DNA of 64,000 bases, taken from NCBI GenBank assembly GCA_013287815.1, contig JABDDC010000006.1, positions 959-64,958 of the forward strand. Reading direction: 5' to 3'. Of this stretch, positions 1-64,000 are shown one piece after another; the stretch's first letter is position 1, and the number at the start of each line of letters is the position of its first letter. The translations under genes were made by a program, and so were the position numbers. The notes below the pieces were generated by a model. It was given only the letters and a program-made list of their open reading frames with translations, made no database searches and was not told where the DNA came from. The DNA is from Chlamydiota bacterium (GTDB lineage: Bacteria > Chlamydiota > Chlamydiia > Chlamydiales > Parachlamydiaceae).

Positions 1-1
1 C

Positions 2-136
2 GCTTTAACAGCCCACGCAATGGTTGGAGATAAAGAAAAAACATTGGCTGCTGGTTGTGATGATTATGATACAAAGCCTATTGATTTTCCCCGGCTTATG
101 GATAAAATTCAGAAGTATTTGCAAGTTGCAAGCTGA
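2..136 (+). CDS. 3' end of a gene cut by the window edge: C-terminal part of a CheY-like receiver domain (response regulator or hybrid kinase)
   Basis: Frame 2 reads [44 protein letters not shown]. The pattern LTA..M......AG.DDY..KPI is the typical end of REC domains (conserved KP). It has no start in the window, so it is absent from the ORF track. Confidence 0.6.
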
Positions 137-142
137 AATAGG

Positions 143-162
143 TATACTGCGGGGCGCTGAAA
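143..162. repeat. Solo terminal fragment of palindromic repeat family 2
   Basis: tatactgcggggcgctgaaa matches the left terminus of the element at 50988 (tatactgcggggcgttgaaa) with one mismatch. No partner arm is visible. Confidence 0.4.
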
Positions 163-242
163 AAAAATATTGAGCGAAAATTAATTTTAGGCCATAAGAA
201 GTAAATGAACCTAATTGCAAGACATATCAACAAGGATTAAAC

Positions 243-608
243 ATGAAGAAATTAAACAAGTCAGTTGCCTTGACATGCCTGTTAGCTTTGCTATCAGCTC
301 AAGTACAAGGACAAGCATACGATGACAATGCTCCAAGCGAAGGACAAGAATACGCTGGCAGCATCACTCCAACGCAAGGAGAAGAACATGCTGACAGTAG
401 CGCTGCTTATAACGAAAGTGGAACGGCCTCTATCATGTCTGGAATAATTCCTCTGGGCACTGTGGTTATTTTCGGTATACTGATTGCTTCAACTTATCGT
501 AATAAAGAAGTAAGCGTCAGCAGCTCAAGTCTCGGTTTCAGCAACTTCTCTCATGGTCACTTTAGCAAGACCAGCTCTAGCTCCAGCTCTAGCTCAAGTT
601 CACCCTAA
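243..608 (+). CDS. Small secreted / membrane-anchored protein with an internal acidic repeat and a poly-Ser tail
   Basis: Signal-peptide-like N-terminus (MKKLNKSVALTCLLALLSAQVQG). Two similar EGQEYAGS / QGEEHADS units. One hydrophobic helix (IMSGIIPLGTVVIFGILIAS). The C-terminal tail is SSSSSSSSSSSP. No family recognised. Confidence 0.5.
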   Translation: MKKLNKSVALTCLLALLSAQVQGQAYDDNAPSEGQEYAGSITPTQGEEHADSSAAYNESGTASIMSGIIPLGTVVIFGILIASTYRNKEVSVSSSSLGFSNFSHGHFSKTSSSSSSSSSSP

Positions 609-745
609 ACGCTTGGCGTAAATTCGCTTACGGAGCCCTGGAGTGCGCGTGCTCTGCACGACCTTCTGGCATTATTGTGGAACGACTTAATAAAATTGTA
701 GATTCCATCGCATTGCTTTACAGCCTCTTCAAGGGGGAGTTTTTT

Positions 746-1594
746 ATGGTAACTCATGTTTTTCCTGGACAAGGATCACAGGCAATCGGGATGGGCGGTC
801 CCCTCTTCACGGAATTCCCAACAGAGGTGCAAAAAGCCGATCAGATATTAGGCTATTCGATTGAAAAGCTTTGCAAGGAAAATCCGAATGATCAAATATC
901 TCAAACCGAATTCACACAGCCGGCACTTTATGTGGTCAGTGCACTTTCTTATTTAAAAAAGCTTGCAGATACGGAACAAAAACCAAAATTCACTGCAGGA
1001 CATAGCTTGGGTGAATATAATGCACTACTTGCAGCCGAGGTTTTTGATTTTGAAACTGGCTTAAAATTGGTTCAAAAAAGGGGCCGTTTAATGGCTGCAG
1101 CAAAGGTAGGAGGCATGGCAGCTGTCATTGGCTTGCGGCCGGATGATGTCCAAAAGGTACTGCAACAGGAGAACCTCAATCAATTAACAATTGCCAACTA
1201 CAACTCAAAAAGTCAAATAGTTATTTCTGGAGCAAGAGATGAAATCAAGAGAGCTGAATCCTTATTTACTAAAGCTGGGGCCAAGTTATATGTTATATTA
1301 AAGGTCAGTGGAGCTTTTCATTCCCCTCTTATGAATGACGCTAAGCAAGAATTTGAATCATTTCTCAACAATTTTAACTTTTCACCGCCTAAAATCCCTG
1401 TCATCGCCAACATCAGCGCAAAGCCTTACGAACCCGATGAGATCAAATCGACATTGGCAAGTCAGATCAATCATCCAGTTATGTGGACGCAAACGATAGA
1501 ATATCTCATCGCCCAGGGAGAAACAGCTTTTGAAGAGATTGGACCGGGAAAGGTATTAGCGGGGCTGATAGCACGCATCCAGAAAGGGCAATAG
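746..1594 (+). CDS. fabD: Malonyl-CoA:ACP transacylase
   Basis: VFPGQGSQ start motif, GHSLGEYNAL active-site Ser motif and SGAFHSPLM. The ATG at 746 is preceded by aagggggag. The ORF track starts at an upstream GTG (677), which is probably too long. Confidence 0.85.
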   Translation: MVTHVFPGQGSQAIGMGGPLFTEFPTEVQKADQILGYSIEKLCKENPNDQISQTEFTQPALYVVSALSYLKKLADTEQKPKFTAGHSLGEYNALLAAEVFDFETGLKLVQKRGRLMAAAKVGGMAAVIGLRPDDVQKVLQQENLNQLTIANYNSKSQIVISGARDEIKRAESLFTKAGAKLYVILKVSGAFHSPLMNDAKQEFESFLNNFNFSPPKIPVIANISAKPYEPDEIKSTLASQINHPVMWTQTIEYLIAQGETAFEEIGPGKVLAGLIARIQKGQ

Positions 1595-1625
1595 TTATAA
1601 TCCTAGAAACGGCGATTGGAAGGGG

Positions 1626-2315
1626 GTGCCAGACGCAAGATTTTGCGTACGCTATAAACAGATTGTGGAGCGGCTTGTGGAAGGGAGCGCAACGCTGGAA
1701 CAAATTTGCTCTGCATTGAATTTAGAAAAAGGGGGAACCATTAGTGAATATCTCGAAGATTTGGTGGAGACAAGCTATATTGTTCGGGATCACACATGGA
1801 ATATTAAAGATGGTAAAGAATCCAATTTGTGCAAGTTCCGCCTTAAAGATAACTATCTGCGTTTTTATCTGAAATATATAGAACCCAAGCGTACCCAGAT
1901 TGAAAAAAATAGGGTTGTGGTGCCACCGTCATGGACAACGGTAATGGGACTGCAATTTGAAAATCTGGTGCTTAATAACTTTCATCGTGACTATGAACTC
2001 TTGGGAATAGACCCAGGAGAAGTGATTTATGACAATCCTTACTTCCAACGCCCAACAAAAACACATTCGGGATGCCAAGTTGATTATATGATACAAACCA
2101 GATTCAACACTCTCTATATTTGTGAAATCAAGTTTTCCAAAGAAAAGATTGGCCTTTCCGTCGTAAAAGAAATAAAACAAAAAATTGATCGGCTGGCGAC
2201 ACCCAAAAAATTTTCCATCCATCCTGTCCTTATTCATGTCAACGGTGTCACTGATGAAGTGATAGAAAGTGATTTTTTTGCAAAAATAATCGATTTCAGC
2301 CAATTCCTGAATTGA
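1626..2315 (+). pseudogene. 5'-truncated ATPase (C-terminal part of a DUF234/archaeal-ATPase-type ATP-binding protein)
   Basis: It has the winged-helix-like segment and the LRFYLKYIEP motif typical of the C-terminal half of this family, but no Walker A/B region. The first codons (MPDARFC) are translated from the repeat terminus itself, so the N-terminal ATPase domain is missing. Confidence 0.55.
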
Positions 2316-2320
2316 TAGGA

Positions 2321-2390
2321 GCTCCGAAGGAGCGGCAGAAGTGTTTCCCCGGGTGTAGCGCACAGCGCAAACCCGGGGCAGCTCTTCGGG
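2321..2390. repeat. GC-rich imperfect hairpin
   Basis: gctccgaagg...ccccgggt / acccgggg...gctcttcgg pair around a gcgcacagcgc loop. GC is far above the surroundings. It shares words (gccgaaga, gctcttcg) with the palindrome at 5971-6093. Confidence 0.35.
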
Positions 2391-2495
2391 CATGGGCGCG
2401 TTCAGAAACAATCTTGACGACATTGGACTTACGCCGCCAAGCTATCTCGCACCGGGATTACTCACCTCAGCACCCAATTGCCATTTTTAGGTTTA

Positions 2496-3299
2496 TTATG
2501 GAATTCCTTTTACGATAAGGATTCCTATAGCATAGGTATAAAAATATGCTCTGGGTGCTACTATAGGCTGCTTAATAGCTCTCCATTGCCAATATATATC
2601 AGCTTTGACATCCTCAAAAAATTTCCCCAATGGGGCATAACTCATTTGAACTCCAATCCTAAATCTATTATCGAAGAGCCCACCCACGTTTCTGTTTGTT
2701 CCCCGATAAAACCCTTCATTATAAATAAAGGGGTTGATTTTAAATTTGGTGTACTTCCAGGGTGAATGGAGATTTTGGAGTAGTCTAAACTGTGTAGAAT
2801 ATCCATAGTGGCTGCTTTCTGGACAAGCATAATCTAACCTCGTACGAAGAGTGTAATTCCAGTCGCGCCAACCAAAAAAAAATAGCGCCCAAATGGCAGG
2901 GATATTATGAGTCACCCATTTGACCTCGGACACGACAACACCACCTTTATTTATGGGAAAACTAGGTGCGATTGTATTTCGTCTTGCTAACTCAACAGTA
3001 AAAAAAACGCCTTTAAGAAGGGATTCTTTTTTATCAATTTTTCCAAGCAACTTGTCCATCACGTCAAATTCCATTCCGATAGCTTGATAATTAAAGAAGT
3101 ACTTACTATAGTCATTACCCCAATCATTAATGGTAGTAAGGGTTAAAGAAACGTCTTTACAAATTTTTTGATGAACAACTGCTTCAAACCAAAATTGGTG
3201 GTCATTTTGTAGATTTAAATGACCGAGATCGGCACTGAGAGTATTTATAAGAAAGAAACACCCCACTGCAATAAAATTTCTCAATTTCGCACACAACAT
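2496..3299 (-). CDS. Hypothetical secreted protein, possibly an outer-membrane beta-barrel
   Basis: Signal-peptide-like N-terminus (…FFLINTLSA). Aromatic-rich sequence with alternating hydrophobic pattern (YFFNYQAIGMEFD, IYWQWRAI). No family confidently recognised. Confidence 0.45.
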   Translation of the reverse strand: MLCAKLRNFIAVGCFFLINTLSADLGHLNLQNDHQFWFEAVVHQKICKDVSLTLTTINDWGNDYSKYFFNYQAIGMEFDVMDKLLGKIDKKESLLKGVFFTVELARRNTIAPSFPINKGGVVVSEVKWVTHNIPAIWALFFFGWRDWNYTLRTRLDYACPESSHYGYSTQFRLLQNLHSPWKYTKFKINPFIYNEGFYRGTNRNVGGLFDNRFRIGVQMSYAPLGKFFEDVKADIYWQWRAIKQPIVAPRAYFYTYAIGILIVKGIP

Positions 3300-3341
3300 A
3301 TTTCATTCCTTGTTAATCATTAAAGAGACTTATTAATTACT

Positions 3342-4829
3342 TTAGTGGCTAGTTCCATTGATATAAGATAAGGATTTTTCGTAATCCAGCTTAGCCACCT
3401 TTTTGCAAAGTCTTGCTCCCTGGATGATGGATGACTTAAATTGGTATCCGCCATATAACGCTGCCAGACTTGCTTGTTTAACAGCGACATCAAAGGTATT
3501 CCATTTTAATAACACAGGGGCATCGGGCGTCTCACCAATTTCAATAAAAGATGAACCTAGAGCTAAAACTGTAGAGTTTCCATATCTGGAAGTCCCTGTA
3601 AAACGGGTCAAGATGTATGCAGCACCTGCGGCATAGGAACCCTGGAAAGTACCGGGAAACTCCCCAGTCGCCGGTACAGGAGAAATATAAGACTTATAAT
3701 TTTGTCCCTTGATTCTTTCTGTTCCTTTAAACGGACCACCCCAAGACCTAACGTGCTTACCATTATAAAGGAAACGGATGGCAGTAATTGGTCTTTCAGA
3801 ATTGAAATGGACTTTATTGTAGTACCCTGCAATTTGAGAGTCTAAAGAATAGTTATTTAGAATAAAAAACAACTTTATATCTTCATCCAGATCATGTGAA
3901 TCCCTTATAGACACAAATTGTGCCGCCTGATTCCATAGGCCAAAGGTTGATACAGTGGGGGCTCCCGCACTCCAAAATTCGGCTATAGCTTTTTGTTCAC
4001 TCGTCAAATGAGCGGTAATTTTCAAGATTTGCTTTGCCTCTTTTTTATATGCTTTACTTGGGTAGAGGTGGGGGCCTTTAAGCGGAAATTGATTAGCTGA
4101 TGTGAGAGCAAAAGGTGTCACAAGATCCCAAAAGGGAGTAGCAAAAACCTGAGGTGTTGTAGTTCCATCAGGAATAACCGGCTGCCATTTATTTGGATTA
4201 TTAACTACATAAGTTCCATCGTTGCTAAATAAGGTTGGAGGGTTAACCGGTATATATCCGGTATAGTCGCCGTAAGCACTTTGGGGCGGCACATGGACTA
4301 AATTAGTACCGTTCCAGAAAAATCCGGGCTGATTTCCCAACTGATTTGATCCATCATTTTGTCGAGCGTTCATCAGTTCATTGGCAACATAATTTCCTAT
4401 TCCGGCGGAATTTTCGGTATTTTTGTTTATATAAGAGGGATCTAGCCCAAGGGTAACCATCAAAGCGGAAAATGTAGCAAGTTGTGGTGCTGCGGTAAAA
4501 AGACGGACTAGGGTGCTATAAGCAGCATAACTGACTGCTATTTCCTTGTTGATTTTGGTCCTCTTTTGGCGTGGTTGCCTTAAAAGACCTCCATTCTGAG
4601 TTGAAAGGGCGAAGTCATCATAAGCTGCCCATGCATTAAACATGGCAGTATGGACAAGGAATAAAGTTCTTCCCGGTATTGCTCCAGGTTGATGAGTTTG
4701 AGAGATAGCTGTTAATGTAGCTTTATTCCAATCCAGAACGACATTACGAGCCTGTATTTCCATTCCAAGAAAGAAACAAGCAACGAGCATGCAGATGCAA
4801 AGTTGGTATTTTTGTACAGTTTTGCGCAT
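3342..4829 (-). CDS. Secreted PAP2 / vanadium-haloperoxidase-like protein with degenerate catalytic motifs
   Basis: The N-terminal VVLDWNKATLTAI...LVHTAMFNAWAAYD resembles bacterial vanadium-haloperoxidase-like proteins. KVHFNSERPITAIR fits the KxxxxxxRP motif. The PSGH-equivalent reads FPGTFQGS and the SRxxxGxH-equivalent reads AALYGGYQF, so both His are absent. Confidence 0.5.
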   Translation of the reverse strand: MRKTVQKYQLCICMLVACFFLGMEIQARNVVLDWNKATLTAISQTHQPGAIPGRTLFLVHTAMFNAWAAYDDFALSTQNGGLLRQPRQKRTKINKEIAVSYAAYSTLVRLFTAAPQLATFSALMVTLGLDPSYINKNTENSAGIGNYVANELMNARQNDGSNQLGNQPGFFWNGTNLVHVPPQSAYGDYTGYIPVNPPTLFSNDGTYVVNNPNKWQPVIPDGTTTPQVFATPFWDLVTPFALTSANQFPLKGPHLYPSKAYKKEAKQILKITAHLTSEQKAIAEFWSAGAPTVSTFGLWNQAAQFVSIRDSHDLDEDIKLFFILNNYSLDSQIAGYYNKVHFNSERPITAIRFLYNGKHVRSWGGPFKGTERIKGQNYKSYISPVPATGEFPGTFQGSYAAGAAYILTRFTGTSRYGNSTVLALGSSFIEIGETPDAPVLLKWNTFDVAVKQASLAALYGGYQFKSSIIQGARLCKKVAKLDYEKSLSYINGTSH

Positions 4830-4917
4830 AGGTCAATCCTTTATGTTTATCTTTGTCAAAGATATAGATAAGCTAAATTATAATTTCAATCAATTATTTT
4901 TTTTTGATGCCGGTGAG

Positions 4918-5886
4918 TTAAGTATAAATATTGACGCGGGACCATTTTGCATTTAACTTTTTAATCTCTTTTTCCTTGATTTTACTATTGCATAAATACA
5001 AGATTTTCAGGAGTGGGCATTTATTTATTAAATCTTCGACACCTTCCAATGTCACAGAAGTGCTACTCAAATCAACAATTTCGAGCATTGGAGAATGGTC
5101 TGCCAAAGCGATTAATCCTTCATCTGAAATTTCGATGTAATCAATAAATAGGCTTCGCAATAAGCGGCAGCTTGCAGCTATTGCATGAAGGCTCTTGTCA
5201 GTGATATGAGTGCTGCTTAGGTAAACGTTTTCCAAGTTTGGACATCCAGCAGCCAAGGTTTTGATTCCTTTATCAGTAACTTTTGTACCACTAAGGTATA
5301 TTGTCTGAAGTGAGGGACAATGAGATGCTAGCTCAGCTAGCCCTATGTCTGTAATCTGATTAAAATTTAAATAAATAGTTTGTAGATTTGGGCAACCTGA
5401 TGATAACGCCTTTAAGCCCTTGTCGGATATTCCTGTTTCGGAGAGGCAGACATTCTGTAAATTGTGACAATTTGATGATAAGAAAATAATCCCTTTGTCT
5501 GAGATACGGGTAAAAGCCAGGTCAATTTTTTGGAGTTTTGTGCAAAAGATGCCCATAGCCATAGCCCCTTCATCTGAAATATTCAAGTTGCTAAGTTCGA
5601 TGATTTCAAGCTTTGGGCAATTTGAGATGAGTGCATGGAGTCCCGTATCGTCAATTTGAGTACCGTATAAATCAATATTACGGAGATTTGGAATACAGTC
5701 TGCGACAGACTTGATAAATTCATTGGAGACATTTGTCAGGTCAGTGATAATATTAATTAATTTCAGTGTGTGAATATGATGTCCATATTTTTTCAGATGC
5801 TCAAACAGGGTTTGAGTGGAAATCATGATGGATGAATGATTAATGCGATGTGAAAATTCATTTGGATCTATGGTCTGTACTTTCAT
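4918..5886 (-). CDS. Leucine-rich repeat protein, cysteine-containing (FBXL/RNI-like) subtype
   Basis: About 10 tandem 25-aa units of the form CPNLQTIYLNFNQITDIGLAELASH. This is the CC-type LRR consensus typical of eukaryotic F-box/LRR proteins. No signal peptide and no obvious F-box. Confidence 0.8.
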   Translation of the reverse strand: MKVQTIDPNEFSHRINHSSIMISTQTLFEHLKKYGHHIHTLKLINIITDLTNVSNEFIKSVADCIPNLRNIDLYGTQIDDTGLHALISNCPKLEIIELSNLNISDEGAMAMGIFCTKLQKIDLAFTRISDKGIIFLSSNCHNLQNVCLSETGISDKGLKALSSGCPNLQTIYLNFNQITDIGLAELASHCPSLQTIYLSGTKVTDKGIKTLAAGCPNLENVYLSSTHITDKSLHAIAASCRLLRSLFIDYIEISDEGLIALADHSPMLEIVDLSSTSVTLEGVEDLINKCPLLKILYLCNSKIKEKEIKKLNAKWSRVNIYT

Positions 5887-5970
5887 AATATAATTCTAGT
5901 TCTCAATTTTATATTCTTTTTTTAACCCTAATCAAAAAAAAATAATACGTCAAACCATTTCACAAAAAAA

Positions 5971-6093
5971 CTGCCGTCACGCGAGGGCAGCGCAGCCGTT
6001 TTGGAGGGCGCGTGGCTTGCCGAAGACGCTGCGTCGCCACCACGCTCTTCGTCTTCGCGCTTCGTAAAGAGTGGTTAAAGCGGCTGTGCCGCC
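5971..6093. repeat. GC-rich nested imperfect palindrome in a divergent intergenic region
   Basis: Three pairings are visible: ctgcc/ggcag (5971-5990), ggcagcgcagccgtttt (5986-6002) with taaagcggctgtgccgcc (6076-6093), and cgaagacg (6021-6028) with cgtcttcg (6050-6057). Confidence 0.5.
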
Positions 6094-6179
6094 TAAAGTA
6101 CTGTCTCAAAAATTTGTTTTGACTTTTTTTAATATTCCCTTCTATATTCTGGAAATAAACTTCCCGGGAGCCAATCGTA

Positions 6180-7637
6180 ATGATCTGTGCTGTGATTAAA
6201 GGACCCACACTTACTGAAGTACGCGATCAGTTGAAACGGGCTATGAATGGAGCTTCAATTGTTGAGCTGCGGCTCGATTTTTTTGCCCCCGAGGCATTAA
6301 AGCATCTACAGCAGCTCCTGAACGATTTCAGCTTACCAATGATCTTCACGCTAAGACCCCTTGACCAAGGCGGAGCCTTTTCAGGATCAGAAGAACGGAG
6401 GCTGGAGCAGATCAGGAATTTTGCCAAGTTGAAACCTGCCTATTTCGACCTTGAGTACACAATTCCAGCACAATTCGCCAGTGAACTTAAAGAGGAGCAT
6501 CCCCAGATTCAGATCATCATCTCCTTTCACGATTTTGACAAGATGCCTCCATTAGAAGCAACTTTGAGCAAGCTGAAAAAAGTTCAGGGAGACCTCTATA
6601 AGATTGCTGTGATGCCCCACTCTTCAGTAGAGGCACTCTCCCTTCTCAACTTTATGAGAAGCCATCGATCTAACGTCCTGGCGATGGGGATGGGACTCTA
6701 TGGGAAAATCACCCGTATTCTTGCTCCGATCTTTGGAGGTAGGTTCGTTTATGCCAGCTTGGAAGTGGAGTTAGCTACTGCAGAGGGACAGATCACCGTT
6801 GCAGACCTCAACACCATCTATCATTATACTGATTTGAGTCCTTCCACAGCTATCTACGGACTAATTGGAAATCCCTTAGGCACGAGTTTCGGCTATTTAA
6901 CACACAATGCGGTGATGCAAGCCGTAGGGCTCGATGCCGTTTATCTGAATTTCCCTCTTTATCCGGATCAGCTGAAACAATTCCTGGAGTTGGCAAAAAC
7001 GGTAGATATTAAGGGTCTTAGCGCCACCATGCCGCTGAAAGAGATGTGCATTCCCTATCTCGATCAGATTGACCCCTGGGCAAAGAAAGCAGGCTCAGTC
7101 AATACTCTGAAAATCGAACAGGGAAAGATCAGCGGGTGCAGCACTGACGGCGATGGGGCTCTTGATTCGATTGAAGAGAAGATGCCGGTGAAAGGAAAAA
7201 AGGTGATCTTCATTGGCGCGGGTGGGGCCTGCAGGGCGGCTGCTTCTGTAGCGATCCTAAGGGGAGCAGAAGTGATCATATTAAATCGCGATGAGGAGAG
7301 GGCGATCAAACTGGCCGATGAATTGGGCTGTAAAGGCGGATCTCTGACTCAGTTGAAAGTTGAGTTCCAGCGCGGTTATCAGGTTCTGATCAATGCAACA
7401 CCGGCTCCCATGCCCATCGACCCTGAGCTGATCCTTCCTCGCAGCATTGTGATGGATATGGTTATAAGCCCCATTGAAACTCCATTTTTACTGGAAGCAA
7501 AGAAAAGAGGCTGTTCTCTCGTCTACGGCTATGAGATGTTTGCCAACCAGGCGGTAGGACAGTTTCACTTCTGGTTTAGCAAAAAAATCACTCCAGACAC
7601 TATCAAAAGGGTTGTTTGGGACCGAGTAAAAAGGTGA
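6180..7637 (+). CDS. aroDE: Bifunctional 3-dehydroquinate dehydratase (type I) / shikimate 5-dehydrogenase
   Basis: The N-terminal half has VELRLDFF and YKIAVMP (Schiff-base Lys region). The C-terminal half has YGLIGNPLGTSFGYLTHN, GLSATMPLKE, NTL, TDGDG and GAGGACRAAA (the Rossmann fold). Confidence 0.9.
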   Translation: MICAVIKGPTLTEVRDQLKRAMNGASIVELRLDFFAPEALKHLQQLLNDFSLPMIFTLRPLDQGGAFSGSEERRLEQIRNFAKLKPAYFDLEYTIPAQFASELKEEHPQIQIIISFHDFDKMPPLEATLSKLKKVQGDLYKIAVMPHSSVEALSLLNFMRSHRSNVLAMGMGLYGKITRILAPIFGGRFVYASLEVELATAEGQITVADLNTIYHYTDLSPSTAIYGLIGNPLGTSFGYLTHNAVMQAVGLDAVYLNFPLYPDQLKQFLELAKTVDIKGLSATMPLKEMCIPYLDQIDPWAKKAGSVNTLKIEQGKISGCSTDGDGALDSIEEKMPVKGKKVIFIGAGGACRAAASVAILRGAEVIILNRDEERAIKLADELGCKGGSLTQLKVEFQRGYQVLINATPAPMPIDPELILPRSIVMDMVISPIETPFLLEAKKRGCSLVYGYEMFANQAVGQFHFWFSKKITPDTIKRVVWDRVKR

Positions 7638-7666
7638 TTAAACACGCTCATGAAGATAGTGAATAA

Positions 7667-9220
7667 ATGTTCAGAAAAATTAAAAATGCACATCTAGGAT
7701 TAATCCTTGCAAGCCTATTAGCCGGTTGCGAATTTAAATATGACCCGTCTAAAAAAGATGACGCTCCAAGCTCTCCTGGTACCAAGTCTCCTCAAATATT
7801 CCACTACAGAAAAAATGTAGAAGCCCCCTATACGACTGATGATCTGACAGAGGATATGCCACTAAGTAAGCTACTTGACATTGCACTTTACAATAACCCT
7901 CAAACGAGGTCCAGCTGGTATGCTGCACGTGCAGCGGCATACGGCTACCACGTATCCCTAAGTACAAATTATCCCACCCTCGCTTACCAGGGTAATCTAC
8001 AAGATCAGACATCGAATGGTGCCGCTAGCATATCTGGAGTTGGAGGAGCCGTTTTCCCAACAGGTAGCTCAGCCTCAGCGACGACGACAACGTCAGGCAC
8101 CTCCAGCAGCTCATCTACACCGTCTGTCTTTATCTCCTCCGCTTTTAACGAACTGACCCTTTCTTATCTTGTACTTGATTTTGGAGGAAGATACGGCCTG
8201 CAAGACCTTGCATTTCAGACACTAGTACAAGCCAATTGGCAGCACAACCTGACAATGCAGCAAGTCATGCTCTCTGTCATCAATGCCTATACCTCATATA
8301 TCGGCAATATAGCTCTTGTAAGTGCTTCAGAACAAAATTTGAAGGACGCCCAGGTGCTTCTTGATGCTGCCATTTTAATGAAAAAATATGGGCTGGCAAC
8401 AATGACCGACATCTTGACAGCGCAATCGACAGTAGAACAAATGAAGCTTAATCTGGAACAGGCCCGCGGAGCGGAAAAAACCTCCCTTGCGCAATTGCTT
8501 ATTGCGCTTGGACTACCTCCGGAAACTGAAATTTGTGTACTGGATTTACCTAGCAAACTTCCTGTTATCGAGATTGCCTGTGATGTCAATTCGCTCATTG
8601 AGCTAGCCAAAGAAAAGCGTCCCGACATTGGAACTGCCATAGCACTGGTCAATCAGCAGGAAGCTGAACTGCAAATCTCACGTTCGTCAGGCATGCCTGT
8701 GCTGACTTTTAATGGAAGTACAAGCCGGGTCGATTTTATTACGCCTAAAAAACCCTATATTTATAACAACAGTATTGCTTTAAATCTAAACTTCCCTATC
8801 TTTGCCGGATTCTACTACATCAACCAGCAAAAACAAATAAGGGCTCAGATTGCAGAGGCTATCGCCAATGTCGATGCAACAGTAGCGGTAGTCGTCACGG
8901 AAGTTGTCACCAATTACTACGCTTTCACAACAGCAGAAGCATCATTGCCATCCACTGAAGCTTTGCTGGAATACAGTCGCCGTGCCTATCGTGGGATGGT
9001 CAGTCAATATAAGGTAGGTACAGCTTCTATGCAAGACGTTGTCACTTCCCTCACTACCCTCAGCAATGCCCGTGCACAGCAAGTCATAACGAGGACACAA
9101 TGGGCGGCAGCGCTCGCCAATTTAGCCTTTTCAGTCGGTATATTAAATGATAATAGCGGAACGTGGAAAAATGCCCCTCCGCAAAGCCTCTATCGGCTTA
9201 ATTATAAAGATGAAGGATAG
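7667..9220 (+). CDS. Outer membrane efflux protein (TolC/OMF family lipoprotein)
   Basis: Lipobox LLAGC. LSKLLDIALYNNPQTR...AARAAAYGY is the classic OMF repeat start, with a second repeat (LIELAKEKRPDIG). It has an unusual Ser/Thr-rich insert (SSASATTTTSGTSSSSSTPS). Confidence 0.9.
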   Translation: MFRKIKNAHLGLILASLLAGCEFKYDPSKKDDAPSSPGTKSPQIFHYRKNVEAPYTTDDLTEDMPLSKLLDIALYNNPQTRSSWYAARAAAYGYHVSLSTNYPTLAYQGNLQDQTSNGAASISGVGGAVFPTGSSASATTTTSGTSSSSSTPSVFISSAFNELTLSYLVLDFGGRYGLQDLAFQTLVQANWQHNLTMQQVMLSVINAYTSYIGNIALVSASEQNLKDAQVLLDAAILMKKYGLATMTDILTAQSTVEQMKLNLEQARGAEKTSLAQLLIALGLPPETEICVLDLPSKLPVIEIACDVNSLIELAKEKRPDIGTAIALVNQQEAELQISRSSGMPVLTFNGSTSRVDFITPKKPYIYNNSIALNLNFPIFAGFYYINQQKQIRAQIAEAIANVDATVAVVVTEVVTNYYAFTTAEASLPSTEALLEYSRRAYRGMVSQYKVGTASMQDVVTSLTTLSNARAQQVITRTQWAAALANLAFSVGILNDNSGTWKNAPPQSLYRLNYKDEG

Positions 9221-9223
9221 TCC

Positions 9224-10336
9224 ATGAGAATCCCATTAATTTTTTTGTCGATTTTAGCATTAATAATTTCCAGCTGCGGTAATAAAACCGAGCCTAAAAA
9301 ACCGCCGCTAGTAACTGCGGTCAAAGTGAAGCAGCAAGACGTTCCAATTTACGTTGATGCTATAGGCCAGGCCATATCCACTGTTACTGTCGAAGTGCGT
9401 CCCCAGGTGGCCGGAAAATTAATCGCAACCTATATCCAGCAAGGGGACTTCGTCAAGAAGGGAAATGTAATTTATTCGATTGATCCAAGGCCCTATCAAG
9501 CATTACTTGACGAAGCCAAAGCACAGCTGGAACACGATCTTGCCCTCTTAAAATATGCAGAGGATACAGTCGAAAGATATAAGGCAGTTGTCGAAGAAGA
9601 TTTTATTGCCAAGCTTACTTATGACCAATATGTGAGTACTGCAGAAGCGGCAAAGTCCCAGGTCGAATTGGATCAGGCCTCAGTCCGCGCTGCTCAAATC
9701 AATGTGGATTTTTGCGATATCGTCGCACCTGTAACAGGCAAGATCAGCGAATTTGTTGTCGATGTAGGTAATATTTTAGCTGTCGACGACCCGACGGCCA
9801 TTACATCCATAAAGCCATTTTCTCCGATTGACATCCTGTTTTCCCTTCCACAGCAACAGCTGGAAAAGATTAGGAAAGTGCAAGGGAATCACGGGAAATG
9901 GAAATTCATTGCCATGCTGCCAGAACAGCCGGATATCAAATTCGAAGGGACAACCTTTTTCATAGATAATCAGGTCAATCAGAATACCGGAACGATATTC
10001 CTAAAAGGAAGGCTGCCAAACAGCAAGATCTTTTTCTGGCCTGGGGAATTTGTAAAAGTACAGGTCCTTCACATGATCGCCAAAAACGCTCTTGTAGTTC
10101 CACCTGGAGCAATTTTAATCGGAAAAAACGGACCTTATCTCTACACTGTCGATGATAAAGGCATCGCTAGAGACCATAATGTCACAGTCTTGGTTCGGAC
10201 AGATGAATACATTGCCATTGAATCTAAAGAAGTGCATGAAAATGATACTGTCATCATTGATGGACAAATTAATATTGCAACCGGCAAGCAAGTCACTCTG
10301 CAGACAGACAAAACAACTCCAAGTAAAAATCCATGA
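9224..10336 (+). CDS. RND efflux periplasmic adaptor (membrane fusion protein)
   Basis: Lipobox IISSCG. Biotinyl-lipoyl-like and coiled-coil pattern (PRPYQALLDEAKAQLE...; APVTGKIS). The start is 4 nt after the OMF stop, and the stop overlaps the RND start. Confidence 0.9.
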   Translation: MRIPLIFLSILALIISSCGNKTEPKKPPLVTAVKVKQQDVPIYVDAIGQAISTVTVEVRPQVAGKLIATYIQQGDFVKKGNVIYSIDPRPYQALLDEAKAQLEHDLALLKYAEDTVERYKAVVEEDFIAKLTYDQYVSTAEAAKSQVELDQASVRAAQINVDFCDIVAPVTGKISEFVVDVGNILAVDDPTAITSIKPFSPIDILFSLPQQQLEKIRKVQGNHGKWKFIAMLPEQPDIKFEGTTFFIDNQVNQNTGTIFLKGRLPNSKIFFWPGEFVKVQVLHMIAKNALVVPPGAILIGKNGPYLYTVDDKGIARDHNVTVLVRTDEYIAIESKEVHENDTVIIDGQINIATGKQVTLQTDKTTPSKNP

Positions 10337-13300
10337 ATCTCTCGGGGCCCTTCATCGCACGTCCGGTGATGACAACGCTTGCCATGCTTGCTCTTTTTGT
10401 CGCAGGGACGATTTCTTTTTTCATGCTTCCAATTAGCAGCATGCCCAATGTCAATTATCCGACGATCAATGTCAAAGTCACCTTTCCGGGAGCGCTGCCC
10501 GAAACGATGGCTAATTCAGTCGCTCTTCCACTGGAAAAACAATTTATGGCCATTCCGGGGTTAAGGCTTGTAAGCTCAAACAATACCCTGGGCAATACGA
10601 GCATTATTCTTCAATTTGAAATCGACAAGGACATGCTGACGGCAGCGCAGGATGTCCAGGAAGCCATCACGGCTGCCGTCCCTTATCTTCCGATCAATCT
10701 GCCCTATGGTCCGGTATATCGTAAAGTCAATCCTGCCGAGCAGCCCATTTTTTACCTCACCCTCACGTCAAAAACGATGTCCGGAATGGACTTATATACC
10801 TACGCCAATACACTTGTCGGACAGCGAATTTCAATGGTTAGCGGAGTTTCACAGGTATCAGTTTACGGATCATTGTTAGCGATACGTGTGCAAGTGGACC
10901 CCGGAAAGCTGGCTGCCAATGACATCACCTTGCAGGAAGTTGCAAAAGCCATCTCCATGGAAAACACCTTTCTTCCCACCGGCCAGCTGGATGGGGGGAT
11001 TGAAGCCCCAATCATTTCTGTTGATGGTCAGCTGTTGCACGGGTCTGATTACGATTCGATGATTGTCGCTTACAGGAATGGAACTCCTATCCGCATTAAA
11101 GACATTGGCCACGCTATCGAAAATTTTCAAAACAACAAAATCCGTCACGTGTATGTCGATAAATTAGGAGAAGAGGATTCGATCACATTGGCCATCCAGA
11201 AAGAACCCAACGGCAATACCGTTGAAATTTCTGAAGCGATTTACAAAATCATCGATGAACTTAAAGTTGAGATTCCGGCAGCCATTGATGTCCATGTCCT
11301 TTTTGACCGTTCGATTCCTGTTCGCGAAGCGATTAAAGATGCCAACATCACGCTGCTCATCTCCCTATTACTGGTAGTGCTAGTCATTTTTCTGTTCCTG
11401 GGTAAAATAGCTGATACCATTATCCCTTCCATTGTGTTGCCGATGTCTGTGATAGGCACATTTTTTGTAATGAAGGCATTGGGTTTTACACTGGATAACT
11501 TGTCTGTTCTGGCAATTACCCTCTCAGTTGGATTTATAATTGACGACTCTGTAGTTGTCATGGAAAATATCGTGCGCCATATCGAAGCAGGCGAATCCCC
11601 CCTCAATGCAGCTTTTCTCGGCTCAAAACAGATTGGCTTCACTATTATTTCGATGTCCCTGTCGCTCATAGCCATCTTTATTCCGATGCTCTTTATGGGC
11701 GGGCTGCTTGGAAAAATTTTCCACGAGTTTGCAATAGTAATTATGATTATTACAGCTTTGTCGGCTGTCATTTCACTCGTCTTGTCGCCCATGCTATGCA
11801 GTAAGTTCCTTACTTCCAGAGGAATTAGGGTTAAAAAAGAGACGAAGGTGTCAAAATGGTCTGAAAAAGCAAACAGCGCCATGAAAAGAATTTATCTTAA
11901 GTTTCTTGAAAAAGTTTTAGACCATCGCCTTTCCGCCCTAGGAGTCGCGACTCTATGTCTGATTGCCACCATTTTTCTTCTGAAATATATTCCTGTAGAC
12001 TTCATTCCCAATGATGACCTTAGTTTTTTTGTCATTTACACGCAAGAATTGGAAGGGGGATCATCTTACCGGCTATGGGAATATGAAAAAAAGCTCATTG
12101 AAATCGTGAATAGCAATATGGCAGTCGATAAATTTGTAGCCATCAGCTCCATCAGTAATGAATATCGGAAAGGAATAAATCTGATTCGCCTTAAACCTAT
12201 TGGGGAAAGACCCCCGATTGGAAAAGTGATTGAAGAAATGAATCGTGAACTCAGTAAGATTGATGGACTTCAATCATTCATAAAAAATATCCCGCTCATC
12301 GACCTTTCGACCGGTCAGGAAAGCAGGGCAGCTTATCAATTCGCCCTAAGGAGCATTTCATCAGAAAATATTTATGCTAATGCCAAGACCCTGATCGAAA
12401 AGATGCAACACGACCCGATGTTCCATAGTGTCAATAGTGATTTGGAAATCGACACTCCCCAAATTAATGTTTCGATCATGCGCGATAAGGCATCCACTCT
12501 CGGGATCTCTGCCACAGCAATAGAAAATATCTTTAATTTCGGCTATGCCGGAAACCTTATTTCACGCATCCAGACCCCTATCGACCAATATGATGTTATT
12601 TTGGAGCTTCTTCCAGAATTGCAAAAACAAATGAGCGTATTCGATTCCATGTGGCTGCGCTCACCGATTTCGAATCAGCTAGTGCCATTAAGTTCGACGG
12701 CAACCTGGAAAGAAGTCCTTGGTAAAACAAGCGTCAACCACATAGATCAGTTCCCCTCTGTCACTCTTTCTTTCAACCTGGGGACGGACGTCCCGTTGGA
12801 ATCCGCCCTGAATAAATTTAATTCGCTTACCAGAGAAATACTTAGTCCTGAAGTGCATGCCGAACCAATAGGAGCAGCAAGGACTTTTCTGGAATCAATC
12901 ACCTCCGCCGGCGCACTTCTAATTCTTTCAGTGATCTCCATCTATATCATTTTGGGAATCCTCTACGAAAGCTTCCTCCATCCGATTACAATTCTCACAA
13001 CCTTACCTCCTGCTATATTTGGAGGATTAATCATTCTTCTATTGTTCAATATTCCGCTTTCGCTTTACTCATTCCTTGGCATCATCTTTCTGATAGGAAT
13101 TGTCAAGAAAAATGGTATCATGATGGTCGACTTTGCCCTAGAGAATGCCCGTCTTAGAGGCATGCCTGTGAGGGAAGCGACAATCGATGCATGCCTAGTG
13201 CGATTCCGCCCAATCCTCATGACAACGGTCGCTGCCATTTTCGGCGTCCTTCCCATCGCCCTTGGACTTGGCGCCAACGGCGACTCGCGTCGACCTTTAG

Positions 13301-13416
13301 GACTGGTTATTATAGGAGGACTGATTATTTCTCAATTCATCACACTTTTTATCACTCCGATTCTCTATCTTGAAATGGAGAGATTTAGCGAAAAAATACA
13401 GAGGAAACTGAAATGA
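10333..13416 (+). CDS. RND multidrug efflux permease (MdtB-like)
   Basis: 1027 aa with the AcrB/MdtB-type N-terminus (PFIARPVMTTL..., ALPLEKQF). 12-TM architecture with two large loops. GIVKKNGIMMVDFALE motif. ATGA overlap with the next gene. Confidence 0.95.
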   Translation: MNLSGPFIARPVMTTLAMLALFVAGTISFFMLPISSMPNVNYPTINVKVTFPGALPETMANSVALPLEKQFMAIPGLRLVSSNNTLGNTSIILQFEIDKDMLTAAQDVQEAITAAVPYLPINLPYGPVYRKVNPAEQPIFYLTLTSKTMSGMDLYTYANTLVGQRISMVSGVSQVSVYGSLLAIRVQVDPGKLAANDITLQEVAKAISMENTFLPTGQLDGGIEAPIISVDGQLLHGSDYDSMIVAYRNGTPIRIKDIGHAIENFQNNKIRHVYVDKLGEEDSITLAIQKEPNGNTVEISEAIYKIIDELKVEIPAAIDVHVLFDRSIPVREAIKDANITLLISLLLVVLVIFLFLGKIADTIIPSIVLPMSVIGTFFVMKALGFTLDNLSVLAITLSVGFIIDDSVVVMENIVRHIEAGESPLNAAFLGSKQIGFTIISMSLSLIAIFIPMLFMGGLLGKIFHEFAIVIMIITALSAVISLVLSPMLCSKFLTSRGIRVKKETKVSKWSEKANSAMKRIYLKFLEKVLDHRLSALGVATLCLIATIFLLKYIPVDFIPNDDLSFFVIYTQELEGGSSYRLWEYEKKLIEIVNSNMAVDKFVAISSISNEYRKGINLIRLKPIGERPPIGKVIEEMNRELSKIDGLQSFIKNIPLIDLSTGQESRAAYQFALRSISSENIYANAKTLIEKMQHDPMFHSVNSDLEIDTPQINVSIMRDKASTLGISATAIENIFNFGYAGNLISRIQTPIDQYDVILELLPELQKQMSVFDSMWLRSPISNQLVPLSSTATWKEVLGKTSVNHIDQFPSVTLSFNLGTDVPLESALNKFNSLTREILSPEVHAEPIGAARTFLESITSAGALLILSVISIYIILGILYESFLHPITILTTLPPAIFGGLIILLLFNIPLSLYSFLGIIFLIGIVKKNGIMMVDFALENARLRGMPVREATIDACLVRFRPILMTTVAAIFGVLPIALGLGANGDSRRPLGLVIIGGLIISQFITLFITPILYLEMERFSEKIQRKLK

Positions 13417-16400
13417 ATATATCAGCCCCATTCATCCATCGCCCCATCATGACCACCCTTTTGATGATCGCCATCCTCCTTGGAGGCTATATTTCTTATC
13501 AGCGGCTGCCTGTCAGCAATTTGCCGAACGTCTCCTACCCTGCGATTACCGTCAGCGTCTCATTTCCTGGAATGACGCCGGAAATGATGGCCCAGGCTGT
13601 CGCCCTTCCACTGGAAAAACAATTCATGGCCATCCCGGGCGTCAAACTGGTCAGCTCCAATAATACGCTGGGAAGCAGCTCTATCGTCTTGCAGTTCGAT
13701 ATAGATAAAAGCCTGACTGAAGCTGCCCAGGATGTCCAGTCAGCCATCATCACTGCAACTCCAACACTCCCGCCGCAGCTTCCTTACGCTCCAACTTACC
13801 GGAAAGAAAATCCTGCTGAACTTCCAATCATCTATATCAGCCTAACATCCGATACCATGAAGTTAACAGACCTTTACACCTACGCCAACAACGTGATCGC
13901 ACAGAGGATCTCCATGTTATCTGGTGTTTCCGAAGTGTCTTTATTTGGCTCCCCTTTAGCTATCCGCATCCAGGTCGATCCGTCGAAAATGGTAGCCAAC
14001 GACCTTTCACTGGCTGAACTGGCGGCGACAGTCGTACTGGCCAACGCCAATCTCCCTACTGGGCAGCTGGACGGCCCCATTGAAGCTCCAAATATTTACG
14101 TTGATGGACAGCTGCTGAATGCTGAGGTTTGGGATAATTTCATTCCGGTCTATCGCAATGGTACCCCTATACGCATTAAAGATATAGGAAAGACGTTAGA
14201 AGGTTTTCAAAATGATAAAATCAAAGTTCAGTATCTCAAAAACGGAAAAGTAGAGTCTGCCATCATCCTTGCCATACAAAAGCAACCGAACGCCAATACA
14301 ATCGCCATTTCCGACTCAATCCATGAGCTTATAGGGAGTTTACGGGGAGAGATACCGAAAGCTGTCAATATAGAGACTTTTTACGACCACTCTATTACCA
14401 TTCATGAATCCATTTCCGATATGAAAAACACACTTATAGTCGCTCTGATCCTTGTTGTGATTGTGATCTCAATGTATCTGGGAAGGCTCGCCGATACGAT
14501 CATCCCCTCTGTCGTGATTCCCATGTCACTTATCGCCACTTTTATCGCCATGGACGGATTCAACTTTAGCCTGGACAACCTTTCTTTGCTTGCACTTACG
14601 CTCGCAGTAGGATTTGTCATCGATGATGCCATCGTTGTCCTGGAAAACATAGTCCGATATCAGGAACAGGGCGATAGCCGCCTGGATGCTTCCCTGGAAG
14701 GGTCCCGCCAGATTAGCTTTACAATTATCTCCATGACTTTGTCGCTTATTTCGGTCTTCCTGCCGATGCTGCTTTTAGGTGGTGTCATCGGGAAAATCTT
14801 CAAAGAATTCGCCGTTACCTTGACTGCCGTCACACTCATATCGGGCCTCGTCTCACTGACGCTAACTCCTATGCTATGCAGCCGATTCCTCCCCACGGTT
14901 GCCCCTAAAGATAGAAAAAAGCATGTGATATTTGAATGGTCCCACCGGCTAAACGAGCGGATGCGCGATAAGTATGGGAGAATGCTAAGGAGCGTTATAG
15001 ACCACCGCTTTACAGCCCTGGCCATTGGAGCTGCCTGCCTGATCCTCTCCATCCTCCTGTTCATCTATTTGCCGGTCGATTTCCTTCCCGATGAGGACTC
15101 CGGTTTTTTTATCGCCTACACTCAGGGAACAGAGGGTGGGTCATCAATACGCATGCACGATTATGAGAAAAAAGTCATGCAAACCCTTGCCGCCAACCCC
15201 TATGTCGACAGTGTAGTTGCAATCAGCTCTTATTCTGAATACCGCAAAGGCCAAAATTTGATCCTCCTGAAGCCCCAAAATCAACGGCCTTCAATGAAAC
15301 AAGTTATTACAGAAATCAATGAGCAGCTGGCAAGCATACCGGGCATTCAGGTTTTCATCAAAAGTGTCCCCTTGATCGATCTGTCAACGGGAGAAGAAAG
15401 CCGTGGGGATTATCAAATCGCCATGCAAAGTATCTACTCTGATAAAGTATACGACTCTGCAACTAAAATGATCGATGCCATGAAAAAAGATCCTATATTC
15501 GAAGGGATAAGCACCGATTTAGAAATCAACTCACCCCAAATCAATGTCTCAATTTTGCGTGATAAGGCATCCAGTCTTGGCTTGACGGCCACAGATATAG
15601 AAAATGCATTTAACTACGGATATTCCTATAACTATATCACAAGGATAAATACGGCGATCGACCAGTATAATGTCTTAACAGAACTCATTAAGAAGGATCA
15701 AACCAATACCGATATCTTTAATTTCTTATGGATGCGCTCATCCATTTCCAACCAGTTGATCCCAATGGGAGCTGTCGCCGAATGGGTAGAAGGCCTAGGC
15801 GCTTCAAGCATTAACCACATCAACCAATTCCCCTCGGTGACGATCAATTTCAACCTTGCCGACGGAGTTTCCCTAGGAACAGCCCTCCAGCGGCTTACAG
15901 AGTTAAAAAACCAACTGGTGAACCCTGAAGTTATAACCCAGAATATCGGCGCTGTGCAAGCCTTCCAGGATGCCGTGCAAAACGGAGGGTTTCTCCTTTT
16001 CATCGCTCTGTTCTCTATCTATATTATCTTGGGCATGCTCTACGAAAGCTTCATCCACCCCATTACCGTTCTGACAACGCTGCCTCCGGCCACCTTAGGA
16101 GGTTTATTGACTCTATTGATTTTCGGACTTCCCCTCTCCCTCTATTCCTTCCTTGGTATTATCTTATTGATCGGCATTGTCAAAAAAAACGGGATCATGA
16201 TGGTCGATTTCGCCCTCGAGAATATCCGGACAAAGAATATGACCCCCAGAGAGGCCATCATCGATGCCAGCCTCGTCCGTTTCAGACCTATCATGATGAC
16301 AACTCTCGCCGCTATCTTTGGCGCCTTACCCATTGCCCTCGGGATCGGCGCCGGCGCCGCAACGCGCCGCCCCTTAGGCTTGGTCATCATCGGCGGACTG

Positions 16401-16487
16401 CTCTTCTCGCAGCTCGTTACTTTGTTCATCACTCCCATTCTCTACCTTGTCCTAGAACGGATCAACGAAAAGATCCCCTGGAAATAA
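13413..16487 (+). CDS. RND multidrug efflux permease, tandem paralog (MdtC-like)
   Basis: 1024 aa, collinear with the preceding permease over the full length, with many identical blocks (e.g. ALPLEKQFMAIPG, GIVKKNGIMMVDFALEN). Confidence 0.95.
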   Translation: MNISAPFIHRPIMTTLLMIAILLGGYISYQRLPVSNLPNVSYPAITVSVSFPGMTPEMMAQAVALPLEKQFMAIPGVKLVSSNNTLGSSSIVLQFDIDKSLTEAAQDVQSAIITATPTLPPQLPYAPTYRKENPAELPIIYISLTSDTMKLTDLYTYANNVIAQRISMLSGVSEVSLFGSPLAIRIQVDPSKMVANDLSLAELAATVVLANANLPTGQLDGPIEAPNIYVDGQLLNAEVWDNFIPVYRNGTPIRIKDIGKTLEGFQNDKIKVQYLKNGKVESAIILAIQKQPNANTIAISDSIHELIGSLRGEIPKAVNIETFYDHSITIHESISDMKNTLIVALILVVIVISMYLGRLADTIIPSVVIPMSLIATFIAMDGFNFSLDNLSLLALTLAVGFVIDDAIVVLENIVRYQEQGDSRLDASLEGSRQISFTIISMTLSLISVFLPMLLLGGVIGKIFKEFAVTLTAVTLISGLVSLTLTPMLCSRFLPTVAPKDRKKHVIFEWSHRLNERMRDKYGRMLRSVIDHRFTALAIGAACLILSILLFIYLPVDFLPDEDSGFFIAYTQGTEGGSSIRMHDYEKKVMQTLAANPYVDSVVAISSYSEYRKGQNLILLKPQNQRPSMKQVITEINEQLASIPGIQVFIKSVPLIDLSTGEESRGDYQIAMQSIYSDKVYDSATKMIDAMKKDPIFEGISTDLEINSPQINVSILRDKASSLGLTATDIENAFNYGYSYNYITRINTAIDQYNVLTELIKKDQTNTDIFNFLWMRSSISNQLIPMGAVAEWVEGLGASSINHINQFPSVTINFNLADGVSLGTALQRLTELKNQLVNPEVITQNIGAVQAFQDAVQNGGFLLFIALFSIYIILGMLYESFIHPITVLTTLPPATLGGLLTLLIFGLPLSLYSFLGIILLIGIVKKNGIMMVDFALENIRTKNMTPREAIIDASLVRFRPIMMTTLAAIFGALPIALGIGAGAATRRPLGLVIIGGLLFSQLVTLFITPILYLVLERINEKIPWK

Positions 16488-16859
16488 GAACCATATCCTC
16501 AACCGGCTCACAATGAATTTGCTACTCTTTTCAAACCCAATAGAGACGATCACGCCAAAAATTTTTCCTTCTTGATGAATTCAGAGGGACAATGGACCAT
16601 CTCTCCAGCTTATGATCTGACATTTTCCTCCGGACCCGGAGGAGAACATTGCACCTCTATTATGGGAAATGGGAGACACCCTGGAATCTTTGATCTTTTA
16701 AAACTTGCCATGGTTGCAAAAATCAATGTACAAAGGGCTCATGTCATCATTGACGATGTCAAACAGGCTGTATCAAAGTGGGGTCAATTTGCCAAAGAGG
16801 CCTTTGTCAGCAAACAATCATCTAGGAACATTCAGACCAAGTTGTCGGAGATTAAATAG
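16488..16859 (+). pseudogene. hipA: 3' fragment of a hipA-type toxin kinase gene (HipA_C only)
   Basis: The frame is open from the RND stop codon and reads ...NRDDHAKNFSFLMNSEGQWTISPAYDLTFS...GEHCTSI..., the catalytic-loop and C-terminal part of HipA-family kinases. The N-terminal roughly 300 aa and a hipB partner are absent. Confidence 0.7.
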
Positions 16860-16913
16860 TTTGCAATTTAATTTTATTATGTTATATCAGATTTTAAATT
16901 AAGGAGAATACAT

Positions 16914-17336
16914 ATGAAAACAATACTTTCGATTGATGATGAACGTGACATGGAAATCCTTTTGAAATTAAATTTTGATAAACAGATTAATTCTGGTACA
17001 TATGCATTTGTTTTTGCACACAATGGCAAGGAGGCTTTGAATCTTTTAGATCAGGGGAAAAAATTTGATCTGATTATTACAGATCTTAACATGCCAGAGA
17101 TGAATGGGATTGAATTTTTGACCGAGCTTCACTTAAGAGTAGCCGAAGATAAACAGTTCAAAATTATTGTCATATCGGCATATAACGACATGGATAATAT
17201 CCGCCAAGCTATGAACTGTGGCGCTTGGGATTTTATCACAAAACCAATCAACCTCAGCGATTTGGAAGAAACCATTCAAAGAGCTTTTAAACCAAGAAAC
17301 GGCGATTGGAAAGGGATGCCAGATGCAATCTTTTGA
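16914..17336 (+). CDS. Single-domain CheY-like response regulator (C-terminus rewritten by a MITE)
   Basis: DLIITDLNMPEMNGIEFL, VISAY and FITKPI receiver motifs, with aaggag 8 nt upstream of the ATG. The last 13 codons (RNGDWKGMPDAIF) and the stop lie inside the inserted element. Confidence 0.85.
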   Translation: MKTILSIDDERDMEILLKLNFDKQINSGTYAFVFAHNGKEALNLLDQGKKFDLIITDLNMPEMNGIEFLTELHLRVAEDKQFKIIVISAYNDMDNIRQAMNCGAWDFITKPINLSDLEETIQRAFKPRNGDWKGMPDAIF

Positions 17337-17454
17337 TTCAGAACGCGTTAAGATGCGAGGAGAGCTTACCCATTTGGGTATGCCCCCCTTCGTCTCAACG
17401 CGTTATGAACCAAAATCTTGCGTCTGGCACCCCCTTCGAATCGCCGTTTCTTGG
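17292..17454. mobile_element. 163 bp MITE (repeat family 1) with 44 bp terminal inverted repeats and a TTAAA target duplication
   Basis: Left arm is 17292-17335 and right arm 17411-17454 (a few mismatches). An additional internal inverted repeat is gaacgcgttaagatgcgagg / ccttcgtctcaacgcgttatgaac. It is flanked by ttaaa (17287-17291) and ttaaa (17455-17459). Confidence 0.8.
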
Positions 17455-17480
17455 TTAAACCCTGATCTTAGTGATCATTA

Positions 17481-19715
17481 ATGAAATTATCTTTAAAACG
17501 TATCTTCCTAATTATATCCGTCGTTGCTTCGGCAGCATTTTTATTATTAAGCCTTCTCTCATTATTGTTTAATTACCGCATTACTCAAAATCAGCATTAT
17601 TTTATACAAGTCACCAAGATTGAGACTTCTCGATATATCATGAGCAATGCCTTAACGAATTTTCTGGCAGACCAATCAGCCATATTAATCCAAGAAAAAC
17701 CCGAAGATATGCCTAGATTGAAATCTCCTCAAATCAAGGAGCAACAGTTCATGTCGGGAATTAAGGGGCTTTCACAAATCTCCGAAAGCAATCCTGAGAT
17801 CGACAAAATTCTTCAATCCATCAAAATAAATATCGGAAAATTTCTGAAAAGCGATCAAGAAATCCTGGATTTAACCGAATCTATTTTACGCCTTCGCAAA
17901 CAATCGCAAGTTAACTTAGATAAAATCGATAAAGATATAAATTTAATCAAAACAACTTGGGAAGGAATAGGCGATCAATTAACGCTACAGGAAGAATCGT
18001 TAGATAATGAGATTAATAAATATTTAAATAACAAAGATTTTAGCAGCGATCCCGCAAAAGTCAAGGCATTGTCACTCTTCAATGCAGAAACTTCTCAGAA
18101 TTTTATTACAGCCAGGAAATTCTTTTTGGAATTGGATACGAATTTTGTCTCGTTATCCTTACTGCTGACTCGACTTGTGCAAGAAACCGATTCCGATGCA
18201 CTCAATAATTTAAAGGCAAATCAACTCACCCAACTTATTGATTATCTCATGAATCAATTCCTACAAATTAATAATATTGTAAATTATTTCAATCAATATC
18301 TTGAAAAAAATGGAAAGGAATTTAAATCATTACAGCCCATGATCGCCAACATTTCAAAATTACCTCCAAAGATAAAAGAAGCCACGGCCCAATTCGATCT
18401 CTTTTCCTCAAATTTGATGGGAGCACTCGACAATCCCTATGAATTACGTAAGGAATTAAATCAGAAAGAATCTGAGCGTATCACCGCCTTAGCTGATGTA
18501 GACGAATATTTATTTAACATAAACAATCTACTTGACAAATTAAATGTAATTGCAATAAAGCTGGAAACCTCTTTAACTGAGACCGCCAATCAACTTGACT
18601 TTAATAACAGAATTATTGTCATTTTAATAAATATTTTATTTTTGTTATTTATATTTATTTTTGGATTATTCATTTTTAGGTCCATTGCAAATTCATTGGA
18701 TTTATTAACAGGGGCGATGAAACAGATGGTCACTGAAGAAGGCGTTTTAAATATTCATTTGGAAAAAACAAATTATGAAGATCTTAATGAAGTGGTTGGA
18801 GCATTTAACACGATGTCATTTGAGCTTCATAATACTCAAAAAAATCTACAAGAAAGAACGATTCAATTGATTGATCAAAATGAACAGCTGGAAACGGCGA
18901 TGGACAAATTAACTCGGGCACAAAATCAGATCATACAACAAGAAAAACTTGCATCCATAGGGCTTTTGTCTGCAGGGGTTGCACATGAGTTAAAAAACCC
19001 TTTAAATTTTGTCGTCAATTTCACCGATTTATCGAATAGAGAAATTACTAAGCTTGTGAAAGAATTTGAAGACCCCTCGAAAATGGATATCGAGAAGATC
19101 AAATACTCATTAAAAGATCTGCAAATAATGGATGAAAAAATCAGGTTCCATGGCAAGCGTGCCAATGATATCATTAATAATATGCTGTCTAAAGCTCGTC
19201 AAGGAGTGGCCATAGCCAAAGAAACATCAGTTGAACAATTAATTGACCAGGCAGTACAATTCATTGAACAAGCTTTTAAAAAACGGGACCCCGATTTTAC
19301 CGTTTCCATAGTAAAGAAATACGATCCCGGTATTGAACCCATTGAAGTCTTTCCGGAAGATTTGGTCAGAGTTTTTATCAATCTTATCGACAATACTTTT
19401 TATGCGCTTCTTGAGAAGCAAAAAAATATCGGAAAATCATTTGTTCCACAACTTGCAATTACCCTTCAGAATATGCAGAATGAAATTTGTATAAGCTTAA
19501 AAGACAATGGAACCGGAATTTCAAAGGAAAACATCAATAAAATCTTTCAGCCCTTCTTCACAACCAAGCCTACCGGCTCTGGAACGGGGCTCGGCTTATA
19601 CATTTGTTACGACATCATCATTCAGCAACACAAAGGTAAATTTGAAGCTCAAAGCGTCAAGGGAGAGTATACCGAATTCATCATCCATCTCCCCAAAATC
19701 ATGGCACCAAAATAA
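17481..19715 (+). CDS. Sensor histidine kinase with a large N-terminal sensor region
   Basis: N-terminal TM helix, roughly 360 aa helical extracytoplasmic region, second TM, HAMP-like linker, H-box SAGVAHELKNPLNF, N-box NLIDNTFYA and G-boxes DNGTGI / GSGTGLGL. Confidence 0.9.
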   Translation: MKLSLKRIFLIISVVASAAFLLLSLLSLLFNYRITQNQHYFIQVTKIETSRYIMSNALTNFLADQSAILIQEKPEDMPRLKSPQIKEQQFMSGIKGLSQISESNPEIDKILQSIKINIGKFLKSDQEILDLTESILRLRKQSQVNLDKIDKDINLIKTTWEGIGDQLTLQEESLDNEINKYLNNKDFSSDPAKVKALSLFNAETSQNFITARKFFLELDTNFVSLSLLLTRLVQETDSDALNNLKANQLTQLIDYLMNQFLQINNIVNYFNQYLEKNGKEFKSLQPMIANISKLPPKIKEATAQFDLFSSNLMGALDNPYELRKELNQKESERITALADVDEYLFNINNLLDKLNVIAIKLETSLTETANQLDFNNRIIVILINILFLLFIFIFGLFIFRSIANSLDLLTGAMKQMVTEEGVLNIHLEKTNYEDLNEVVGAFNTMSFELHNTQKNLQERTIQLIDQNEQLETAMDKLTRAQNQIIQQEKLASIGLLSAGVAHELKNPLNFVVNFTDLSNREITKLVKEFEDPSKMDIEKIKYSLKDLQIMDEKIRFHGKRANDIINNMLSKARQGVAIAKETSVEQLIDQAVQFIEQAFKKRDPDFTVSIVKKYDPGIEPIEVFPEDLVRVFINLIDNTFYALLEKQKNIGKSFVPQLAITLQNMQNEICISLKDNGTGISKENINKIFQPFFTTKPTGSGTGLGLYICYDIIIQQHKGKFEAQSVKGEYTEFIIHLPKIMAPK

Positions 19716-20661
19716 TTTTTCCTTTTTGACCTGTTTGCTCGATTATTTGATGGGCTTTGGCAGCTTCGTTGAGAGGAATCTGCTCGTTGATAATAGGTTT
19801 GATAAGCCCCCTTTTTAAACAGCGTTGTAAAGCGTGATAATTAAGTGCCATCTCTTCTTTGGTCGCTAGAAGCATCGATACAGATAAAATTTTACCGTCG
19901 GAATCTTTGAGGTATTGAGAATCTATCTCGATTGTTCCCAAACTTCCAATCACTACTACTCTCCCATTTTTGGCTAGGAGTGTTAAATCATTACCTAAAT
20001 TAATTTGAGCTTGCATTTCAAGAATAACGTCGATTTTATTATTATGATTTAAGCTAATCATCTGCTTTAAATAGTCAGGTTCTCGGTGGCAAACAACTAT
20101 ATCGGCCCCTTCATTTTTGACTAATTGCATACCTTCTGGAGTTCCTGCGGTGCCGATAATGAAGAAACCGGCATTTCGAGCGAGTTGGAGTGCCGCCAAA
20201 CCAACCCCTCCGCTAGCTCCATGGATGAGGATGGTTTCTCCGGGAACTGCCAAAGCCCTTTGATATAAAGCCCTAAAGGCTGTTGCATAAGCGACCCCGA
20301 CTCCGGCCCCCTCGGCAAAAGAAACATTATCGGACAGAAGATGGACATGGTGGGCATGGCATAGAGCTTTCTCAGCATATGTCCCTGAGATCGAGCTCGA
20401 AATAAAAACTCGGTCTCCCACAGAAACATTTGTCACTCCCTTGCCCACTGATAAGACGATCCCGGCTCCATCGATGCCTGGTGTAAAAGGAGGCATATGC
20501 AAGGAAGGGTATAATCCATTCCTATATTGCGCATCTTTTGGATTTACGCTCGCTGCTTTAATTTCGACTAACACCTGGCCGGCTATGGGGTGCCATTCAG
20601 GCATTTCTCTTAGTTTCAATTCTTCAGGGCCGCCATACTGTTCAACTACTATTGCTTTCAT
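19699..20661 (-). CDS. qor: NADPH:quinone oxidoreductase / zeta-crystallin-type medium-chain dehydrogenase
   Basis: MKAIVVEQYGGPEELKL...VNPKD... and the HGASGGVGLAALQLA nucleotide motif. There are no zinc-ligand Cys clusters. Confidence 0.8.
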   Translation of the reverse strand: MKAIVVEQYGGPEELKLREMPEWHPIAGQVLVEIKAASVNPKDAQYRNGLYPSLHMPPFTPGIDGAGIVLSVGKGVTNVSVGDRVFISSSISGTYAEKALCHAHHVHLLSDNVSFAEGAGVGVAYATAFRALYQRALAVPGETILIHGASGGVGLAALQLARNAGFFIIGTAGTPEGMQLVKNEGADIVVCHREPDYLKQMISLNHNNKIDVILEMQAQINLGNDLTLLAKNGRVVVIGSLGTIEIDSQYLKDSDGKILSVSMLLATKEEMALNYHALQRCLKRGLIKPIINEQIPLNEAAKAHQIIEQTGQKGKIILVP

Positions 20662-20833
20662 ATCGAATCCTTACGATCTCTAGCCCCTAAAGGCAGCAGT
20701 TCAAGACGCCCGCTTGTTAGAAGATTATTTTTTGTTATAGCAGCAAATCACAGCTCCACACAAGTTAATTATCAATTGACAAAAAAAAGCTTATCATCAA
20801 TTTTATGGGTATTGAGCCCAAAGGACATAAGTC

Positions 20834-21916
20834 ATGAGTATTGAAGAACTAAATTCGATTAGAACCAAGATAGATGCGGTTGATTCTCAAATTGAAGAGT
20901 TAATTTGTCAACGTGGAGAACTTGCGAAAGAGGTTGGGAGAATCAAGCATAAAAGTGCCGAAAAAGAAATCAATTTTTATCGACCTGAACGTGAAGCTCA
21001 GGTCATGCGAAAAGTCTGTGAAAAAAATAAGGGACCGATAGATGACAAGCATATGATGACAATTTTTCGGGCGATAATGACCGCTTGCCTTGATTTGGAA
21101 CAACATTTGAAGGTTGCTTATTTGGGTCCTGAAGGAACATTCACTCAAGTAGCCGCTTACCAACATTTTGGAAGAGACATTAACGTCATTCCATTTTCAT
21201 CTACAAAAAGGGTGCTCCACGAAACCGAAATGAAGAGCGCTAATTTTGCAGTGTTACCAATTGAAAATTCGATTGTTGGAATGATGAATACAACATTGGA
21301 TGCTTTGCTTAATACAAATCTTAAAATTTGCGGGGAAGTCATTTTGCCTATCCATTATCATCTTTTGGGAGCCAATGAAGGGGGGATTGATTCAATCAAG
21401 AAAGTTTATGGGCATGAGCTGGCCTTTCAACAATGTAATCAATGGTTGGCCCAACATCTTCCACAGGCGAACAAAATTTCTCTTGAAAGCACATCTATGG
21501 CTGCAAAATTAGCTTTAGATGAACCTGATGCTTCAGCCCTCGGCGGCGATCTAACAGCAGAAACTTATTCATTAAAAATTCTTGCCAGTCAGATTGAAGG
21601 AAGTGCGCATAACGAAACCAGATTTATCGTGTTAGGTCAACAAAGTGTAGGGCCTTCCGGTAAAGATAAAACCTCATTATTGATATCGGCCCCTTATCAA
21701 CCTAGGTTTTTGGCCGAATTATTTAACTATTTTTCTGAAAAGAATGTTAATATCTGTCAATTCACATCGAGGCCTTATCATGAAAAAAAAGGCTATTATT
21801 GGTTTTATATTGATATTGAGGGACATCAAAATGAGAAGCCCATTGCAGATGTTTTAGAATTATTGGCAAATAAAACTATTCCCATAAATGTATTGGGTTC
21901 ATATCCTCGTTTATAG
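20834..21916 (+). CDS. pheA: Bifunctional chorismate mutase / prephenate dehydratase (P-protein)
   Basis: CM_2-type N-terminus (LNSIRTKIDAVDSQIEELICQRGELAKEVGRIK). PDT domain (VAYLGPEGTFTQ, ETRFIVLG). C-terminal ACT-like region. Confidence 0.9.
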   Translation: MSIEELNSIRTKIDAVDSQIEELICQRGELAKEVGRIKHKSAEKEINFYRPEREAQVMRKVCEKNKGPIDDKHMMTIFRAIMTACLDLEQHLKVAYLGPEGTFTQVAAYQHFGRDINVIPFSSTKRVLHETEMKSANFAVLPIENSIVGMMNTTLDALLNTNLKICGEVILPIHYHLLGANEGGIDSIKKVYGHELAFQQCNQWLAQHLPQANKISLESTSMAAKLALDEPDASALGGDLTAETYSLKILASQIEGSAHNETRFIVLGQQSVGPSGKDKTSLLISAPYQPRFLAELFNYFSEKNVNICQFTSRPYHEKKGYYWFYIDIEGHQNEKPIADVLELLANKTIPINVLGSYPRL

Positions 21917-21991
21917 GCACAATATTAATAACAGAGACAGAGGTGTAATCTGAACAACTTATTCACTATCCTATTTTATTTTTTCTTCAAC

Positions 21992-23161
21992 TTGAAAGAA
22001 CGTCTCTATCACGTTCATTCAAATACGGAAAAGACGTTGATCTCTCAAACGAATTTATTTCCTTCCAATGAAGAAATCATTAAATCCATTTTGGGATCCA
22101 TCCGTCTTGTCAAATATCACCCCTCCCGACTCATTCTTAAAGAAGGGGAAACCGGAGGAGATGCGATTTATATGGTCCAGAATGGTTCTGTACGCGTCTT
22201 TACTTATGACAGCAATGGAATAAAGATCCCCTTAGCCCGACTTGAGAGCGGGGACTATTTTGGCGAGCAAACTCTTTTAAGTGATTTACATAAAACGCGC
22301 TCTGCCAACGTTGAATCCATTACACCAGTCACTTTAATCCGCATTGATGCAAAAAGCTTCATAACCCTTTTAAGAGATGATCCTGAATTTCGGAAAAAGA
22401 TTGGCATACTAGGAGACGCGCAAGCATTTAGTCGCCTTCTTGCGATGAGCGAATATGAAAAAAGTCCATGGCTCTCTGCTATAATCAAGAAGGATAAGAA
22501 GCATAACTCGAATATTCAAAGCTATTCCATTAAATTGTCTCACGATAAATTTGATTCTTTTTACACTGGCCAATATGTAATGATCAGGGCTAAAATGGGT
22601 GAATATTGGCTGGAGAGACCTTATACCGTTTCTGACTTGCCGGTTGAGAATGAATTGAGAATTACTATTAAGTACAATCCTGAAAGTATCTTTACAGAGT
22701 GGCTGTTTCATCGAGCACCCGACGAATTAAATATCTTTGTGACTCAGCCTAGAGGGTCTTTCATATTAAACCTGAATAGTGATTCAAATATTTTATGTTT
22801 TGCCGGCGGAATAGGGATTACTCCGTTTATTACCTTTGCAAAGGCATTTGCCTTTCAAAACAGAAAAAGTGATAAGATGCATATCCTTTATTCTGCGTTG
22901 AATGAACTAGATTTTATTTTCAAGGATGAATTCAGCTCTATTGCACAAAGTACACCATCATTTTCTGTCAGGTATCGGGCCACGGACAAGGAAGGACTGC
23001 TTTCAGAAAAGGAAATTATTAAGGTTGTAGATTCCTTTAACCGCCCGGATATTTACATCTGCGGCCCGGAAGGTTTTATTAAATTGGTTCAGGATGCACT
23101 GCTATCAATCCGTTATGATGCAAAAAAAATTAAGATCGACCAATATGTTCATGCAGGTTAA
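21992..23161 (+). CDS. cNMP-binding domain fused to an FNR-like FAD/NAD(P)-binding oxidoreductase
   Basis: The N-terminus has a CAP/cNMP fold pattern (GDAIYMVQNGSVRV...GDYFGEQTLL...RSANV). The C-terminus has RPYTVSD (RxYS/T FAD motif), FAGGIGITP (NAD motif) and DIYICGPEGF. The start is a TTG in the ORF track and is uncertain. Confidence 0.75.
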   Translation: MKERLYHVHSNTEKTLISQTNLFPSNEEIIKSILGSIRLVKYHPSRLILKEGETGGDAIYMVQNGSVRVFTYDSNGIKIPLARLESGDYFGEQTLLSDLHKTRSANVESITPVTLIRIDAKSFITLLRDDPEFRKKIGILGDAQAFSRLLAMSEYEKSPWLSAIIKKDKKHNSNIQSYSIKLSHDKFDSFYTGQYVMIRAKMGEYWLERPYTVSDLPVENELRITIKYNPESIFTEWLFHRAPDELNIFVTQPRGSFILNLNSDSNILCFAGGIGITPFITFAKAFAFQNRKSDKMHILYSALNELDFIFKDEFSSIAQSTPSFSVRYRATDKEGLLSEKEIIKVVDSFNRPDIYICGPEGFIKLVQDALLSIRYDAKKIKIDQYVHAG

Positions 23162-23167
23162 CCATTA

Positions 23168-24157
23168 ATGGAAAAGAGAAAATTAGGACAGTTAGAAGTT
23201 TCTGCCTTGGGATTTGGCTGTATGGCACTTTCTGAATTTTACGGCGAACCTCTCGATCAAAAGAGCGCCATTCAGATCATTCACTGCGCCCTTGAATCGG
23301 GCATCACCCTGCTCGACACTGCAGATATGTATGGCTTTGGCGATAATGAGCTTTTAGTGGGGAAAGCTATCGAAGGACGCCGCAATCAAGTTGTGGTAGC
23401 TACTAAAACAGGGATCGTCCGAAAGAAAGAGGATCCTTCTTTTAGGGAATTCTGCGGGAAACCCGAGTATATCAAAAAGCAATGCGAAGGAAGCTTACTG
23501 CGCCTAGGCATCGAGACGATCGACCTTTACTACCTTCATCGGCTCGATCCCTCGACCCCCATCGAAGAATCAGTTGGAGCAATGAAAGATCTGGTCAAAG
23601 AGGGTAAAGTGAGATATATCGGCCTGTCGGAGGTAGAAGCAGAACAGATTGAACGAGCTCAAAAGATTCACCCGATCACAGCCCTCGAGACCGAATACTC
23701 TTTATGGAGTCGCGATCCGGAGGCCGAGGTCTTCGACCTCTGCAAAAGACTGAATATCGGTTTTGTTGCTCATAGTCCTATTGGAAGGGGTTTCCTAGGC
23801 GGCCAGATCAAATCATTCGACCAACTGCCCGAAGATGATTTTAGGAGAACGATCCCTCGCTTTATGGGGGAAAACTTCGACTTTAACCTCAAGATTGTCG
23901 ATATGATCGATCAGATGGCCAAGAAGAAAGGCTGCACAAACGTTCAATTGGTCCTTGCTTGGATACTGGCGCATCCGCTTGGAATCGTCCCCCTATTTGG
24001 AACTAAAGAGTCAAAACATATTCCGGAGAATGCGAGGAGCACCGATGTCAAGCTCACGGCTGACGAGTTTTACATTTTGAATCAGATGATACCGCCCGGC
24101 TTGGCCAAAGGTGTCCGCTACCCTGCCGTCTCCAAAAAACATTATGAGAAGCCATAA
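23168..24157 (+). CDS. Aldo/keto reductase
   Basis: LGFGCMALS, LLDTADMYG, KTG, LYYLHRLD and IGLSE motifs of the AKR11/13-type family. The start is 6 nt after the upstream stop. Confidence 0.9.
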   Translation: MEKRKLGQLEVSALGFGCMALSEFYGEPLDQKSAIQIIHCALESGITLLDTADMYGFGDNELLVGKAIEGRRNQVVVATKTGIVRKKEDPSFREFCGKPEYIKKQCEGSLLRLGIETIDLYYLHRLDPSTPIEESVGAMKDLVKEGKVRYIGLSEVEAEQIERAQKIHPITALETEYSLWSRDPEAEVFDLCKRLNIGFVAHSPIGRGFLGGQIKSFDQLPEDDFRRTIPRFMGENFDFNLKIVDMIDQMAKKKGCTNVQLVLAWILAHPLGIVPLFGTKESKHIPENARSTDVKLTADEFYILNQMIPPGLAKGVRYPAVSKKHYEKP

Positions 24158-24160
24158 TTG

Positions 24161-25846
24161 TTAACCTAATGCCATTGGTGTTTTACTCCTGGCGGCTTTA
24201 ATGGTCTCGCCAAGCTGCTGTAACATAGGTCCGCAGTCTAAGCGGTCGAGATGTATTTCAATGAAAGAGAGCTCCTGGCTTGCTTCGGCCCGAGTTAAGG
24301 CTTCTTCCAGGTCGCTTTCCTGCTTTACTTCACAGCTCCAGAAATTATCACCAAACACAGCTGGCAATTGATGATATTTCCAGGGTTGCAAATCATTGTA
24401 AATGGCCTCTCTGATCACTCTTTCAGTGGTGTAGCCATCATTATTGAGCAAAAATATAATGGGTTTACAGTTGTATCGCATGATTGTCGATAACTCTTGC
24501 GCCGTTTCTTGAAATGCGCCATCTCCAACAAGTAGAATAGTGCGACGATTGGGTGCAGCAGTGCAGACACCTAGCAGGGCGGGAGTTCCATACCCGATTG
24601 ACATATAGTCGGCTTGTCCAATATAAAGTACATCAGGCGGTAATTGCATTTGTGAACAACAAAATATAGCGCAGCCTGTATCCACAACGACAATATCATC
24701 CGGACGTAAAAAATGAGCTAATTTTTTGAAAAAAAACTGAGTGGTCATAGGGACCTGACGCCCCTTATCCATTTTTTGTCCGGGGGTATACTCAAAATGT
24801 TTTTTTATCGTTTTCTTACTTTGATTTTTTGTTTCTCCGAATTTTTTAGACAAGTTTTTTATAAAATCATTTATATGGACGGGAGTGTGTTTGTGGTGTT
24901 GAATCAACACTTGATCGGTTTTAGCTTCTATCATGATGTCATGTGAAAGTGCAGCAGTAAAACCGCCCATATCCGTTTCATTTAAATTAGATCCCATTAG
25001 TAAAACGGCATCCGCTTCTTCAACAATTTTGCATATCGCAGGATCTCCCCATTTCCCCTGATAAATTCCCATGTATTGTGGGTGCTGTTCCGAGATAATG
25101 CCTTTGGCAGAAAATAAAGAAGCACAAAGAAATCCGCTATTTTCTACAAGATCTTTATAGTCTTCCTTCAGGAGGTAGCTCATCAAATAGGGACCTCCAA
25201 TAATGACAGGATTTTTGGCTTTTGTTAACAACTGATAAGCCTTCTCAACTGCTTGTACGAGTGTCTCCCTGTGACTATTAGCAGGCGATAATTCAAATGG
25301 CCCCGGAGCTTCGCATGTGTGATAAATGATATCGGTAGGCAAAGATATATACACCGGTCTTTTATGGTAAAGGCAAGCTTGCAATGCTTGATCGATTTGT
25401 TTTGGCGCTTGTTGAGGGTCACTGATGAATTGGCAGTCGACCGTGATTTCTTCATACATCTTCATGGCCGCTAAATAATCGGTTTCAATGGAGTGATGAA
25501 TGTGTTTCGGTTTATGATGGTATTTTAAAGCCGGACTTCCTCCAATGACTACCACCGGAACATGTTCACAATAGGCGCCTGCAATGGCATTGATGGCACT
25601 AAATTCCCCTACGGAAAATGCCAAGCCAACAGCACTTAAACCATTGACTCTAGCATAGCCGTCTGCTGCATATCCTGCATTGAGTTCATTGCAGCAGCAA
25701 ATTAATTCTAAATCATTTTCCAGAGCGCAATCGAGAAAATTGAATAAATAGTCACCGGCAACGATGAACATTTGATTGACACCAAGCTGTTTCAACCGTG
25801 TAACCAAATAACTTCCAACAGTAAATTTTGAATCTGACTTTGTCAT
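24161..25846 (-). CDS. ThDP-dependent 2-keto-acid decarboxylase (indolepyruvate/phenylpyruvate/pyruvate decarboxylase family)
   Basis: The N-terminal TVGSYLVTRLKQLGVNQMFIVAGDYLFNFLD is PDC/IpdC-like. The ThDP motif is GDGAFQETAQELSTIMRYNCKPIIFLLNNDGYTTER. Confidence 0.85.
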   Translation of the reverse strand: MTKSDSKFTVGSYLVTRLKQLGVNQMFIVAGDYLFNFLDCALENDLELICCCNELNAGYAADGYARVNGLSAVGLAFSVGEFSAINAIAGAYCEHVPVVVIGGSPALKYHHKPKHIHHSIETDYLAAMKMYEEITVDCQFISDPQQAPKQIDQALQACLYHKRPVYISLPTDIIYHTCEAPGPFELSPANSHRETLVQAVEKAYQLLTKAKNPVIIGGPYLMSYLLKEDYKDLVENSGFLCASLFSAKGIISEQHPQYMGIYQGKWGDPAICKIVEEADAVLLMGSNLNETDMGGFTAALSHDIMIEAKTDQVLIQHHKHTPVHINDFIKNLSKKFGETKNQSKKTIKKHFEYTPGQKMDKGRQVPMTTQFFFKKLAHFLRPDDIVVVDTGCAIFCCSQMQLPPDVLYIGQADYMSIGYGTPALLGVCTAAPNRRTILLVGDGAFQETAQELSTIMRYNCKPIIFLLNNDGYTTERVIREAIYNDLQPWKYHQLPAVFGDNFWSCEVKQESDLEEALTRAEASQELSFIEIHLDRLDCGPMLQQLGETIKAARSKTPMALG

Positions 25847-25853
25847 AAAATTT

Positions 25854-26537
25854 CTATAACTTCCTCATTCCGGCAATGCCAACGCGTCGTGAAGGGTAGG
25901 TATAATAGATAACGCGAAGTCCGCGTTCCCCAAAACCTCCAACAACAGCCTGCCAACCATCATGTTCTTTTCCTTCTTCCTTGCACCGGGTATAGGTCCA
26001 TAGTTTGGGATTCTCCTGTGTACCACTTCTATAGTAGATATTCCCCGTAGAGATATACTCTAACTGGATGGCTATGGATGCAGTTAAAATATCAGGAACC
26101 TCATATCCTTTTTCCAGCACGAGGGGTTTTTGTTCAGAGTAGATCTTAAATCGGCTTTCGGGAATCACATCTTTTGTCAACAACGCCCAATAGGAGGCTT
26201 TAACCCGGATTTCTTTAAACTCTTGGGGAATCAGGTCTGCAATGTACTCATATTTGGTTAGGCGACCTGTTTGACGTTTCGCCAAAATCTCTTCCCATTT
26301 TTCGATGGAAAGGGGGACTTTCATTGGAGGATCGCCTACTTCAACAGTTGCGGGAACAAAAACAAGCCAGTCGGTCTCGTGCACTTTCTTATCCGGCCAG
26401 AATGGGCTGGGCTTCATGAATTCTTCAATCCAGTTTTCAGGAAGAGGAATCTCGTCAACTTGACCGATAAAGGCATTCCATTTTTCAGGACCAATGACAG
26501 ATTGATACAATTTATCTTTTTCGTTTAAATTAGCCAT
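25854..26537 (-). CDS. Hypothetical protein (no recognisable family) embedded in the P450 operon
   Basis: Clean 227 aa ORF. There is a 7 nt gap to the decarboxylase start and 24 nt from the upstream gene. No signal peptide or TM. No motif recognised. Confidence 0.6.
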   Translation of the reverse strand: MANLNEKDKLYQSVIGPEKWNAFIGQVDEIPLPENWIEEFMKPSPFWPDKKVHETDWLVFVPATVEVGDPPMKVPLSIEKWEEILAKRQTGRLTKYEYIADLIPQEFKEIRVKASYWALLTKDVIPESRFKIYSEQKPLVLEKGYEVPDILTASIAIQLEYISTGNIYYRSGTQENPKLWTYTRCKEEGKEHDGWQAVVGGFGERGLRVIYYTYPSRRVGIAGMRKL

Positions 26538-26561
26538 ACTTTTTTCCTTAATTTAAAAAAT

Positions 26562-27956
26562 TTATCGATGTTTGGCTATAAAACCTAGTACTATGCTATT
26601 AAAAAATTCAGGTTGTTCCCAATAGAGTGCATGTCCTCCCTCGGCGAGGATTGCTATCTCGCAATTGGGGATATGGCTAGCGTACGCCCTTAACATTGGC
26701 GGAGGCATGTAAAGGTCTGCATCCCCTCCAATCATCATCACGGGTGTTTTCACATGGGCGAGCTTCTCCCAAGTGACCTCATGTGCGTTTGCATTCACTT
26801 GGCCAATTCGAACGCCGGTAGCCGCTTTCTCCTCGAGAGCCGACCACATCTCTACCCCTTTTGGATTACTGACACGATAAGTGGGCGAAAGTTCGCGGAA
26901 CTCGGCTGGAAACTCGTTAAAGCCATTGGGACAAAGACGAATACACAACTTGATGTAATCGGGATCCTTAACTTCTCCAATTGGGCAGTAGGATGAGCTG
27001 ACAACGCTATAGAGATCTGCTCCATAAGAAAGGGCGTAATTCATGGCAAGACCCCCACCTGCTGCAGCTCCAACGAGATGACATTTGGTAATGCCCAGGA
27101 ATTTAAGCAGATTGCGCAAATCATTGACTGCGCTTCCCGGATTTTCCTTAGAAACCGGATCGGACTTACCATAGCCGCGTCTCGAATAAGTGATGACTCG
27201 ATAGCCGGACTTGGCAAAGACAGGTTGTTGATAACCCCAAACGGTCGAGCTTCTTTCCGGATGCAGCAATACGACAGGTTCACCTTTGCCGCCGGTATCT
27301 GAATATTCAAGTTGGGTGTCAGGAAGCTTGGCAATGCCTTGTTTTGCCGGAAACGGAGCTGGTATATGTACTGGACTTGCGGGGTTGAAAAGATGATCGG
27401 CAGCAAACACTCCACTTGCTATTTCATCTATCGGCTCCAAGACAAAATCAAAATGTCCAATCGGATATTGAATGACTCGCCCAGGTCTATACCAATGGTC
27501 TTCAGCATTGTGTTCATCGTCAGGAAAGTATAGCTGAGTCGTTATTAATTTATAACCATCCGCACTGATTTTGAAATGGAGATGGGCACAACGAATATCA
27601 AGTGGATCGTCGTTAATTTCATATCCGCCAGGAATTATTGTTTCCAATTTATAGAAACCATCACTATCTGATCTTAATTTTCCTCGTAATGTATAGCCTT
27701 CGGTGTCATAAACACCATCAGTAGTGGTCTGCCAAATGTCTAAAGTGGCCCCACCCAGTGGAGTGCCATCCGTAGAAAGAACCCGTCCAGATAAGGTCAG
27801 AGATCGATCTTCAGGAAGCTTGGGTGATGAAAAAACACCTGTTATTTCCGGTGCTCCCGCATAATAAAAAGGACCTTCAATATCTGACTCGGTTGGTTCT
27901 AGTCGTTGTCCACCGGTGATTGGTACAAATTTATTGTAAGCTTTATATATTTGCAT
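26562..27956 (-). CDS. Fusion of an intradiol ring-cleavage dioxygenase domain with an alpha/beta-hydrolase fold lacking the nucleophile
   Basis: The N-terminal half has LSGRVLSTDGTPLGGATLDIWQTTTDGVYD...YTLRG...CAHLHFKI (Dioxygenase_C pattern with Y,Y,HxH). The C-terminal half has VVLLHP...RVITYSRRGYGKSD...HLVGAAAGGGLAMNYA...GGDAD...GGHALYWEQPEFF. The GxSxG motif reads GAAAG. Confidence 0.75.
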   Translation of the reverse strand: MQIYKAYNKFVPITGGQRLEPTESDIEGPFYYAGAPEITGVFSSPKLPEDRSLTLSGRVLSTDGTPLGGATLDIWQTTTDGVYDTEGYTLRGKLRSDSDGFYKLETIIPGGYEINDDPLDIRCAHLHFKISADGYKLITTQLYFPDDEHNAEDHWYRPGRVIQYPIGHFDFVLEPIDEIASGVFAADHLFNPASPVHIPAPFPAKQGIAKLPDTQLEYSDTGGKGEPVVLLHPERSSTVWGYQQPVFAKSGYRVITYSRRGYGKSDPVSKENPGSAVNDLRNLLKFLGITKCHLVGAAAGGGLAMNYALSYGADLYSVVSSSYCPIGEVKDPDYIKLCIRLCPNGFNEFPAEFRELSPTYRVSNPKGVEMWSALEEKAATGVRIGQVNANAHEVTWEKLAHVKTPVMMIGGDADLYMPPPMLRAYASHIPNCEIAILAEGGHALYWEQPEFFNSIVLGFIAKHR

Positions 27957-27988
27957 AAGAATCCTTCAAAAAAATATTGTTTTTCATC

Positions 27989-29350
27989 TTAAGACATAGA
28001 TGTTTTCTGCTTTAATTTCAAATTATTAATGCTGGGCCTTATTGTGACGGCTGTGGACATCACGGGCTTCACTTCCTGATTAGGCAAAAATTCAAATGAG
28101 AATCGGCGCAGGATGATCACGAGTGCGGTGAGGATCTCTAGGAACGCGAAATTGCGCCCAATGCATCCCCTTTTGCCGCTGCCAAAGGGAAGGTAAGCGT
28201 AAGGATGGCTTTGTCCGAATGGATTATCCAAAAATCGCTGTGGGTTAAAAGTATTAGGCTCCTTCCAAAAATCAGGGTGGTGGTGAATTTGGTGGTTGTT
28301 AATAATTACACCTGCTCCCTTAGGAATAAAATATCCTTTCACGGAAGTATCAACAACAGCCTGTCTTAGCTGATTGAAGCTTGTAGAATTCATGCGCATC
28401 GATTCTTTAATCGTCGCTATAGTGTAGGTTAATTTATTAATTTGTTCATACGTCGGCTGTTCATCACCGAGCACATCCGAAATTTCCCGGCAGATTTTTT
28501 GCCTAATTTCGGGATGGCGTGTCAGTGCAATCAATACATAGAAAAGTGCCGGTGATGTTGTAAATAATCCAACCCCTGAAGCTGTGGAAATTTGAAATCC
28601 TATTTGATCAATGAGTTCTTCCCTGCTTAGTTCATTGCCATATTCATTGATAGCATTTCCAATAAAATCATCAATCTTATCACCTGATTCAAGCCGTCTT
28701 CTTACCCATTTTTTATAGGCTTCACGATTAGAGCCGATGGCCTCATCATACTGTTTTTTTTTCCAAGGCAATTTCCAAATCCAAGGGAAGTATGTGGTAT
28801 GATGCGCCATGAGGGTCCCAACAGAATGATACATCATGTCAACGGTCTCTTCGGGACTGTCTTCTATATAGTAGAAGAATGAATTGTTAACAAAGTTAAT
28901 GATAAGGCAAGTCAATTCATAGCCAACATCAACAACTGCGTTGTCGGGATATTTATCGAACCAGGCATCGACCCGTTTAGTAGCTATTTCATAAAATTTA
29001 GCCATATACCGTTCAAAAAAAACATGCACATTTACCGATTTTAAAGCCACTTCCCGATCCCTTTTCCACTTAACCGGATCGTTTTGCGTAAAAAAACTTA
29101 CTAAACCTGCCAGCGGCTCCAAGCCATGAACTAAGGCTGGATGTTTATTGAAGAAGTCGTCTTGCTTATCTCCCAGGATGATTTGGGCGTAATCCGGATG
29201 CGTAAAAAAATAGTTTGTAATCTTTCCTGTATCGAACTTGGCTATATCGCCGTATGTTTCAAAAATATGGGTTCTCAGACCGACCGGATCATCTCTATTC
29301 CATCTGAAGTACTTCCATTTTGACATTTTGATATCGGGAACATTTAACAT
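27989..29350 (-). CDS. Cytochrome P450
   Basis: Heme-thiolate loop PFGSGKRGCIGRNFAFLE, ExxR (KESMR) and an I-helix-like ASGVGLFTTSPAL. It appears soluble (no N-terminal anchor). Confidence 0.9.
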   Translation of the reverse strand: MLNVPDIKMSKWKYFRWNRDDPVGLRTHIFETYGDIAKFDTGKITNYFFTHPDYAQIILGDKQDDFFNKHPALVHGLEPLAGLVSFFTQNDPVKWKRDREVALKSVNVHVFFERYMAKFYEIATKRVDAWFDKYPDNAVVDVGYELTCLIINFVNNSFFYYIEDSPEETVDMMYHSVGTLMAHHTTYFPWIWKLPWKKKQYDEAIGSNREAYKKWVRRRLESGDKIDDFIGNAINEYGNELSREELIDQIGFQISTASGVGLFTTSPALFYVLIALTRHPEIRQKICREISDVLGDEQPTYEQINKLTYTIATIKESMRMNSTSFNQLRQAVVDTSVKGYFIPKGAGVIINNHQIHHHPDFWKEPNTFNPQRFLDNPFGQSHPYAYLPFGSGKRGCIGRNFAFLEILTALVIILRRFSFEFLPNQEVKPVMSTAVTIRPSINNLKLKQKTSMS

Positions 29351-29353
29351 AGA

Positions 29354-31396
29354 TTATTCCTTTACTTGTTCAGGGCCACCAACATTACTGAATTCTTCAA
29401 CGTATATTTTTTCCTGTGGAATCTTCAGATTTTCAATTAAGGTGTTTTTTATATTTCTCGTGTAGCTATCGGGGCCGCAAATATAAATATCTGCGTTTGC
29501 CATTAATTCTATCTGTCTGGAAATTTCATCTGAAGTTAATCTCCCCTCTTTAACGGTTTGTCGATACCTTACTTTAAAATTAGGATATTTTTCACTCATT
29601 TTTTCAAACTCAATTCTGAAAATATCCTCTCCGGCATTCCTGAAGGAATAGTCAATTGTCACTGAAATGGAAGGTTCATTTCTAATCATTTTTGCCATCA
29701 TGATAGCCGGAGTAATTCCAATTCCACCGGCATAAAAGATCACGGGAGTTTGGAAGGGATATTTAATCAAAAATTCTCCTTGAGGCTTGGACACGTAAGC
29801 TATCATATTCTCGGATGCATTTTCAAATAACCAGTTGGATAGGGCTCCTTTTTCTTCACGTTTTATAGTTATTTCATAAAAGTCATCCTCAGGATGACTT
29901 GTCAATGTGTAGGGCCTCTCCACCCAATTTCCATTAATTTGAAATCTGATAACCACATGTTGTCCCGGAAGAAAGGTTTTTTTATCTTCCGCATTGATCG
30001 GTTTAAGTTGAAAAGACCAGATGATATTATTATGTTTAATGATTTTGAAGATATTGCAAGATTTCCAAACATCATAGCCAAGCAATTCCTGTATTCTTGG
30101 TCTACAGCCTCCGCATACAGACCCCGCTCCTGTGCATTTCATCACTTGTTTGAGAGAGTTTGCTCCGGATTTAATAGTGTCTACAATCGTTTGAGTGCTA
30201 ATAAGCATGCATTTGCACAGTATATCTTCACCAACACTGATCAACTTGAAAGACTTGGTAGCCAATGAACCGCTAACAATAAATCTTTCGAGGATTTCAG
30301 GAGTCATTTTGGTTTTCTCGATGATCATTTGGACCAAATCGCTGTTGTCATCCCAATACCCGAAATTGACGACTCCTACCAATTCCCCATCCTTAACTCT
30401 AATCTCCCTTTTTTCTTGTTCGTTTCTCTGATAAACAAAGGTCTCATAGTCTTCTATTCCAAGCCGTGAGATGCAAAATATCCCATTACCTGTCACCTGA
30501 TAACCGATCAATTTCATCTCTTTTGAAACATCCATCTTTAAACAGATGGCGGGGAGCCCTAAAAATACTCCTTGATAACGTTTAACTCGACCAACATGTG
30601 GGGTCTTATAAACATTTTCGAGAGAGACTAGCACCTCTTTGAATCGGTCACTTGAACCGTACATTTTCAACAAGGTCTCTTTATCTAAAACAATGAGTTC
30701 AGAATTACCACGTGATACTGCCATTGCTATGCGTGGCAGTTTTTTTATAATTCCCAATTCACCAAATATCTCACCCGGCTCCAGGGTCACATTTAAAATA
30801 ATTTCCCCTCTTTCATTTTCAGTTCGGATATCCACTTCTCCGGACAAGATAATATAAGCGGCATCCGATTTGTCATTTTGATAAAAGATTACCTCTCTAT
30901 CTTTAAATTTCTCAACTCTTTCATCAATTTTGGCGACATCTATATTGCTTTCTTGAAGATACTGAAAATTCTCTTCTAACTGGTGAAATACAGACTCAAC
31001 TCCACGCTCCCTCGTTACCTTCAATATCGTTTCATTGAATTGACTTTCCGCTTTTAATACTTCTTTTGGGATCATTAAACATGTGCAATCTTCAGTAGCG
31101 CAAGCAGAAGAATGTCTGGCAGTTAAACCCAAACTTGTGGCGGCTTCCTCTCCAAAAAACTCCTTCTCCTTTCTAATGACTTGAACCTGCTCATCACCTG
31201 CCGAATTAATCGTAAATAGTTTAACTTTCCCCTTTTCAATGATATAAACGGAATCGGCCGCCTCTCCAACAGAGTAGATGGTTTGCCCATTGCAAAACTT
31301 TTTTTCTTGAGACTTTTCAAAAATCTCACCCGAAAAAGGGATGTTGAATATATTCAGAAGGCCAGAATCTCTGACCAATTTTTTTTGGATGTCCAC
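29354..31396 (-). CDS. Multidomain reductase: 2x cNMP-binding, an unknown domain, a BFD-like [2Fe-2S] domain and an FNR-like FAD/NAD(P) domain
   Basis: The two CAP-type domains read GEAADSVYIIEKGKVKL...FFGEEA...RHSSACA and SDAAYIILSGEVDI...IFGELGII...PRIAMAV. The Cys pattern CKC...CTGAGSVCGGC fits Fer2_BFD. The FNR part has RPYTLTS, YAGGIGITP and DIYICGPDSY. The stop is 3 nt before the P450 start. Confidence 0.8.
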   Translation of the reverse strand: MDIQKKLVRDSGLLNIFNIPFSGEIFEKSQEKKFCNGQTIYSVGEAADSVYIIEKGKVKLFTINSAGDEQVQVIRKEKEFFGEEAATSLGLTARHSSACATEDCTCLMIPKEVLKAESQFNETILKVTRERGVESVFHQLEENFQYLQESNIDVAKIDERVEKFKDREVIFYQNDKSDAAYIILSGEVDIRTENERGEIILNVTLEPGEIFGELGIIKKLPRIAMAVSRGNSELIVLDKETLLKMYGSSDRFKEVLVSLENVYKTPHVGRVKRYQGVFLGLPAICLKMDVSKEMKLIGYQVTGNGIFCISRLGIEDYETFVYQRNEQEKREIRVKDGELVGVVNFGYWDDNSDLVQMIIEKTKMTPEILERFIVSGSLATKSFKLISVGEDILCKCMLISTQTIVDTIKSGANSLKQVMKCTGAGSVCGGCRPRIQELLGYDVWKSCNIFKIIKHNNIIWSFQLKPINAEDKKTFLPGQHVVIRFQINGNWVERPYTLTSHPEDDFYEITIKREEKGALSNWLFENASENMIAYVSKPQGEFLIKYPFQTPVIFYAGGIGITPAIMMAKMIRNEPSISVTIDYSFRNAGEDIFRIEFEKMSEKYPNFKVRYRQTVKEGRLTSDEISRQIELMANADIYICGPDSYTRNIKNTLIENLKIPQEKIYVEEFSNVGGPEQVKE

Positions 31397-31535
31397 CTTA
31401 GCTTGTCCTTATTCTTGATAAATACTTTCTAACAACAAATGATTTTTATTGCATGAGATTTTTTTCTTTAGTACGGTCAGGGTGCAAGTAAAAGTGATGA
31501 TTTTATAAATATTCATTCCGAAAAGGAGAAAAGTC

Positions 31536-33017
31536 ATGGGAGCTAGAAACGGAAAAGCATATCTGGATTCTCTCGATAATATGCAAAGAGAGATATGGTT
31601 AGATGGAGAAAAGCTGACTCAGAATTTGAGTCAATATCCCTTATTTTCGGGTATCGCCAAGTCGATGGCCCAGCTGTATGATATGCAGCATGATCCTCTC
31701 TTGATAGATCAGATGACCTACAACTCACCTACCACCGGCGATCGCGTTGGGATGAGTTTTCTCGAACCTAAAACAATGGAGGATGTAGCTAAAAGACGGA
31801 TCATGATGAAAAATTGGGCCGATTGGTCAGGAGGCATGCTTGGAAGAACTCCCGATTATAAAAATAGTGAATTGATGGCTTGGGCTTCAGCTGCTGAAGT
31901 ATTTGGCAGAAAAGATCCACGCTTTGCTGAAAACATAAAGAGATATTATGAATACGTTCGAGAGAATGATCTTCTTTTAACCCATGCTCTCCTTGCGCCT
32001 CAAGTTAATCGTTCAGCATTGGCGCACGAGCAAAAAGATCAGTTCATCGCAGCAAAAGTCGTTGAAAAGAATACAAAAGGAATAGTCATTCGCGGAGCCC
32101 GATATCTGGCTACCTTCCCTTTAGCTGATGAAATTATTGTTTTTCCCCCTCCTCCTTTACTCGAACAAGTGAATTTTTCTGTAAAAGATATAAAAACTGC
32201 TGCTTTAGAAGCTCCTTATATGTTTGCTTTTTCAATATCCGTTGAAACACCCGGCCTCAAATTTATCTGCCGAGAGTCTTTTTCCAAAAAATCCATTTTC
32301 GACCATCCCCTGGCGGCCCGTTTTGATGAACAAGATGCTGTAGTCGTTTTCGATGATGTACTTGTTCCATGGGATAGAGTCTTTTTGCTGGAAGATATCG
32401 AAGGGCGCCATGCTATGTATGCCGAAACTGATGCCAGAATCCATATGACCCACCAAGTTCTTATTAGAAGGGTTGCTAAAACAGAATTCCTCTTGGGCGT
32501 TATCTGTAAAGTCGCCGAAATGATCGGAATCGATCAATTCCCCAATGTACATGAAAAGATTATTAAAGTGATCATGGCACTAGATACTATGAAGGCCTTA
32601 TTGGTCGCCAGTGAAGCTAATGCTAAAGTTAACCGCTGGGGTGTAATGACGCCCGATGATGAGCCATTAGCTACTTCCAGAAGTCTTTATCCACTGCTTT
32701 ACCCTCAAATTCGTGAGATCATTCAGCAACTTAGTGCCGGCGGCTTGATGGCTCTTCCAACAGAGTTGTCGATGGATAGTGCCATCAGAGAAGATATTGA
32801 CAAGTACTATCAAGGCAAAAATGCCAATTCAGAAGAGCGGATCAAACTTTTTCATCTTTGCTGGGATATTGCAGGAAGCTCTTTTGGGTCTAGACAAGAA
32901 CTTTATGAACGATTTTTCTCAGGTGATCCACTAAAGACTGCAACAGCATTTTATTATCATTATGATAAGGCGCCGGTGATAAAAAAAGTTGAAGAATTTC
33001 TCAATAGGAAAATATAA
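31536..33017 (+). CDS. hpaB: 4-hydroxyphenylacetate 3-monooxygenase oxygenase component family (HpaB-like, FADH2-dependent)
   Basis: The N-terminal GARNGKAYLDSLDNMQREIWLDGEKL, the length (493 aa) and blocks such as LLTHALLAPQVNRS and GARYLATF are typical of the HpaB/4HPA3H family. aaaaggag lies upstream. Confidence 0.8.
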   Translation: MGARNGKAYLDSLDNMQREIWLDGEKLTQNLSQYPLFSGIAKSMAQLYDMQHDPLLIDQMTYNSPTTGDRVGMSFLEPKTMEDVAKRRIMMKNWADWSGGMLGRTPDYKNSELMAWASAAEVFGRKDPRFAENIKRYYEYVRENDLLLTHALLAPQVNRSALAHEQKDQFIAAKVVEKNTKGIVIRGARYLATFPLADEIIVFPPPPLLEQVNFSVKDIKTAALEAPYMFAFSISVETPGLKFICRESFSKKSIFDHPLAARFDEQDAVVVFDDVLVPWDRVFLLEDIEGRHAMYAETDARIHMTHQVLIRRVAKTEFLLGVICKVAEMIGIDQFPNVHEKIIKVIMALDTMKALLVASEANAKVNRWGVMTPDDEPLATSRSLYPLLYPQIREIIQQLSAGGLMALPTELSMDSAIREDIDKYYQGKNANSEERIKLFHLCWDIAGSSFGSRQELYERFFSGDPLKTATAFYYHYDKAPVIKKVEEFLNRKI

Positions 33018-33032
33018 CCTCATCATCCGTCA

Positions 33033-34289
33033 CTAAGGGCTGCCGTTTCTAGATTTAAGTTTATTGAGATCAGTCCATTCAATGGGGATGGGCTTACCAT
33101 CTTTAATAAGCATTAGATAACTTTTATTGAGAAGTGTGTGATCATCTTTATCTATGGTAATTTTCTCTACTATGCCGATATCAACATCTCTAAAGGATTC
33201 GAAAGCATCGATGAGTCCTTCTCTCGTCAGGTTATTAGCCTCTAATGCCCTTGATAATGCAATATTAAGAATTTTAGCTCTAAGATAGCCATGTAAACTA
33301 GATTGACTATATTTCAGGTCAGATTGATATTTTTTAAAATCTTCCTGATATTCTCTTACTGCAGGTAAGCTTATATCAAAAGGAGATGGTACGGTTTGAG
33401 AAGCAATAAAATTAAAGTCTAAGCCAGTGAAATCACTATAAGTAATACTGCTGCCGGAATTGACAATTAGAGCATTAGGAATTAATTGCTTCACTAACTT
33501 GACAAACTCAACATCTCCGGGAGGTGTTGTCGCACTGATTATGACTTTGATCTCAAATTTATTCGCTCTAGCATCCCTCAAAAGATTGGCCACCCCTCCT
33601 TCCACATTCATAGTAGCTCGTGAATATCGACCATAGGGCAATTTCTCAGGATTAGGATAGCCAAATTTTTTTAATGCATCCATTGATCCTTTATAATATG
33701 AATCCCCAAAAGGATCATTTTGTAAAAAAAAAGCCATCTCTTCGGGTTTAAAGCCATTATCTAACAGATTTTTAATTATTATTTCACTTCCTTTACCGGA
33801 GCCAGTAGAAAAATTGATGACATAATGAAAAGGCGGATGTGTATATAAGAATTCAGAACCAGCATAAGGAGCATAAAGCAATACATGTTTTTCATTAATA
33901 ATGGGTAGTGTCACAAGAACATTTGCAGACCCTGCGATAATAATTGCCAAGACATTATCTTTGTCTATGAATTCCCTTACATTATGTGCGGTGATAACAG
34001 GATCTCTTTTATCATCCATAACAATTAGTTCTATTAGATGTCCATTAATACCACCTCGATCATTAATTTTTTTAAAATATGCTTGGAAACCGGCACGAAA
34101 TTCCTTAAGAAAAATTTCGTTTGGGTTGATTGATATTCCCAATTTAATAGGAGATAGATCTTTTTTTTCAGATGGAATATTTTTAGATGGGGGTGCTGAA
34201 TTCTGTTCGGAAGCTTCTCCATAAGATATATGGAAAGGAATAAAAAACAAATAAATTAAAATAATTTTTAATATTGACTTATTGGTCAT
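33033..34289 (-). CDS. Orphan periplasmic substrate-binding protein (LivJ/branched-chain amino-acid binding family-like)
   Basis: Signal peptide. IKLGISINPNE...FQAYFKKINDRGGINGHLIELIVMDDKRDP is typical of Peripla_BP_6 proteins. There are no adjacent permease or ATPase genes. Confidence 0.65.
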   Translation of the reverse strand: MTNKSILKIILIYLFFIPFHISYGEASEQNSAPPSKNIPSEKKDLSPIKLGISINPNEIFLKEFRAGFQAYFKKINDRGGINGHLIELIVMDDKRDPVITAHNVREFIDKDNVLAIIIAGSANVLVTLPIINEKHVLLYAPYAGSEFLYTHPPFHYVINFSTGSGKGSEIIIKNLLDNGFKPEEMAFFLQNDPFGDSYYKGSMDALKKFGYPNPEKLPYGRYSRATMNVEGGVANLLRDARANKFEIKVIISATTPPGDVEFVKLVKQLIPNALIVNSGSSITYSDFTGLDFNFIASQTVPSPFDISLPAVREYQEDFKKYQSDLKYSQSSLHGYLRAKILNIALSRALEANNLTREGLIDAFESFRDVDIGIVEKITIDKDDHTLLNKSYLMLIKDGKPIPIEWTDLNKLKSRNGSP

Positions 34290-34393
34290 GGAAACTCCAT
34301 CTCCGGTTTTCGATTAAGAATATCTGTAATCATAGTCTCAATTTATTAAAAAATCACTTAATATTATTTATTTGTCAAGCAAAGCTATGGGCT

Positions 34394-34621
34394 CTGAGAT
34401 TCGGAGTAGGTACTTATCGTCATTATAACCGCGGAGCCACAGAGATCGCTGAGCAAACGCAGAGAGTTTTTTCTACGATCAAAATCTCTCTGCGCTTGCT
34501 CAGCGATCTCTGCGGCTCCGCGGTAAAATCTTCTATACAACTTTCTAGCCACCCCTTACTAGAGCCACTTTCCTATACCCAAACGGTAACTCTGACATCT
34601 CGTTCCTACTCCGAATCTCAG
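34394..34621. mobile_element. 228 bp MITE with perfect 17 bp TIRs, a 7 bp target duplication and an internal 38 bp hairpin
   Basis: The TIRs are ctgagattcggagtagg (34394-34410) and cctactccgaatctcag (34605-34621). atgggct occurs immediately outside both ends (34387-34393 and 34622-34628). The internal arms 34429-34466 and 34486-34523 pair at 36 of 38 positions. Confidence 0.75.
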
Positions 34622-34977
34622 ATGGGCTATCACCTGTCGCCCTCCGTTTCACTAGGGGCGCTCCGCATTCGCTCAGCTTAATTGTTATGACTCCACAGTA
34701 GCTGGCGATGATCATTCACCCATCCGCAAACCGATACAAGTTTGTCTGAAGAGCCTCCCAGGGGAAAAGAATAATTTCGCTAATTTCTCCCTAAGTCCGA
34801 ATTGCTGTGAAAAAATGTGTAACTTGTATTTTATTCCAATATTAATTAATGTACCGTTTTGAAGACTCGTAGGATTAATTCTTGTCAGGAGTTACATCAA
34901 GTATGGTATCTTATCTATAAACAAGGGAAGTATGTCCCATTTAACTGGACTAATTACTCGAAATCTGGAGAGTCGAA

Positions 34978-36390
34978 ATGAAAAAATATGATCTTATTGT
35001 CATCGGTTCAGGCCCCGGTGGAGAAAAGGCCGCTGTGAAAGCAGCCTATTTTCTTAAAAAGGTAGCGCTTGTAGAAAAAGGGCCCCTTTATGGCGGTGGA
35101 ACAACCCATTTTACAATCCCATCCAAGATATTGAAAGAGATGGCGAGCAATCCAGAGTACGAAAAGAAAAATGTTTTCAAAGAATTTATCGTTAAAAAAA
35201 AGGAGCTGATGAACCATCACTCCCAGATGGTTCATGACAACCTAATTAACCACAAGGTAGATATCTATCAGGGAACCGCCTCATTTGTCGATGCAAACAG
35301 AATCGAGGTCTCTCATGATTCCGAGAAAACGATTATTTCCGGAAAAAATATCATCATTGCCGGCGGATTAAAGACCTTGCCTCCAAGCGACATTCCAATA
35401 GATGGAAAGCGGGTGCATGTTGTTGAGACAATCATGAACCTTAAAGAAATTCCATCCTCCATATGTATTTATGGAGCCGGTGTTATTGGCTGTGAATATG
35501 CTACAATGTTTGCTCATTTGGGAAGCAAAGTCTTTCTAATTAATGAGCGCAAAACAACTCTTAACCGTGTCGATAGAGAAATTGTTGAAATTTTGTTGAG
35601 TTCAATGAAAAGCGATGGCATAGACCTTCACTTCGGCGCAGAACTTAAATCAATAACTCCACCTAAAAGAGAAGATGATAAAGTTAAGATTTCTTTAAGT
35701 AATGGAGAAACAGTAAAAGCCGATATGTTCCTCATGACGGCCAAAAGAAGCAGTCAATTGGCAGACCTTAATTTTGCCAATGCAGGCATTAAAACTCGTG
35801 ATGCCGGGATGATACCCATTAATAAATATTACCAAACTAGTGTGCCGAATATCTATGCCGTAGGCGATGTGATTGGCAAACCCAATTTAGTCAATATAGC
35901 AATGGATCAGGGGCGTTATGCTGTTTCCCATATTTTGAAGTTGGATGATATGAGGCACTTTTCACTTTCAAATATGCCTCAAGGCATCTATACAATCCCC
36001 GAAATTTCTACTGTGGGCCTAAGCGAAGAACTTGCGGTTAATGATGGTTATGACATTGTGATTGGAAGAGCCTATTACAGTGATATAGCCCGAGGAATCA
36101 TCATGGGGTCAAAACATGGAATGTTGAAGGCCGTCATCGACAAAAAAACGCAAGTCATTTTAGGAGTTCATATCATCGGAGAACAAGCTTCCGAACTGAT
36201 CAACTTTGGCGTTGAATTAGTTGCAAATCAAAAAACCTTGAATGAAATGATCAACGCAAACTTTAATTTTCCAAGCCTCCACGAGCTTTATAAATATGCT
36301 GCATTCGACGGACTTAGCGCTATCACCGGCAGAAGAATGAAAAAACATAGCACTCTTGAACTTGTCAGCATAAACACAACGAAAAGATGA
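34978..36390 (+). CDS. sthA: Pyridine nucleotide-disulfide oxidoreductase family flavoprotein, SthA-like (soluble transhydrogenase-like)
   Basis: KKYDLIVIGSGPGGEKAA...YGGGTTHFTIPSKILKE parallels the SthA N-terminus. It has no Cys at all in the redox-disulfide position. A second Rossmann fold reads IYGAGVIGCEYA. A C-terminal dimerisation domain is present. Confidence 0.65.
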   Translation: MKKYDLIVIGSGPGGEKAAVKAAYFLKKVALVEKGPLYGGGTTHFTIPSKILKEMASNPEYEKKNVFKEFIVKKKELMNHHSQMVHDNLINHKVDIYQGTASFVDANRIEVSHDSEKTIISGKNIIIAGGLKTLPPSDIPIDGKRVHVVETIMNLKEIPSSICIYGAGVIGCEYATMFAHLGSKVFLINERKTTLNRVDREIVEILLSSMKSDGIDLHFGAELKSITPPKREDDKVKISLSNGETVKADMFLMTAKRSSQLADLNFANAGIKTRDAGMIPINKYYQTSVPNIYAVGDVIGKPNLVNIAMDQGRYAVSHILKLDDMRHFSLSNMPQGIYTIPEISTVGLSEELAVNDGYDIVIGRAYYSDIARGIIMGSKHGMLKAVIDKKTQVILGVHIIGEQASELINFGVELVANQKTLNEMINANFNFPSLHELYKYAAFDGLSAITGRRMKKHSTLELVSINTTKR

Positions 36391-36422
36391 ATTCAGCTCT
36401 ATTGCACAAAGTTCACCATTAT
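36387..36422. repeat. 36 bp relic copy of an internal segment of the cNMP-FNR gene (22926-22961)
   Basis: The segment atgaattcagctctattgcacaaagt is identical (26 nt; 27 with the preceding g), followed by 10 more positions with 2 mismatches. It lies between the sthA stop and the mini-MITE. Confidence 0.6.
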
Positions 36423-36502
36423 CCTAGAAACGGCGATTGGAAGGGTTGGCTTGTGTTACGCACTGACACAATCCTCCCCTTTGGGGGCTTTGCCGTTTTT
36501 AG
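36423..36502. repeat. 80 bp mini-palindromic member of repeat family 1
   Basis: It starts with cctagaaacggcgattggaaggg (as at 1602 and 17292) and ends with an inverted degenerate copy, ccctttgggggctttgccgtttttagg. Confidence 0.6.
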
Positions 36503-36509
36503 GTTTGAC

Positions 36510-37295
36510 CTAAACTTTAGCTTTCTCTTTTTTTTTGATCATTTCCATCACTTCTCTCATCTGTTCAAAAGTCAACTGTTGACTAGCATCTGTTTTAGCG
36601 ACATCAATGTTATCGTGAGTTTCAATCAAATACCCATCGAAATTATAGTTCAATGATTCATCAATAATTTTCATGACTTTGTGTCTTTCCCCACCTATAT
36701 GGGACGGATCAAGGAACATCGGAATTCCCATTTTTTCTTTCATTTCCATAGCCATTTCGAATTCAGGGATGTTGCGTAATTGCTTTGGATTTTCCCCATA
36801 CCCGGGTGTAAAACCTCTATGGCATGCCCATAGACGTTCTTTTGGAAAACCGACACTCATAATATGCTCATAGATTCCAAACCAATGCCTTTTATCCAGC
36901 CATATTTGATTTTTAAACATAAAAATGAGGTTTGGCGGACCGCTAGCTAAAATAGAAGCAATTCTTTTTTGTTCAAAATGATTTTGGTTTCTTGCTCCCA
37001 ACCAAACGACAGCGCCGGCATTTTTTATTCCGCAAATTTTTAATGCATCCACCATCATCTGCGCTTGAATAGCAGATAAAATTTCCGTACAAGGAATTAA
37101 TCCTCTATTTAAGGTCTCTTCAAAAAGCATGGGTATGCCATAAAATGCAAACCCTTCCCAACCGGGTGTTGTCCGGGGTTTCCATAAAGAAGCCCTTACA
37201 TATTTCAAGCCATCTTTTTTCAATTCCTCGGCACATGTGATAAGCTGCTCCCTTGATTCAAGGGCGCAGGGTCCCGCAATAATAGTTTTAGACAT
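36510..37295 (-). CDS. aroG: 3-deoxy-D-arabino-heptulosonate-7-phosphate synthase, class I-beta-like (unfused)
   Basis: IIAGPCALESREQ, LWKPRTTPGWEGF (KPRT motif), TEILS and DPSHIGGERHKV match the short DAHPS/KDO8PS I-beta fold. The shikimate context favours DAHPS over KDO8PS. Confidence 0.7.
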   Translation of the reverse strand: MSKTIIAGPCALESREQLITCAEELKKDGLKYVRASLWKPRTTPGWEGFAFYGIPMLFEETLNRGLIPCTEILSAIQAQMMVDALKICGIKNAGAVVWLGARNQNHFEQKRIASILASGPPNLIFMFKNQIWLDKRHWFGIYEHIMSVGFPKERLWACHRGFTPGYGENPKQLRNIPEFEMAMEMKEKMGIPMFLDPSHIGGERHKVMKIIDESLNYNFDGYLIETHDNIDVAKTDASQQLTFEQMREVMEMIKKKEKAKV

Positions 37296-37463
37296 TTTAA
37301 CACTCCTTTAATACATTCCCCCATCATATAAATATAAAATTATATTTCAACCTAAAATATTTTTTATATCTATGGCTACAGTGAAATATGGTCTGAAAGA
37401 TCTGAGGGTGAACCTTGGAGTCCTCAAGAAATTTGAAAGAATTCTGCATGAAACTGGATCACG

Positions 37464-38414
37464 CTACTTTCCAAAGCCAATCCAATGGAAGTAGAAATTC
37501 AATAATACAGCGATTACAAAGAGTGTGATGCCGACTAGGAAAATATTTTTAATGATCTGTACCGATTTGTTCATTCTTCGCATCAGCCGATTGTTAAGGA
37601 AGTCAAGGATACCGTTCAAAATTTCCCTGATGGAATCAACTTCAATAATCAGCAATTGAATATGCTCTAATAAATTAGAGAGAGATTGCCTGTTTGAATC
37701 TGAGATGACACTTATTTTCCTTGTTGAAACACGAAGCAAGACATTCCTCAACGTGCTGATATTGCTTTTAATCTTTACTATCTGATTTTTAATATTGATA
37801 ACATCGCTATAAGTGCCTTTCTTCAGCTCGCGGATAGCATCATCCAGTTTTTCTGCTGCCATTTCATAATCATGTAAGATATCGGAATAGTTACTGATGA
37901 CATTGTCAATGATAAGGAAAAGGATAAATCCCGGCGTCAATGCAAACTTGATATTTTTAAGGAAATCTTCCCGGAATTTAGCTGTACAAAGTAATGGTTC
38001 ATAAGTAGCGGTAAAGCAGATCTGGTCAGTTAAATAAATAAACAATTTGCCGAATAACGATTCGCCTTTAATATATGTATCTGTCAGCGACTTGGAATTG
38101 AAATTCAAATAGGTTTTCGGCACAATACATAAAATATCCGAGATTTTGACCGTTAGCGAATTTTCCGCATCGATGAATTTTTTTGAAGAACTATCATGAA
38201 GAGATACATTAATGGCCTCTTGAGGCAGTTTTAATTTTTTTACTAATTCCAAATACTGTTCCTGGTTCCTTAAATCACCATGAATCCAATAAATTTTGCT
38301 TTTATCAGCAGGATTGACCTCTATTTTATCTATAGCTATTTCTTTCGATTGTTTAGTTGTCAAATCGAATTCAATAGCTGTTGAAATTAGTGTCAAAATT
38401 TTTTCTTCCATCAT
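37464..38414 (-). CDS. CorA-like protein, divergent (no GMN motif, single C-terminal TM)
   Basis: The N-terminal KIYWIHGDL and the overall helical cytoplasmic-domain pattern resemble CorA/ZntB. At the position of YGMNF the sequence reads VLLNFY, and the protein ends about 10 aa later, so TM2 is missing. Confidence 0.4.
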   Translation of the reverse strand: MMEEKILTLISTAIEFDLTTKQSKEIAIDKIEVNPADKSKIYWIHGDLRNQEQYLELVKKLKLPQEAINVSLHDSSSKKFIDAENSLTVKISDILCIVPKTYLNFNSKSLTDTYIKGESLFGKLFIYLTDQICFTATYEPLLCTAKFREDFLKNIKFALTPGFILFLIIDNVISNYSDILHDYEMAAEKLDDAIRELKKGTYSDVINIKNQIVKIKSNISTLRNVLLRVSTRKISVISDSNRQSLSNLLEHIQLLIIEVDSIREILNGILDFLNNRLMRRMNKSVQIIKNIFLVGITLFVIAVLLNFYFHWIGFGK

Positions 38415-38428
38415 TGCACCTTGGTTTA

Positions 38429-39727
38429 TTATAGATCCTTATGAAGAGACTCTTCGTTATCGGAAACGGGCCTTGTAATAATTCGAACGCGACGTTTATT
38501 AGTTATGAATGTGTTAAACCACTGGAGAATCACGTGCGTCCTGTTTGTAAAACTGACTATATATAAGAGGTGGATAAAACACCATGAAAGCCAAGCAACA
38601 AATCCTGAAATTTTAATGTTTTTTATAACTGCTATGGCCTTAGCTTTTCCAATAGTTGCCATCATCCCCTTATCGCGATAAACAAAAGGTTTCCGTTGGT
38701 CCGGGGAGATTTTACTTTTTATGATATTAGCGACATATTTGCCTTGTTGAATAGCTACAGGGGCTATTCCAGGCAAAGGATTGCCATTGCCAGATTGGCA
38801 GCAGGCCGCATCTCCGATGACAAAAATTTCAGGGTGGTCGGGAATGGTAAGGTCGGGATTCACGATGGCCCGCCCCATCCTATCCAAAGGGATATTCAAT
38901 GTTTTTATTAGTTTTGATGCTTCATTCCCGGCAGCCCAGAAAATATTTGGACCCTCCAGAAATTTCTCGCCAATCCAAACGCCTTCAGAGGTCACGTTGG
39001 TCACCATTGTTTTTAGTAAAACTTCAACTCCTAATTTTTCCAGGTCTTCTTGGGCCTTATCTGCCAGGACCTTTGGAAAACTAGGCAAAATTTGACCTGT
39101 CCCTTCGATCAAGTATATCCTGGAATGTTGCGATTTAAAGTGTTTGAAATCGCTAATCAGAGTTTTATGAGCGATCTCCCCGATAGCGCCTGCTAATTCT
39201 ACCCCTGTTGGTCCTCCGCCAATAATAATAAAACGCAAAAATCTCATGGCCTGAGTTAGACTATCGCTTCGTTCAGCCCTTTCATAACTGATTAAAACAC
39301 GGTCGCGAATCCTGAGGGCATCATTAATGGTTTTCAGACCGGGGGCCTTCTCTTCCCATTCCGGATGGCCAAAATAAGAGTGTCGAGCGCCTGTGGCAAT
39401 GATTAAATAATCATATTTAAAGACTTCCTCATTGCCGGCAATGACCTCTTTTCTTTCTTTATCGACTTTGGCTATGTGGGCCAATAGGATTGTCGTATTA
39501 TCTTGTTTTGCCAAAATTTCCCTTAAGGGAGCAGCAATATTGCCGGGGGATATAGTAGCTGTGGCTACTTGATAGAGCAGAGGCTGGAAAAGATGATGAT
39601 TTGTTTTGTCAAGTAAGAGAATATCTACCGGAGCCTTTGCGAGATTTTTGGCAGCATTCAGACCGCCAAAACCTCCTCCGATGATAATAACTTTAGCAAA
39701 TCCCATTTTGAAGACCTCGTTATTCAT
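38429..39727 (-). CDS. ndh: Type II NADH dehydrogenase (NDH-2)
   Basis: Two dinucleotide folds (VIIIGGGFGGLNAAKNL and FIIIGGGPTGVELAG) plus FVIGDAA, with a C-terminal membrane-anchoring helix. An alternative start lies at the internal Met (MGFAKV). Confidence 0.9.
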   Translation of the reverse strand: MNNEVFKMGFAKVIIIGGGFGGLNAAKNLAKAPVDILLLDKTNHHLFQPLLYQVATATISPGNIAAPLREILAKQDNTTILLAHIAKVDKERKEVIAGNEEVFKYDYLIIATGARHSYFGHPEWEEKAPGLKTINDALRIRDRVLISYERAERSDSLTQAMRFLRFIIIGGGPTGVELAGAIGEIAHKTLISDFKHFKSQHSRIYLIEGTGQILPSFPKVLADKAQEDLEKLGVEVLLKTMVTNVTSEGVWIGEKFLEGPNIFWAAGNEASKLIKTLNIPLDRMGRAIVNPDLTIPDHPEIFVIGDAACCQSGNGNPLPGIAPVAIQQGKYVANIIKSKISPDQRKPFVYRDKGMMATIGKAKAIAVIKNIKISGFVAWLSWCFIHLLYIVSFTNRTHVILQWFNTFITNKRRVRIITRPVSDNEESLHKDL

Positions 39728-39878
39728 GGATATATGAAATTATATTTTTTTAAAAGTTTTTTTTATTGAACCGGGATTCGGGGGTGCAATTAAAAGTATA
39801 GGTTTTGATTGCGCCCTGTATTAATGCAACATTAAAAAATTATGTTGAATTTTAATTCAAACCAATTAAGATAGGTTT

Positions 39879-40976
39879 ATGGCGACAAATTCTTTTGGCA
39901 CACTTTTTAAGATCACCACATGGGGGGAATCACATGGTAAAGCTCTCGGTGTGGTCATCGACGGCTGTCCGGCAGGGCTTGAAATCAGTGATGATGAAAT
40001 CAATCTTGAATTGGCCCTACGGGCACCAGGCAGAAATCCTTATACAACCCCCAGAAAAGAATTGGATATTGGGGAAATTTTATCCGGCGTTTTTGAAGGC
40101 AAAACTACAGGGGCTCCTATTTGCATCATGATCCGTAATAAAGACCAGGATTCAAGCAAATATACCCCGATCAAAGATTTACTTAGGCCTGGCCATGCTA
40201 ACTTCACCTACCTCGAAAAATACGGTATATTCGATTACCGTGGAGGAGGAAGATCTTCAGCCCGAGAAACTGCTGCAAGGGTAGCTGCCGGGGCCATCGC
40301 TAAGAAAATCTTGAAGCATTATCATATTTTTGTAGCAGCTTATATCAAGCAAATAGGAACGATAGTAGCAGAAATCAATTACTTGGATATACACGCATTA
40401 AGGCAAACAGCCTACAACGATCCACTATTCTGTCCCGATCCGAAGGCTTCTGCGAAAATGAGCGAGTTGATAGAGCAAGCAAAAAAAGAGGGTGATTCCC
40501 TTGGGGGTGTCATCGAATTTCTTGCGGTTTCCGTTCCTGTCGGACTTGGCGATCCTATTTACGAAAAACTGGAAGCCAAGTTGGCGAGTGCGATGATGAG
40601 CATTCCTGCTACAAAAGGATTTGAGTTTGGATCGGGTTTTCAGTCAGTCACGATGAAAGGTTCGGAACATAACGATGCCTTTATTTATGAGGATGGCAAA
40701 GTAGAAACAAAGACAAATTTTGCCGGTGGCACGCTTGGGGGTATTTCAACGGGGATGCCAATCATTGGCCGGGTCGCTTTCAAGCCCACTTCGAGCATTA
40801 AAAAACCCCAGGAAACATTGGATATTAAAGGGGAACAGAAGACATTTGAACTGCCGGAAGGATCGAGGCATGATCCATGCGTTGCGATCAGGGCTGCTCC
40901 TATTGTAGAGGCCATGACAGCATTAACGATAGTCGATTCCCTGCTCATGAACAGATGCGTAAGGTTAGATGTCTAA
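39879..40976 (+). CDS. aroC: Chorismate synthase
   Basis: FGTLFKITTWGESHGKALGVVIDGCPAGL, RPGHANFTY, GGGRSSARET and GSRHDPC signatures. Confidence 0.95.
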   Translation: MATNSFGTLFKITTWGESHGKALGVVIDGCPAGLEISDDEINLELALRAPGRNPYTTPRKELDIGEILSGVFEGKTTGAPICIMIRNKDQDSSKYTPIKDLLRPGHANFTYLEKYGIFDYRGGGRSSARETAARVAAGAIAKKILKHYHIFVAAYIKQIGTIVAEINYLDIHALRQTAYNDPLFCPDPKASAKMSELIEQAKKEGDSLGGVIEFLAVSVPVGLGDPIYEKLEAKLASAMMSIPATKGFEFGSGFQSVTMKGSEHNDAFIYEDGKVETKTNFAGGTLGGISTGMPIIGRVAFKPTSSIKKPQETLDIKGEQKTFELPEGSRHDPCVAIRAAPIVEAMTALTIVDSLLMNRCVRLDV

Positions 40977-41532
40977 TATCATAAAGAAGACCATTATTCT
41001 GTGCGGATTACCGGGCTGCGGCAAGACGACCGTAGGCAATTGCCTAGCAGAAAAAATTTCCAGCTCATTCATTGATGTGGATACCTTAATAGAAAAAGAA
41101 TATGCCGACACCATGGGTGAATTGCTGACATGCCGCCAGATCTTCGCTCATCAGGGAGTTCCATTCTTTCGAGAGTTGGAAAAAAGGGTGATTTCCTCTC
41201 TAGCACAAAAATCGCATCAAGATGCAATTATCTCAATTGGCGGTGGCGCTATGGAGAATCCCGAAAATGTAAAAGTATTAAAGTCAATTGGACTCGTTGT
41301 CTACCTTAAGGTTAATCTAAAAGAACTTTTTAAGAGAATTAACCGAAAGGGACTCCCCGCTTATCTCGATCCCGCCGATCCACTTGGTTCTTTTGAAAAG
41401 TTGGCTCAGAAACGAATCCCCATTTACAGTAATGCTGCTGACATTGAAATAGAAGCAGATTCATTGACACCGGAAGAAATAGCCACCAAAATTGTTGAAA
41501 AAATTTTGCAAATCGGGAAGTCGACTTACTAA
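40969..41532 (+). CDS. aroK: Shikimate kinase
   Basis: Walker A LCGLPGCGKTTVG, IDVD, FRELE and SIGGGA. It overlaps the aroC end by 8 nt. Confidence 0.85.
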   Translation: MSNIIKKTIILCGLPGCGKTTVGNCLAEKISSSFIDVDTLIEKEYADTMGELLTCRQIFAHQGVPFFRELEKRVISSLAQKSHQDAIISIGGGAMENPENVKVLKSIGLVVYLKVNLKELFKRINRKGLPAYLDPADPLGSFEKLAQKRIPIYSNAADIEIEADSLTPEEIATKIVEKILQIGKSTY

Positions 41533-41612
41533 TCTACATGAATTTTATGTAATTTCTTGTGTAGATTGGGTGCTTAAGGTATTATTCTAATAAAGAAGGT
41601 CAAAGGTCCACG

Positions 41613-42794
41613 ATGAATATTGCGCGGCATATAGTAAAAGAATTGCTAAAAGCGGCTAAAGAATATCCTGTTTTAGCCATTTTAGGTCCACGGCAATCCG
41701 GAAAAACAACTGTCGTAAAAACGACTTTCCCTCATCATAATTATGTTCTGCTTGAAGAGCCTGACATATTGGAATTTGCACTTTCAGACCCAAGGGCCTT
41801 TTTAAAACACTATTCCAATGAAAATGGACTCATCATTGATGAAGCTCAGCATGCACCTGACCTGTTTTCTTATATCCAGGGTGTCGTCGACGCAGAACAG
41901 ATACCGGGCAGATTTATCCTTACCGGATCGCAAAATTTCTACTTAAACGAGCAAATCTCTCAAACACTGGCAGGCCGTGTAAATATTTCCATACTCTTGC
42001 CGCTTTCTTTGGGTGAAATAAAATCAACTTTACAGCTCCCGGACAGTTATGAAAGCTTACTATTTGAAGGACAATATCCCAAAGTAATTGCACAAAACAT
42101 AGATCCCCATAAATGGTATCAGAATTATATCCATACTTATATAGAACGTGATGTCAGACAGATAAAAAACATTACGGACCTGCATCTTTTCCAAAAGTTT
42201 TTGGCTCTTTGTGCAGGAAGAATAGGGCAGGTTGTGAACTGGTCTGATTTAGGAAGAGATTGTGGAATTTCCACAAAAACAGTTACTTCATGGATCTCTC
42301 TTCTACAAGCTAGCTATCTTATATTTTTGCTTTACCCTCATCACGAAAATTTCAACAAACGTATAATAAAATCACCTAAACTTTATTTTTATGATGCTGG
42401 AGTAGCCTGTGCCCTTTTAAAAATCAGAACACAGGATCAGTTGAGTATGCATTATCTGAAAGGGCAATTATTTGAATCTTTTGTGCTCGCAGAAATCACC
42501 AAACAGTCATTTAATCAAGGTTTAAATCCGCACCTTTATTTTTGGGCAGTTCAGTCAGGCCATGAGGTCGATTGTCTTCTAGGAAAAGATAATGATTTGA
42601 TTCCAATTGAAATAAAATCCTCTGAAACGATTAACTCGAAATTCTTTGAAGGTTTGCAGTATTGGAGCAAACTAGCCTCAAAAGACCCAGCTAAAGGCTA
42701 TTTAATTTATGGTGGAAAAGAACGGCAAAAACGCAGCCTTGGTACTGTTCTCGGTTGGGATGCAATAGATAAAATAGAACAGGAGATATTATGA
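41613..42794 (+). CDS. AAA-family ATPase with a DUF4143-type C-terminal domain
   Basis: Walker A GPRQSGKTT and Walker B LIIDEAQ. The C-terminal half (PKLYFYDAGVACALL..., EVDCLL..IPIEIKSS) is typical of AAA_14+DUF4143 proteins with a restriction-endonuclease-like fold. ATGA overlap with aroB. Confidence 0.8.
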   Translation: MNIARHIVKELLKAAKEYPVLAILGPRQSGKTTVVKTTFPHHNYVLLEEPDILEFALSDPRAFLKHYSNENGLIIDEAQHAPDLFSYIQGVVDAEQIPGRFILTGSQNFYLNEQISQTLAGRVNISILLPLSLGEIKSTLQLPDSYESLLFEGQYPKVIAQNIDPHKWYQNYIHTYIERDVRQIKNITDLHLFQKFLALCAGRIGQVVNWSDLGRDCGISTKTVTSWISLLQASYLIFLLYPHHENFNKRIIKSPKLYFYDAGVACALLKIRTQDQLSMHYLKGQLFESFVLAEITKQSFNQGLNPHLYFWAVQSGHEVDCLLGKDNDLIPIEIKSSETINSKFFEGLQYWSKLASKDPAKGYLIYGGKERQKRSLGTVLGWDAIDKIEQEIL

Positions 42795-43930
42795 CAAGAC
42801 AACTATCAATTACACTACCTTCAAAATCATATACCTACCCGATAGTCATTGGTGAAGGTCTTTTGCAGACGGATCAGCTGATTAAACATCTTCTCTCCCT
42901 CAAAGTTTCACAATATGCCATTATCACAGACACTACTGTAGAGACGCTACACGCAAAAATTTTAGCAATGCATCTAAACAATCATAAACTTAAAACAATA
43001 CTCATCTCCTTTCCTCCCGGCGAAGATCACAAATCCAGGGCAACGAAAGAGTTTTGCGAGGACAAGCTTCTTGGCATAGGAGCAGGAAGGGATACGTGCA
43101 TTATTGGCATGGGAGGGGGCATCGTCACAGACCTGGCAGGTTTTGTAGCCTCCACCTATTGCCGCGGCGTTCCTTCTGTCATGATTCCAACCTCTTTGCT
43201 GGCAATGGTGGATGCAAGCATCGGAGGTAAAACAGGCCTCAATGTTCCACAAGGAAAAAACTTGATAGGTACCATCACCCAGCCTACCGCTGTTTTCATT
43301 GATACTGCCACATTAACAACACTGCCGTTAGCTGAAATCAAAAATGGAATGGCTGAGATCATAAAACACGGATTGATAGCCGATAAAACTTATCTCGATT
43401 TCCTGAAAGCTAACGCCAAAAAGCTGCTTAATCTGGATTTACAGCTTATGGAAGAGGCCATTTACGGCAGCGTTGTCATCAAAGGAAAAATTGTCGAGGA
43501 AGATGAAGCCGAAAAAGGGAAAAGGCGCCTGCTTAATTTTGGCCATACTGTCGCACATGCCGTTGAGATTGCCACGGAGCATGATATCCCCCATGGCAGG
43601 GCAGTCGCCATTGGGGTCATCACAGAGAGCTACCTGGCCATGAAAATGGGACATCTGCAATTATCTGATTTCAATGCAATTTGCGACATCATTGACCTTT
43701 ACCAAATCGACCTCACCTGGCAAGGAACGCTCAAACCCGGTCATCTCCTGGATATTATGAGGATGGATAAAAAATCATTACGTCAAACACCAAGATTTGT
43801 CATCTTGAATGAAATTGGAAAACCTCTTGAATTTGATGGGCAATACTGCACGGTTGCTGAAGAAAAATCACTTCATCAAGCAATTGAATGGATGTGTTCA
43901 CATTTGATGATCAAAAACGGTGTTTGCTAA
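42791..43930 (+). CDS. aroB: 3-dehydroquinate synthase
   Basis: [57 protein letters not shown] and HGRAVAIG metal-ligand motifs. Confidence 0.9.
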
Positions 43931-43959
43931 AAAAAAGTCTTTCTGTTAAAAAAAGAAAC

Positions 43960-46899
43960 ATGAAACTATCGTTAAATTCCATCCTTCTTGGCATACTTAT
44001 AGTAGCAATGCTTTCTCTGTTATTGCTGGGCGGACTTACCCTCTATTTTAATAATCAATTAGCTAAGAATCAGGAATATTTTCTCGAAGCCAGCACAATA
44101 GAATCATCTCGTTTTACAATGAGCAGCGCCTTGTCAGGCTTTCTGGCTAGGCAAGCAATCGTTTTATCTGAAAGCGAATTGGAAAATATCTCTAAGCTCC
44201 CCTCCCGCGACGTCATAGAGCAACAATTCCTGGAAGGTTTTGACAGTTTGTCCTCACTAGCAAAAGGAAATGCTGAAATCACTCAAGCTCTCAATTCTAT
44301 TCAGGAAAACTATCAGAAGTTTTTGACGAGTGACCAAGAAATCTTAACCCTTACAAAATCTCTCTTAACCCTTCGAAATGATTTAAAAACTAAGTCAGAT
44401 GATGTTGTTGATGAGCTAAAAAATATCAGTGATTTATCTGTAAGCATAGATGGAGTCCTTGCCTTGCAAAAAGAAAAATCAAAAGAAAGCATTGATCTTT
44501 TGCTGCACGACAAAGAAGTAAAAACCAACGACACCAAATTTACCCAGCTCGAAGAATCTCTTAATAAGGTTTTGTCAAGCACCGAAGCTGACGCACAAAG
44601 CCTTAGTCAAAAATTGATCACTGATTTCGCAACTTTGGCAGCATTGATGCATCAATTGACTCAGGAAAGGGATCCGGACATTCTAAATAATCTAAGGGGC
44701 AATCAGATTACTCAGCTCATTGATTTGATTAACAGGGAAATGGACCAGCTCAAGAAAAATATTAGCGAATTCCCCGACCTTGTTACTATTACTAAAGAAA
44801 TCGATACTCAATTTAATAACATTACAAAACAAATGATTAATGGGTCGGGCAGCATAGCTGACTTAAGGCAAGATTACAACAACAAACAACTGGCCATCCA
44901 AACGACAATACAACAGATTCAAGTCTATCTATTGGAAATTAAAAAACAGTTCAGTCAACTTGATGAGCTGACGATTAAATTCAGAACGTCGTTGATTGAA
45001 ACTGCACAGCAGTTAACTTTCCGAAATCGATTGACCGTTATCAGTATTGTAGCATTATTCCTGCTCGTCATGTTGATTATCGGATTCTATGTTCATAAAA
45101 CGATTGCGAGTTCACTGGGATCTCTCTTGGGCGCCATGAAGGAAATTGCACACGAGGGCGCTAACTTAAACTACGAATTGGCAGCCACAAGTTTTGAAGA
45201 TCTCAATAATGTTGTCACGGCTTTCAACTTAATGGCTTCCAATCTTCACAATATGCAGGGACATCTTCAAGAACTTGTGGCATCAAGAACGGAGGAGCTC
45301 AATGTTGCAAATCAAAATCTGGCCCAGCTAGTTATTGAGCATAAAGAAGCAAAAGAACAGGCAGAGACAGCAAATAAAATTAAATCTGATTTCGTTGCGA
45401 ATATGAGCCATGAACTGCGAACGCCGCTTAATGCCATCATCGGTTACAGCGAAATGATGAAGGAAGAAGCTGAGGATGAGGGAAAGGAATCTAGCGTCAA
45501 AGATCTTGGTAGAATTATTGGATCCGGTAAACATCTTCTCAACTTAATCAACGACGTCCTTGACCTGTCAAAACTTGAGTCAGGAAAAATCGAAGTCTAT
45601 CTTGAAGATGTTGTTATTACCGATCTTCTAAGAGACCTCATTGGAATTATTACGCCCCTATTCGAAAAGAATAGTAACGTGTTTAAATCAATTGTTGAAG
45701 ATAATTTACCTATTATGCGCACCGACATGATCAGGGTCCGGCAATCCCTCCTGAACCTGTTGAGCAATTCCAGCAAATTTACCAAAAACGGCATCATTAC
45801 ACTGGAGACAAAAAAGGTCTTTACCGATGGGAAAGAATGGATACAATTCAATGTGACCGATACAGGGATCGGGATGTCTCCGGAAAAACTCAAAAAGTTA
45901 TTTCAAGCCTTCTCACAAGCTGATACAAGCACTACAAGAAAATATGGTGGAACGGGATTAGGGCTATATCTTTCAAAGCAATTTGCTGAAATGCTTGGCG
46001 GGCATATCATAGTTGAAAGTGAAGAGGGAAGGGGATCAACCTTCACGTTAATGCTTCCGGTGAGAAGTGAAGAAAATCAAGTAAAGTCGGAAGAAAAAAT
46101 AAAAAGCGAAGAACAAGCAAAAAAATCAAGCGAGCAAGAGGTTTCAATAGGTTCCAAGACTGTACTAATAATAGATGATTCTCCGGAAATGCATGAGGAA
46201 CTACAGAAAGCCCTTGAATCTCAAAATTACCGCTTTCTTCACGCCTACACCGGTGAAGAGGGTCTAGCGATTGCGCGCCAACACAAACCCGATGTTATCA
46301 CTTTGGATGTGATTATGCCTGTCATGGATGGATGGAGCGTGATGACCATTCTTAAATCTGATCCGGCACTCTCCTCTATCCCTGTCATCCTGGTCACTAT
46401 CACTTCGGATGAAGATCTCGGATTTGCTCTAGGGGCTGTCGATTTTATTCAGAAACCGATCGATCAGAAAACTGTTATTGATAAAATTAAAGAAGCCATT
46501 CCTAAATCAAATAAGGGTATAATTCTTATTGTCGATGATGAACCAAATGCACGCGATCTTTTAAGTAAGATGTTAAAAAAAGCGGGGTGGGAGTCCTATC
46601 AGGTTGCAAATGGACGTGACGCGATTAACTACCTTGAGAAAAATGATCCGCCATCAATAATCCTCCTCGATTTGATGATGCCTGAAATGGATGGTTTTGC
46701 AGTGCTTCATGAGATGCAAAATCATCCCATCTGGAAGACAATCCCTGTGATCGTTGTGACAGCAAAAGATATTACTAACAAAGAAAAAGAATTATTATCG
46801 ACACTCGCTAAGTCTGTTCTTAAAAAAGGCTCCTTCACACGCGGTGAGCTAATTTCAGAGATCTCAAAAAAGGTTAATATGATAACGAAAAAAGACTAA
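43960..46899 (+). CDS. Hybrid sensor histidine kinase with two C-terminal receiver domains
   Basis: The likely start is [11 protein letters not shown] (the ORF track starts 72 nt upstream, inside aroB). The sensor region is paralogous to that of 17481-19715. H-box [16 protein letters not shown], then DTGIGM and [10 protein letters not shown]. The two REC domains read VLIIDDSPE...[10 protein letters not shown] and ILIVDDEPN...[10 protein letters not shown]. Confidence 0.9.
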
Positions 46900-46904
46900 G
46901 AAAA

Positions 46905-48713
46905 ATGTCTAATACTCGTGTAGAAGTATCTCCGGAAAATCGCTGGAACATTGAATCATTATATGCTGATCTTTCAGAATGGAGAAAAGCTTTTCAAGCT
47001 TTTATCAAGGATCCTCAACAAAAGCCTCGGTGGCCATCTCTCGCTAAGAATAAAGGGAAGCTGGATCAGGGGCCGGAAAAAGTGAAAAAAACATTCGAAG
47101 AATTAGTCGTTATTGACCGAGCACTAACAAAACTTCTTACCTACATCCAGTTGAGACATAATGAAGATATTGCCAATCCCGAAGTTAAGGAAGCGTTGGG
47201 AGAAACCTTAATTTTAGCAAATGATTTGGCTCAAGAAACAGCCTGGATTCATACTGAGTTGTTGGCATTCCCCGAGGAGCTTTATCAAAAATACAAGTCT
47301 GATCCTGTCTTGGCTGATTTTAGCATCTATATGGAAAAAATATATCGATTTAAAAAACACTCTCTCTCCCTCGAAAATGAAGTATTGCTCGCTCAGGCGG
47401 ATCTCCCCTTGCAGGCCACTTTTAAAACTTTTAGCGCCATCAATGATGCCGACTTCAACTTTGGCCTTATCTTAGACAGTCAAGGCAGTGAAAGGCAGCT
47501 CACAAGTTCTAACTATAAGCTTTATATACATGATCGGGATCGACTCCTTCGTGAGAGGACGTTCAAACAATATCATGGACTGTATTTATCATTTGAAAAC
47601 ACCCTTTGCGAATTGCTTTCCGGTCTTGTCCAAAATCATATTTTTCAAATGCGAGCAAGGAATTACCGTTCCTGTTTAGATGCCTCTTTATTTTATAATA
47701 ATATTCCAACATCAGTCTATCATGCTCTGATCAAAGCGGTGAATAGTCGCCTCTCTTCTTATCAGCGCTATATGGAGCTGAGAAAACGAGTGTTAAAAGT
47801 TAACGAGCTTCATTTTTATGATCTTTTTGTCCCATTGACTCCGGAAGTCGATATTAATATGCCTTATAATGAAGCTGTGGAAGTGATTATAGACTCGGTA
47901 GCACCTCTTGGATCGCAATACCAAAATAATCTTGCAAAAGGTCTAAAAAAAGACCGCTGGGTAGACCGCTATGAAAACCTGAATAAGCATTCAGGTGCTT
48001 TTTCAGGAGGATGCTACGACAGCATGCCTTTCATCATGGTTAATTACAATGCCATTTTAAAAGACGTGTTCACATTAGCCCATGAAGCCGGTCATAGCAT
48101 GCACAGTCTTCACAGTTGGAAGCATCAACCCTATCAATATTGCGATTACCCTATCTTTGTAGCGGAAGTAGCCTCTACTTTTAATGAAGATCTTCTCACC
48201 CGTTCCCTTCTCAAAAAATGTACAGACAAAGCAACAAGAATCTACTTAATTAATCAAAAAATTGAAGACATTTGTGCTACCCTCTTTCGTCAAACGATGT
48301 TCGCTGAATTTGAACTGTTTATCCACGACCAGGCAGAAAAAGGAACCCCTTTAACTCCACAACTGCTTAAAAAGGAATATGGCGTCTTAAATCAAAAGTA
48401 TTTCGGTTCTACCATCTATCCTGATGAAGAGATTGAGATCGAGTGGGCACGCATCCCACATTTCTATTACAATTTTTATGTCTTTCAATATGCTACAGGC
48501 CTCAGTGCTTCACTTTATCTGTCAGAAAAAGTGGTTTCAGGAGGAGAGAAAGACCGTGAAGACTATTTGAGATTTTTAGAAGGTGGAAGTAGTAAATATC
48601 CGATCGATCTACTTAAAATAGCAGGAGTTGATATGGAATCTCCCCTTCCGGTTTTTTCCGCCATCGACAGGTTCGATAATTATTTGGCCGAATTAGAAGA
48701 ATTGTTAAAATAA
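46905..48713 (+). CDS. pepF: Oligoendopeptidase F (M3B)
   Basis: The HEAGHSMHS zinc motif, the length and the N-terminal W.L..LY pattern are typical of PepF. Confidence 0.9.
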   Translation: MSNTRVEVSPENRWNIESLYADLSEWRKAFQAFIKDPQQKPRWPSLAKNKGKLDQGPEKVKKTFEELVVIDRALTKLLTYIQLRHNEDIANPEVKEALGETLILANDLAQETAWIHTELLAFPEELYQKYKSDPVLADFSIYMEKIYRFKKHSLSLENEVLLAQADLPLQATFKTFSAINDADFNFGLILDSQGSERQLTSSNYKLYIHDRDRLLRERTFKQYHGLYLSFENTLCELLSGLVQNHIFQMRARNYRSCLDASLFYNNIPTSVYHALIKAVNSRLSSYQRYMELRKRVLKVNELHFYDLFVPLTPEVDINMPYNEAVEVIIDSVAPLGSQYQNNLAKGLKKDRWVDRYENLNKHSGAFSGGCYDSMPFIMVNYNAILKDVFTLAHEAGHSMHSLHSWKHQPYQYCDYPIFVAEVASTFNEDLLTRSLLKKCTDKATRIYLINQKIEDICATLFRQTMFAEFELFIHDQAEKGTPLTPQLLKKEYGVLNQKYFGSTIYPDEEIEIEWARIPHFYYNFYVFQYATGLSASLYLSEKVVSGGEKDREDYLRFLEGGSSKYPIDLLKIAGVDMESPLPVFSAIDRFDNYLAELEELLK

Positions 48714-48862
48714 CTGGCATTCACATCTGTACCCATAGTTGCACGGATAAGGGCATCTAAAATGCCGGTTCTGTTGATGCGTGTCCTGCGTCTGCGTAGT
48801 GTAATTTGAAGATGCTTGATAGATAATTTTTCGTCAAATTTAAGCTTGAAATACTGACCGCA

Positions 48863-50932
48863 GTGCAGTATATATTAAATATGAAAAAAAAATCACCAAA
48901 AATGCTCATAGATTATGAGCAACGCCATAAATTAATTGCTGGTTATCCACTGTTTCGAAATTTGACAAGCCCAGAAATTGATGATTTGGTTTTGATCTCT
49001 TTCGAAAAAACTTATAGTCCACAAGAGGCAATTGTCAGCCAAGGTGATATCGTCGATTCCGTTTATCTTATCGCCGCCGGCGAAATTGAAGTAACCAGCC
49101 GGCAAGCTGATAGCGATGCAATGGTCCCTATACTTGTCCTGAAGACGGGGGATGCCATCGGACTTGACCCGCAAGGATTTTTTAGTCAAACGGGCGAACG
49201 CAAAGCCACCCTACAGGCAATATCAGATGTCATTTTGATTGGCTGGAAATTGGACATCTTTCACAAATTTCTACAAACACATCCTCAATTTCAATCGGCT
49301 TTGCTGCAAATCTCAGAATTGATGCTGCGGATGAGTTTTATTAAACAGGTTGATCCCTTTGCTAATCTACCTGTTGAAAAAATTTCGTGGCTGGCTAACC
49401 AGATCGAAGAAGTGACTTTCCCTGTAGGGACAGTCCTATTTCGCCAGGGAGAAATAGGAGACCGGTGTTATCTTGCGTGTTCCGGTAAAGTTGAGATTTT
49501 AATTGTTAATCAGCACGGTCAGGAAGAGAGATTTGCTATTATTGAGCCTCCCTCATTATTTGGTGAAATCGCCCTATTGGCAAATACACAACGGAATGCT
49601 ACAGCCCGCATGTTGGAAGACGGGAAATTGCTTATCTTAAAAAAAGATCATCTGCAAGAATTGATGAAATATCAATCGACTTCAGAATCAATCATGTCAC
49701 TTATCGTAGACCGTTGCCGACCAGTTCGGAAGCCAAACATTGAAATCTACCAGATTCAGACACAGGACAATCAAACCTCAACGATCCTTAAAGACAAGGA
49801 AAATGGGCGTTATTTTAAACTTTCAAAAGAAGGATTGCTTCTATGGCAGCAGCTGGATGGAACAAAAACATTGCAAAATATAGTGGTGGAGCTTCTTAAA
49901 ATATCCAGAAATTTTACTTTAAACGGCATAGCCACGACGCTATTTAATTTAGCAGACGCCGGCTTTGTGCTTCTGCCTGAAGTCGAATCACCCCAAAAAC
50001 CGGAAATCAGACAACACCTGACAATTTTTCAAAAATTGAAAACCGATTTTCAAAAACTAACTCACCTGAGCTTTGTTTTTAAAAATGTGAATGATAAGTT
50101 CACTTCCGTTTATCAAATCATGGAACCGCTATTTTTTTCGACAGGTCAAATTGCTATCTCACTATTGGTCTTTTCAGGGCTGATTTGTTTTGGTCTATAT
50201 TTTTCTAAGGCAATAGTGGCTATACAAGCCACCCACCATCTTTTAATCATACTGATAGCTCTATTTGCAGCTAATCTTCTATCCGTGGTCTTTCATGAAT
50301 TAGGCCATGGCCTAGCCGCAAAATTCTATAAACGCGATGTGAGTATGGCAGGACTCAAAGTGATTTGGTTTGGACTAGGGTTAGTTGTTTTTGTTGACAC
50401 TTCTGACATGTGGCTAAGCCATCGGCGATCCCGTATCATCGTTAGCCTTGCTGGACCTTATGTCGATATGCTATCAGCCGGGATTTCTAGTTTGCTTGCC
50501 TTACTAATTCCACAGCAAGAAATCTCCCTGTTTTTTTGGTTGCTTGCATTGACACTTTATTACGGTGTCTACAAAAATTTAAATCCTTTGACAGAAAATG
50601 ACGGCTACTCTGTTTTAAAGGAGGCATTAAACAATTCATATTTAAATCGATCAGCCTATTCCTGGCTGGTTCAGTTAAAATTAAAGGACCTTAAGGATCC
50701 CAAAGTCTGGAAAGAAAACTGTCCTTTAATCATCTATTGGTCCACCTGCCTTCTATTTCTGGCCATTGGTCTGACTATTGCTTTCGCCTTTGCGTACTTC
50801 TTGCAATTAATCCTTCCGCCAACTGTATTCGATATTCCAACTTTTCATCTCATGTGGTTCCTTCCTTTCCTCGTGATTTTAGGCTTTGTAAGTGCTTTTA
50901 GAAAGGAATACAAAAAATTAGTGAAGAGGTGA
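48863..50932 (+). CDS. 2x cNMP-binding domains, a PqqD-like domain and a membrane-embedded M50 (site-2 protease) metalloprotease
   Basis: The CAP-type blocks read GDIVDSVYLIAAGEIEV and GDRCYLACSGKVEI...LFGEIALL...RNATARM. GRYFKLSKEGLLLWQQLDGTKTLQNIV resembles PqqD/RRE domains. The TM region carries FHELGHGLAAKFY (HExxH) and NLNPLTENDGY (the NxxPxxxxDG motif of M50). An alternative ATG start lies at 48881. Confidence 0.75.
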   Translation: MQYILNMKKKSPKMLIDYEQRHKLIAGYPLFRNLTSPEIDDLVLISFEKTYSPQEAIVSQGDIVDSVYLIAAGEIEVTSRQADSDAMVPILVLKTGDAIGLDPQGFFSQTGERKATLQAISDVILIGWKLDIFHKFLQTHPQFQSALLQISELMLRMSFIKQVDPFANLPVEKISWLANQIEEVTFPVGTVLFRQGEIGDRCYLACSGKVEILIVNQHGQEERFAIIEPPSLFGEIALLANTQRNATARMLEDGKLLILKKDHLQELMKYQSTSESIMSLIVDRCRPVRKPNIEIYQIQTQDNQTSTILKDKENGRYFKLSKEGLLLWQQLDGTKTLQNIVVELLKISRNFTLNGIATTLFNLADAGFVLLPEVESPQKPEIRQHLTIFQKLKTDFQKLTHLSFVFKNVNDKFTSVYQIMEPLFFSTGQIAISLLVFSGLICFGLYFSKAIVAIQATHHLLIILIALFAANLLSVVFHELGHGLAAKFYKRDVSMAGLKVIWFGLGLVVFVDTSDMWLSHRRSRIIVSLAGPYVDMLSAGISSLLALLIPQQEISLFFWLLALTLYYGVYKNLNPLTENDGYSVLKEALNNSYLNRSAYSWLVQLKLKDLKDPKVWKENCPLIIYWSTCLLFLAIGLTIAFAFAYFLQLILPPTVFDIPTFHLMWFLPFLVILGFVSAFRKEYKKLVKR

Positions 50933-50987
50933 AGAGGTAGCTTGCATAAAAAAGTTTGGGAAATTGATACCGATCCTCCGATTAAAT

Positions 50988-51151
50988 TATACTGCGGGGC
51001 GTTGAAATTTTGCGTTTTACGCCGCGTGAAAGCTCTCGCGGTAAAACGATCGTCAGCGGGTTAATATTTATAATATGAACCCGTTGACGATCGTCGAATC
51101 CCGAGGCTTTGACGCTCTGGAAAACCCAAAATTTCAACACCCGGCAATATA
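50988..51151. mobile_element. 164 bp palindromic MITE-like element (repeat family 2), copy 1
   Basis: The two halves are inverted copies (tatactgcggggcgttgaaattttgcgtttt...acgatcgtcagcgggtt / aacccgttgacgatcgt...caaaatttcaacacccggcaatata). It ends 1 nt from the doc stop codon. Confidence 0.7.
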
Positions 51152-51152
51152 C

Positions 51153-51536
51153 CTATTTTGTTTTATCACTTTTTTTAAAAAAATGGGCTATTTCAGGCTT
51201 CTCAACTTTGCCATTAGCGCAGTGTATAATCATTTCTTCCATTTCGTAATCGTCATATTTTAAAATGACATGGTTAACTTCCAAAAAAGTTAAGGCAGCT
51301 ACTGTACCGGTTCGTTTATTTCCATCAATAAAAGGGTGGTTGCAAACAATGTGATAGAGATATGCTGCAGCTTGATCATAAATAGTAGGATGTAGAAATT
51401 CCCCGAACATGGAAGCTTTTGGCATTTCTATGGCAGAAATTAGTAGTCCCATTTCTCTAATCCCATGGGCTCCGCCAAACTCATTAATGATTTCGGTATG
51501 AAAATCGATCACTTCTTCTACTGACAAAAAAATCAT
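51153..51536 (-). CDS. doc: Doc-type toxin (Fic/Doc family)
   Basis: The HPFIDGNKRTG motif (Doc variant of the Fic motif), 127 aa length and a 4 nt overlap with the upstream small gene. Confidence 0.85.
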   Translation of the reverse strand: MIFLSVEEVIDFHTEIINEFGGAHGIREMGLLISAIEMPKASMFGEFLHPTIYDQAAAYLYHIVCNHPFIDGNKRTGTVAALTFLEVNHVILKYDDYEMEEMIIHCANGKVEKPEIAHFFKKSDKTK

Positions 51537-51766
51537 CTATTTGTCAACCTCTGAAGTAGTTCATATTTTTTTTTAAGCACCTTTCTAAAAGCTGACTTAA
51601 CTAAATTGTCATTTGTCGCTTGTACAGACTGAATAACCATACCTCCATTTGGATTAATCACTATTTGAAATAATGCATTTTCATCTAATCCCGCGGCTTG
51701 TAGCAAGGTCTTATCAATAACAATGGCTTTACTATTTCCACTCTGAGTCAATTGTTTGATTATCAT
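51533..51766 (-). CDS. AbrB/MazE/SpoVT-fold antitoxin partner of Doc
   Basis: 77 aa. LTQSGNSKAIVIDKTLLQAAGLDENALFQIVINPNGGMVIQ fits the swapped-hairpin AbrB-like pattern. ggaggag lies upstream. It overlaps the doc start. Confidence 0.75.
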   Translation of the reverse strand: MIIKQLTQSGNSKAIVIDKTLLQAAGLDENALFQIVINPNGGMVIQSVQATNDNLVKSAFRKVLKKKYELLQRLTNR

Positions 51767-51786
51767 ACTTTTCTCCTCCCCTCTTG

Positions 51787-51953
51787 TATACCCTGGCCTG
51801 CATCAAGATTCGAATTTCGACTGAGCCAAAGCCCCGGGGTTGAATCGATCGTAAGTCACCCCCATATTATTAATATTGGGTGACTTACGATCGTTCAACC
51901 GCGGGAGCTTTCGCGCTGTCCAAATTCAAATATTGATGCAGGCCTGGGTGTAA
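51787..51953. mobile_element. 167 bp palindromic MITE-like element (repeat family 2), copy 2
   Basis: Inverted halves are tataccctggcctgcatcaagattcgaattt...gttgaatcgatcgtaagtcaccc / gggtgacttacgatcgttcaacc...caaatattgatgcaggcctgggtgtaa. It shares the blocks acgatcgt and ccgcgNgagctttcNcgc with copy 1. Confidence 0.7.
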
Positions 51954-52189
51954 TTACAATGATATAACATAACATGATTTTTTGTCAATACGCTGCAAAA
52001 CGAGTCAGCAATTAGGAGTGGGTGTTAATTGCTGATGAAAACGAGTGAACATTGACAAAAATATACTTAAACCTTAAAATTTTGATTTTTCATTTTCTCC
52101 TTGACAGGAAAGGCTTAATTATTTAGGTTAGGGTTAAGATTAGTTTAGTTAAAAGCGCAGTAAAATGATTAATTAACAGGAGTCGATCA

Positions 52190-54670
52190 ATGAACTTTAT
52201 TCAAAAATTTGATGAATTAGGTAAGGATGATACGGCTTTAGCGGGAGGTAAGGGTGCTTCCTTAGGAGAAATGACCCAGGCAAAAATCCCCGTGCCTCCC
52301 GGCTTTGTTATACTAACCACGACCTTTGATAGATTACTTCAAGAAACAGAACTCGATGCCGAAATTACGGGAATTTTAGACTCGGTTAACCCCAAAATAA
52401 TCCATACTATCGAAAATGCCTCTGTACAAATTCAGAACTTAATTATTAACACATCTATGCCTGGGGATATAGAACAAGAGATCTTTTCATCCTTTAACAA
52501 TTTACGGTCAACATATGTTGCAGTGCGATCAAGCGCCTCGGCAGAAGACAGCTCATCGGCTTCCTGGGCAGGACAGCTTGATTCTTATCTTAACATCACT
52601 GAAAACAACTTGATTAAAAGCATTTTAAAATGTTGGGCTTCGCTCTTTACACCAAGGGCAATTTTCTATCGTTTTGAAAAAAGGATGCAAAACGAACCTA
52701 TTTCTGTTGCTGTGGTAATTCAGAAAATGGTTAATTCAGAACTCTCGGGAGTTGCCTTTTCTGTGCATCCTGTGACGGGAGACCATGAACAAATACTCAT
52801 TGAAGCAGGTTTTGGACTTGGTGAAGCAATCGTTTCTGGTCAGATTACTCCCGATAGCTACGTTGTCAGGAAAAAGCCTCTACACATCACAAACCTCCAT
52901 GTTAATGTTCAAACAAAAGCACTTTATCGCACTGAGGATGAAAATTTGGAAGAATTAAGTGCCTGGGAAACCCTTTCAGAAAAACAAGGAGCTCAACAAG
53001 TTCTTTCTGAACAACAAATTCTAGAACTATCAGAATTGATAATAAGAATCGAAAATCATTACAATTTCCCCTGCGACATCGAATGGGCTTTTGAAAATAA
53101 TGCCTTCTATATCGTCCAATCAAGGCCCATTACTACCTTAAAGACAAAACACAAAATTACCCCAATCATCCATGAGGAGCCAAAAAAAACCGGCTTAATT
53201 AAAGACGAAATTATGATTATGCGTGACCGATATGTTCCGTGTATATGGCCCCGATTTGCTATTACCTGGAAAGGGTTTGGTGATGTATACAAAGATGCAG
53301 GTATAACCGGATACACTCACATATGCCTCTATGACAAAGGGGAATTTCAGTCATTCCATCCCAAAAAAAACTTTGATGATTTCGCATCATATAATCTTAA
53401 TTTGCTCTTTAGTAAATCATTTGGTGACTTAAAAAAAATTCGGCAAAAAGGAATAGTTGCAGCAAAAAAGGCCAAAGCATTCTGTAAGGAATTTTCCAAA
53501 AAAGCTATTACTAAAATTGACCCTTATATAAAATTTTTAGATGAACTTATTCAAGTATATGGCGAAGTCGGTCGTGATAATGCCCGTTATTGGTTTTCTA
53601 CAAATTATATAATAGAGCAAGAGATCAAAAAATGCCTGGAAAAATACAACTATGAACAAATTCTAGAAATTTCACGTATAATGTCGCAATTAAACGAGCC
53701 ATCTTATAGTGAAGTTCAAGAGATGGATTTTGATCAAATGCTAGAAGAATATAAATCGAACAAAAACAAAAATGAGCTTAAGAAGACAATAGAAGCTTTT
53801 GTTGATAAATATTTTTGGTTTCCATATGAGTATATTGGTCCAGCGATTTGGGATTTTGATGCCGTTGTAAAAAGACTTGAAACCGGGAATTCTTTTCATG
53901 CATCTAGGGACTATAAATCAATAGCCAGGGATCAAAAGGCCTGTATTAAAAAATATTCCCTTTCGAAAAAAGTTGTGAAGTTATTCGGAATCAGCCAACT
54001 TCTGGCCCTTATGCGCGATGACAGAAAGTCCCTCATGTCGGAAACCTGTTACTATTTAAACGGAATTATTTTGCCAAATTTAGCCAAGTTATTGACAGTA
54101 TCCAGAGATAAGATTTTGTATGTCGATTCAGAAGTACTTCGAATGTTTAAAAAAGATCCCGACAAGGCAATCTCCATCCTCAAAGAACGGTCCGGTTTTT
54201 GTCTCTTCTACGCAATGATGAAAAACAGCTACGAATCAAAATTACTGCAGGGTGACGAAGCGCGTCAAATGATCAAAGAGATGGGAATTAATTTAAAAAC
54301 CGATCAGCAGGTCATCCAGGAGATTAAAGGCCAAAGTGCGTGCAAAGGAAGAGTTATCGGCAAAGTAAAAATCATGAAGACATCTCAGATTAGTTCATTT
54401 GAAGATGGTTTAATTCTCGTAACAGGAATGACTACCCCGGATTTTCTCCCCTTAATTAAAAAATCGGCAGCCGTTATTACAAACGAAGGTGGAGTGACTT
54501 GCCACGCGGCTGTCATTGCGCGAGAACTTGACAAACCCTGTATCATTGGCACAAAAATTGCGACCAAAGCTCTTCATGATGGAGACACAGTGGAAGTGGA
54601 TGCAGACAACGGGATAATAAGGGTTTTAGAACTCTTTTCCAAACCCGCTGTTACCCCTAAGGCTGCTTAA
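52190..54670 (+). CDS. PEP-synthase-like dikinase-type phosphotransferase with rifampin-phosphotransferase-like architecture (paralog 1)
   Basis: N-terminal PPDK_N ATP-grasp (AGGKGASLGEMTQAKIPVPPGF, VAVRSSASAEDS, CWASLFTPRAIFYR, DIEWAFENNAFYIVQSRPITTL). An unassigned roughly 400 aa central region. A C-terminal swivel domain with GGVTCHAAVIARELDKPCIIG. There is no PEP/pyruvate TIM-barrel domain. Confidence 0.8.
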   Translation: MNFIQKFDELGKDDTALAGGKGASLGEMTQAKIPVPPGFVILTTTFDRLLQETELDAEITGILDSVNPKIIHTIENASVQIQNLIINTSMPGDIEQEIFSSFNNLRSTYVAVRSSASAEDSSSASWAGQLDSYLNITENNLIKSILKCWASLFTPRAIFYRFEKRMQNEPISVAVVIQKMVNSELSGVAFSVHPVTGDHEQILIEAGFGLGEAIVSGQITPDSYVVRKKPLHITNLHVNVQTKALYRTEDENLEELSAWETLSEKQGAQQVLSEQQILELSELIIRIENHYNFPCDIEWAFENNAFYIVQSRPITTLKTKHKITPIIHEEPKKTGLIKDEIMIMRDRYVPCIWPRFAITWKGFGDVYKDAGITGYTHICLYDKGEFQSFHPKKNFDDFASYNLNLLFSKSFGDLKKIRQKGIVAAKKAKAFCKEFSKKAITKIDPYIKFLDELIQVYGEVGRDNARYWFSTNYIIEQEIKKCLEKYNYEQILEISRIMSQLNEPSYSEVQEMDFDQMLEEYKSNKNKNELKKTIEAFVDKYFWFPYEYIGPAIWDFDAVVKRLETGNSFHASRDYKSIARDQKACIKKYSLSKKVVKLFGISQLLALMRDDRKSLMSETCYYLNGIILPNLAKLLTVSRDKILYVDSEVLRMFKKDPDKAISILKERSGFCLFYAMMKNSYESKLLQGDEARQMIKEMGINLKTDQQVIQEIKGQSACKGRVIGKVKIMKTSQISSFEDGLILVTGMTTPDFLPLIKKSAAVITNEGGVTCHAAVIARELDKPCIIGTKIATKALHDGDTVEVDADNGIIRVLELFSKPAVTPKAA

Positions 54671-54703
54671 GCACCCCCAATTGGGCCGAGACAAAATAAC
54701 TAT

Positions 54704-54732
54704 TTGACATCTACATTCGAGTATCTTATGGT
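54704..54732 (+). promoter_or_regulatory. Candidate sigma70-type promoter for the second dikinase-like gene
   Basis: TTGACA (54704-54709), a 17 nt spacer, then TATGGT (54727-54732), 61 nt upstream of the ATG. The -10 hexamer lies inside the first copy of the direct repeat. Confidence 0.3.
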
Positions 54733-54779
54733 ACGAATAAAAGTAAATCAAGTATCTTATGTTACGAATAGAAGTAAAT
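54721..54779. repeat. Two tandem 28 bp direct repeats (31 bp period) in the leader of the second dikinase-like gene
   Basis: gtatcttatggtacgaataaaagtaaat (54721-54748) and gtatcttatgttacgaatagaagtaaat (54752-54779) differ at 2 positions. Confidence 0.6.
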
Positions 54780-54792
54780 TGGAAAAAAAATT

Positions 54793-57249
54793 ATGAGTAT
54801 TACAAAAAAATTTGAAAGCCTAAGCATGCACGATAGTGATATAGCAGGTGGAAAAGGAGCCTCTTTGGGTGAAATGACCCAAGCGAAAATCCCTGTGCCC
54901 CCTGGGTTTGTTATACTCTCCTCTGCATTTGATAGATTCCTTGAAGAAACAGAGCTCGATGCAGAAATTGATGGGATCCTGGATTTCGTAGATATCAATA
55001 TGGTTCATACCATCGAAAATGCCTCCAAAAAAATTCAAAATTTGATCATAACCTGTCATATGCCCGATGACATTAGGCAAGAAATAATGGGGCCCTTTAA
55101 AGATTTAGGTGCGAAATATGTAGCCGTACGCTCAAGCGCATCAGCAGAAGACAGTGCCGCAGCAGCCTGGGCGGGACAGCTTAATAGCTATCTTAATGTG
55201 ACGGAAGAATATCTGATTATCAGCGTTCTAAAATGTTGGGCTTCACTCTTTACTCCTCGTGCAATTTTCTACCGAGTTGAAAAGAAGATGCATGACGAAC
55301 ATATTTCTGTTGCAATCGTTGTTCAGAAAATGGTTAATTCCGAAGTCGCAGGCATAGCCTTTTCGGTCCATCCTGTCACTGAAGATTACAATCAAATGAT
55401 CATTGAGGCCGGTTTTGGGCTAGGTGAGGCAGTTGTTTCCGGCCAGATTACTCCTGACAACTACATCATAAAGAAGGAACCCCTCCATATTACAAACATC
55501 CACGTGAAGGTGCAGAGTAGATTACTTTACCGTGTAGAAGACAAGGAGCTTGAGGATCCTAATATTTGGAAAACTCTTTCAGTCGAAGAGGGATCCAGAC
55601 AAGCCCTTTCCAAAGAACAAATTCTCGAGCTAGCCAAAATCATTCTTAGAATTGAAAAACATTACAAATTCCCATGTGATGTAGAATGGGCTTATGAGAA
55701 TCAAAATTTCTATATCGTACAGTCAAGGCCCATCACGACCTTGCAACCAAAGCAACACAAGAGTGCTGATTTAATATCAGTCACCGAAAGCTCCAAAATG
55801 ACCTCTAAGGAACAAAAAAAAATCAGTGAAGGTAAATATCGCTGGAATGTACGCCGCGACAGATATATCCCTTGCATATGGCCGCAAATCACGCATTATA
55901 ATCCAAGATTTTATAAATATACAGAAATTGATATTCCCGTGATTCATGCAACTATTTGGGAAAAGGGATATTGTAAGGTGCTAAGAGAGGAAGAATGCGA
56001 TAAAAAACTTGGGGAAAAGCAACTTAACATCCTCCTTCAACAATCTGCTAACTTAAAAAAAATTAGAGAAAAAGGAATCACTACGTGCACCCTGGCTTTA
56101 GATTTCTGCAAGGAGTTTTCTAAAAAAACTTATGAGAGGATAGACCCTTATATTAAATTTTTAGATGATTTTATTCCATTATATGAAGCAGTCATGTGGG
56201 ATAATATGATTTTCTGGGTTCTTACAAACACACCTCTTGAGAAAAGAATCATGACGCACCTCCAAAAATATAGTGAGGATGAAAGACAAGAAATAATTAA
56301 TACAATGTTTCAACTGACCACGGACTCTTATAGTGAAATTATTGAGGATGAATTTCAAAAACTTTTGAAGGAATTTAAGTCCGGTGAAGAAAAAAAAGAA
56401 CTTAGAGAACATATTAAAAACTTCTCTGATAAGTATTTTTGGTTTCCGTATGAATATGTAGGGCCTGGGATTTGGGATTTTGATACAGTTGTCAAAAAAC
56501 TTGAAACAAGCGAATTAGACCATAAGGAGAAAGATTATGTGTCTATAGTAAATAATCAGAAGGCATGCATCGAAAAATACTCCCTTTCTGATGAGATCGT
56601 GACCTTATTTAAAGTCTTCGAATTGACAGCCCTGATGCAAGACGACAGGAAGGGAACAATGTCTGAAACTTGCTACTACTTAAACGGTATTATTTTGCCG
56701 AAGTTAGCTGAGTTACTCGCTGTTTCAAGAGAAGAAATATTGTATGTCGACCAGGATATCCTCCGGCTTTATAAAAAAGACCCAGGCAAGGCAATCTCCA
56801 TTTTGCGCGAGCGAGTCAATTTTACACTGTTATTTCAAATAGATCAGGAAGTAACAATCGTAGAAGGGGAAAAAGCGCGCCAGATGGTCGAAGAATTAGG
56901 GATAGTCTTGCATGAGACTCATCCTGATTCAAAAAAAATAAATGGTCAAATAGCTAATAAAGGAAAGGTTGTCGGTAGAGCGCGTATTTTGAAAACGTCT
57001 CAGATCGATTCATTTGAAAACGGGTTAATCCTTGTAACCGGGATGACGACACCGGATTTTATGCCGCTCGCAAAAAAGGCGATTGCCTTAATTACAGATG
57101 AAGGAGGAATCACGTGTCATGCCGCTATCATTTCACGCGAACTGAATATCCCCTGCATCATAGGCACCAATATCGCAACCAAAGTTCTTAAAGATGGTGA
57201 GTTGGTAGAGGTAAATGCAGATCAGGGTGTGATTAATATTTTAGAGTAG
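54793..57249 (+). CDS. PEP-synthase-like dikinase-type phosphotransferase (paralog 2)
   Basis: It has the same three-part architecture as 52190-54670, with long identical blocks (GGKGASLGEMTQAKIPVPPGFVIL, YFWFPYEY.GP.IWDFD, MSETCYYLNGIILP, LILVTGMTTPDF). The swivel His is in GGITCHAAIISRELNIPCIIG. Confidence 0.8.
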   Translation: MSITKKFESLSMHDSDIAGGKGASLGEMTQAKIPVPPGFVILSSAFDRFLEETELDAEIDGILDFVDINMVHTIENASKKIQNLIITCHMPDDIRQEIMGPFKDLGAKYVAVRSSASAEDSAAAAWAGQLNSYLNVTEEYLIISVLKCWASLFTPRAIFYRVEKKMHDEHISVAIVVQKMVNSEVAGIAFSVHPVTEDYNQMIIEAGFGLGEAVVSGQITPDNYIIKKEPLHITNIHVKVQSRLLYRVEDKELEDPNIWKTLSVEEGSRQALSKEQILELAKIILRIEKHYKFPCDVEWAYENQNFYIVQSRPITTLQPKQHKSADLISVTESSKMTSKEQKKISEGKYRWNVRRDRYIPCIWPQITHYNPRFYKYTEIDIPVIHATIWEKGYCKVLREEECDKKLGEKQLNILLQQSANLKKIREKGITTCTLALDFCKEFSKKTYERIDPYIKFLDDFIPLYEAVMWDNMIFWVLTNTPLEKRIMTHLQKYSEDERQEIINTMFQLTTDSYSEIIEDEFQKLLKEFKSGEEKKELREHIKNFSDKYFWFPYEYVGPGIWDFDTVVKKLETSELDHKEKDYVSIVNNQKACIEKYSLSDEIVTLFKVFELTALMQDDRKGTMSETCYYLNGIILPKLAELLAVSREEILYVDQDILRLYKKDPGKAISILRERVNFTLLFQIDQEVTIVEGEKARQMVEELGIVLHETHPDSKKINGQIANKGKVVGRARILKTSQIDSFENGLILVTGMTTPDFMPLAKKAIALITDEGGITCHAAIISRELNIPCIIGTNIATKVLKDGELVEVNADQGVINILE

Positions 57250-57262
57250 AGAGGTAGTTGCT

Positions 57263-57889
57263 ATGGCATTTTCATTAATTCCCAGAGAAGAAAAATTTTT
57301 CGACCTTCTGAACGAGCTAGCTACGGACGTCCATGATGGAACGGCTCTTTTTCTTGAAATTTGCAATACCTGGACACCTCAACATCCCGGTATCGCCCGT
57401 ATCAAAGAAATCCAACACGAAAGCAATATGACATCTCATGAAATTTTAAATATGCTCAACAAAACTTTCATAACTCCGATTGACCGGGGAGATATCCATC
57501 TTCTTGCAAAACAACTCAACGATATCATTAACAATACCTATAATACTGCCATCTGGATGGTATCGTATGGGATTCAGAAAAGTACCCAGGAGATGGGCGA
57601 GCTTGCTTCAATTCTCAACGAAACTCTTACCGTTGTTGCTAAAGCAGTTGCTAGCATCCGAAACTTGCAGCGACCTCAGCGCGTACTTGATTACTGTAAC
57701 GAAATAATCCTCCTGAAAAATTCCGGTGACCTTTTAGCACAAAAAGCAATTCTCAACCTTTTTTTACATGAAACGAATGCCATTGAGATCATCAGATGGA
57801 GAGCAATTTACAATCTAGTCGAAAAAGGTATAGATATGTGCGAAGATGTTTCACATACTATCGAAGCAACTGTGGTTAAATATGGATAA
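57263..57889 (+). CDS. DUF47 / PhoU-like phosphate-transport accessory protein
   Basis: 208 aa helical protein of the typical DUF47 size, with a typical N-terminus (REEKFFDLLNELA). It lies directly upstream of a PiT transporter, the usual partner arrangement. Confidence 0.75.
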   Translation: MAFSLIPREEKFFDLLNELATDVHDGTALFLEICNTWTPQHPGIARIKEIQHESNMTSHEILNMLNKTFITPIDRGDIHLLAKQLNDIINNTYNTAIWMVSYGIQKSTQEMGELASILNETLTVVAKAVASIRNLQRPQRVLDYCNEIILLKNSGDLLAQKAILNLFLHETNAIEIIRWRAIYNLVEKGIDMCEDVSHTIEATVVKYG

Positions 57890-58882
57890 TTGATGGACAT
57901 AGCCCTATTGATAGTTTTAATCCTCGTCCTGATTGCGGAATTCACTAATGGGTGGACAGATGCCCCAAACTCAATCGCTACTGTTGTCTCGACACAAGCC
58001 CTTACCCCCATGCAGGCAATTATCATGGCAGGCTTCTTTAATGCTTTAGGAGCAGCCCTTTCCGGTACCGCCGTCGCCTATACGGTCGGTACAGAATTTA
58101 TAAAGCTTGAGTTTATTACTTTGACGACAATAGGCGCTGCCATGTTTAGCCTTATTCTCTGGAGCGCTCTAAATGCTCTTTGGGGAATGCCTGTAAGCAA
58201 AAGCCATGCTCTATTAGCCTCATTAACCGGTGCAGGGTTTGCTACCGGGGGGGTAGAGGCTTTATTATCGAGCGGATGGATCAAGGTAATGATTGGACTT
58301 TCGTTTTCTTCTATTGTTGGATTTCTAGGCGGACTTCTAATAATGACAGCCGTTTATTGGATCTTCCGCAAGACAAGTTTACGTAAGGTAAAAGGTTTAT
58401 TTCGCTTCTTACAGATCTTCTCATCAGCATTTGTCTCTTTCAGTCATGGTTCAAATGATGGTCAAAAAATTATGGGGGTTTTCTCATTAACGTTATTAAT
58501 CGGAGGAATCATCCCTTCTTTCTATGTTCCTCTATGGGTCATCATGTTGTGTGCGTTGATGATCGGGTTGGGGACTTTAATCGGGGGCTGGGAGATATTA
58601 AAGACTGTAGGATTTAAGATCACGCATTTGGACACTTCGCAAGGATTTGCAGCTGAATCGGCGGCGGCGAGTATCATATTTTTAGCCTCACGGTTCGGGA
58701 TTCCATTAAGTACAACCCACACGATTAATTTTGCCATTATGGGAGTAGGATCTACAAAAAACCTTTCAGCAGTACGCTGGGGAGTCACAACTCAAATTTT
58801 CTCTTCCTGGATCATAACCTTTCCATTTACTGCGTGTGTTGCCTATGTGATAACAATAACCCTTCAATGGCTTGGATTATAA
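57890..58882 (+). CDS. pit: Inorganic phosphate transporter, PiT (PHO4) family
   Basis: GWTDAPNSIATVV and SHGSNDGQK signature halves, in a polytopic membrane protein. The ATG at 57893 is the likely start. Confidence 0.85.
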   Translation: MMDIALLIVLILVLIAEFTNGWTDAPNSIATVVSTQALTPMQAIIMAGFFNALGAALSGTAVAYTVGTEFIKLEFITLTTIGAAMFSLILWSALNALWGMPVSKSHALLASLTGAGFATGGVEALLSSGWIKVMIGLSFSSIVGFLGGLLIMTAVYWIFRKTSLRKVKGLFRFLQIFSSAFVSFSHGSNDGQKIMGVFSLTLLIGGIIPSFYVPLWVIMLCALMIGLGTLIGGWEILKTVGFKITHLDTSQGFAAESAAASIIFLASRFGIPLSTTHTINFAIMGVGSTKNLSAVRWGVTTQIFSSWIITFPFTACVAYVITITLQWLGL

Positions 58883-58884
58883 TC

Positions 58885-59634
58885 ATGCACGGCGAAGAGA
58901 TTATTTATCAATGTCATGGGATCCAATTTAAGGGCTATTTGGCCTATGATATGTCCTATGAAGGCAAACGCCCGGCAGTGATTGTAGCGCATGGTTGGAC
59001 GGGTCAGGGTGAATTTACCAGGAAAAAGGCTGAAGCTCTTGCGGAGTTAGGGTATATCGGCTTTGCTATAGATATGTATGGCGATGCTAAAACCGCCGCT
59101 AATCAACAAGAATCCGAAGCTCTTATGTCTCCCCTGTTTATGGATCGAAAGCTATTGCAAGAAAGGATTTTAGCCGCGTATGAGACAGTGTCTAAATTCC
59201 GGTTGACCGATTCAAATAAAATCGGTGCGATAGGATTTTGCTTTGGCGGCCTCGTTGTAGTCGAACTTTATCGATCCGGAGCTCCCGTTTCGGGGGTTGT
59301 AAGTTTTCATGGAGTATTGGTCGACTCCCTATTTGGCTTTCAAGCGAAAAAAGTTCCCTTAGCACCAAAGATTAGCGGTTCTCTGTTAGTCTTGCACGGC
59401 TATAAAGATCCTCTAACCCCGCAAGACGACCTCCTGAAATTTGAAGCAGAAATGAACGAGGCCGGCGTGGATTGGCAGTTGCTCACTTATGGACAAGCTT
59501 GTCACGCATTTACAAATCCGAAAGCAAAGGCTCCCGATTTAGGACGTGCTTACGACCCTCTTACCGATCATAGATCCTGGCAGTCCATGCGTCTTTTTTT
59601 TAAGGAAGTGTTTCACTCTTTATCGGCAGACTGA
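58885..59634 (+). CDS. Dienelactone hydrolase family protein
   Basis: RPAVIVAHGWTG, GAIGFCFGG (Cys nucleophile elbow) and LVLHGYKDP...CHAF. The start is taken at MHGEEIIYQ, 3 nt after the pit stop (the ORF track starts 51 nt upstream, inside pit). Confidence 0.8.
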   Translation: MHGEEIIYQCHGIQFKGYLAYDMSYEGKRPAVIVAHGWTGQGEFTRKKAEALAELGYIGFAIDMYGDAKTAANQQESEALMSPLFMDRKLLQERILAAYETVSKFRLTDSNKIGAIGFCFGGLVVVELYRSGAPVSGVVSFHGVLVDSLFGFQAKKVPLAPKISGSLLVLHGYKDPLTPQDDLLKFEAEMNEAGVDWQLLTYGQACHAFTNPKAKAPDLGRAYDPLTDHRSWQSMRLFFKEVFHSLSAD

Positions 59635-62600
59635 ATTGTAAGCTTTTTATTGAGTTTTTCCAGCGAAAGGTAAAGTACGGGTGTAATAAAAAGTGTGATT
59701 AATTGTGAAAGCATGAGCCCTCCGATGATGACAAGTCCCAAAGGACGCCTGGCTTCGGCTCCAGCCCCGATCCCGATGGCAATAGGGAGTGCACCCGCGA
59801 TAGCCGTTAAAGTAGTCATCATGATGGGACGGAACCGGACAATGCACGCATCATAGATGGATTCTTCGGGAGATGTCCCTTTTTCGCGGATATTTTCTAA
59901 AGCGTAATCTATCAATATTATCCCATTTTTCTTCACGATTCCGATAAGCAGTATAATCCCCAGGAATGAATACAAAGAGAGGCTATACCCCGTCAGTTCC
60001 AGGGTCAATAGACCCCCTAGAATTGCTGGGGGCAGCGTCGTCAAGATAGTGATTGGATGGATATAACTTTCATATAAGATTCCCAGGACAAGATAAATGA
60101 CGAGAATCATCACCAGAAGCAAGATTCCTGCACTCTGCAAAGACTCCTCAAATATCTGAGCTGTTCCAATCACTTCCCCTTTCACACTTTCCGGCAGTAC
60201 TTCCGTATTCATCTTTTGCAATTGTTTAAGAACATCCTCTAAAGAAAAATTGGGGTCAATATTAAACGATATCGTTACGCTGGGAAATTGGTTAATGTGA
60301 TTAACGCTATCGGATCCGAGCCCAACCTTCCACTCTGCAACAGAGCTCAATTGAACAAGCTCGTTTGTTATGTTAGAACGTACCTCAAGGAGATCGAGGG
60401 CGGTTGGATCCTTTTGTAAAGAAGGGAGCACTTCCACGATCACATTATATATGTTCGCCGGTGTGTAAATCCTCGAAATTTTTCCTCCACTGAAGGCGAG
60501 ATCCAGTGTACGTTCTATATTTTCAGCACTGATTCCAACTACGTAGGCCTTATCTCTAAGGACATTGACAAAAAGCTGAGGGGTATCGACCTCCAGATCA
60601 CTGCTTACCCCCTGCAGTTCCGGCATGGCTTTCATGCGCCTTTCAAATTCTTTGGCAGCAGGAAATAAATCCTCCGGGTGCAAGCTTTGCATCTTGTACT
60701 GGTAAGCACCTTTGACTACATTTCCCACAGACAAATCGATCATAGGAATAACTTTATACACCGTACTAAGCCCAACAATCTGTGATGTCTGACGGGATAA
60801 CTCACTTATGACTTGTTTCATAGGCTTCCTTTGACTAAGCGGCTTTAAACTAACAAAGGAACGTCCATTGCGGTATCCCTTATAGGGGGCTACAGAAAGA
60901 AATCTTCCGATATTTGGATCTTTTTCAAAGATATCGGTAACATGCTTTTGATACTCTCTCATTCTATCCGGAGAGGTACCCTGAGCTGCCTGACTATAAA
61001 CAACGAAATATCCAATGTCCTCATCAGGCATGAAATCTTTTTTAAGGACGATAAAAAGGTAAAGGCTGTACAATGTGCAGATTAAAAACAGGGCTATAGA
61101 GACCCAACGGTGCTTTAGAACCCATTTTAAACTTGGTTTGTAATATCCAACCATAAAGTTATTCACCCGATCGCCAAAATGGAGCCGCTTTTTTTCTTCT
61201 TGTTCGCTTCTTGGATGGATAAAGAAGCTGCAAAGCATCGGGGTCAGTGTCAAAGAGATGAATCCGGAGAGAAGGGTAATAATCGTCAGCGTCACGGCAA
61301 ATTCGGAGAGTACCCTTCCAAACAATCCGGACATGAATAAGATAGGAATGAATACGGCAACCAAAGATAAAGTCATTGACAAGATAGTAAACCCTATCCG
61401 CTTAGACCCTTCCAGAGATGCTTTCCAAGGGCTTTCCCCAGCTTCCACACGGCGGACGATATTCTCAATAACAACAATCGCATCGTCAATGATGAATCCC
61501 AATGATAAAATTAGCGCTAACAGAGAAAGGTTATCCAGACTATAGTTAAACATTTTCATGAAGATAAATGTTCCGACCACAGACAACGGAAGCACCAGGG
61601 CCGGAATAAGAGTTTCAACAGGCTTTCCAAGATAGAAAAAAATAATTAATACAACTAAAAAGAAAGCTATGACCAGGTTAAGTTGGACATCCCGTATTGA
61701 ATCGCTAATAGATATGGAACGATCATGAAAGGCATTCAAAGTTAGGGTGGGAGGGAGCTCGGCAATAATCGAAGGAAGATATTTATTAGCATCCTTGGAA
61801 ATCTGAACAACATTTGCACTGGGTTGAGGTCTTATCACTATCGAGACAGACGGAAGCTTTGAATCCTTGGTAAAATAGGTCCAAACCGTTTTATAATCTT
61901 CCTGACTGTCAATAGCTTTTCCGACGTCTCGAATGCGAAGGAAAGCCCCTCGTTGATATTTAATGACTAAATCTTCATAAAATTTTGCTTTCCTCAACTG
62001 TCCCGATGTGTTGACAGTCAGCGCCTTATTAGGCCCTTCTAACCTCCCTGAAGGCAAATAGGGATTGGCTTGAATAACCGTTCTTGAAATGTCATCCAGA
62101 GAAACATTCTGGATCGCCATTAGCCTTGGATCCACCTGCACACGAACGGCCGAAGGGGATCCGTAAAGTTGTACGTCTGCAACACCATTGATCAACGCAA
62201 ACCGTTGGGCGATGATAGTGTTGGCATAGTCGTACATTTCGCCGGAAGGCATCGTGTCAGAAGTCAATGTGTATAGTAATATAGGTTCCTGAGCAGGGTT
62301 AACTTTTCTAAAGCTGGGTGCGCTTGGGAGATCCGCAGGCAAGAAAGGAAGTGCTCTGGTGATAGCTGTTTGAACATCCAAAGCCGCTACATTGATATCT
62401 TTGCTAAGATCGAATTGAAGAATAATATTGGTATCGCCAGGAGTGTTGTTCGAGAGGACTTGAAGCAAGCCTGAAATCGTAAGAAATTCTCTTTCTAATG
62501 GGGTAGCAATGTTATTTGCCATCTCGTCAGCATTGGCCCCGGGGTATGGTACATCCACATTAATAAAGGGATAAGCTACATCCGGCATATTGCTCACCGG

Positions 62601-62696
62601 TAATTGCATGTAGCAGGCTATTCCCGCGATTAGGAAGGCAGCCATCACCAAACTAGTCATTACCGGCTTTCTAATAAATGGGGAAGAAAGATTCAT
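59613..62696 (-). CDS. RND multidrug efflux permease (third paralog)
   Basis: 1027 aa, collinear with the two permeases at 10333-16487 (PFIRKPVMTSL, GIVKKNGIILIDYALEN). ATGA-type overlap with the upstream adaptor gene. Confidence 0.95.
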   Translation of the reverse strand: MNLSSPFIRKPVMTSLVMAAFLIAGIACYMQLPVSNMPDVAYPFINVDVPYPGANADEMANNIATPLEREFLTISGLLQVLSNNTPGDTNIILQFDLSKDINVAALDVQTAITRALPFLPADLPSAPSFRKVNPAQEPILLYTLTSDTMPSGEMYDYANTIIAQRFALINGVADVQLYGSPSAVRVQVDPRLMAIQNVSLDDISRTVIQANPYLPSGRLEGPNKALTVNTSGQLRKAKFYEDLVIKYQRGAFLRIRDVGKAIDSQEDYKTVWTYFTKDSKLPSVSIVIRPQPSANVVQISKDANKYLPSIIAELPPTLTLNAFHDRSISISDSIRDVQLNLVIAFFLVVLIIFFYLGKPVETLIPALVLPLSVVGTFIFMKMFNYSLDNLSLLALILSLGFIIDDAIVVIENIVRRVEAGESPWKASLEGSKRIGFTILSMTLSLVAVFIPILFMSGLFGRVLSEFAVTLTIITLLSGFISLTLTPMLCSFFIHPRSEQEEKKRLHFGDRVNNFMVGYYKPSLKWVLKHRWVSIALFLICTLYSLYLFIVLKKDFMPDEDIGYFVVYSQAAQGTSPDRMREYQKHVTDIFEKDPNIGRFLSVAPYKGYRNGRSFVSLKPLSQRKPMKQVISELSRQTSQIVGLSTVYKVIPMIDLSVGNVVKGAYQYKMQSLHPEDLFPAAKEFERRMKAMPELQGVSSDLEVDTPQLFVNVLRDKAYVVGISAENIERTLDLAFSGGKISRIYTPANIYNVIVEVLPSLQKDPTALDLLEVRSNITNELVQLSSVAEWKVGLGSDSVNHINQFPSVTISFNIDPNFSLEDVLKQLQKMNTEVLPESVKGEVIGTAQIFEESLQSAGILLLVMILVIYLVLGILYESYIHPITILTTLPPAILGGLLTLELTGYSLSLYSFLGIILLIGIVKKNGIILIDYALENIREKGTSPEESIYDACIVRFRPIMMTTLTAIAGALPIAIGIGAGAEARRPLGLVIIGGLMLSQLITLFITPVLYLSLEKLNKKLTIQSADKE

Positions 62697-63799
62697 TTTG
62701 CGCTCCTATTCTCGACAATCTCGACTGTTGTTCCGTTCTTCAGGTTAAATTGACCGTTAGTTACAACAGTGTCTCCGGATTTCAAACCGGAGAAAATGAC
62801 AATTTCCTTGTCGATGATGTTTCCTACTTCTACACGAGTGGACTGAGCAGTCATATCGGGATGGATGACATAAACATAATACCCTTCAGGGCCTAATTCA
62901 ACGGCAGAATCAGGGATCACTATCGCATGGGACTCAGTTCGTAAAATGATGCGTATATCAGCCATCTGACGTTCTATGACGAATACATCCGGATCTTCGA
63001 TAACAGCCTTCATAAAAATCTTATCATTTAGTGGATCGTAAGAGTTGTCGATGTATTTGATGGTTCCCACGTATTTTCTCTCCGGATCGTGGAAGGGGGA
63101 AGCCTCGATTTTTAGTGGCCAGTTATCTTTTACTTCCAGCATCTTCAGATATTTTCTTTCCGGTAATGAAAAATCGACGTTGAGCTCCTTTACAGGGAGA
63201 GAACTTGGACTCATTTGTGTAATACTATTGCCGCCTGGAAAAACAAGAGATCCGGGCCATGAGTCAAAAGTAGCCATTCTTCCTCTGATTGGAGCGGTGA
63301 CTATGGTATAACTCAAGTTGACTTTTGCAGCATCCACAGAGGCTAAATCGATGTCAACTTGTGCTTCAGCAATCTTGACGGCTGCCTGATATTCTTCAAA
63401 GATGAGTTTTGAGATATAATTTTTTGTTGCCAGATCCTTGTTTCTTTCTACTGTGATTTTTGCCAACTCAAGAGTCGCCTCATCCTTCCTCAGTGTTGCC
63501 ATAGCTTGTTGCAGTGCAGCTTGAAAGGGGCGATCATCCAACTGAAAAAGAGGATCCCCTTTATTTACGATCGCTCCTTCATATAAGAAGTGCTTGGTGA
63601 TGATTCCTGTTACTTGCGCACTGACGCTTAAGCTTCCTGATGCTGCTGAAAAGATTCCTTTGGCAGTTAACATGATGGGAACATCCCTCTCTTCCGCGAC
63701 AGTTACTTCAACCCTCGATACGTGGTGTTGCGCTTTTTTTTGATCATGCGCGGAGCATCCGGTCATTAATAAGCATACAATAAGGATAAACCTATTCAT
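62693..63799 (-). CDS. RND periplasmic adaptor (MFP), proximal copy
   Basis: Lipobox LMTGCS. Coiled-coil hairpin (DDRPFQAALQQAMATLRKDEATLELAK). APIRGRMA. C-terminal VTNGQFNLKNGTTVEIV. Confidence 0.9.
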   Translation of the reverse strand: MNRFILIVCLLMTGCSAHDQKKAQHHVSRVEVTVAEERDVPIMLTAKGIFSAASGSLSVSAQVTGIITKHFLYEGAIVNKGDPLFQLDDRPFQAALQQAMATLRKDEATLELAKITVERNKDLATKNYISKLIFEEYQAAVKIAEAQVDIDLASVDAAKVNLSYTIVTAPIRGRMATFDSWPGSLVFPGGNSITQMSPSSLPVKELNVDFSLPERKYLKMLEVKDNWPLKIEASPFHDPERKYVGTIKYIDNSYDPLNDKIFMKAVIEDPDVFVIERQMADIRIILRTESHAIVIPDSAVELGPEGYYVYVIHPDMTAQSTRVEVGNIIDKEIVIFSGLKSGDTVVTNGQFNLKNGTTVEIVENRSAK

Positions 63800-64000
63800 T
63801 CTGCGCCCCTTTATTTACAATCTCTACAATGGCGCCATTCTTTAATCCAATCAGATTGCTTGTTACCAGTTTATCACCGGCTTTTAAACCGGATAATACG
63901 ATGATCTCATTGTCGACAACATCGCCGGTTTCAATGTGAACAACTTTAGTGCTCATATCAGAAAGGATCATGTAAACGAAAGGACCTTTAGAGCCTTGTT
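63792..64000 (-). CDS. C-terminal end of a second, upstream RND adaptor (MFP) gene, cut by the window edge
   Basis: The minus-strand translation ...QGSKGPFVYMILSDMSTKVVHIETGDVVDNEIIVLSGLKAGDKLVTSNLIGLKNGAIVEIVNKGAQNE* aligns with the C-terminus of the adjacent adaptor. Its stop (63792-63794) overlaps the next ATG by 8 nt. It is not in the ORF track because it has no start in the window. Confidence 0.7.
   Translation of the reverse strand, partial: QGSKGPFVYMILSDMSTKVVHIETGDVVDNEIIVLSGLKAGDKLVTSNLIGLKNGAIVEIVNKGAQNE

What the first reader, a model, noticed from the sequence alone, without database searches (positions are those of the whole stretch)
20834..33017. Compact aromatic tailoring gene cluster fed by PheA
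Nine adjacent genes all act on aromatic or keto-acid chemistry.
- On the + strand: pheA (chorismate to phenylpyruvate), a cNMP-FNR reductase and an aldo-keto reductase.
- Convergent on the - strand is a tightly spaced five-gene operon with gaps of 3, 32, 24 and 7 nt: cNMP2-[2Fe-2S]-FNR reductase, P450, intradiol dioxygenase/alpha-beta fusion, an unknown 227 aa protein, and a ThDP keto-acid decarboxylase.
- Divergent from this operon is an HpaB-type flavin monooxygenase.

PheA, the decarboxylase and the AKR form an Ehrlich-type route (arylpyruvate to aldehyde to alcohol). P450, HpaB and the dioxygenase add hydroxylation and ring chemistry. This does not match the canonical hpa, paa or pca catabolic operons I know (no HpaC, HpaD/E, PaaABCDE or PcaGH pairs). 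It may make or remodel a specialised aromatic metabolite.
Basis: partly seen in the sequence, partly recalled or inferred. Interest (0 to 1): 0.8.

Follow-up and report, generated by a model that had tools for sequence, protein, structure and literature searches.

The report
Cyclic-nucleotide-gated P450 module in one-off operon
The nine genes are really there and five of them look like one operon, but across other genomes only the reductase and P450 travel together, so this is a one-off assembly around a portable, probably cyclic-nucleotide-controlled, electron-donor/P450 pair rather than a conserved aromatic pathway.

Summary

The interpretation, one PheA-fed aromatic tailoring cluster, is only partly supported:
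- In nine loci from at least five phyla, the only genes shared with this region are the 2xcNMP-[2Fe-2S]-FNR reductase and the P450 directly downstream of it.
- PheA, the decarboxylase, the 227-aa protein and HpaB were found in no related locus.
- The dioxygenase/alpha-beta fusion was not seen in any other sequence examined.
- pheA lies among scattered housekeeping aro genes (aroDE, aroC, aroK, aroB).

The reductase is the type known from Sorangium nitric oxide synthase. In relatives it is fused or adjacent to NOS, P450, multihaem cytochromes c, desaturases, a halogenase or nitrite reductase.

Some family labels are looser than they look:
- The alpha/beta domain has Ala at the nucleophile position.
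- HpaB lacks the 4-HPA carboxylate-binding Ser-Thr.
- The decarboxylase has an enlarged pocket.
- The 227-aa protein belongs to an orphan, F-box-associated family with no structural match.

A hydroxylation, catechol, intradiol-cleavage route is chemically coherent but untested. I rate it a new variant of known kinds, of moderate interest.

The parts
29354..31396 (-). Reductase, 680 aa: two cyclic-nucleotide-binding domains, a NirB-like linker, a BFD-type [2Fe-2S] domain and an FNR-type FAD/NAD(P)H module. It is the first gene of the operon (GTG start).
   Evidence: Pfam and NCBIfam. In a 23-sequence family alignment the four cluster cysteines C393, C395, C427 and C430 are invariant. Both phosphate-binding cassettes are conserved: G81/E82 are invariant and R93 is kept in at least 90% of sequences; F210/G211 are invariant and E212 and R221 are kept in at least 90%. 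The FNR motifs R493-x-Y495-T496 and G557-I-G-x-T-P are invariant. The same module forms the N-terminus of a Polyangium NOS.
27989..29350 (-). Cytochrome P450, 453 aa, 3 nt after the reductase.
   Evidence: PF00067 at 236 bits. The haem-thiolate loop FGSGKRGCIG and the ESMR motif are present. The nearest solved structures are the P450 BM3 haem domain and CYP3A, at about 120 bits. Only two close homologues exist (53% and 47% identity), and each directly follows a homologous reductase.
26562..27956 (-). Fusion protein, 464 aa. Residues about 19-175 are a small intradiol ring-cleavage dioxygenase. Residues about 190-464 are an alpha/beta-hydrolase-fold domain with Ala at the nucleophile position.
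   Evidence: The best PDB matches are the small dioxygenases 9yh9, 4ilt and 4ilv. The iron-ligand motifs WQ..DGvY, PGGY and H-L-H are present. The nucleophile-elbow motif is HLVGAAAGG: Ala occupies the nucleophile position in 64 of 71 family members, while Asp (69/71) and His (70/71) are kept. The fusion was not found among the 150 best of 1.84 billion representatives or in 80 metagenome loci.
25854..26537 (-). 227-aa protein of an orphan family (conserved TYTRC-E, W-L-T-D-V and GGF motifs).
   Evidence: No Pfam or NCBIfam match. It has 16 homologues besides its own sequence, several fused to F-box-like PF12937. The AlphaFold model has pLDDT 90 and pTM 0.89 but no PDB or BFVD match at E <= 0.001; the only weak resemblance is C-type-lectin-like. 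Homologues stand alone in unrelated contexts.
24161..25846 (-). ThDP-dependent 2-keto-acid decarboxylase of the PDC/IPDC/KdcA family, 561 aa. It is the last gene of the operon.
   Evidence: Three TPP domains. TIGR03393 scores 391 bits, below its cut-off of 946. It is about equally close to bacterial PDC, KdcA and IPDC structures. The catalytic residues D27, E50, H113, H114 and E473 are conserved, and the pocket residues W392, Y290, I472 and W551 of Zymomonas PDC are replaced by I, T, T and L.
31397..31535 (.). 139-nt divergent intergenic region between the reductase operon and hpaB. It is presumed to carry the promoters.
   Evidence: Sequence read. There is a strong Shine-Dalgarno (AAGGAG) before hpaB. 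The consensus promoter scan is at chance level.
31536..33017 (+). HpaB-family two-component flavin-dependent phenol 3-hydroxylase (oxygenase component), 493 aa.
   Evidence: TIGR02309 at 579 bits, above its cut-off of 480. It scores 443 bits to Thermus thermophilus HpaB, PDB 2yyg. R100, Y104 and H142 are conserved. The carboxylate-binding S197/T198 are replaced by Pro-Pro, with a 12-residue insertion.
21992..23161 (+). cNMP-binding domain + FNR-type reductase without an Fe-S domain, 389 aa (or 374 aa from a downstream start). It is a candidate flavin reductase for HpaB.
   Evidence: The FNR half is 34% identical over 232 residues to the FNR half of the 680-aa reductase, so the two are paralogues. 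It gives weak matches to the Fre/LuxG flavin reductases. The partner assignment is inference only.
23168..24157 (+). Aldo-keto reductase, 329 aa, 6 nt after the cNMP-FNR gene and convergent with the decarboxylase (3-nt gap).
   Evidence: PF00248 at 245 bits. No NCBIfam equivalog cut-off is reached. Its GC3 of 0.52 is higher than its neighbours' 0.31-0.38.
20834..21916 (+). Bifunctional chorismate mutase/prephenate dehydratase (P-protein) with an ACT domain, 360 aa. Probably housekeeping.
   Evidence: NF008865 at 232 bits (cut-off 219) and TIGR01807 at 86 bits (cut-off 69.6). Other aro genes lie at 6180-7637, 36510-37295, 39879-40976, 40969-41532 and 42791-43930.

Best explanation
**What it is**

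The region is a genome-specific assembly built around a portable two-gene redox module. The module is a cyclic-nucleotide-binding, [2Fe-2S]- and FAD-containing NAD(P)H reductase of the Sorangium-NOS type, together with the P450 that it reduces.

- Shown: this pair is the only part conserved elsewhere.
- Shown: the reductase family serves many different acceptor enzymes.
- Inferred from spacing: in this genome the pair heads a five-gene operon. The other three genes are a small intradiol dioxygenase fused to a nucleophile-less alpha/beta-fold domain, an orphan 227-aa protein, and a large-pocket 2-keto-acid decarboxylase.
- Flanking the operon: a divergent HpaB-type phenol hydroxylase and, convergent with the operon on the other side, pheA, a second cNMP-FNR reductase and an aldo-keto reductase.

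**Most likely working model (inferred, not shown)**

1. An aryl compound, possibly formed from an arylpyruvate by the decarboxylase, is hydroxylated by the P450.
2. HpaB hydroxylates it again to give a catechol.
3. The intradiol dioxygenase opens the catechol ring, and the fused alpha/beta domain processes the product non-hydrolytically.
4. Electron supply to the P450 comes from the 680-aa reductase. Supply to HpaB may come from the 389-aa cNMP-FNR acting as a flavin reductase. Binding of cAMP or cGMP to the N-terminal domains would modulate both.

pheA is most likely a housekeeping neighbour, not a dedicated feeder.
For: **Module**
- The P450's only close homologues (53% and 47% identity) each directly follow a homologous reductase (51% and 45% identity).
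- A P450 lies directly downstream of the reductase in seven species-genome loci (Waddliaceae, Parachlamydiales, Coxiellaceae, Myxococcota, Acidobacteriota, Bryobacterales and one unclassified MAG) and in one JGI metagenome contig.
- It is fused into one 1305-1312-aa protein in four Burkholderiaceae/Alcaligenaceae MAG loci.
- An all-against-all comparison of nine such loci shares only these two genes.
- Identities of reductase and P450 fall in parallel across loci.

**Acceptor diversity of the reductase family**
- 24 of 56 extended ORFs carry a NOS oxygenase domain.
- Others carry or adjoin a P450, multihaem cytochromes c, a fatty-acid desaturase or NIR_SIR. A Trp-halogenase fusion also exists.
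- Cofactor and cNMP-binding motifs are invariant or nearly so.

**Operon**
- Gaps of 3-32 nt and a Shine-Dalgarno-like site before each gene.

**Chemistry**
- The dioxygenase iron ligands are present.
- The HpaB catalytic residues R100, Y104 and H142 are present.
- The decarboxylase catalytic residues are present, with an enlarged pocket.
- The 389-aa protein is a paralogue of the FNR half of the reductase.
Against: - No experimental or expression data exist. The P450 substrate is unknown, since its nearest structures are only about 120 bits away.
- None of the non-module genes co-occurs with the module, or with each other, anywhere I could look. The pathway therefore rests on chemical plausibility and proximity alone.
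- The 227-aa gene belongs to a family that is otherwise stand-alone and fused to F-box domains, which fits an effector or binding protein better than an enzyme.
- The alpha/beta domain lacks a nucleophile, so its role is unclear.
- HpaB and the 389-aa cNMP-FNR are about 8 kb apart and in different transcription units.
- Regulation by cNMP is inferred from conserved binding motifs only.
Confidence: 0.54

Rival explanations
1. All nine genes form one dedicated cluster that takes chorismate through PheA to phenylpyruvate. An Ehrlich-type decarboxylase/AKR route follows, and P450, HpaB and the dioxygenase then tailor the product into a specialised aromatic metabolite.
For: - The genes are physically adjacent and the family assignments are correct.
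- The decarboxylase pocket fits substrates larger than pyruvate.
- HpaB lacks the residues that bind the carboxylate of 4-HPA, so a neutral phenol such as an aryl alcohol is conceivable.
- Other aromatic-pathway genes lie within the same 64 kb.
Against: - No co-localisation of any of these genes beyond reductase + P450 was found in 86 + 80 + 2 related loci.
- pheA is a standard feedback-type P-protein with an ACT domain, sitting among dispersed housekeeping aro genes.
- The plus-strand and minus-strand units converge, so they are separate transcripts.
- The AKR has a different codon composition (GC3 0.52 against 0.31-0.38).
- An intradiol ring-cleaving enzyme is more typical of degradation than of tailoring.
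Confidence: 0.2
2. Only the reductase and the P450 are functionally linked. The remaining genes are unrelated neighbours that happen to encode redox or aromatic-family enzymes in a compact genome, with some acquired separately.
For: - Only the pair is conserved.
- Both halves of the fusion, and the 227-aa family, occur elsewhere as stand-alone genes in unrelated contexts.
- P450, FNR, AKR and ThDP enzymes are generic families.
- Per-gene GC3 varies from 0.31 to 0.52 across the region.
Against: - Intergenic gaps of 3-32 nt on one strand, with no terminator-like site between genes, make co-transcription likely, and co-transcribed genes are usually functionally related.
- A hydroxylase, hydroxylase, intradiol dioxygenase series is a coherent chemical sequence.
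- Two paralogous cNMP-FNR reductases beside two oxygenases that each need a reductase is unlikely to be pure coincidence.
Confidence: 0.22
3. It is a variant of a known aromatic catabolic pathway: 4-hydroxyphenylacetate (hpa), beta-ketoadipate (cat/pca), or the hydroxyquinol route that pairs an HpaB-family monooxygenase with an intradiol dioxygenase.
For: - HpaB passes the TIGR02309 equivalog cut-off.
- The dioxygenase domain matches chlorocatechol, catechol and hydroxyquinol dioxygenases at 44-90 bits.
- The alpha/beta domain weakly matches the PcaD enol-lactonase, at 63 bits.
- From my own knowledge, HpaB-family monooxygenases are paired with intradiol dioxygenases in the hydroxyquinol pathways (TftD/TftH, NpcA/NpcC).
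Against: - No HpaC, HpaD/E, muconate cycloisomerase, maleylacetate reductase, PcaGH or PaaABCDE was found in the window.
- The dioxygenase is the roughly 175-aa small type and is far below every equivalog cut-off.
- The 'enol-lactonase-like' domain has Ala instead of the Ser nucleophile.
- HpaB lacks the 4-HPA carboxylate-binding residues.
Confidence: 0.04

Closest known systems
Reductase domain of Sorangium cellulosum nitric oxide synthase (scNOS; Agapie et al. 2009, as described in PMC3701330 and PMC4436077)
   Same: It has the same module order: a BFD-type [2Fe-2S] domain followed by an FNR-type FAD/NAD(P)H domain, placed N-terminal to (or upstream of) a haem-thiolate oxygenase. A Polyangium NOS retrieved with the window's reductase has 2x cNMP + Fer2_BFD + FAD_binding_6 + NO_synthase and aligns to residues 6-668 of the window protein.
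   Different: Here the module is a separate protein and its acceptor is a P450, not a fused NOS oxygenase domain. The papers I could read describe the scNOS reductase only as 2Fe-2S/FAD/NAD and do not mention the two cNMP-binding domains. I could not read the original paper.
Self-sufficient and class I bacterial P450 systems (P450 BM3/CYP102, P450 RhF/CYP116B, putidaredoxin-type three-component systems); comparison from my own knowledge of these systems
   Same: An NAD(P)H-dependent flavin reductase plus an Fe-S carrier delivers electrons to a soluble P450. The redox partner is encoded next to the P450, and natural fusions exist in relatives (1305 aa).
   Different: - The Fe-S domain is BFD-type rather than plant-type or adrenodoxin-type.
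- The reductase lies upstream of, or N-terminal to, the P450.
- It carries two cyclic-nucleotide-binding domains.
- I found no paper linking such domains to P450 redox partners.
Two-component 4-hydroxyphenylacetate 3-monooxygenase HpaBC (Thermus thermophilus type, PDB 2yyg)
   Same: HpaB scores 443 bits to TtHpaB, passes TIGR02309, and keeps R100, Y104 and H142.
   Different: - There is no HpaC-type flavin reductase in the window.
- S197/T198 are replaced by Pro-Pro with a 12-residue loop insertion.
- No downstream hpa genes are present.
Small intradiol dioxygenases (PDB 4ilt/4ilv from Streptomyces sp. SirexAA-E, and 9yh9)
   Same: It is a catalytic core of about 150-175 residues without the N-terminal helical domain of CatA-type enzymes. 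The Tyr/Tyr/His/His motifs are conserved.
   Different: It is fused to an alpha/beta-fold domain whose whole family has Ala at the nucleophile position. That fusion was not found elsewhere.
Pyruvate, indolepyruvate and branched-chain keto-acid decarboxylases (ZmPDC, EcIPDC, KdcA)
   Same: The fold and the catalytic residues D27, E50, H113, H114 and E473 are the same.
   Different: It is below the equivalog cut-offs for IPDC and PPDC. Its pocket residues match none of the three exactly (I, T, T, L at ZmPDC positions 392, 290, 472, 551), so the substrate cannot be assigned.

Membership tests
Conserved biosynthetic or catabolic gene cluster (the nine genes as one unit) | Homologues of the member genes co-localise in other genomes | tested here: not met
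   Only reductase + P450 co-occur. Loci anchored on the fusion protein and on the 227-aa protein carry no other member. I could not run neighbourhood searches anchored on HpaB, the decarboxylase, the AKR or PheA.
Conserved biosynthetic or catabolic gene cluster (the nine genes as one unit) | Co-transcription or co-regulation | not testable with these tools
   Only spacing (3-32 nt) and Shine-Dalgarno-like sites support a five-gene operon. Consensus promoter and terminator scans are at chance level.
scNOS-type reductase module | BFD-type [2Fe-2S] domain with four conserved cysteines | tested here: met
   PF04324 at 49 bits. C393, C395, C427 and C430 are invariant in 23 sequences.
scNOS-type reductase module | [quoted passage not shown] | tested here: met
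   PF00970 and PF00175. The R-x-Y-T and G-I-G-x-T-P motifs are invariant.
scNOS-type reductase module | Homology over the full length to the reductase part of myxobacterial NOS, including the N-terminal region | tested here: met
   Polyangium loci L036, L040, L042 and L044 match query residues 6-668/672. L036 has 2x cNMP + BFD + FAD_binding_6 + NO_synthase.
scNOS-type reductase module | Covalent fusion to a NOS oxygenase domain | tested here: not met
   The window protein ends after the FNR module. The next gene is a P450.
P450 with a dedicated redox partner | Haem-thiolate ligand loop FxxGxRxCxG and EXXR motif | tested here: met
   FGSGKRGCIG and ESMR are present. PF00067 scores 236 bits.
P450 with a dedicated redox partner | Conserved adjacency or fusion of P450 and reductase across lineages | tested here: met
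P450 with a dedicated redox partner | Electron transfer from reductase to P450 | not testable with these tools
   This needs purified proteins.
Cyclic-nucleotide-regulated protein (CAP/PKA-type cNMP domain) | Phosphate-binding cassette with conserved Gly-Glu and Arg | tested here: met
   G81/E82 are invariant and R93 is kept in at least 90% of sequences. F210/G211 are invariant, and E212 and R221 are kept in at least 90%. PF00027 scores 128 bits over two domains.
Cyclic-nucleotide-regulated protein (CAP/PKA-type cNMP domain) | Ligand binding and an allosteric effect on activity | not testable with these tools
   Inference only. As supporting context, a class II cAMP phosphodiesterase gene follows the P450 in L004.
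hpa operon (4-hydroxyphenylacetate catabolism) | HpaB oxygenase component | tested here: met
   TIGR02309 at 579 bits, above its cut-off of 480.
hpa operon (4-hydroxyphenylacetate catabolism) | HpaC flavin reductase and the HpaD/E/F/G/H/I meta-cleavage genes nearby | tested here: not met
   None was found among the 43 window ORFs scanned.
hpa operon (4-hydroxyphenylacetate catabolism) | Residues binding the substrate carboxylate (TtHpaB S197/T198; residue roles recalled from the TtHpaB structure paper) | tested here: not met
   They are replaced by Pro-Pro, with a 12-residue insertion.
beta-ketoadipate pathway (cat/pca) | Intradiol dioxygenase with Tyr, Tyr, His, His iron ligands | tested here: met
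   The motifs are present. However, the scores are far below the equivalog cut-offs: 83-90 bits against 359-404.
beta-ketoadipate pathway (cat/pca) | Enol-lactonase (PcaD) with a Ser nucleophile | tested here: not met
   TIGR02427 scores 63 bits against a cut-off of 256. The nucleophile position is Ala in the window protein and in 64 of 71 family members.
beta-ketoadipate pathway (cat/pca) | Muconate cycloisomerase, muconolactone isomerase or PcaGH partners | tested here: not met
   Absent from the window.
Indolepyruvate/phenylpyruvate decarboxylase (Ehrlich-type) | ThDP fold and catalytic Asp/Glu/His-His/Glu | tested here: met
Indolepyruvate/phenylpyruvate decarboxylase (Ehrlich-type) | Equivalog-level similarity or a specificity-pocket match to IPDC or PPDC | tested here: inconclusive
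   TIGR03393 scores 391 against a cut-off of 946, and TIGR03394 scores 242 against 554. The pocket is enlarged relative to ZmPDC, but it is not identical to IPDC or KdcA.

The most novel reading that the evidence does not exclude
The 2x cNMP-[2Fe-2S]-FNR protein may be a second-messenger-gated, general-purpose electron donor. On this reading, binding of cAMP or cGMP switches NAD(P)H-to-acceptor electron flow on or off. Evolution has plugged this switch into P450s (adjacent or fused), NOS, desaturases, multihaem cytochromes c, a halogenase and nitrite reductase. In this window, two paralogous gated reductases would each control one oxygenase (P450 and HpaB). A whole aromatic hydroxylation and ring-cleavage route would then be switchable after translation by a cyclic nucleotide, possibly one of host origin if the organism is an intracellular bacterium.
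Probability: 0.3. Interest if true: 0.75.

Novelty: new variant of a known kind. Interest (0 to 1): 0.5.

Why it matters
- If the cNMP domains really gate electron flow, this family would be a new class of P450 (and NOS) redox partner with built-in second-messenger control. It would include natural 1305-aa fusions as a new type of self-sufficient P450.
- That would be of interest for P450 enzymology, for biocatalysis (a switchable redox partner) and for understanding what regulates bacterial NOS, whose physiological inputs are described as unknown (PMC4436077).
- For the aromatic 'cluster' itself, the value is more modest. It is a candidate lineage-specific pathway in an uncultured, probably host-associated bacterium, with several non-canonical enzymes: a nucleophile-less alpha/beta domain fused to a small dioxygenase, an HpaB with an altered substrate loop, and an orphan-fold protein. 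Each could be tested cheaply in vitro.

Tried and rejected
1. **Known RNA elements and tRNAs.** None in the window.
2. **Mobile-element boundaries or repeats around the cluster.** Only chance-level short repeats, plus the paralogous FNR motif. Base composition gives no clear island signal.
3. **Naming the organism.** The window's genome is not among the GTDB species representatives, and its proteins are unnamed singletons. There are only indirect hints of Chlamydiota:
   - The best homologues of the P450, the reductase, the cNMP-M50 protein and a response regulator are in Waddliaceae and Parachlamydiales MAGs.
   - There is an aroDE fusion, an LRR protein, and the F-box-associated family.
4. 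**Fusion partners elsewhere.** The '2-stretch' hits to the fusion protein turned out to be tandem alpha/beta-alpha/beta proteins, not dioxygenase fusions. L144 and L116, which seemed to reach into the dioxygenase half, did not hold up; L144 encodes a stand-alone hydrolase with a hydrophobic N-terminal extension.
5. **The 227-aa family as a target of a diversity-generating retroelement.** One homologue (L168) sits beside a reverse transcriptase and a bAvd gene, and the model's only weak fold matches are C-type-lectin-like. However, the only repeat there is a 79-nt, 100% identical duplication upstream of the gene, not a variable/template repeat pair at its 3' end. I dropped the idea.
6. **Literature.** I found no paper connecting cNMP-binding domains with scNOS-type reductases or P450 redox partners. 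The original scNOS paper is not held.
7. **Promoter and terminator scans.** Uninformative.

Full report
**1. Observation**

The ORF list reproduces every coordinate in the finding. Pfam and NCBIfam confirm the domain calls:

| Coordinates | Strand | Content |
|---|---|---|
| 20834-21916 | + | Chorismate mutase + prephenate dehydratase + ACT (above the NF008865 and TIGR01807 cut-offs) |
| 21992-23161 | + | cNMP-binding + FNR |
| 23168-24157 | + | Aldo-keto reductase |
| 24161-25846 | - | ThDP decarboxylase |
| 25854-26537 | - | 227 aa, no family |
| 26562-27956 | - | Intradiol Dioxygenase_C + alpha/beta fold |
| 27989-29350 | - | P450 |
| 29354-31396 | - | 2x cNMP + BFD [2Fe-2S] + FNR |
| 31536-33017 | + | HpaB (TIGR02309, 579 bits against a cut-off of 480) |

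The gaps of 3, 32, 24 and 7 nt are right, and each minus-strand gene has an AAGGA/GAGGA-type ribosome-binding site. An independent Logan assembly has the same order. Consensus promoter and terminator scans are at chance level.

**2. What is conserved**

The P450 has only two close relatives among 5.8 billion clustered proteins, at 53% and 47% identity. In both, the gene directly upstream is a homologue of the 680-aa reductase, and none of the other cluster genes is nearby.

The reductase architecture is rare, with about 40 clusters. An alignment-based scan of one genome per species still found 294 relatives across many phyla. The window's own genome is not among those representatives.

- tblastn of 13 window proteins against the 86 loci then held found PheA, the decarboxylase, the 227-aa protein, HpaB and the adjacent binding protein only in the window's own copy. 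The P450 was found in 20 loci.
- An all-against-all comparison of every ORF in nine reductase-P450 loci gave only two shared gene families, the reductase and the P450. The loci were the window, a JGI contig, and MAGs from Waddliaceae, Parachlamydiales, Coxiellaceae, Myxococcota, Acidobacteriota, Bryobacterales and one unclassified bacterium.
- Identities of the two proteins fall in parallel from locus to locus, as expected if they move as a unit.

**3. What the reductase is**

In the 80 species-genome loci, the reductase ORF often continues into another domain. Of 56 C-terminal extensions, 24 are NOS oxygenase domains, 4 are P450s, 3 are multihaem cytochromes c and 1 is a nitrite/sulfite reductase.

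Of the 34 separate downstream genes scanned, 8 are P450s, about 9 are multihaem cytochromes c and 2 are fatty-acid desaturases. A Trp-halogenase fusion also exists (P0162).

A Polyangium NOS has exactly 2x cNMP + BFD + FNR + NOS oxygenase and aligns with the window protein from residue 6. This is the architecture of the Sorangium cellulosum NOS. The papers I could read describe its N-terminal reductase as containing a 2Fe-2S cluster, FAD and NAD sites (PMC3701330, PMC4436077).

The cluster cysteines, the FNR motifs and both cNMP phosphate-binding cassettes are invariant or nearly so. I found no paper that links cNMP-binding domains to this reductase or to P450 redox partners. The original scNOS paper was not available. 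In one relative (L004), a class II cAMP phosphodiesterase gene follows the P450.

**4. The other genes, one by one**

*Decarboxylase.* It is about equally similar to bacterial PDC, KdcA and IPDC structures. Against Zymomonas PDC, D27, E50, H113, H114 and E473 are conserved. W392, Y290, I472 and W551 become I, T, T and L. From my knowledge of these enzymes, that means a larger pocket than a pyruvate-specific enzyme. The actual substrate cannot be read off.

*Fusion protein.*
- The N-terminal 175 residues resemble the small intradiol dioxygenases 9yh9, 4ilt and 4ilv, and keep the Tyr/Tyr/His/His motifs.
- The C-terminal half belongs to a populous family of stand-alone proteins of 280-320 aa, found mostly in soil metagenomes at 40-62% identity.
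- In that family the canonical nucleophile is Ala in 64 of 71 members, while Asp and His are kept. It is therefore unlikely to be a serine hydrolase. From memory, tomato methylketone synthase 1 is a precedent for an Ala-His alpha/beta-fold decarboxylase.
- No other dioxygenase + alpha/beta fusion appeared among the 150 best of 1.84 billion representatives or in 80 metagenome loci. Those loci also carry no other cluster gene.

*227-aa protein.* It has 16 homologues besides its own sequence, several with N-terminal F-box-like domains. Two homologues whose context I looked at are isolated genes near AbiE and IS605 elements, reverse transcriptase and conjugation genes. The model is confident (pLDDT 90, pTM 0.89) but has no significant structural neighbour.

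*HpaB.* It keeps R100, Y104 and H142 of the Thermus enzyme. The Ser197-Thr198 pair that binds the carboxylate of 4-HPA (roles recalled from the structure paper) is replaced by Pro-Pro with a 12-residue insertion.

*389-aa cNMP-FNR.* It is a paralogue of the FNR half of the large reductase, at 34% identity over 232 residues, and lacks the Fe-S domain. It gives weak matches to Fre/LuxG flavin reductases. This makes it a candidate for the flavin reductase that HpaB needs, which is otherwise missing from the window. That assignment is inference only.

**5. Context**

The window also holds these aromatic-pathway genes:
- an aroDE fusion at 6180-7637;
- a DAHP-synthase-like gene at 36510-37295;
- aroC at 39879-40976 and aroK at 40969-41532;
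- an inserted AAA_14/DUF4143 gene, followed by aroB at 42791-43930.

They are interspersed with RND efflux pumps, two-component systems and transporters. pheA is therefore one of six dispersed aromatic amino-acid genes and is most simply housekeeping.

A third protein with two cNMP domains, fused to an M50-like peptidase, lies at 48863-50932. Its 43%-identical homologue sits between the two reductase-P450 pairs of the Waddliaceae contig.

**6. Explanation**

Shown:
- A conserved, portable reductase-P450 pair.
- A reductase family that donates electrons to many acceptor types.
- Intact catalytic motifs in the P450, the dioxygenase, HpaB and the decarboxylase.
- Non-canonical features in the alpha/beta domain and in HpaB.

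Inferred:
- A five-gene operon.
- An oxidative route of decarboxylation, P450 hydroxylation, HpaB ortho-hydroxylation to a catechol, intradiol cleavage and processing by the fused domain.
- Cyclic-nucleotide control of electron supply.
- The 389-aa protein as HpaB's reductase.

The data do not tell whether the route is degradative, detoxifying or biosynthetic. A ring-cleaving enzyme leans towards degradation or remodelling.

**7. Comparison and novelty**

The region is not a member of the hpa, cat/pca, paa or hydroxyquinol operons, because defining partners are absent and key residues differ. The reductase is a member of the scNOS-type module in everything except the fused acceptor. As a P450 partner with cNMP domains, I found no description of it.

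The nine-gene 'cluster' is an uncharacterised, apparently unique arrangement of known enzyme families. I class it as a new variant of a known kind.

**8. Verdict**

- Observation: confirmed.
- Interpretation: partly supported.
- Interest: 0.5, driven mainly by the gated reductase family rather than by the proposed PheA-fed pathway.

Noticed in passing
window 48863-50932 (+); L002 13672-15666 (-): A third protein with two cNMP-binding domains, here fused to an M50-like/HExxH membrane peptidase. Its 43%-identical homologue in the Waddliaceae contig lies between that contig's two reductase-P450 pairs, so it may belong to the same cNMP-linked system.
   Followed up: partly
L002 15793-18487 (= L007 17830-20524): The Waddliaceae contig has a second pair in which the 'reductase' is only 441 aa (cNMP + BFD, no FNR half), followed by a P450 that is 52% identical to the window's. 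It may be a truncated or split partner that borrows an FNR in trans.
   Followed up: no
L004 11510-12511: A class II cAMP phosphodiesterase (PF02112) is encoded directly after the reductase-P450 pair in a JGI metagenome contig. This fits a cyclic-nucleotide link.
   Followed up: no
L024 9962-13876; also L018, L025, L026: MAGs labelled Burkholderiaceae or Alcaligenaceae encode 1305-1312-aa single polypeptides: 2x cNMP + BFD + FNR + P450. This would be an undescribed type of natural self-sufficient P450.
   Followed up: partly
L068 5930-11809; L014 4273-5367; L015 5917-7059; L027 7765-9132; P0162: The same reductase module turns up in several other settings:
- inside a 1960-aa molybdopterin + NIR_SIR protein (Methylocystis MAG);
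- next to fatty-acid desaturases (an uncultured Chlamydiae MAG and an unclassified MAG);
- next to multihaem cytochromes c;
- fused to a Trp-halogenase domain.
   Followed up: partly
window 26562-27956 (-), residues ~190-464, and about 70 stand-alone homologues (P0188 and others): A large alpha/beta-hydrolase-fold family, mostly from soil metagenomes, has Ala instead of the nucleophile Ser (motif HLVG[T/S/A]AAGG) but keeps the Asp and His. At least one homologue (L144) has a hydrophobic N-terminal extension. The function is unknown.
   Followed up: partly
window 25854-26537 (-); P0002-P0017: This is an orphan family of about 200-aa domains, often fused to F-box-like domains, which suggests effectors of host-associated bacteria. 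The structure prediction is confident but has no PDB or BFVD match.
   Followed up: yes
L168 3299-3377 and 5489-5567: A perfect 79-nt direct repeat brackets the 227-aa homologue and part of a reverse-transcriptase gene, next to a bAvd gene. It is not a DGR variable/template repeat pair. It may be a duplication or an assembly artefact.
   Followed up: partly
window 41613-42794 (+): An AAA_14/DUF4143 ATPase gene is inserted between aroK and aroB, inside what is otherwise an aroC-aroK-aroB run.
   Followed up: no
window 52190-54670 and 54793-57249 (+): Two tandem proteins of about 820 aa carry PPDK_N and PEP-utilizer domains (the rifampicin-phosphotransferase-like architecture). Similar genes flank the reductase-P450 pair in the Waddliaceae contig.
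   Followed up: no
window 3342-4829 (-), 4918-5886 (-), 51153-51536 (-): A vanadium-chloroperoxidase-like protein (DUF6851 + VCPO_2nd), an RNI-type leucine-rich-repeat protein and a small Fic-domain protein. All three are typical accessory or effector-like genes of host-associated bacteria.
   Followed up: no
window 33033-34289 (-) and 19699-20661 (-): Two genes flank the cluster: an orphan Peripla_BP_6 solute-binding protein with no adjacent ABC permease, and a PIG3-type quinone oxidoreductase. Either could relate to aromatic or quinone chemistry, but I did not test this.
   Followed up: no
window 21992-22036: The TTG start listed for the 389-aa cNMP-FNR has no ribosome-binding site. The gene call held for the Logan contig uses a start 15 codons downstream, giving 374 aa.
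   Followed up: no

Follow-up and report, generated by a model that had tools for sequence, protein, structure and literature searches.

This analysis identified, in an environmental chlamydia, a cytochrome P450 gene directly preceded by the gene for a 680 aa reductase. The two products are best explained, with reasonable probability, as a dedicated two-protein P450 system, in which a cassette-type reductase carries a proposed gate of cyclic-nucleotide-binding (CNB) domains. The reductase combines two such sensor domains, conserved family-wide, with redox modules that retain their cofactor-ligand motifs, and its genomic coupling to the P450 is strict.

Gene pair and domain content

Both genes lie on the minus strand of the window, the whole 64,000 nt stretch of DNA that was analysed, and are separated by 3 nt (29351-29353). 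The reductase ORF has a GTG start, with AAGGA 9 nt upstream. The ORF coordinates confirm the preliminary description of a same-strand 680 aa protein directly upstream of the P450, and its claimed content of two cNMP-binding domains, a BFD [2Fe-2S] module, and an FNR FAD/NAD(P)H module is found with Pfam. The features of the pair are:

29354-31396, minus strand: reductase gene, 680 aa, CNB1-CNB2-RedC-BFD-FNR (ORF, Pfam, NCBIfam)
31043..31324, minus strand: CNB domain 1, residues ~25-118, cassette F81-G-E83...R94-H-S-S-A-C-A (PF00027)
30923..31042, minus strand: helical linker between the CNBs, residues 119-158, poorly conserved
30647..30922, minus strand: CNB domain 2, residues ~159-250, cassette F211-G-E-L-G-I-I-K-K-L-P-R222-I-A-M-A-V-S (best Pfam stretch 162-246)
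30263..30604, minus strand: Reductase_C/Rubredoxin_C-like domain (RedC), residues ~265-378, seven-strand beta meander and two helices
30080..30223, minus strand: BFD-like [2Fe-2S] module, residues 392-439 (PF04324, E 6.7e-13)
29771..30043, minus strand: FNR-type FAD-binding barrel, residues 452-542, R494-P-Y-T (PF00970, FAD_binding_6, E 8e-10)
29465..29731, minus strand: FNR-type NAD(P)H-binding domain, residues 556-644 (PF00175, NAD_binding_1, E 5e-7)
27989-29350, minus strand: P450 gene, 453 aa, E-class, CYP102/CYP3-like (PF00067, E 9e-70, Pfam)
28157..28186, minus strand: P450 haem-thiolate loop, F389-G-S-G-K-R-G-C396-I-G

Profile searches support both the cNMP-binding domains, where two stretches match PF00027 (cNMP_binding, E 1.2e-37, 128 bits against a cut-off of 27.5, Pfam), and the BFD module (E 6.7e-13). 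The two CNBs had been called CAP-type; their number stands, but their nearest relatives are the tandem CNB-A/CNB-B domains of PKA/PKG. The best sequence matches of the pair are PKA/PKG regulatory subunits (E 5e-15, one alignment covering both domains), which are true cAMP/cGMP binders and not CRP/FNR-type regulators, and the best fold matches are likewise tandem-CNB PKA/PKG regulatory subunits (E about 1e-17). Matches by fold also include proteins with non-cyclic ligands, namely Trypanosoma PKA-R, NtcA, and FNR-type regulators. Trypanosoma PKA-R binds nucleosides.

In the phosphate-binding cassette, Gly-Glu holds the ribose 2′-OH and Arg holds the cyclic phosphate. Rather than being lost, these residues are present in both CNBs of the window protein, where they align with those of PKA/PKG, and they are the most conserved CNB positions among >80 members from >10 phyla. 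For CNB1, G82 and E83 are kept in 74-75, and R94 in 73, of the 76 members having that region. CNB1 aligns to CNB-A of PKA-R with a 2-residue insertion; the CNB2 cassette (G212-E213...R222) aligns residue for residue to FGELAL..PRAAT of PKA-R, and the family consensus for CNB2, FGELAL(I/L)xxxPR(S/A)ATVxA, is canonical. Secondary cassette positions of the window protein differ from the family consensus, with the insertion and His at Arg+1 in CNB1, and Ile at Arg+1 and Met instead of the usual Thr/Ser at Arg+3 in CNB2. The window protein also differs from PKA/PKG regulatory subunits in having no inhibitor/pseudosubstrate segment, no kinase partner, and a redox module as output. Sensor domains are conserved nearly as strongly as redox modules, with mean pairwise identities in the family of 32-34 % for the CNBs, 36-40 % for the redox modules, and 19 % for the linker, of which residues 120-156 have pLDDT < 50 in the full-length model. 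CNB2 is eroded in three out of eight P450-adjacent relatives (Glu and Arg are absent from L004 and L075, and Glu is replaced by Asp in L005), and support of the P450 therefore cannot depend on ligand binding by CNB2.

The region of about 130 aa after the CNBs, previously left unassigned, is a real folded domain and can now be assigned as Reductase_C/Rubredoxin_C-like. The NCBIfam NirB model TIGR02374 covers residues 288-445 (E 6e-14), corresponding to 312-471 of NirB, and PF18267 is matched by 7 out of 28 relatives (best 2e-5), the window protein itself being below cut-off (E 0.052). Modelled alone (AF2), the domain reaches pLDDT 87 and pTM 0.78, and its top 50 Foldseek matches are all BphA4/TodA/ArR/AIF/MDHAR-type reductases (probability 0.8-1.0, with weak E values of 8e-3 to 0.1). 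The model indicates that this is the C-terminal domain fold of BphA4/PdR/AIF-type ferredoxin reductases. RedC and BFD together are a NirB-like block, as in the large subunit of NirB/NasD nitrite reductase, but without the Pyr_redox_2 flavoprotein and sirohaem domains of that enzyme and joined instead to CNBs and an FNR module.

The four BFD ligand cysteines (C394-K-C396...C428-G-G-C431, a C-x-C...C-x2-C set) are invariant in 81 out of 81 aligned family members; R494, Y496, and T497 of the FAD barrel are also invariant in the family, and GGIGITP (557-563) and C640-G-P in the NAD(P)H domain are conserved. All of the motifs quoted earlier (CKC...CGGC, RPYT, GGIGITP) are present, and they are invariant or nearly so across the reductases. 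With R-x-Y-(S/T), the GxGxxP loop, and C-G-P, the reductase has the marks of the FNR family, and FAD rather than FMN is predicted. By Foldseek, the FNR module resembles the flavohaemoglobin FAD/NAD module 4eh1 (TM 0.82-0.85, rmsd 2.6), and the TM range for 4eh1 and 2eix together is 0.75-0.85. Its nearest relatives outside the reductase family are Fer2+FNR oxygenase reductases (P0040-P0042), and there are sub-threshold matches to BenC, MmoC, PaaE, and GbcB models.

Among solved structures, the P450 comes nearest to the BM3 haem domain of CYP102 and to CYP3A (E about 1e-34), and F389, G390, G392, K393, R394, and C396 of its haem-thiolate loop are invariant in eight orthologues. P450s of this type usually take electrons from FMN domains, which was counted against the explanation proposed below.

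Genomic coupling and the wider cassette

Besides the window, the pair occurs in 12 further loci, from Chlamydiota, Coxiellaceae, Myxococcota, Acidobacteriota, and metagenomes, where the surrounding genes are otherwise unrelated, and no orthologous locus with flanking sequence lacks it. Stand-alone reductases are directly followed by an orthologue of the window P450 (E 1e-51 to 1e-172) in L001-L005, L068, and L047; in L075, a different P450 lies just upstream of the reductase. The survey was also made from the P450 side, using 79 metagenomic P450 relatives, six of which form the orthologous clade (each at least 229 bits). Five of these six have the reductase immediately upstream and the sixth has no upstream DNA, while none of the 73 more distant metagenomic P450s (155 bits or less) has this reductase beside it. 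The phylogenetic survey for CNB-BFD-FNR proteins beside P450s thus gave a positive answer, with adjacency specific to this P450 clade. Single-chain fusions of the reductase to P450s of an unrelated family are also found (L012, L017-L020, L027, L049; P0062). Because adjacency is conserved clade-wide in both survey directions, and single-chain fusions exist, the reductase and the P450 are predicted to be a functional pair. In L001, a CNB-CNB-RedC-BFD protein without FNR precedes a P450 paralogue, which suggests that it is the BFD cluster that faces the P450.

The CNB-CNB-RedC-BFD-FNR architecture is common to about 39 protein clusters and to 80 genomic loci, spanning at least 80 species-level genomes and >10 phyla, and the window reductase is a stand-alone form of this widespread cassette. 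Elsewhere the cassette is fused to the NOS oxygenase, in 26 of the 80 genomes, including cultured Polyangium, and to P450s, tryptophan dioxygenase, cytochromes, and nitrite reductase. Counting genes alongside as well as fusions, its partners are NOS oxygenase, P450s, tryptophan dioxygenase, membrane/multihaem cytochromes, desaturase-family enzymes, and nitrite/nitrate reductase parts, with two family members (L056 and L062) embedded in nitrate/nitrite reductase polypeptides.

The best-known form of the cassette is the N-terminal 2Fe-2S/FAD/NAD reductase of the Sorangium-type bacterial NOS (scNOS), the study of which is reportedly that of Agapie and colleagues in 2009. The window protein shows full-length homology to the reductase part of the 26 NOS fusions, and over residues ~6-670 it aligns with that of the Polyangium NOS proteins (27-29 % identity, E about 1e-80), in which both CNBs are present. 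The Polyangium architecture matches that of the characterised scNOS, and membership of the Sorangium enzyme itself is likely from its Polyangiaceae relatives. In scNOS and Silicibacter SiliNOS, as in the window protein, a BFD-type 2Fe-2S module is followed by an FNR-type module for FAD and NAD(P)H, and the two supply a haem-thiolate oxygenase. In the window, however, the reductase is a separate polypeptide, ending after FNR without the covalent NOS oxygenase, and the next gene and acceptor is a P450. In the published descriptions of scNOS and SiliNOS that were consulted, only 2Fe-2S, FAD, and NAD(P)H are named and CNBs go unmentioned, and the literature searched contained no description of a CNB-bearing P450 or NOS reductase. 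The suggestion that this is not a known P450 redox-partner type is therefore upheld for the CNB-bearing P450 reductase, but the reductase itself is the known scNOS-type cassette.

Seen in this way, the reductase of scNOS is probably a single case of an electron donor that is general and modular. Pairing a 2Fe-2S/FAD reductase of the scNOS type with a CYP102-like P450 would make a new kind of two-component P450 system, and the window provides a record of a P450 operon from an environmental chlamydia. Class I and class VII systems and BenC/MmoC-type reductases likewise send electrons from NAD(P)H by way of a flavin and a [2Fe-2S] cluster to an oxygenase, but in the window the cluster is BFD-type and not plant- or adrenodoxin-type, it lies N-terminal to the flavin module and behind RedC, the reductase bears two sensor domains, and the P450 is CYP102/CYP3-like. 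The class I reading given previously was rejected; there is neither a separate glutathione-reductase-type FAD ferredoxin reductase nor a separate small ferredoxin, flavin and Fe-S being in one chain with an FNR-type flavoprotein. Class VII consists of P450s fused to an FMN/NADH/plant-type-2Fe-2S reductase (CYP116B, PFOR-fused). It was rejected as well, as the window P450 is unfused, the BFD-type cluster is N-terminal to the flavin, and the fused relatives use the cassette and not PFOR.

Electron path and proposed gate

By homology to the self-sufficient Sorangium NOS, it is very probable that electrons pass from NAD(P)H through FAD and [2Fe-2S] to the P450 haem. Hydride from NAD(P)H would be taken up by FAD in the C-terminal FNR module, from where single electrons would pass to the BFD cluster (Cys394/396/428/431) and on to the haem of the adjacent P450. 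The PKA-R-like tandem CNB at the N-terminus would act as an allosteric gate. Ligand at the phosphate-binding cassettes would shift the C-terminal helix of CNB2, which runs straight into the RedC-BFD block, and the [2Fe-2S] domain, lying between FAD and the acceptor haem, may thereby gain or lose mobility or be repositioned. Such gating would be a bacterial counterpart of Ca2+/calmodulin freeing the FMN domain in mammalian NOS. There too a ligand-binding element governs electron transfer from reductase to haem-thiolate oxygenase, and some cassette members are NOS reductases; the analogy is functional only, as the domains are unrelated and the bacterial gate is a hypothesis. With a pTM of 0.48 for the full-length model, inter-domain geometry lends gating no support.

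Control of the gate by some small ligand is judged reasonably likely, and control by a cyclic nucleotide specifically has somewhat less than an even chance. It is tentatively proposed, with greater doubt, that cyclic-nucleotide binding switches NAD(P)H electron flow into haem and non-haem oxygenases across the widespread cassette (P450 here; NOS, tryptophan dioxygenase, desaturase-family enzymes, cytochromes, and nitrite reductase elsewhere). A rather unlikely alternative, though the strongest, is that the reductase is the P450 donor but its CNBs are not second-messenger sensors, instead binding another metabolite or serving dimerization or scaffolding only, with no cAMP/cGMP control. The metabolite might be a nucleoside, an aromatic effector like that of CprK, or 2-oxoglutarate as in NtcA. 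The fold matches to proteins with non-cyclic ligands, the atypical Arg+1 and Arg+3 residues, and the erosion of CNB2 are in keeping with it, as is the absence of a nucleotide cyclase among the scanned window ORFs of at least 150 aa and among the recurrent gene families beside the pair elsewhere. Published accounts credit Sorangium NOS, an enzyme with 2Fe-2S, FAD, and NAD(P)H, with catalytic self-sufficiency (PMC4436077, PMC3701330), and self-sufficiency in vitro, as given in these secondary descriptions, argues against an obligate ligand requirement. Conversely, the Gly-Glu and Arg positions top CNB conservation in >80 members, the family CNB2 consensus is a textbook cassette, and the closest sequences are true cAMP/cGMP binders; a gated reductase remains the preferred reading.

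If gating is true, a bacterial P450/NOS reductase would be switched directly and post-translationally by a second messenger, a form of control not found described in the literature searched, and at least 80 species-level genomes, >10 phyla, and several enzyme classes would be concerned. Redox catalysis would be under second-messenger control at the level of the reductase, as a prokaryotic counterpart of calmodulin-gated NOS, and bacterial NO synthesis in myxobacteria and Sericytochromatia would be cNMP-controlled. It would reopen the question of how self-sufficient bacterial NOS enzymes, the physiological inputs of which are stated as unknown (PMC4436077), are regulated, and P450 biocatalysis would gain a reductase that a ligand can switch. 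If there is no gating, there would still be a new two-component P450 system, a generalized scNOS reductase, and a chlamydial P450 operon.

Neighbouring genes and other roles for the reductase

Five further genes around the pair bear on its context:

26562-27956, minus strand: intradiol dioxygenase/alpha-beta-hydrolase fusion, downstream and co-directional (ORF, Pfam, NCBIfam)
25854-26537, minus strand: 227 aa protein of unknown kind, downstream and co-directional
24161-25846, minus strand: indolepyruvate/phenylpyruvate-decarboxylase-like ThDP enzyme, downstream and co-directional
21992..23161, plus strand: truncated paralogue of the reductase, 389 aa, one CNB and an FNR module, without RedC or BFD (Pfam)
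31536-33017, plus strand: HpaB, divergent from the reductase (TIGR02309, 579 bits against an equivalog cut-off of 480)

HpaB, a two-component flavin monooxygenase needing a flavin reductase, starts 140 nt upstream of the reductase on the other strand, and it is conceivable, but very unlikely, that the reductase mainly serves this enzyme and that P450 adjacency is secondary. The score above cut-off, the divergent arrangement, the sub-threshold matches of the FNR module to Fre and LuxG flavin reductase models, and the lack of a canonical HpaC among the scanned ORFs would fit. However, none of the 80 reductase loci has an HpaB homologue, coupling to the P450 is strict, an Fe-S cluster would be superfluous in a flavin reductase, and the Fe-S-free CNB+FNR paralogue at 21992-23161, which shares 34 % identity with residues 444-673 of the reductase (E 2e-43), is a better candidate. 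That the adjacency is non-functional, the 680 aa protein being an autonomous ferric or other small-molecule reductase merely sharing the P450 operon, is extremely improbable; for some stand-alone members (e.g. L024 and L023), no redox partner gene is apparent alongside, but the 12 further occurrences of the pair among unrelated flanks and repeated covalent fusion to haem enzymes, P450s included, oppose it.

The three downstream genes (24161..27956), with gaps of 7-32 nt, probably share the operon of the pair in this organism only; in the other loci they are not conserved beside the pair. This local operon and the shikimate/PheA/HpaB surroundings hint at an aromatic compound as the P450 substrate, again for this organism alone.

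A conserved reductase-P450 gene pair

The pair consists of two minus-strand open reading frames, with an intergenic gap of 3 nt.

29354-31396, minus strand: reductase of 680 aa (GTG start codon; AAGGA ribosome-binding site 9 nt upstream)
27989-29350, minus strand: cytochrome P450 of 453 aa (Pfam p450, E 9e-70)

The open reading frames bear out the arrangement given in the preliminary description, with the reductase directly upstream of the P450 on the same strand and 3 nt between them, and the feature is real. Pfam profiles identify two stretches of cNMP_binding (the CNB domains, E 1.2e-37), a Fer2_BFD [2Fe-2S] module (BFD, residues 392-439, E 6.7e-13), and an FAD plus NAD(P)H module (FNR) composed of FAD_binding_6 (residues 452-542) and NAD_binding_1 (residues 556-644). 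The BFD-like and FNR-like modules read from the sequence are thus confirmed, and the motifs quoted at that time are all present and are invariant or near-invariant across the family.

The intervening region of about 130 aa, previously left unassigned, can be assigned. The NCBIfam NirB model covers residues 288-445, including the BFD (6e-14), and Pfam Rubredoxin_C (PF18267) matches seven out of 28 family members (best 2e-5), with the window reductase reaching only 0.052. Modelled in isolation, the middle domain is a seven-strand meander with two helices (pLDDT 87, pTM 0.78), for which the top 50 Foldseek matches in the PDB are all ferredoxin reductases of the BphA4/TodA/ArR/AIF/MDHAR type, at weak E-values (8e-3 to 0.1); a sequence profile search of the domain against the PDB returned noise only (E above 1). 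Based on the NirB and PF18267 matches, the confident fold, and the Foldseek matches, the middle of the protein is therefore read as a NirB-like 'Reductase_C + BFD' block, its first part here termed RedC.

Orthologues of the window P450 (E 1e-51 to 1e-172) follow a stand-alone reductase in loci L001-L005, L068, and L047, the hosts including a Waddliaceae MAG (L001, with a reductase 51 % identical to that of the window), Myxococcota (L002), Coxiellaceae (L004), Acidobacteriota (L005), and Parachlamydiales (L068). In 79 metagenomic relatives of the P450, six score at least 229 bits. In five of these the reductase is the gene directly before the P450, the contig of the sixth being without upstream DNA; none of the 73 that score 155 bits or less is preceded by this reductase. 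The proposed survey for such reductases beside P450s therefore finds the pair recurring, both in these genomic loci and on five metagenomic contigs. Except for that of L075, the P450-adjacent reductases are mutual nearest relatives. The pair is a conserved unit and the partnership is well supported.

L001 also encodes (17830-20524) a 441-aa CNB-CNB-RedC-BFD protein without FNR and, after it, another paralogue of the P450, which shares 52 % identity with the window copy. The system seems to be split here, and this marks out the sensor domains plus the cluster module as the part that faces the P450.

Among solved structures, the P450 comes closest to the CYP102 BM3 haem domain and to CYP3A, therefore the earlier label of a class I P450 with its electron donor is wrong and is rejected; the P450 is CYP102/CYP3-like and its reductase is a fused FNR-type protein. 

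A modular cassette with many partners

Approximately 39 clusters with the same architecture were found by protein search, and scanning a single genome for each species gave 294 relatives, the best 80 of which all span roughly residues 25-675. Hosts of these 80 include Chlamydiota, Coxiellaceae, Myxococcota (including cultured Polyangium), Sericytochromatia, Planctomycetota, Acidobacteriota, Burkholderiales, Thiomargarita, and others.

Partners of the CNB-CNB-RedC-BFD-FNR cassette in the best 80 loci of the 294 relatives
26 loci: C-terminal NOS oxygenase, fused
12 and 11 loci: 4-TM domains of two kinds, approximately 170-180 aa, fused
7 loci: P450 of another family, fused
3 loci: multihaem cytochrome c, fused
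2 loci: cassette embedded in nitrate/nitrite reductase polypeptides

Protein searches add fusions to tryptophan 2,3-dioxygenase (entry P0063) and to another P450, and an FAD-halogenase-like domain N-terminal to the cassette (entry P0025). Stand-alone reductases are directly followed by a fatty-acid-desaturase-family gene in two Chlamydiae MAGs (L008, 4273-5370; L009, 5917-7062) and by a multihaem cytochrome c gene in Thiomargarita (L046, 2683-3987). The giant polypeptides that contain the cassette (L056, 1-4572; L062, 5930-11812) share a large homologous N-terminal extension, which in L056 is a molybdopterin module of the nitrate-reductase type; the cassette of L062 is followed by a NIR_SIR sirohaem nitrite/sulfite reductase module. 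In these polypeptides the cassette may stand in for the NirB flavoprotein.

The window reductase is the stand-alone form of an already known, modular cassette. Sorangium cellulosum NOS (scNOS) and SiliNOS are described as an N-terminal 2Fe-2S/FAD/NAD reductase with a C-terminal NOS oxygenase, scNOS being characterised and catalytically self-sufficient (PMC4436077, PMC3701330); those descriptions make no mention of CNB domains. The Polyangium NOS fusions share this architecture as there described. They are named NOS oxygenase by NCBI, and one carries the UniRef label 'Cyclic nucleotide-binding domain-containing protein'. We infer from the Polyangiaceae relatives that scNOS belongs to the same family; scNOS itself is represented by secondary descriptions, and the Sorangium protein is absent from the 20 matches of the protein search that gave the Polyangium fusions. 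No paper found by full-text literature search connects a NOS or P450 reductase with CNB domains. The preliminary description did not know this as a described redox-partner type; the reductase cassette is known and shared with NOS fusions, and the CNB part is unreported in the literature found.

Sensor domains and candidate gating of electron supply

Both CNB domains fall within one alignment when residues 1-280 are searched against PDB sequences, the top matches being PKA regulatory subunits (E 5e-15). The preliminary description had called them CAP-type; the two domains stand, however their nearest matches are of the PKA type. The closest folds to the full-length model are likewise tandem-CNB PKA/PKG regulatory subunits, along with flavohaemoglobin/FNR FAD-NAD modules. 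Although the pLDDT of this model is 82.6, its pTM is only 0.48, therefore its inter-domain geometry was set aside.

The phosphate-binding cassette of CNB2, FGELGIIKKLPRIAMAVS, matches FGELAL..PRAAT of the PKA regulatory subunit position for position; its CNB1 counterpart, FGEEAATSLGLTARHSSACA, aligns once an insertion of two residues is allowed for. Nearly all of 81 family members keep the Gly-Glu and Arg in both domains, and the CNB2 consensus, FGELAL(I/L)xxxPR(S/A)ATVxA, is canonical. Checked for the residues of the predicted pockets, both window domains keep Gly-Glu and Arg and are atypical at secondary positions, where they depart from the family consensus (Arg+1 is His, Ile; the usual Thr/Ser is Met). 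Pairwise identity averages 34 % and 32 % in the CNB domains, 36-40 % in the redox modules, and 19 % in the inter-CNB linker, which argues that the sensor domains are under constraint comparable to that on the catalytic parts.

By homology and motifs, FAD would receive electrons from NAD(P)H (R-P-Y-T, GGIGITP, and CGP) and hand them to the [2Fe-2S] cluster (four invariant Cys), which would reduce the P450 haem (FGSGKRGCIG). A ligand bound by the PKA-R-like tandem CNB would signal to RedC-BFD by way of the helix that ends CNB2 (residues 239-263), and so control access of the cluster domain to FAD or to the acceptor.

Second-messenger gating of the reductase is plausible, but unproven. In its favour, the cassette residues and the CNB domains are kept wherever the redox cassette occurs. 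Against it, L004, L075, and L005 have an eroded CNB2, the window domains are atypical at the secondary positions, and the inter-domain model is unreliable. In addition, scNOS is reported to be self-sufficient (PMC4436077, PMC3701330), the fold matches include CNB-fold proteins with non-cyclic ligands, and no cyclase was seen among the scanned window ORFs of at least 150 aa or among the top 25 families flanking the pair.

Genomic surroundings in the window

The reductase and the P450 are the first two of five genes that run in one direction, 3-32 nt apart, and an HpaB gene diverges from the reductase across 140 nt.

26562-27956, minus strand: fusion of an intradiol (catechol/protocatechuate-type) dioxygenase and an alpha/beta-hydrolase (3-oxoadipate enol-lactonase-like), directly downstream of the P450
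25854-26537, minus strand: 227-aa ORF inside the probable operon
Last of the five genes, minus strand: indolepyruvate/phenylpyruvate-decarboxylase-like enzyme
31536-33017, plus strand: HpaB-type 4-hydroxyphenylacetate 3-monooxygenase oxygenase component, above the equivalog cut-off
6180-7637, 20834-21916, 36510-37295, 39879-43930: AroD/AroE fusion, PheA, DAHP-synthase-family gene, AroC, AroK, AroB

The dioxygenase and decarboxylase, with HpaB, PheA, an aldo-keto reductase, and shikimate-pathway genes nearby, hint at an aromatic substrate in this organism, a context that is not conserved elsewhere. Neither HpaB, the dioxygenase, the decarboxylase, the 227-aa ORF, nor a binding protein is conserved beside the reductase in other loci, and the 227-aa ORF matches neither Pfam nor NCBIfam and lacks a homologue in related loci. 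A conserved pathway context for the pair is rejected, the most recurrent flanking family occurring three times among 59 ORFs. HpaB is disfavoured as the client of the reductase, being absent from the 80 related loci. Promoter and terminator counts in 23900-31700 equal those of shuffled controls, therefore that scan is uninformative, and an Rfam scan of the window gave no match, thus no riboswitch lies upstream.

Such a metabolic capacity, with scattered shikimate and aromatic amino-acid genes, is unusual in a chlamydia-like organism. The window chorismate synthase shares 75-77 % identity with Parachlamydia/Parachlamydiaceae proteins and 81 % with the one encoded by the Waddliaceae-MAG contig, which places the window in an environmental member of the Parachlamydiales.

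Other genes in the window
21992-23161, plus strand: truncated reductase paralogue, 389 aa, one CNB plus FNR, between PheA and the aldo-keto reductase
48863-50932, plus strand: two CNB domains, PqqD-like segment, and M50 metallopeptidase, 689 aa
3342-4829, minus strand: vanadium-chloroperoxidase-like protein (DUF6851 plus VCPO second helical-bundle domain)
4918-5886, minus strand: eukaryote-like leucine-rich-repeat protein, adjoining the VCPO-like gene
52190-54670 and 54793-57249, plus strand: tandem paralogues of approximately 820 aa, each with PPDK_N ATP-binding and PEP-utilizer mobile domains

The 389-aa paralogue carries the CNB cassette YFGEQTLLSDLHKTRSANVES and an FNR 34 % identical to reductase residues 444-673 (E 2e-43); RedC and BFD are absent. 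It may act as the flavin reductase of HpaB, or else provide the FNR for CNB-BFD proteins that lack one; the scanned window ORFs showed no canonical HpaC flavin reductase. An orthologue of the 689-aa protein, 43 % identical, lies between the two P450 cassettes of the Waddliaceae MAG (L001, 15709-17703), and CNB-enzyme fusions seem to be a theme in the lineage of these two organisms. Relatives of the tandem PPDK_N genes are also found on the Waddliaceae contig.

Follow-up and report, generated by a model that had tools for sequence, protein, structure and literature searches.

The gene described here lies in a window of 64 kb, by which is meant the whole stretch of DNA that was analysed. In the ORF list, the open reading frame at 48863-50932 on the forward strand starts at GTG 48863 and encodes 689 aa. 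The database gene call P0001 starts at ATG 48902 and encodes 676 aa, and the N termini of homologous proteins align to M14; judged from these alignments, ATG 48902 is probably the real start. Two residue numberings are used, one for the 689 aa counted from GTG 48863 and one for the 676 aa counted from ATG 48902. The features of the locus are as follows, with residues in the 689-aa numbering.

46905-48713, + strand: pepF, oligoendopeptidase F (M3B), matching TIGR00181 with 564.7 bits against a cut-off of 490.6
48863-50932, + strand: the whole ORF (ORF list, database gene call P0001, homologue alignment)
48968-49312, + strand: cyclic-nucleotide-binding (CNB) domain A, about residues 36-150 (Pfam cNMP_binding; residues 35-149 in a CRP model)
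49355-49714, + strand: CNB domain B, about residues 165-284 (best Pfam stretch 184-269; conserved cassette)
49739-49957, + strand: RRE/PqqD-like domain, about residues 293-365 (PF05402, AF2, Foldseek)
50138-50929, + strand: S2P/M50-type membrane core, residues 426-689 (hydropathy, AF2, Peptidase_M50, 3B4R profile)
50294-50308, + strand: HELGH, residues 478-482, the zinc-binding and catalytic motif (sequence, alignment of 47 homologues, alignment with MjS2P)
50393-50413, + strand: VDTSDMW motif (sequence check, conservation in homologues)
50582-50605, + strand: NPLTENDG, residues 574-581, the second S2P motif (conservation, alignment with MjS2P)

A preliminary description, made from the sequence, had divided the 689-aa ORF into four parts, and all four were recovered by Pfam, by motifs and in the AF2 fold, in the order CNB, CNB, RRE and polytopic S2P/M50 core. 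Two confident AlphaFold2 models were obtained (pLDDT 90.7 and 85.6). The second model comprises the C-terminal 405 residues, and it was needed to reveal the RRE matches because the structure search with the full model was swamped by matches to PKA and PKG. All 150 of the best cluster representatives at 50% identity match the protein end to end, and they come from many phyla; with at least 150 such homologue clusters, a chance ORF was rejected. Judged from these matches, the CNB-CNB-RRE-S2P architecture is not rare, and no homologue with this architecture appears to have been studied in the literature. Conservation was followed in a full-length alignment with 46 homologues. A promoter and terminator scan around the gene was uninformative.

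Pfam cNMP_binding (PF00027) matched two stretches of the 689-aa ORF (E 4.2e-33). The cassette of domain A diverges from the norm (GDAIGL...GERKAT): Asp replaces the usual Glu and the loop is longer, but the Arg is kept. Residues G83, G87, G98, R100, A102 and T103 of this domain hardly vary among 47 homologues. Domain B carries a canonical cassette (FGEIALL...RNATA), in which G221, E222, R231 and A235 are nearly invariant in the same number of homologues. By Foldseek, the tandem pair is most like the regulatory subunits of PKA and PKG (E about 1e-16), and the matches include trypanosome PKA-R, which is described as cAMP-independent and has nucleosides bound. The two domains had initially been called CAP-type; their identity as CNB domains was borne out, whereas the CAP label was not, since the pair resembles PKA/PKG regulatory subunits and the protein has no CAP-type DNA-binding domain. 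Identity as a CAP-like transcription factor was rejected in the absence of any HTH in the protein.

Two other CNB-fused enzymes are encoded in the window, at 21992-23161 and 29354-31396, which together with 48863-50932 accounts for the three cNMP-domain proteins counted earlier in the 64 kb. CNB-fused P450 reductases recur beside the protease in a Waddliaceae genome. The earlier statement that no cyclase is in view also held: no cyclase domain was detected when the window ORFs of 110 aa or more were scanned with Pfam (13413-16487, 59613-62696 and 54793-57249 left out, the last being scanned with NCBIfam only), nor was a cyclase present in any annotated locus of the relatives. The ORFs 13413-16487 and 59613-62696 are AcrB-sized and align to the same stretch of L077 as the confirmed ACR_tran ORF 10333-13416, with 27-28% identity. 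From the domain composition, cAMP or cGMP would be the ligand of the CNB pair and would gate the activity of the protease.

The central segment had been likened to PqqD and RiPP-recognition elements, and profile and structure searches agree with this. PF05402 matched residues 308-345 with an E value of 7e-4 and 20.3 bits, below the gathering score of 23.4, and the same family is precomputed on many homologues. The AF2 model shows three beta-strands (280-286, 292-298 and 303-307) followed by three helices (309-317, 324-334 and 340-352, all in 676-aa numbering). The best Foldseek match is TfuB1 (6jx3_B; TM 0.70 on the target, probability 1.00), and TfuB1 and TbiB1, both lasso-peptide B1 proteins, head the list with TM scores of 0.63-0.70 on the target and probabilities of 0.99-1.00. 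Further matches to RRE domains comprise TigE, CteB, SuiB, MccB, TglHI, SkfB and PaaA, so that RRE-containing proteins exclusively are found among the best structural matches of this domain. In several of the matched entries, the deposited structure is of a RiPP enzyme to which a leader or precursor peptide is bound. Residues I295, L296, K297, Y304, S308, E310, G311, W315, D319 and G320 do not vary among close homologues. The domain would dock a specific small protein or peptide, for which the genetic linkage of relatives to an NHLP-clan peptide is indirect support.

The membrane core, of the S2P/M50 type (MEROPS clan MM), passes the Peptidase_M50 model (PF02163) marginally (28.5 bits; gathering score 27.2). 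A profile of the family aligned to 3B4R, the structure of Methanocaldococcus jannaschii S2P (MjS2P), with an E value of 3e-5, over a region spanning both HExxH and the Asp motif; MjS2P was not among the top 50 Foldseek matches. Hydropathy, the positive-inside rule and AF2 agree on six transmembrane helices and a re-entrant beta-hairpin, with both termini predicted to be cytoplasmic. The HExxH motif proposed earlier is HELGH at residues 478-482, which aligns with the HELGH of MjS2P and whose H465, E466 and H469 (676-aa numbering) show no variation among 47 homologues. It is situated at the C-terminal, cytoplasmic end of the second predicted transmembrane helix (AF2 helix 460-488, hydrophobic part 459-477) and thus, in the predicted topology, does not lie outside the membrane. 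NPLTENDG, also named in the preliminary description as a site-2 protease motif, carries the third metal ligand (Asp) and aligns with NLIPAFPMDG of MjS2P 3B4R; P562, D567, G568 and Y569 (676-aa numbering) are invariant in the 47 homologues. Loops rich in Lys and Arg comprise 478-492, 519-524, 582-628 and the C terminus. If the hairpin at 495-511 is indeed re-entrant, as modelled, these loops would all be cytoplasmic, which would place HELGH and NPLTENDG on the same face. Directly after the hairpin follows VDTSDMW, a strongly conserved signature of the family that was used as the scan pattern for retrieving relatives and that possibly has a role in substrate positioning. The core can be read as a polytopic intramembrane zinc metalloprotease of the S2P type with an active site opening to the cytoplasmic face, and taken jointly with the remainder of the best explanation this reading has an even chance of being correct.

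In relatives, the protease gene has a regular companion. A profile of the companion peptide matched within 3 kb of the protease in 38 of 46 cNMP-type relatives (within 500 bp in 29), and every one of the 58 peptide matches in the 46 loci lies within 3 kb of a protease. The linkage was replicated in independent metagenome contigs, where 22 of 36 loci carried the peptide, as did 14 of the 18 with at least 500 bp of flank. Three sampled peptides matched NF038399 (Os1348 family NHLP clan protein) with 50-57 bits against a cut-off of 40. The profile also matched PDB 6LK7 (E 2.6e-9), which is probably Os1348 of Pseudomonas sp. Os17. This tight linkage to an NHLP-clan gene favours peptide processing over the release of an anti-sigma factor. 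Most partner peptides stop 0-5 residues after a conserved ...R[VI][SN]K motif and offer no obvious core to be released, so a classical leader-removal model fits poorly. That the partner peptide is the substrate of the protease is inferred, as is the position of the cut.

The window itself differs from most of the relatives. No Os1348-like peptide or remnant of one was detected in any of the six frames of the 64 kb, either by tblastn (best E at least 0.2) or with three profile HMMs. Divergent-type, Os1348-type and combined peptide profiles gave nothing at E values up to 1, the best values being 1.0 with the divergent-type model and 5.6 with the Os1348-type model. The small ORFs flanking the gene bear no likeness to the Os1348-type family, and no precursor-like ORF is adjacent. 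A polyprenyl-synthase-like gene, which neighbours the pair in three-gene variants of the module, or other RiPP modifying enzyme was likewise absent from the 64 kb, and with neither precursor nor modifying enzyme in the window, peptide maturation stays a proposal for this gene. The adjacent peptide is missing also beside the four closest relatives, which suggests that the subclade may use a different substrate. The best reading is that the substrate is encoded elsewhere in this genome, a reading that stands or falls with the evenly balanced explanation as a whole.

Several known systems resemble parts of the protein. MpaP/DapP is an RRE-dependent intramembrane peptidase that removes the leader in daptides (Ren et al. 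2023, 10.1101/2023.03.08.531785 = Nat Commun 14:1624). As in MpaP/DapP, an RRE stands N-terminal to an S2P-type HExxH membrane protease, and NF041824 is the best curated match, covering residues 300-634. However, the protein scores 92.1 bits where NF041824 requires 300, CNB domains are absent from MpaP, neither daptide genes nor Thr-terminated precursors lie within about 20 kb, and the partner in relatives is of the Os1348 type. Daptide membership was rejected on the NF041824 score and gene context. YydH/LiaK, the epipeptide maturation metalloprotease, is likewise an HExxH enzyme in the membrane that serves a RiPP pathway, but its model NF058609 matched weakly (45.2 bits against 225) and over the membrane core only (residues 402-603), not over the RRE or CNB domains. 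No radical-SAM gene of the kind that partners YydH/LiaK was seen among the scanned window ORFs, and epipeptide membership was rejected on the NF058609 score and context. The protein is thus a variant of the RRE-S2P leader peptidases MpaP and YydH/LiaK and a member of neither; NF041824 being the closest curated family, it does not belong to an already characterised one.

With MjS2P (3B4R) and other S2P/M50 enzymes such as RseP and SpoIVFB the protein shares a polytopic core in which HExxH and N-x-x-P-x-x-x-x-D-G align, whereas its accessory domains are a tandem CNB pair and an RRE. SpoIVFB has a cytoplasmic nucleotide-binding CBS domain and RseP is gated by PDZ domains, so gating by accessory domains is a habit of the S2P family. 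TmcP (DUF3267), the S2P-like leader peptidase of TMcins, shows for a second time that a member of the S2P clan can remove RiPP leaders in the membrane, but the peptide that it cuts is a transmembrane one. According to the paper describing TmcP, the last two transmembrane helices of MjS2P are missing from it; neither an RRE nor a cNMP domain is mentioned there (PMC13252029). In Pseudomonas sp. Os17, Os1348 is a small precursor-like protein under GacA control that is tied to antibiotic activity (PMC7726476). The small proteins adjacent to the relatives belong to its family (NF038399), whereas the Os17 gene is accompanied by a GNAT, a soluble gluzincin-like HExxH peptidase and a SagB-type dehydrogenase, and not by an S2P. 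The fusion of RRE and S2P is already known; what is new is the Os1348-type partner and the addition of the CNB domains. TIGR03896 (cyc_nuc_ocin, "bacteriocin-type transport-associated protein") matched weakly and over both CNB domains only (41 bits against a cut-off of 161), and its family name links a further CNB protein to peptide systems of the bacteriocin type. Haft 2010 mentions neither TIGR03896 nor cNMP. Literature searches combining cNMP with M50, S2P or RRE, and RRE-Finder with M50, returned nothing relevant.

The best explanation, for which the chances are about equal either way, is a presumably cNMP-gated, RRE-guided intramembrane peptidase whose putative substrate is encoded elsewhere. 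The RRE would capture the leader-like helical domain of an Os1348-family small protein of the NHLP clan, and the S2P core would cut the captured protein at the membrane. Whether the docking site or the active site is accessible would depend on cAMP or cGMP bound by the CNB pair, and peptide processing would thereby come under second-messenger control at the protein level. The substrate gene would be unlinked to the protease in this genome, unlike in most relatives. Leader removal by the RRE-fused S2P of daptides (MpaP) and by the S2P-like TmcP provides a precedent. It may be held against this explanation that the cassette of CNB domain A is divergent, that certain CNB domains have ligands other than cAMP and cGMP, such as the nucleosides of trypanosome PKA-R, and that no cyclase is nearby. 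The preliminary description had proposed cNMP-controlled proteolysis or peptide maturation; its domain calls and its central idea are upheld, whereas RRE-S2P enzymes proved to be known already and no precursor is present in the window.

The alternative that survives best is classical regulated intramembrane proteolysis, in which cNMP would trigger the cleavage of remnant signal peptides or of a regulator anchored in the membrane, for instance an anti-sigma factor. In that case the RRE-like domain would be no more than a general protein-protein adaptor, and the upstream PepF would degrade the released fragments in the cytoplasm. Such a role agrees with the match of the core motifs to MjS2P and with the lack of a peptide partner in the window and beside the four closest relatives. 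It also agrees with the position of pepF, which lies immediately upstream on the same strand here and likewise upstream of a 56%-identical homologue (locus L088), and with the hybrid histidine kinase gene that comes next upstream; pepF is a possible functional neighbour of the protease. In E. coli, signal peptides are cut by RseP and then broken down by an M3 oligopeptidase. Yet the pepF neighbourhood occurs in just two of five subclade contigs, no anti-sigma or sigma gene is adjacent, and the RRE is conserved residue for residue with that of relatives tightly linked to an NHLP-clan peptide. Regulated proteolysis of this kind is considered unlikely.

Lower still is the probability that the CNB pair is not a nucleotide sensor but a dimerisation or autoinhibitory module, or a binder of another ligand, with the protease otherwise acting as in the best explanation. 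The Asp and longer loop of domain A, the nucleoside-bound, cAMP-independent PKA-R proteins among the PDB matches, and the lack of a cyclase in the scanned window ORFs or annotated relative loci all fit such a module, but the canonical FGE...R-x-A-T cassette of domain B is nearly invariant across 47 homologues, and the two further CNB-fused enzymes in the window suggest an organism that uses cNMP.

It is very unlikely that the gene is an orphaned relic that has lost its peptide partner and is decaying or has no substrate. The adjacent peptide is missing from the window and the whole subclade, and a Doc toxin-antitoxin pair is inserted just downstream. However, the frame is intact, and all catalytic, RRE and CNB signature residues are kept. 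Five members of the peptide-less subclade (50-65% identity) are full length and keep the same invariant columns, as expected under purifying selection, and the invariance of their RRE and catalytic residues speaks for a function that has been kept.

A genuine RiPP leader peptidase, belonging to a daptide-like or epipeptide-like pathway with biosynthetic genes elsewhere in the genome, would account for the NF041824 and NF058609 matches but is the least probable alternative, as both scores are far below their cut-offs, no aminotransferase, oxidative decarboxylase, methyltransferase or radical-SAM epimerase is a neighbour in the window or in relatives, and the Os1348-family partners of the relatives lack the ELExMEAP...Thr-COOH pattern of daptide precursors.

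Much is known about S2P proteases and about RRE-guided RiPP enzymes, and full-text literature searches returned no case of either being controlled by a cyclic nucleotide that acts directly on the enzyme. The family may, tentatively and with more doubt than the explanation for the gene itself, be the first of second-messenger-gated intramembrane proteases, in which cAMP or cGMP on the CNB module would license an RRE-guided S2P cut of an NHLP-clan small protein; in the window's subclade the enzyme, uncoupled from its usual neighbour, may have joined a broader cNMP regulon along with the CNB-fused P450 reductases. If this is true, the maturation of a peptide or antibiotic, or the release of a small signalling protein, would depend directly on cyclic-nucleotide levels. 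Gating of cleavage by the CNB pair would then be a new checkpoint at which the maturation of peptide natural products, or signalling by small proteins, is controlled post-translationally, and a new class of bacterial cNMP effector. The two-gene module of NHLP-clan small protein and CNB-RRE-S2P protease is conserved across many phyla and is compact enough for simple co-expression tests. Comparison with the subclade that lacks the peptide provides a natural way to ask which other substrates an enzyme of this kind can have.

A metagenome scan for the window's subclade added one contig only (L092, 2.4 kb). The only sequencing run that contains the sequence of the gene is a DNA run from a soil metagenome.

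The ORF at 48863-50932 (+) very probably encodes a membrane protease that joins two cyclic-nucleotide-binding (CNB) domains, a PqqD-like RiPP-recognition element (RRE) and an M50 site-2 protease (S2P). In the ORF listing it has 689 residues from a GTG, the numbering used here. The stored gene call has 676 residues from ATG 48902, and because every homologue begins there too, this is the likelier start. Pfam searches assigned cNMP_binding to two stretches (E 4.2e-33), PqqD to residues 308-345 (20.3 bits, under the 23.4 cut-off) and Peptidase_M50 to residues 472-582 (28.5 bits, slightly over the 27.2 cut-off). The protease sequence carries two motifs:

residues 478-482: HELGH
residues 574-581: NPLTENDG

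Since the Pfam matches and both motif positions agree, all four parts named in the preliminary description are present where it had placed them.

An AlphaFold2 model with 47 homologues in the alignment reached a pLDDT of 90.7 and a pTM of 0.70. The C-terminal 405 residues were also modelled separately (pLDDT 85.6, pTM 0.77), and a PDB search with this second model gave RREs, without exception, as the best matches. At the head of the list are TfuB1 and TbiB1, lasso-peptide B1 proteins whose structures include their leader peptides (TM 0.63-0.70 on the target, probability 0.99-1.00), followed by TigE, CteB, SuiB, MccB, TglHI, SkfB and PaaA. The E-values are weak (at least 0.07), as expected for a domain of 85 residues. 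With this uniform structural list and the agreeing sub-threshold PqqD match, the docking domain as modelled is an RRE, as had been proposed. The family profile matched the S2P of M. jannaschii (PDB ID: 3B4R) with an E-value of 3e-5, placing HELGH on HELGH and NLNPLQENDGY on NLIPAFPMDG. Hydropathy and the AlphaFold2 secondary structure suggested six transmembrane helices and a beta-hairpin at 495-511; provided that this hairpin is re-entrant, the HExxH, the Asp motif and all Lys/Arg-rich loops would be cytoplasmic.

A word-indexed search gave 11 close homologues, all full-length and 42-65% identical, and a profile search about 55. When a profile was run exhaustively against 1.84 billion cluster representatives, the protease core was matched in all but the last of the best 150 (526-952 bits), most of them end to end; the last, a protein of 2,659 aa, was matched in its CNB part alone. 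A further 4,823 proteins scored E 1e-30 or better. In a scan limited to a single genome for each species, the complete domain arrangement turned up in Gammaproteobacteria, a Waddliaceae MAG, Chloroflexota, Methylomirabilota, Deltaproteobacteria, Actinomycetota, Armatimonadota, Burkholderiales, Acidobacteria, Elusimicrobia and cyanobacteria. Single-CNB variants occur, an FHA domain replaces the CNB pair in L041 (9503-11269) and some 40 further Streptomyces/Catellatospora loci, and Azotobacter vinelandii (L077, 9767-11200) has RRE and S2P alone. These variants indicate that the RRE-S2P unit takes different, interchangeable cytoplasmic sensor modules. Database names are generic ("cyclic nucleotide-binding domain-containing protein", "putative peptide zinc metalloprotease"), and a literature search found no description of a CNB-fused S2P or of its pairing with Os1348-type proteins. 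CNB-RRE-S2P proteins are common in metagenomes and apparently unstudied, and the relatives offer a clear, testable two-gene module.

The second gene of that module, a small gene adjoining the protease, was found by clustering the neighbours of related loci. Three sampled peptides exceeded the 40-bit cut-off of NF038399 (Os1348 family NHLP clan protein), scoring 50-57 bits, and matched Nif11, NHLP and PF14407 more weakly. Beside the closest relatives of gammaproteobacterial/Waddliaceae type lies a divergent peptide, MATLRxAL...KDP...FNxKVLGxLGI, with a Ser/Lys-rich tail often ending in Trp; the two types align and are linked at profile level (E 5e-5). The combined profile matched PDB 6LK7 (E 2.6e-9), whose 85-residue chain has the size of Os1348. 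In Pseudomonas sp. Os17, Os1348 is a GacA-controlled, precursor-like protein of 85 aa that is dimeric in its crystal structure. Antibiotic activity drops when it is lost, and the genes around it encode a GNAT, a soluble peptidase with HExxH and a SagB-type dehydrogenase (PMC7726476). With the combined profile, a peptide lies within 3 kb of 38 of the 46 CNB-type proteases (within 500 bp of 29), and all 58 peptide matches in those loci are within 3 kb of a protease. On 80 independent metagenome contigs the peptide accompanies 22 of 36 proteases, and 14 of the 18 with at least 500 bp of flank on both sides. In nine loci (L007, L010, L012, L015, L017, L018, L022, L026, L028) a polyprenyl-synthetase-like gene (about 340 aa; PF00348, E 8e-12) stands directly upstream of the protease and is translationally coupled to it, in several overlapping its start, giving a peptide - prenyl-synthase-like - protease cassette. 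One gammaproteobacterial MAG (L001) carries two protease paralogues 5.6 kb apart (2430-4418 and 10001-12016), each with a peptide-profile match within 80 bp.

In the best-supported model, to which we give an even chance, the RRE would guide the S2P to an Os1348-type protein, the S2P would cut it at the cytoplasmic membrane face, and the tandem CNB module would gate access on cAMP or cGMP. The cyclic-nucleotide-controlled proteolysis or peptide maturation proposed earlier is thereby supported in part: the analysis shows the domains, motifs, fold, topology pattern and, in relatives, the peptide linkage; the substrate, cut site, ligand and gating we infer.

The window copy is a family member without this two-gene partner. 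The 64 kb, which make up nearly all of a 65.4 kb soil-metagenome contig, contain nothing like Os1348 in any reading frame, and the four closest relatives (50-65% identity, on short contigs) have no adjacent peptide. Its neighbours are:

46905-48713 (+): pepF, oligoendopeptidase F (equivalog, 564.7 bits against a cut-off of 490.6)
51153-51766 (-): Doc (death-on-curing) toxin (TIGR01550) and an overlapping 77-aa upstream gene
52190-54670 and 54793-57249 (+): two tandem paralogues, PPDK_N ATP-grasp with a C-terminal PEP-utilizers swivel domain

In the foremost alternative to the Os1348-type substrate, the enzyme would carry out classical regulated proteolysis, cutting a membrane regulator or signal peptides, and PepF would clear away the fragments. 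The pepF gene is immediately upstream on the same strand both here and in the contig of a 56%-identical relative (L088, 1-174), which may reflect a cleave-then-degrade pairing or chance. The Doc pair follows the protease at a distance of 220 bp; the 77-aa gene, without a family match, is presumably the antitoxin. The PPDK_N paralogues fall under the cut-offs of PEP synthase, rifamycin phosphotransferase and PigC/RedH, and another PPDK_N gene is found near the Waddliaceae homologue. Elsewhere in the window, 3342-4829 (-) encodes DUF6851 with the second helical-bundle domain of vanadium chloroperoxidase and has no NCBIfam match. Aromatic/shikimate genes are scattered (6180-7637, 20834-21916, 36510-37295, 39879-43930) and comprise an aroD-aroE fusion, pheA, DAHP synthase, aroC, aroK and aroB, with a DUF4143/AAA_14 ATPase gene inserted between the last two.

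A leader peptidase of daptide or epipeptide type is a second alternative. RRE-fused S2Ps have already been described (daptide MpaP; 10.1101/2023.03.08.531785), and TmcP is a further S2P-like leader peptidase (PMC13252029). However, the window protein scored 92 bits with the daptide protease model (cut-off 300) and 45 bits with the YydH/LiaK model (cut-off 225), and the genomic context of both is absent. It would work like these proteases and is a member of neither family, so it does not belong to an already characterised family. For the best-supported model itself, a scheme of leader removal with core release fits poorly, because the majority of partner peptides stop only a few residues past a conserved ...R[VI][SN]K. 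In long-tailed peptides the hydrophobic LGxLG stretch past the helical domain would be the most plausible cut site. Acidimicrobiia/actinomycete peptides (L020, 3-623; L021, 4670-5344; L023, 2-439) carry tails of 80-150 residues, short Gly/Ala/Asp/Val/Thr-rich repeats beyond a conserved ...RVSK-SAFALGKLLG.

The missing partner could also mark a decaying orphan gene, but the RRE, CNB and catalytic residues are invariant across the window subclade. The protease therefore looks functional, its substrate probably being encoded elsewhere or changed.

That the CNB pair is no nucleotide sensor might be read from domain A, whose phosphate-binding cassette has Asp for Glu and a longer loop and keeps its Arg, but the cassette of domain B is canonical (FGEIALL...RNATA). 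The modelled N-terminal pair resembles the tandem CNB-A/B of PKA/PKG regulatory subunits (E about 1e-16). The earlier term "CAP-type" holds solely as a label for the CNB fold, as the protease has no DNA-binding domain.

The count of three cNMP-domain proteins in 64 kb (21992-23161, 29354-31396 and the protease) was borne out. So was the lack of a cyclase in view: no cyclase domain was found in the ORFs of at least 110 aa run against Pfam, a set that left out 13413-16487 and 59613-62696 (both AcrB-sized) and 54793-57249 (NCBIfam only). The gene at 21992-23161 (+) joins a single cNMP_binding domain to an FNR-like NAD-binding reductase. At 27989-31396 (-), a gene for a cytochrome P450 precedes one for a reductase in which two cNMP-binding domains are joined to BFD-[2Fe-2S], FAD and NAD domains. 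The Waddliaceae locus (L080) has two P450-reductase pairs (7180-9874 and 14311-17718), 48-53% identical to the window pair, which flank the protease homologue on either side within about 2.3 kb. It is already unusual for a P450 redox partner to carry a cNMP sensor, and here the combination recurs alongside the protease.
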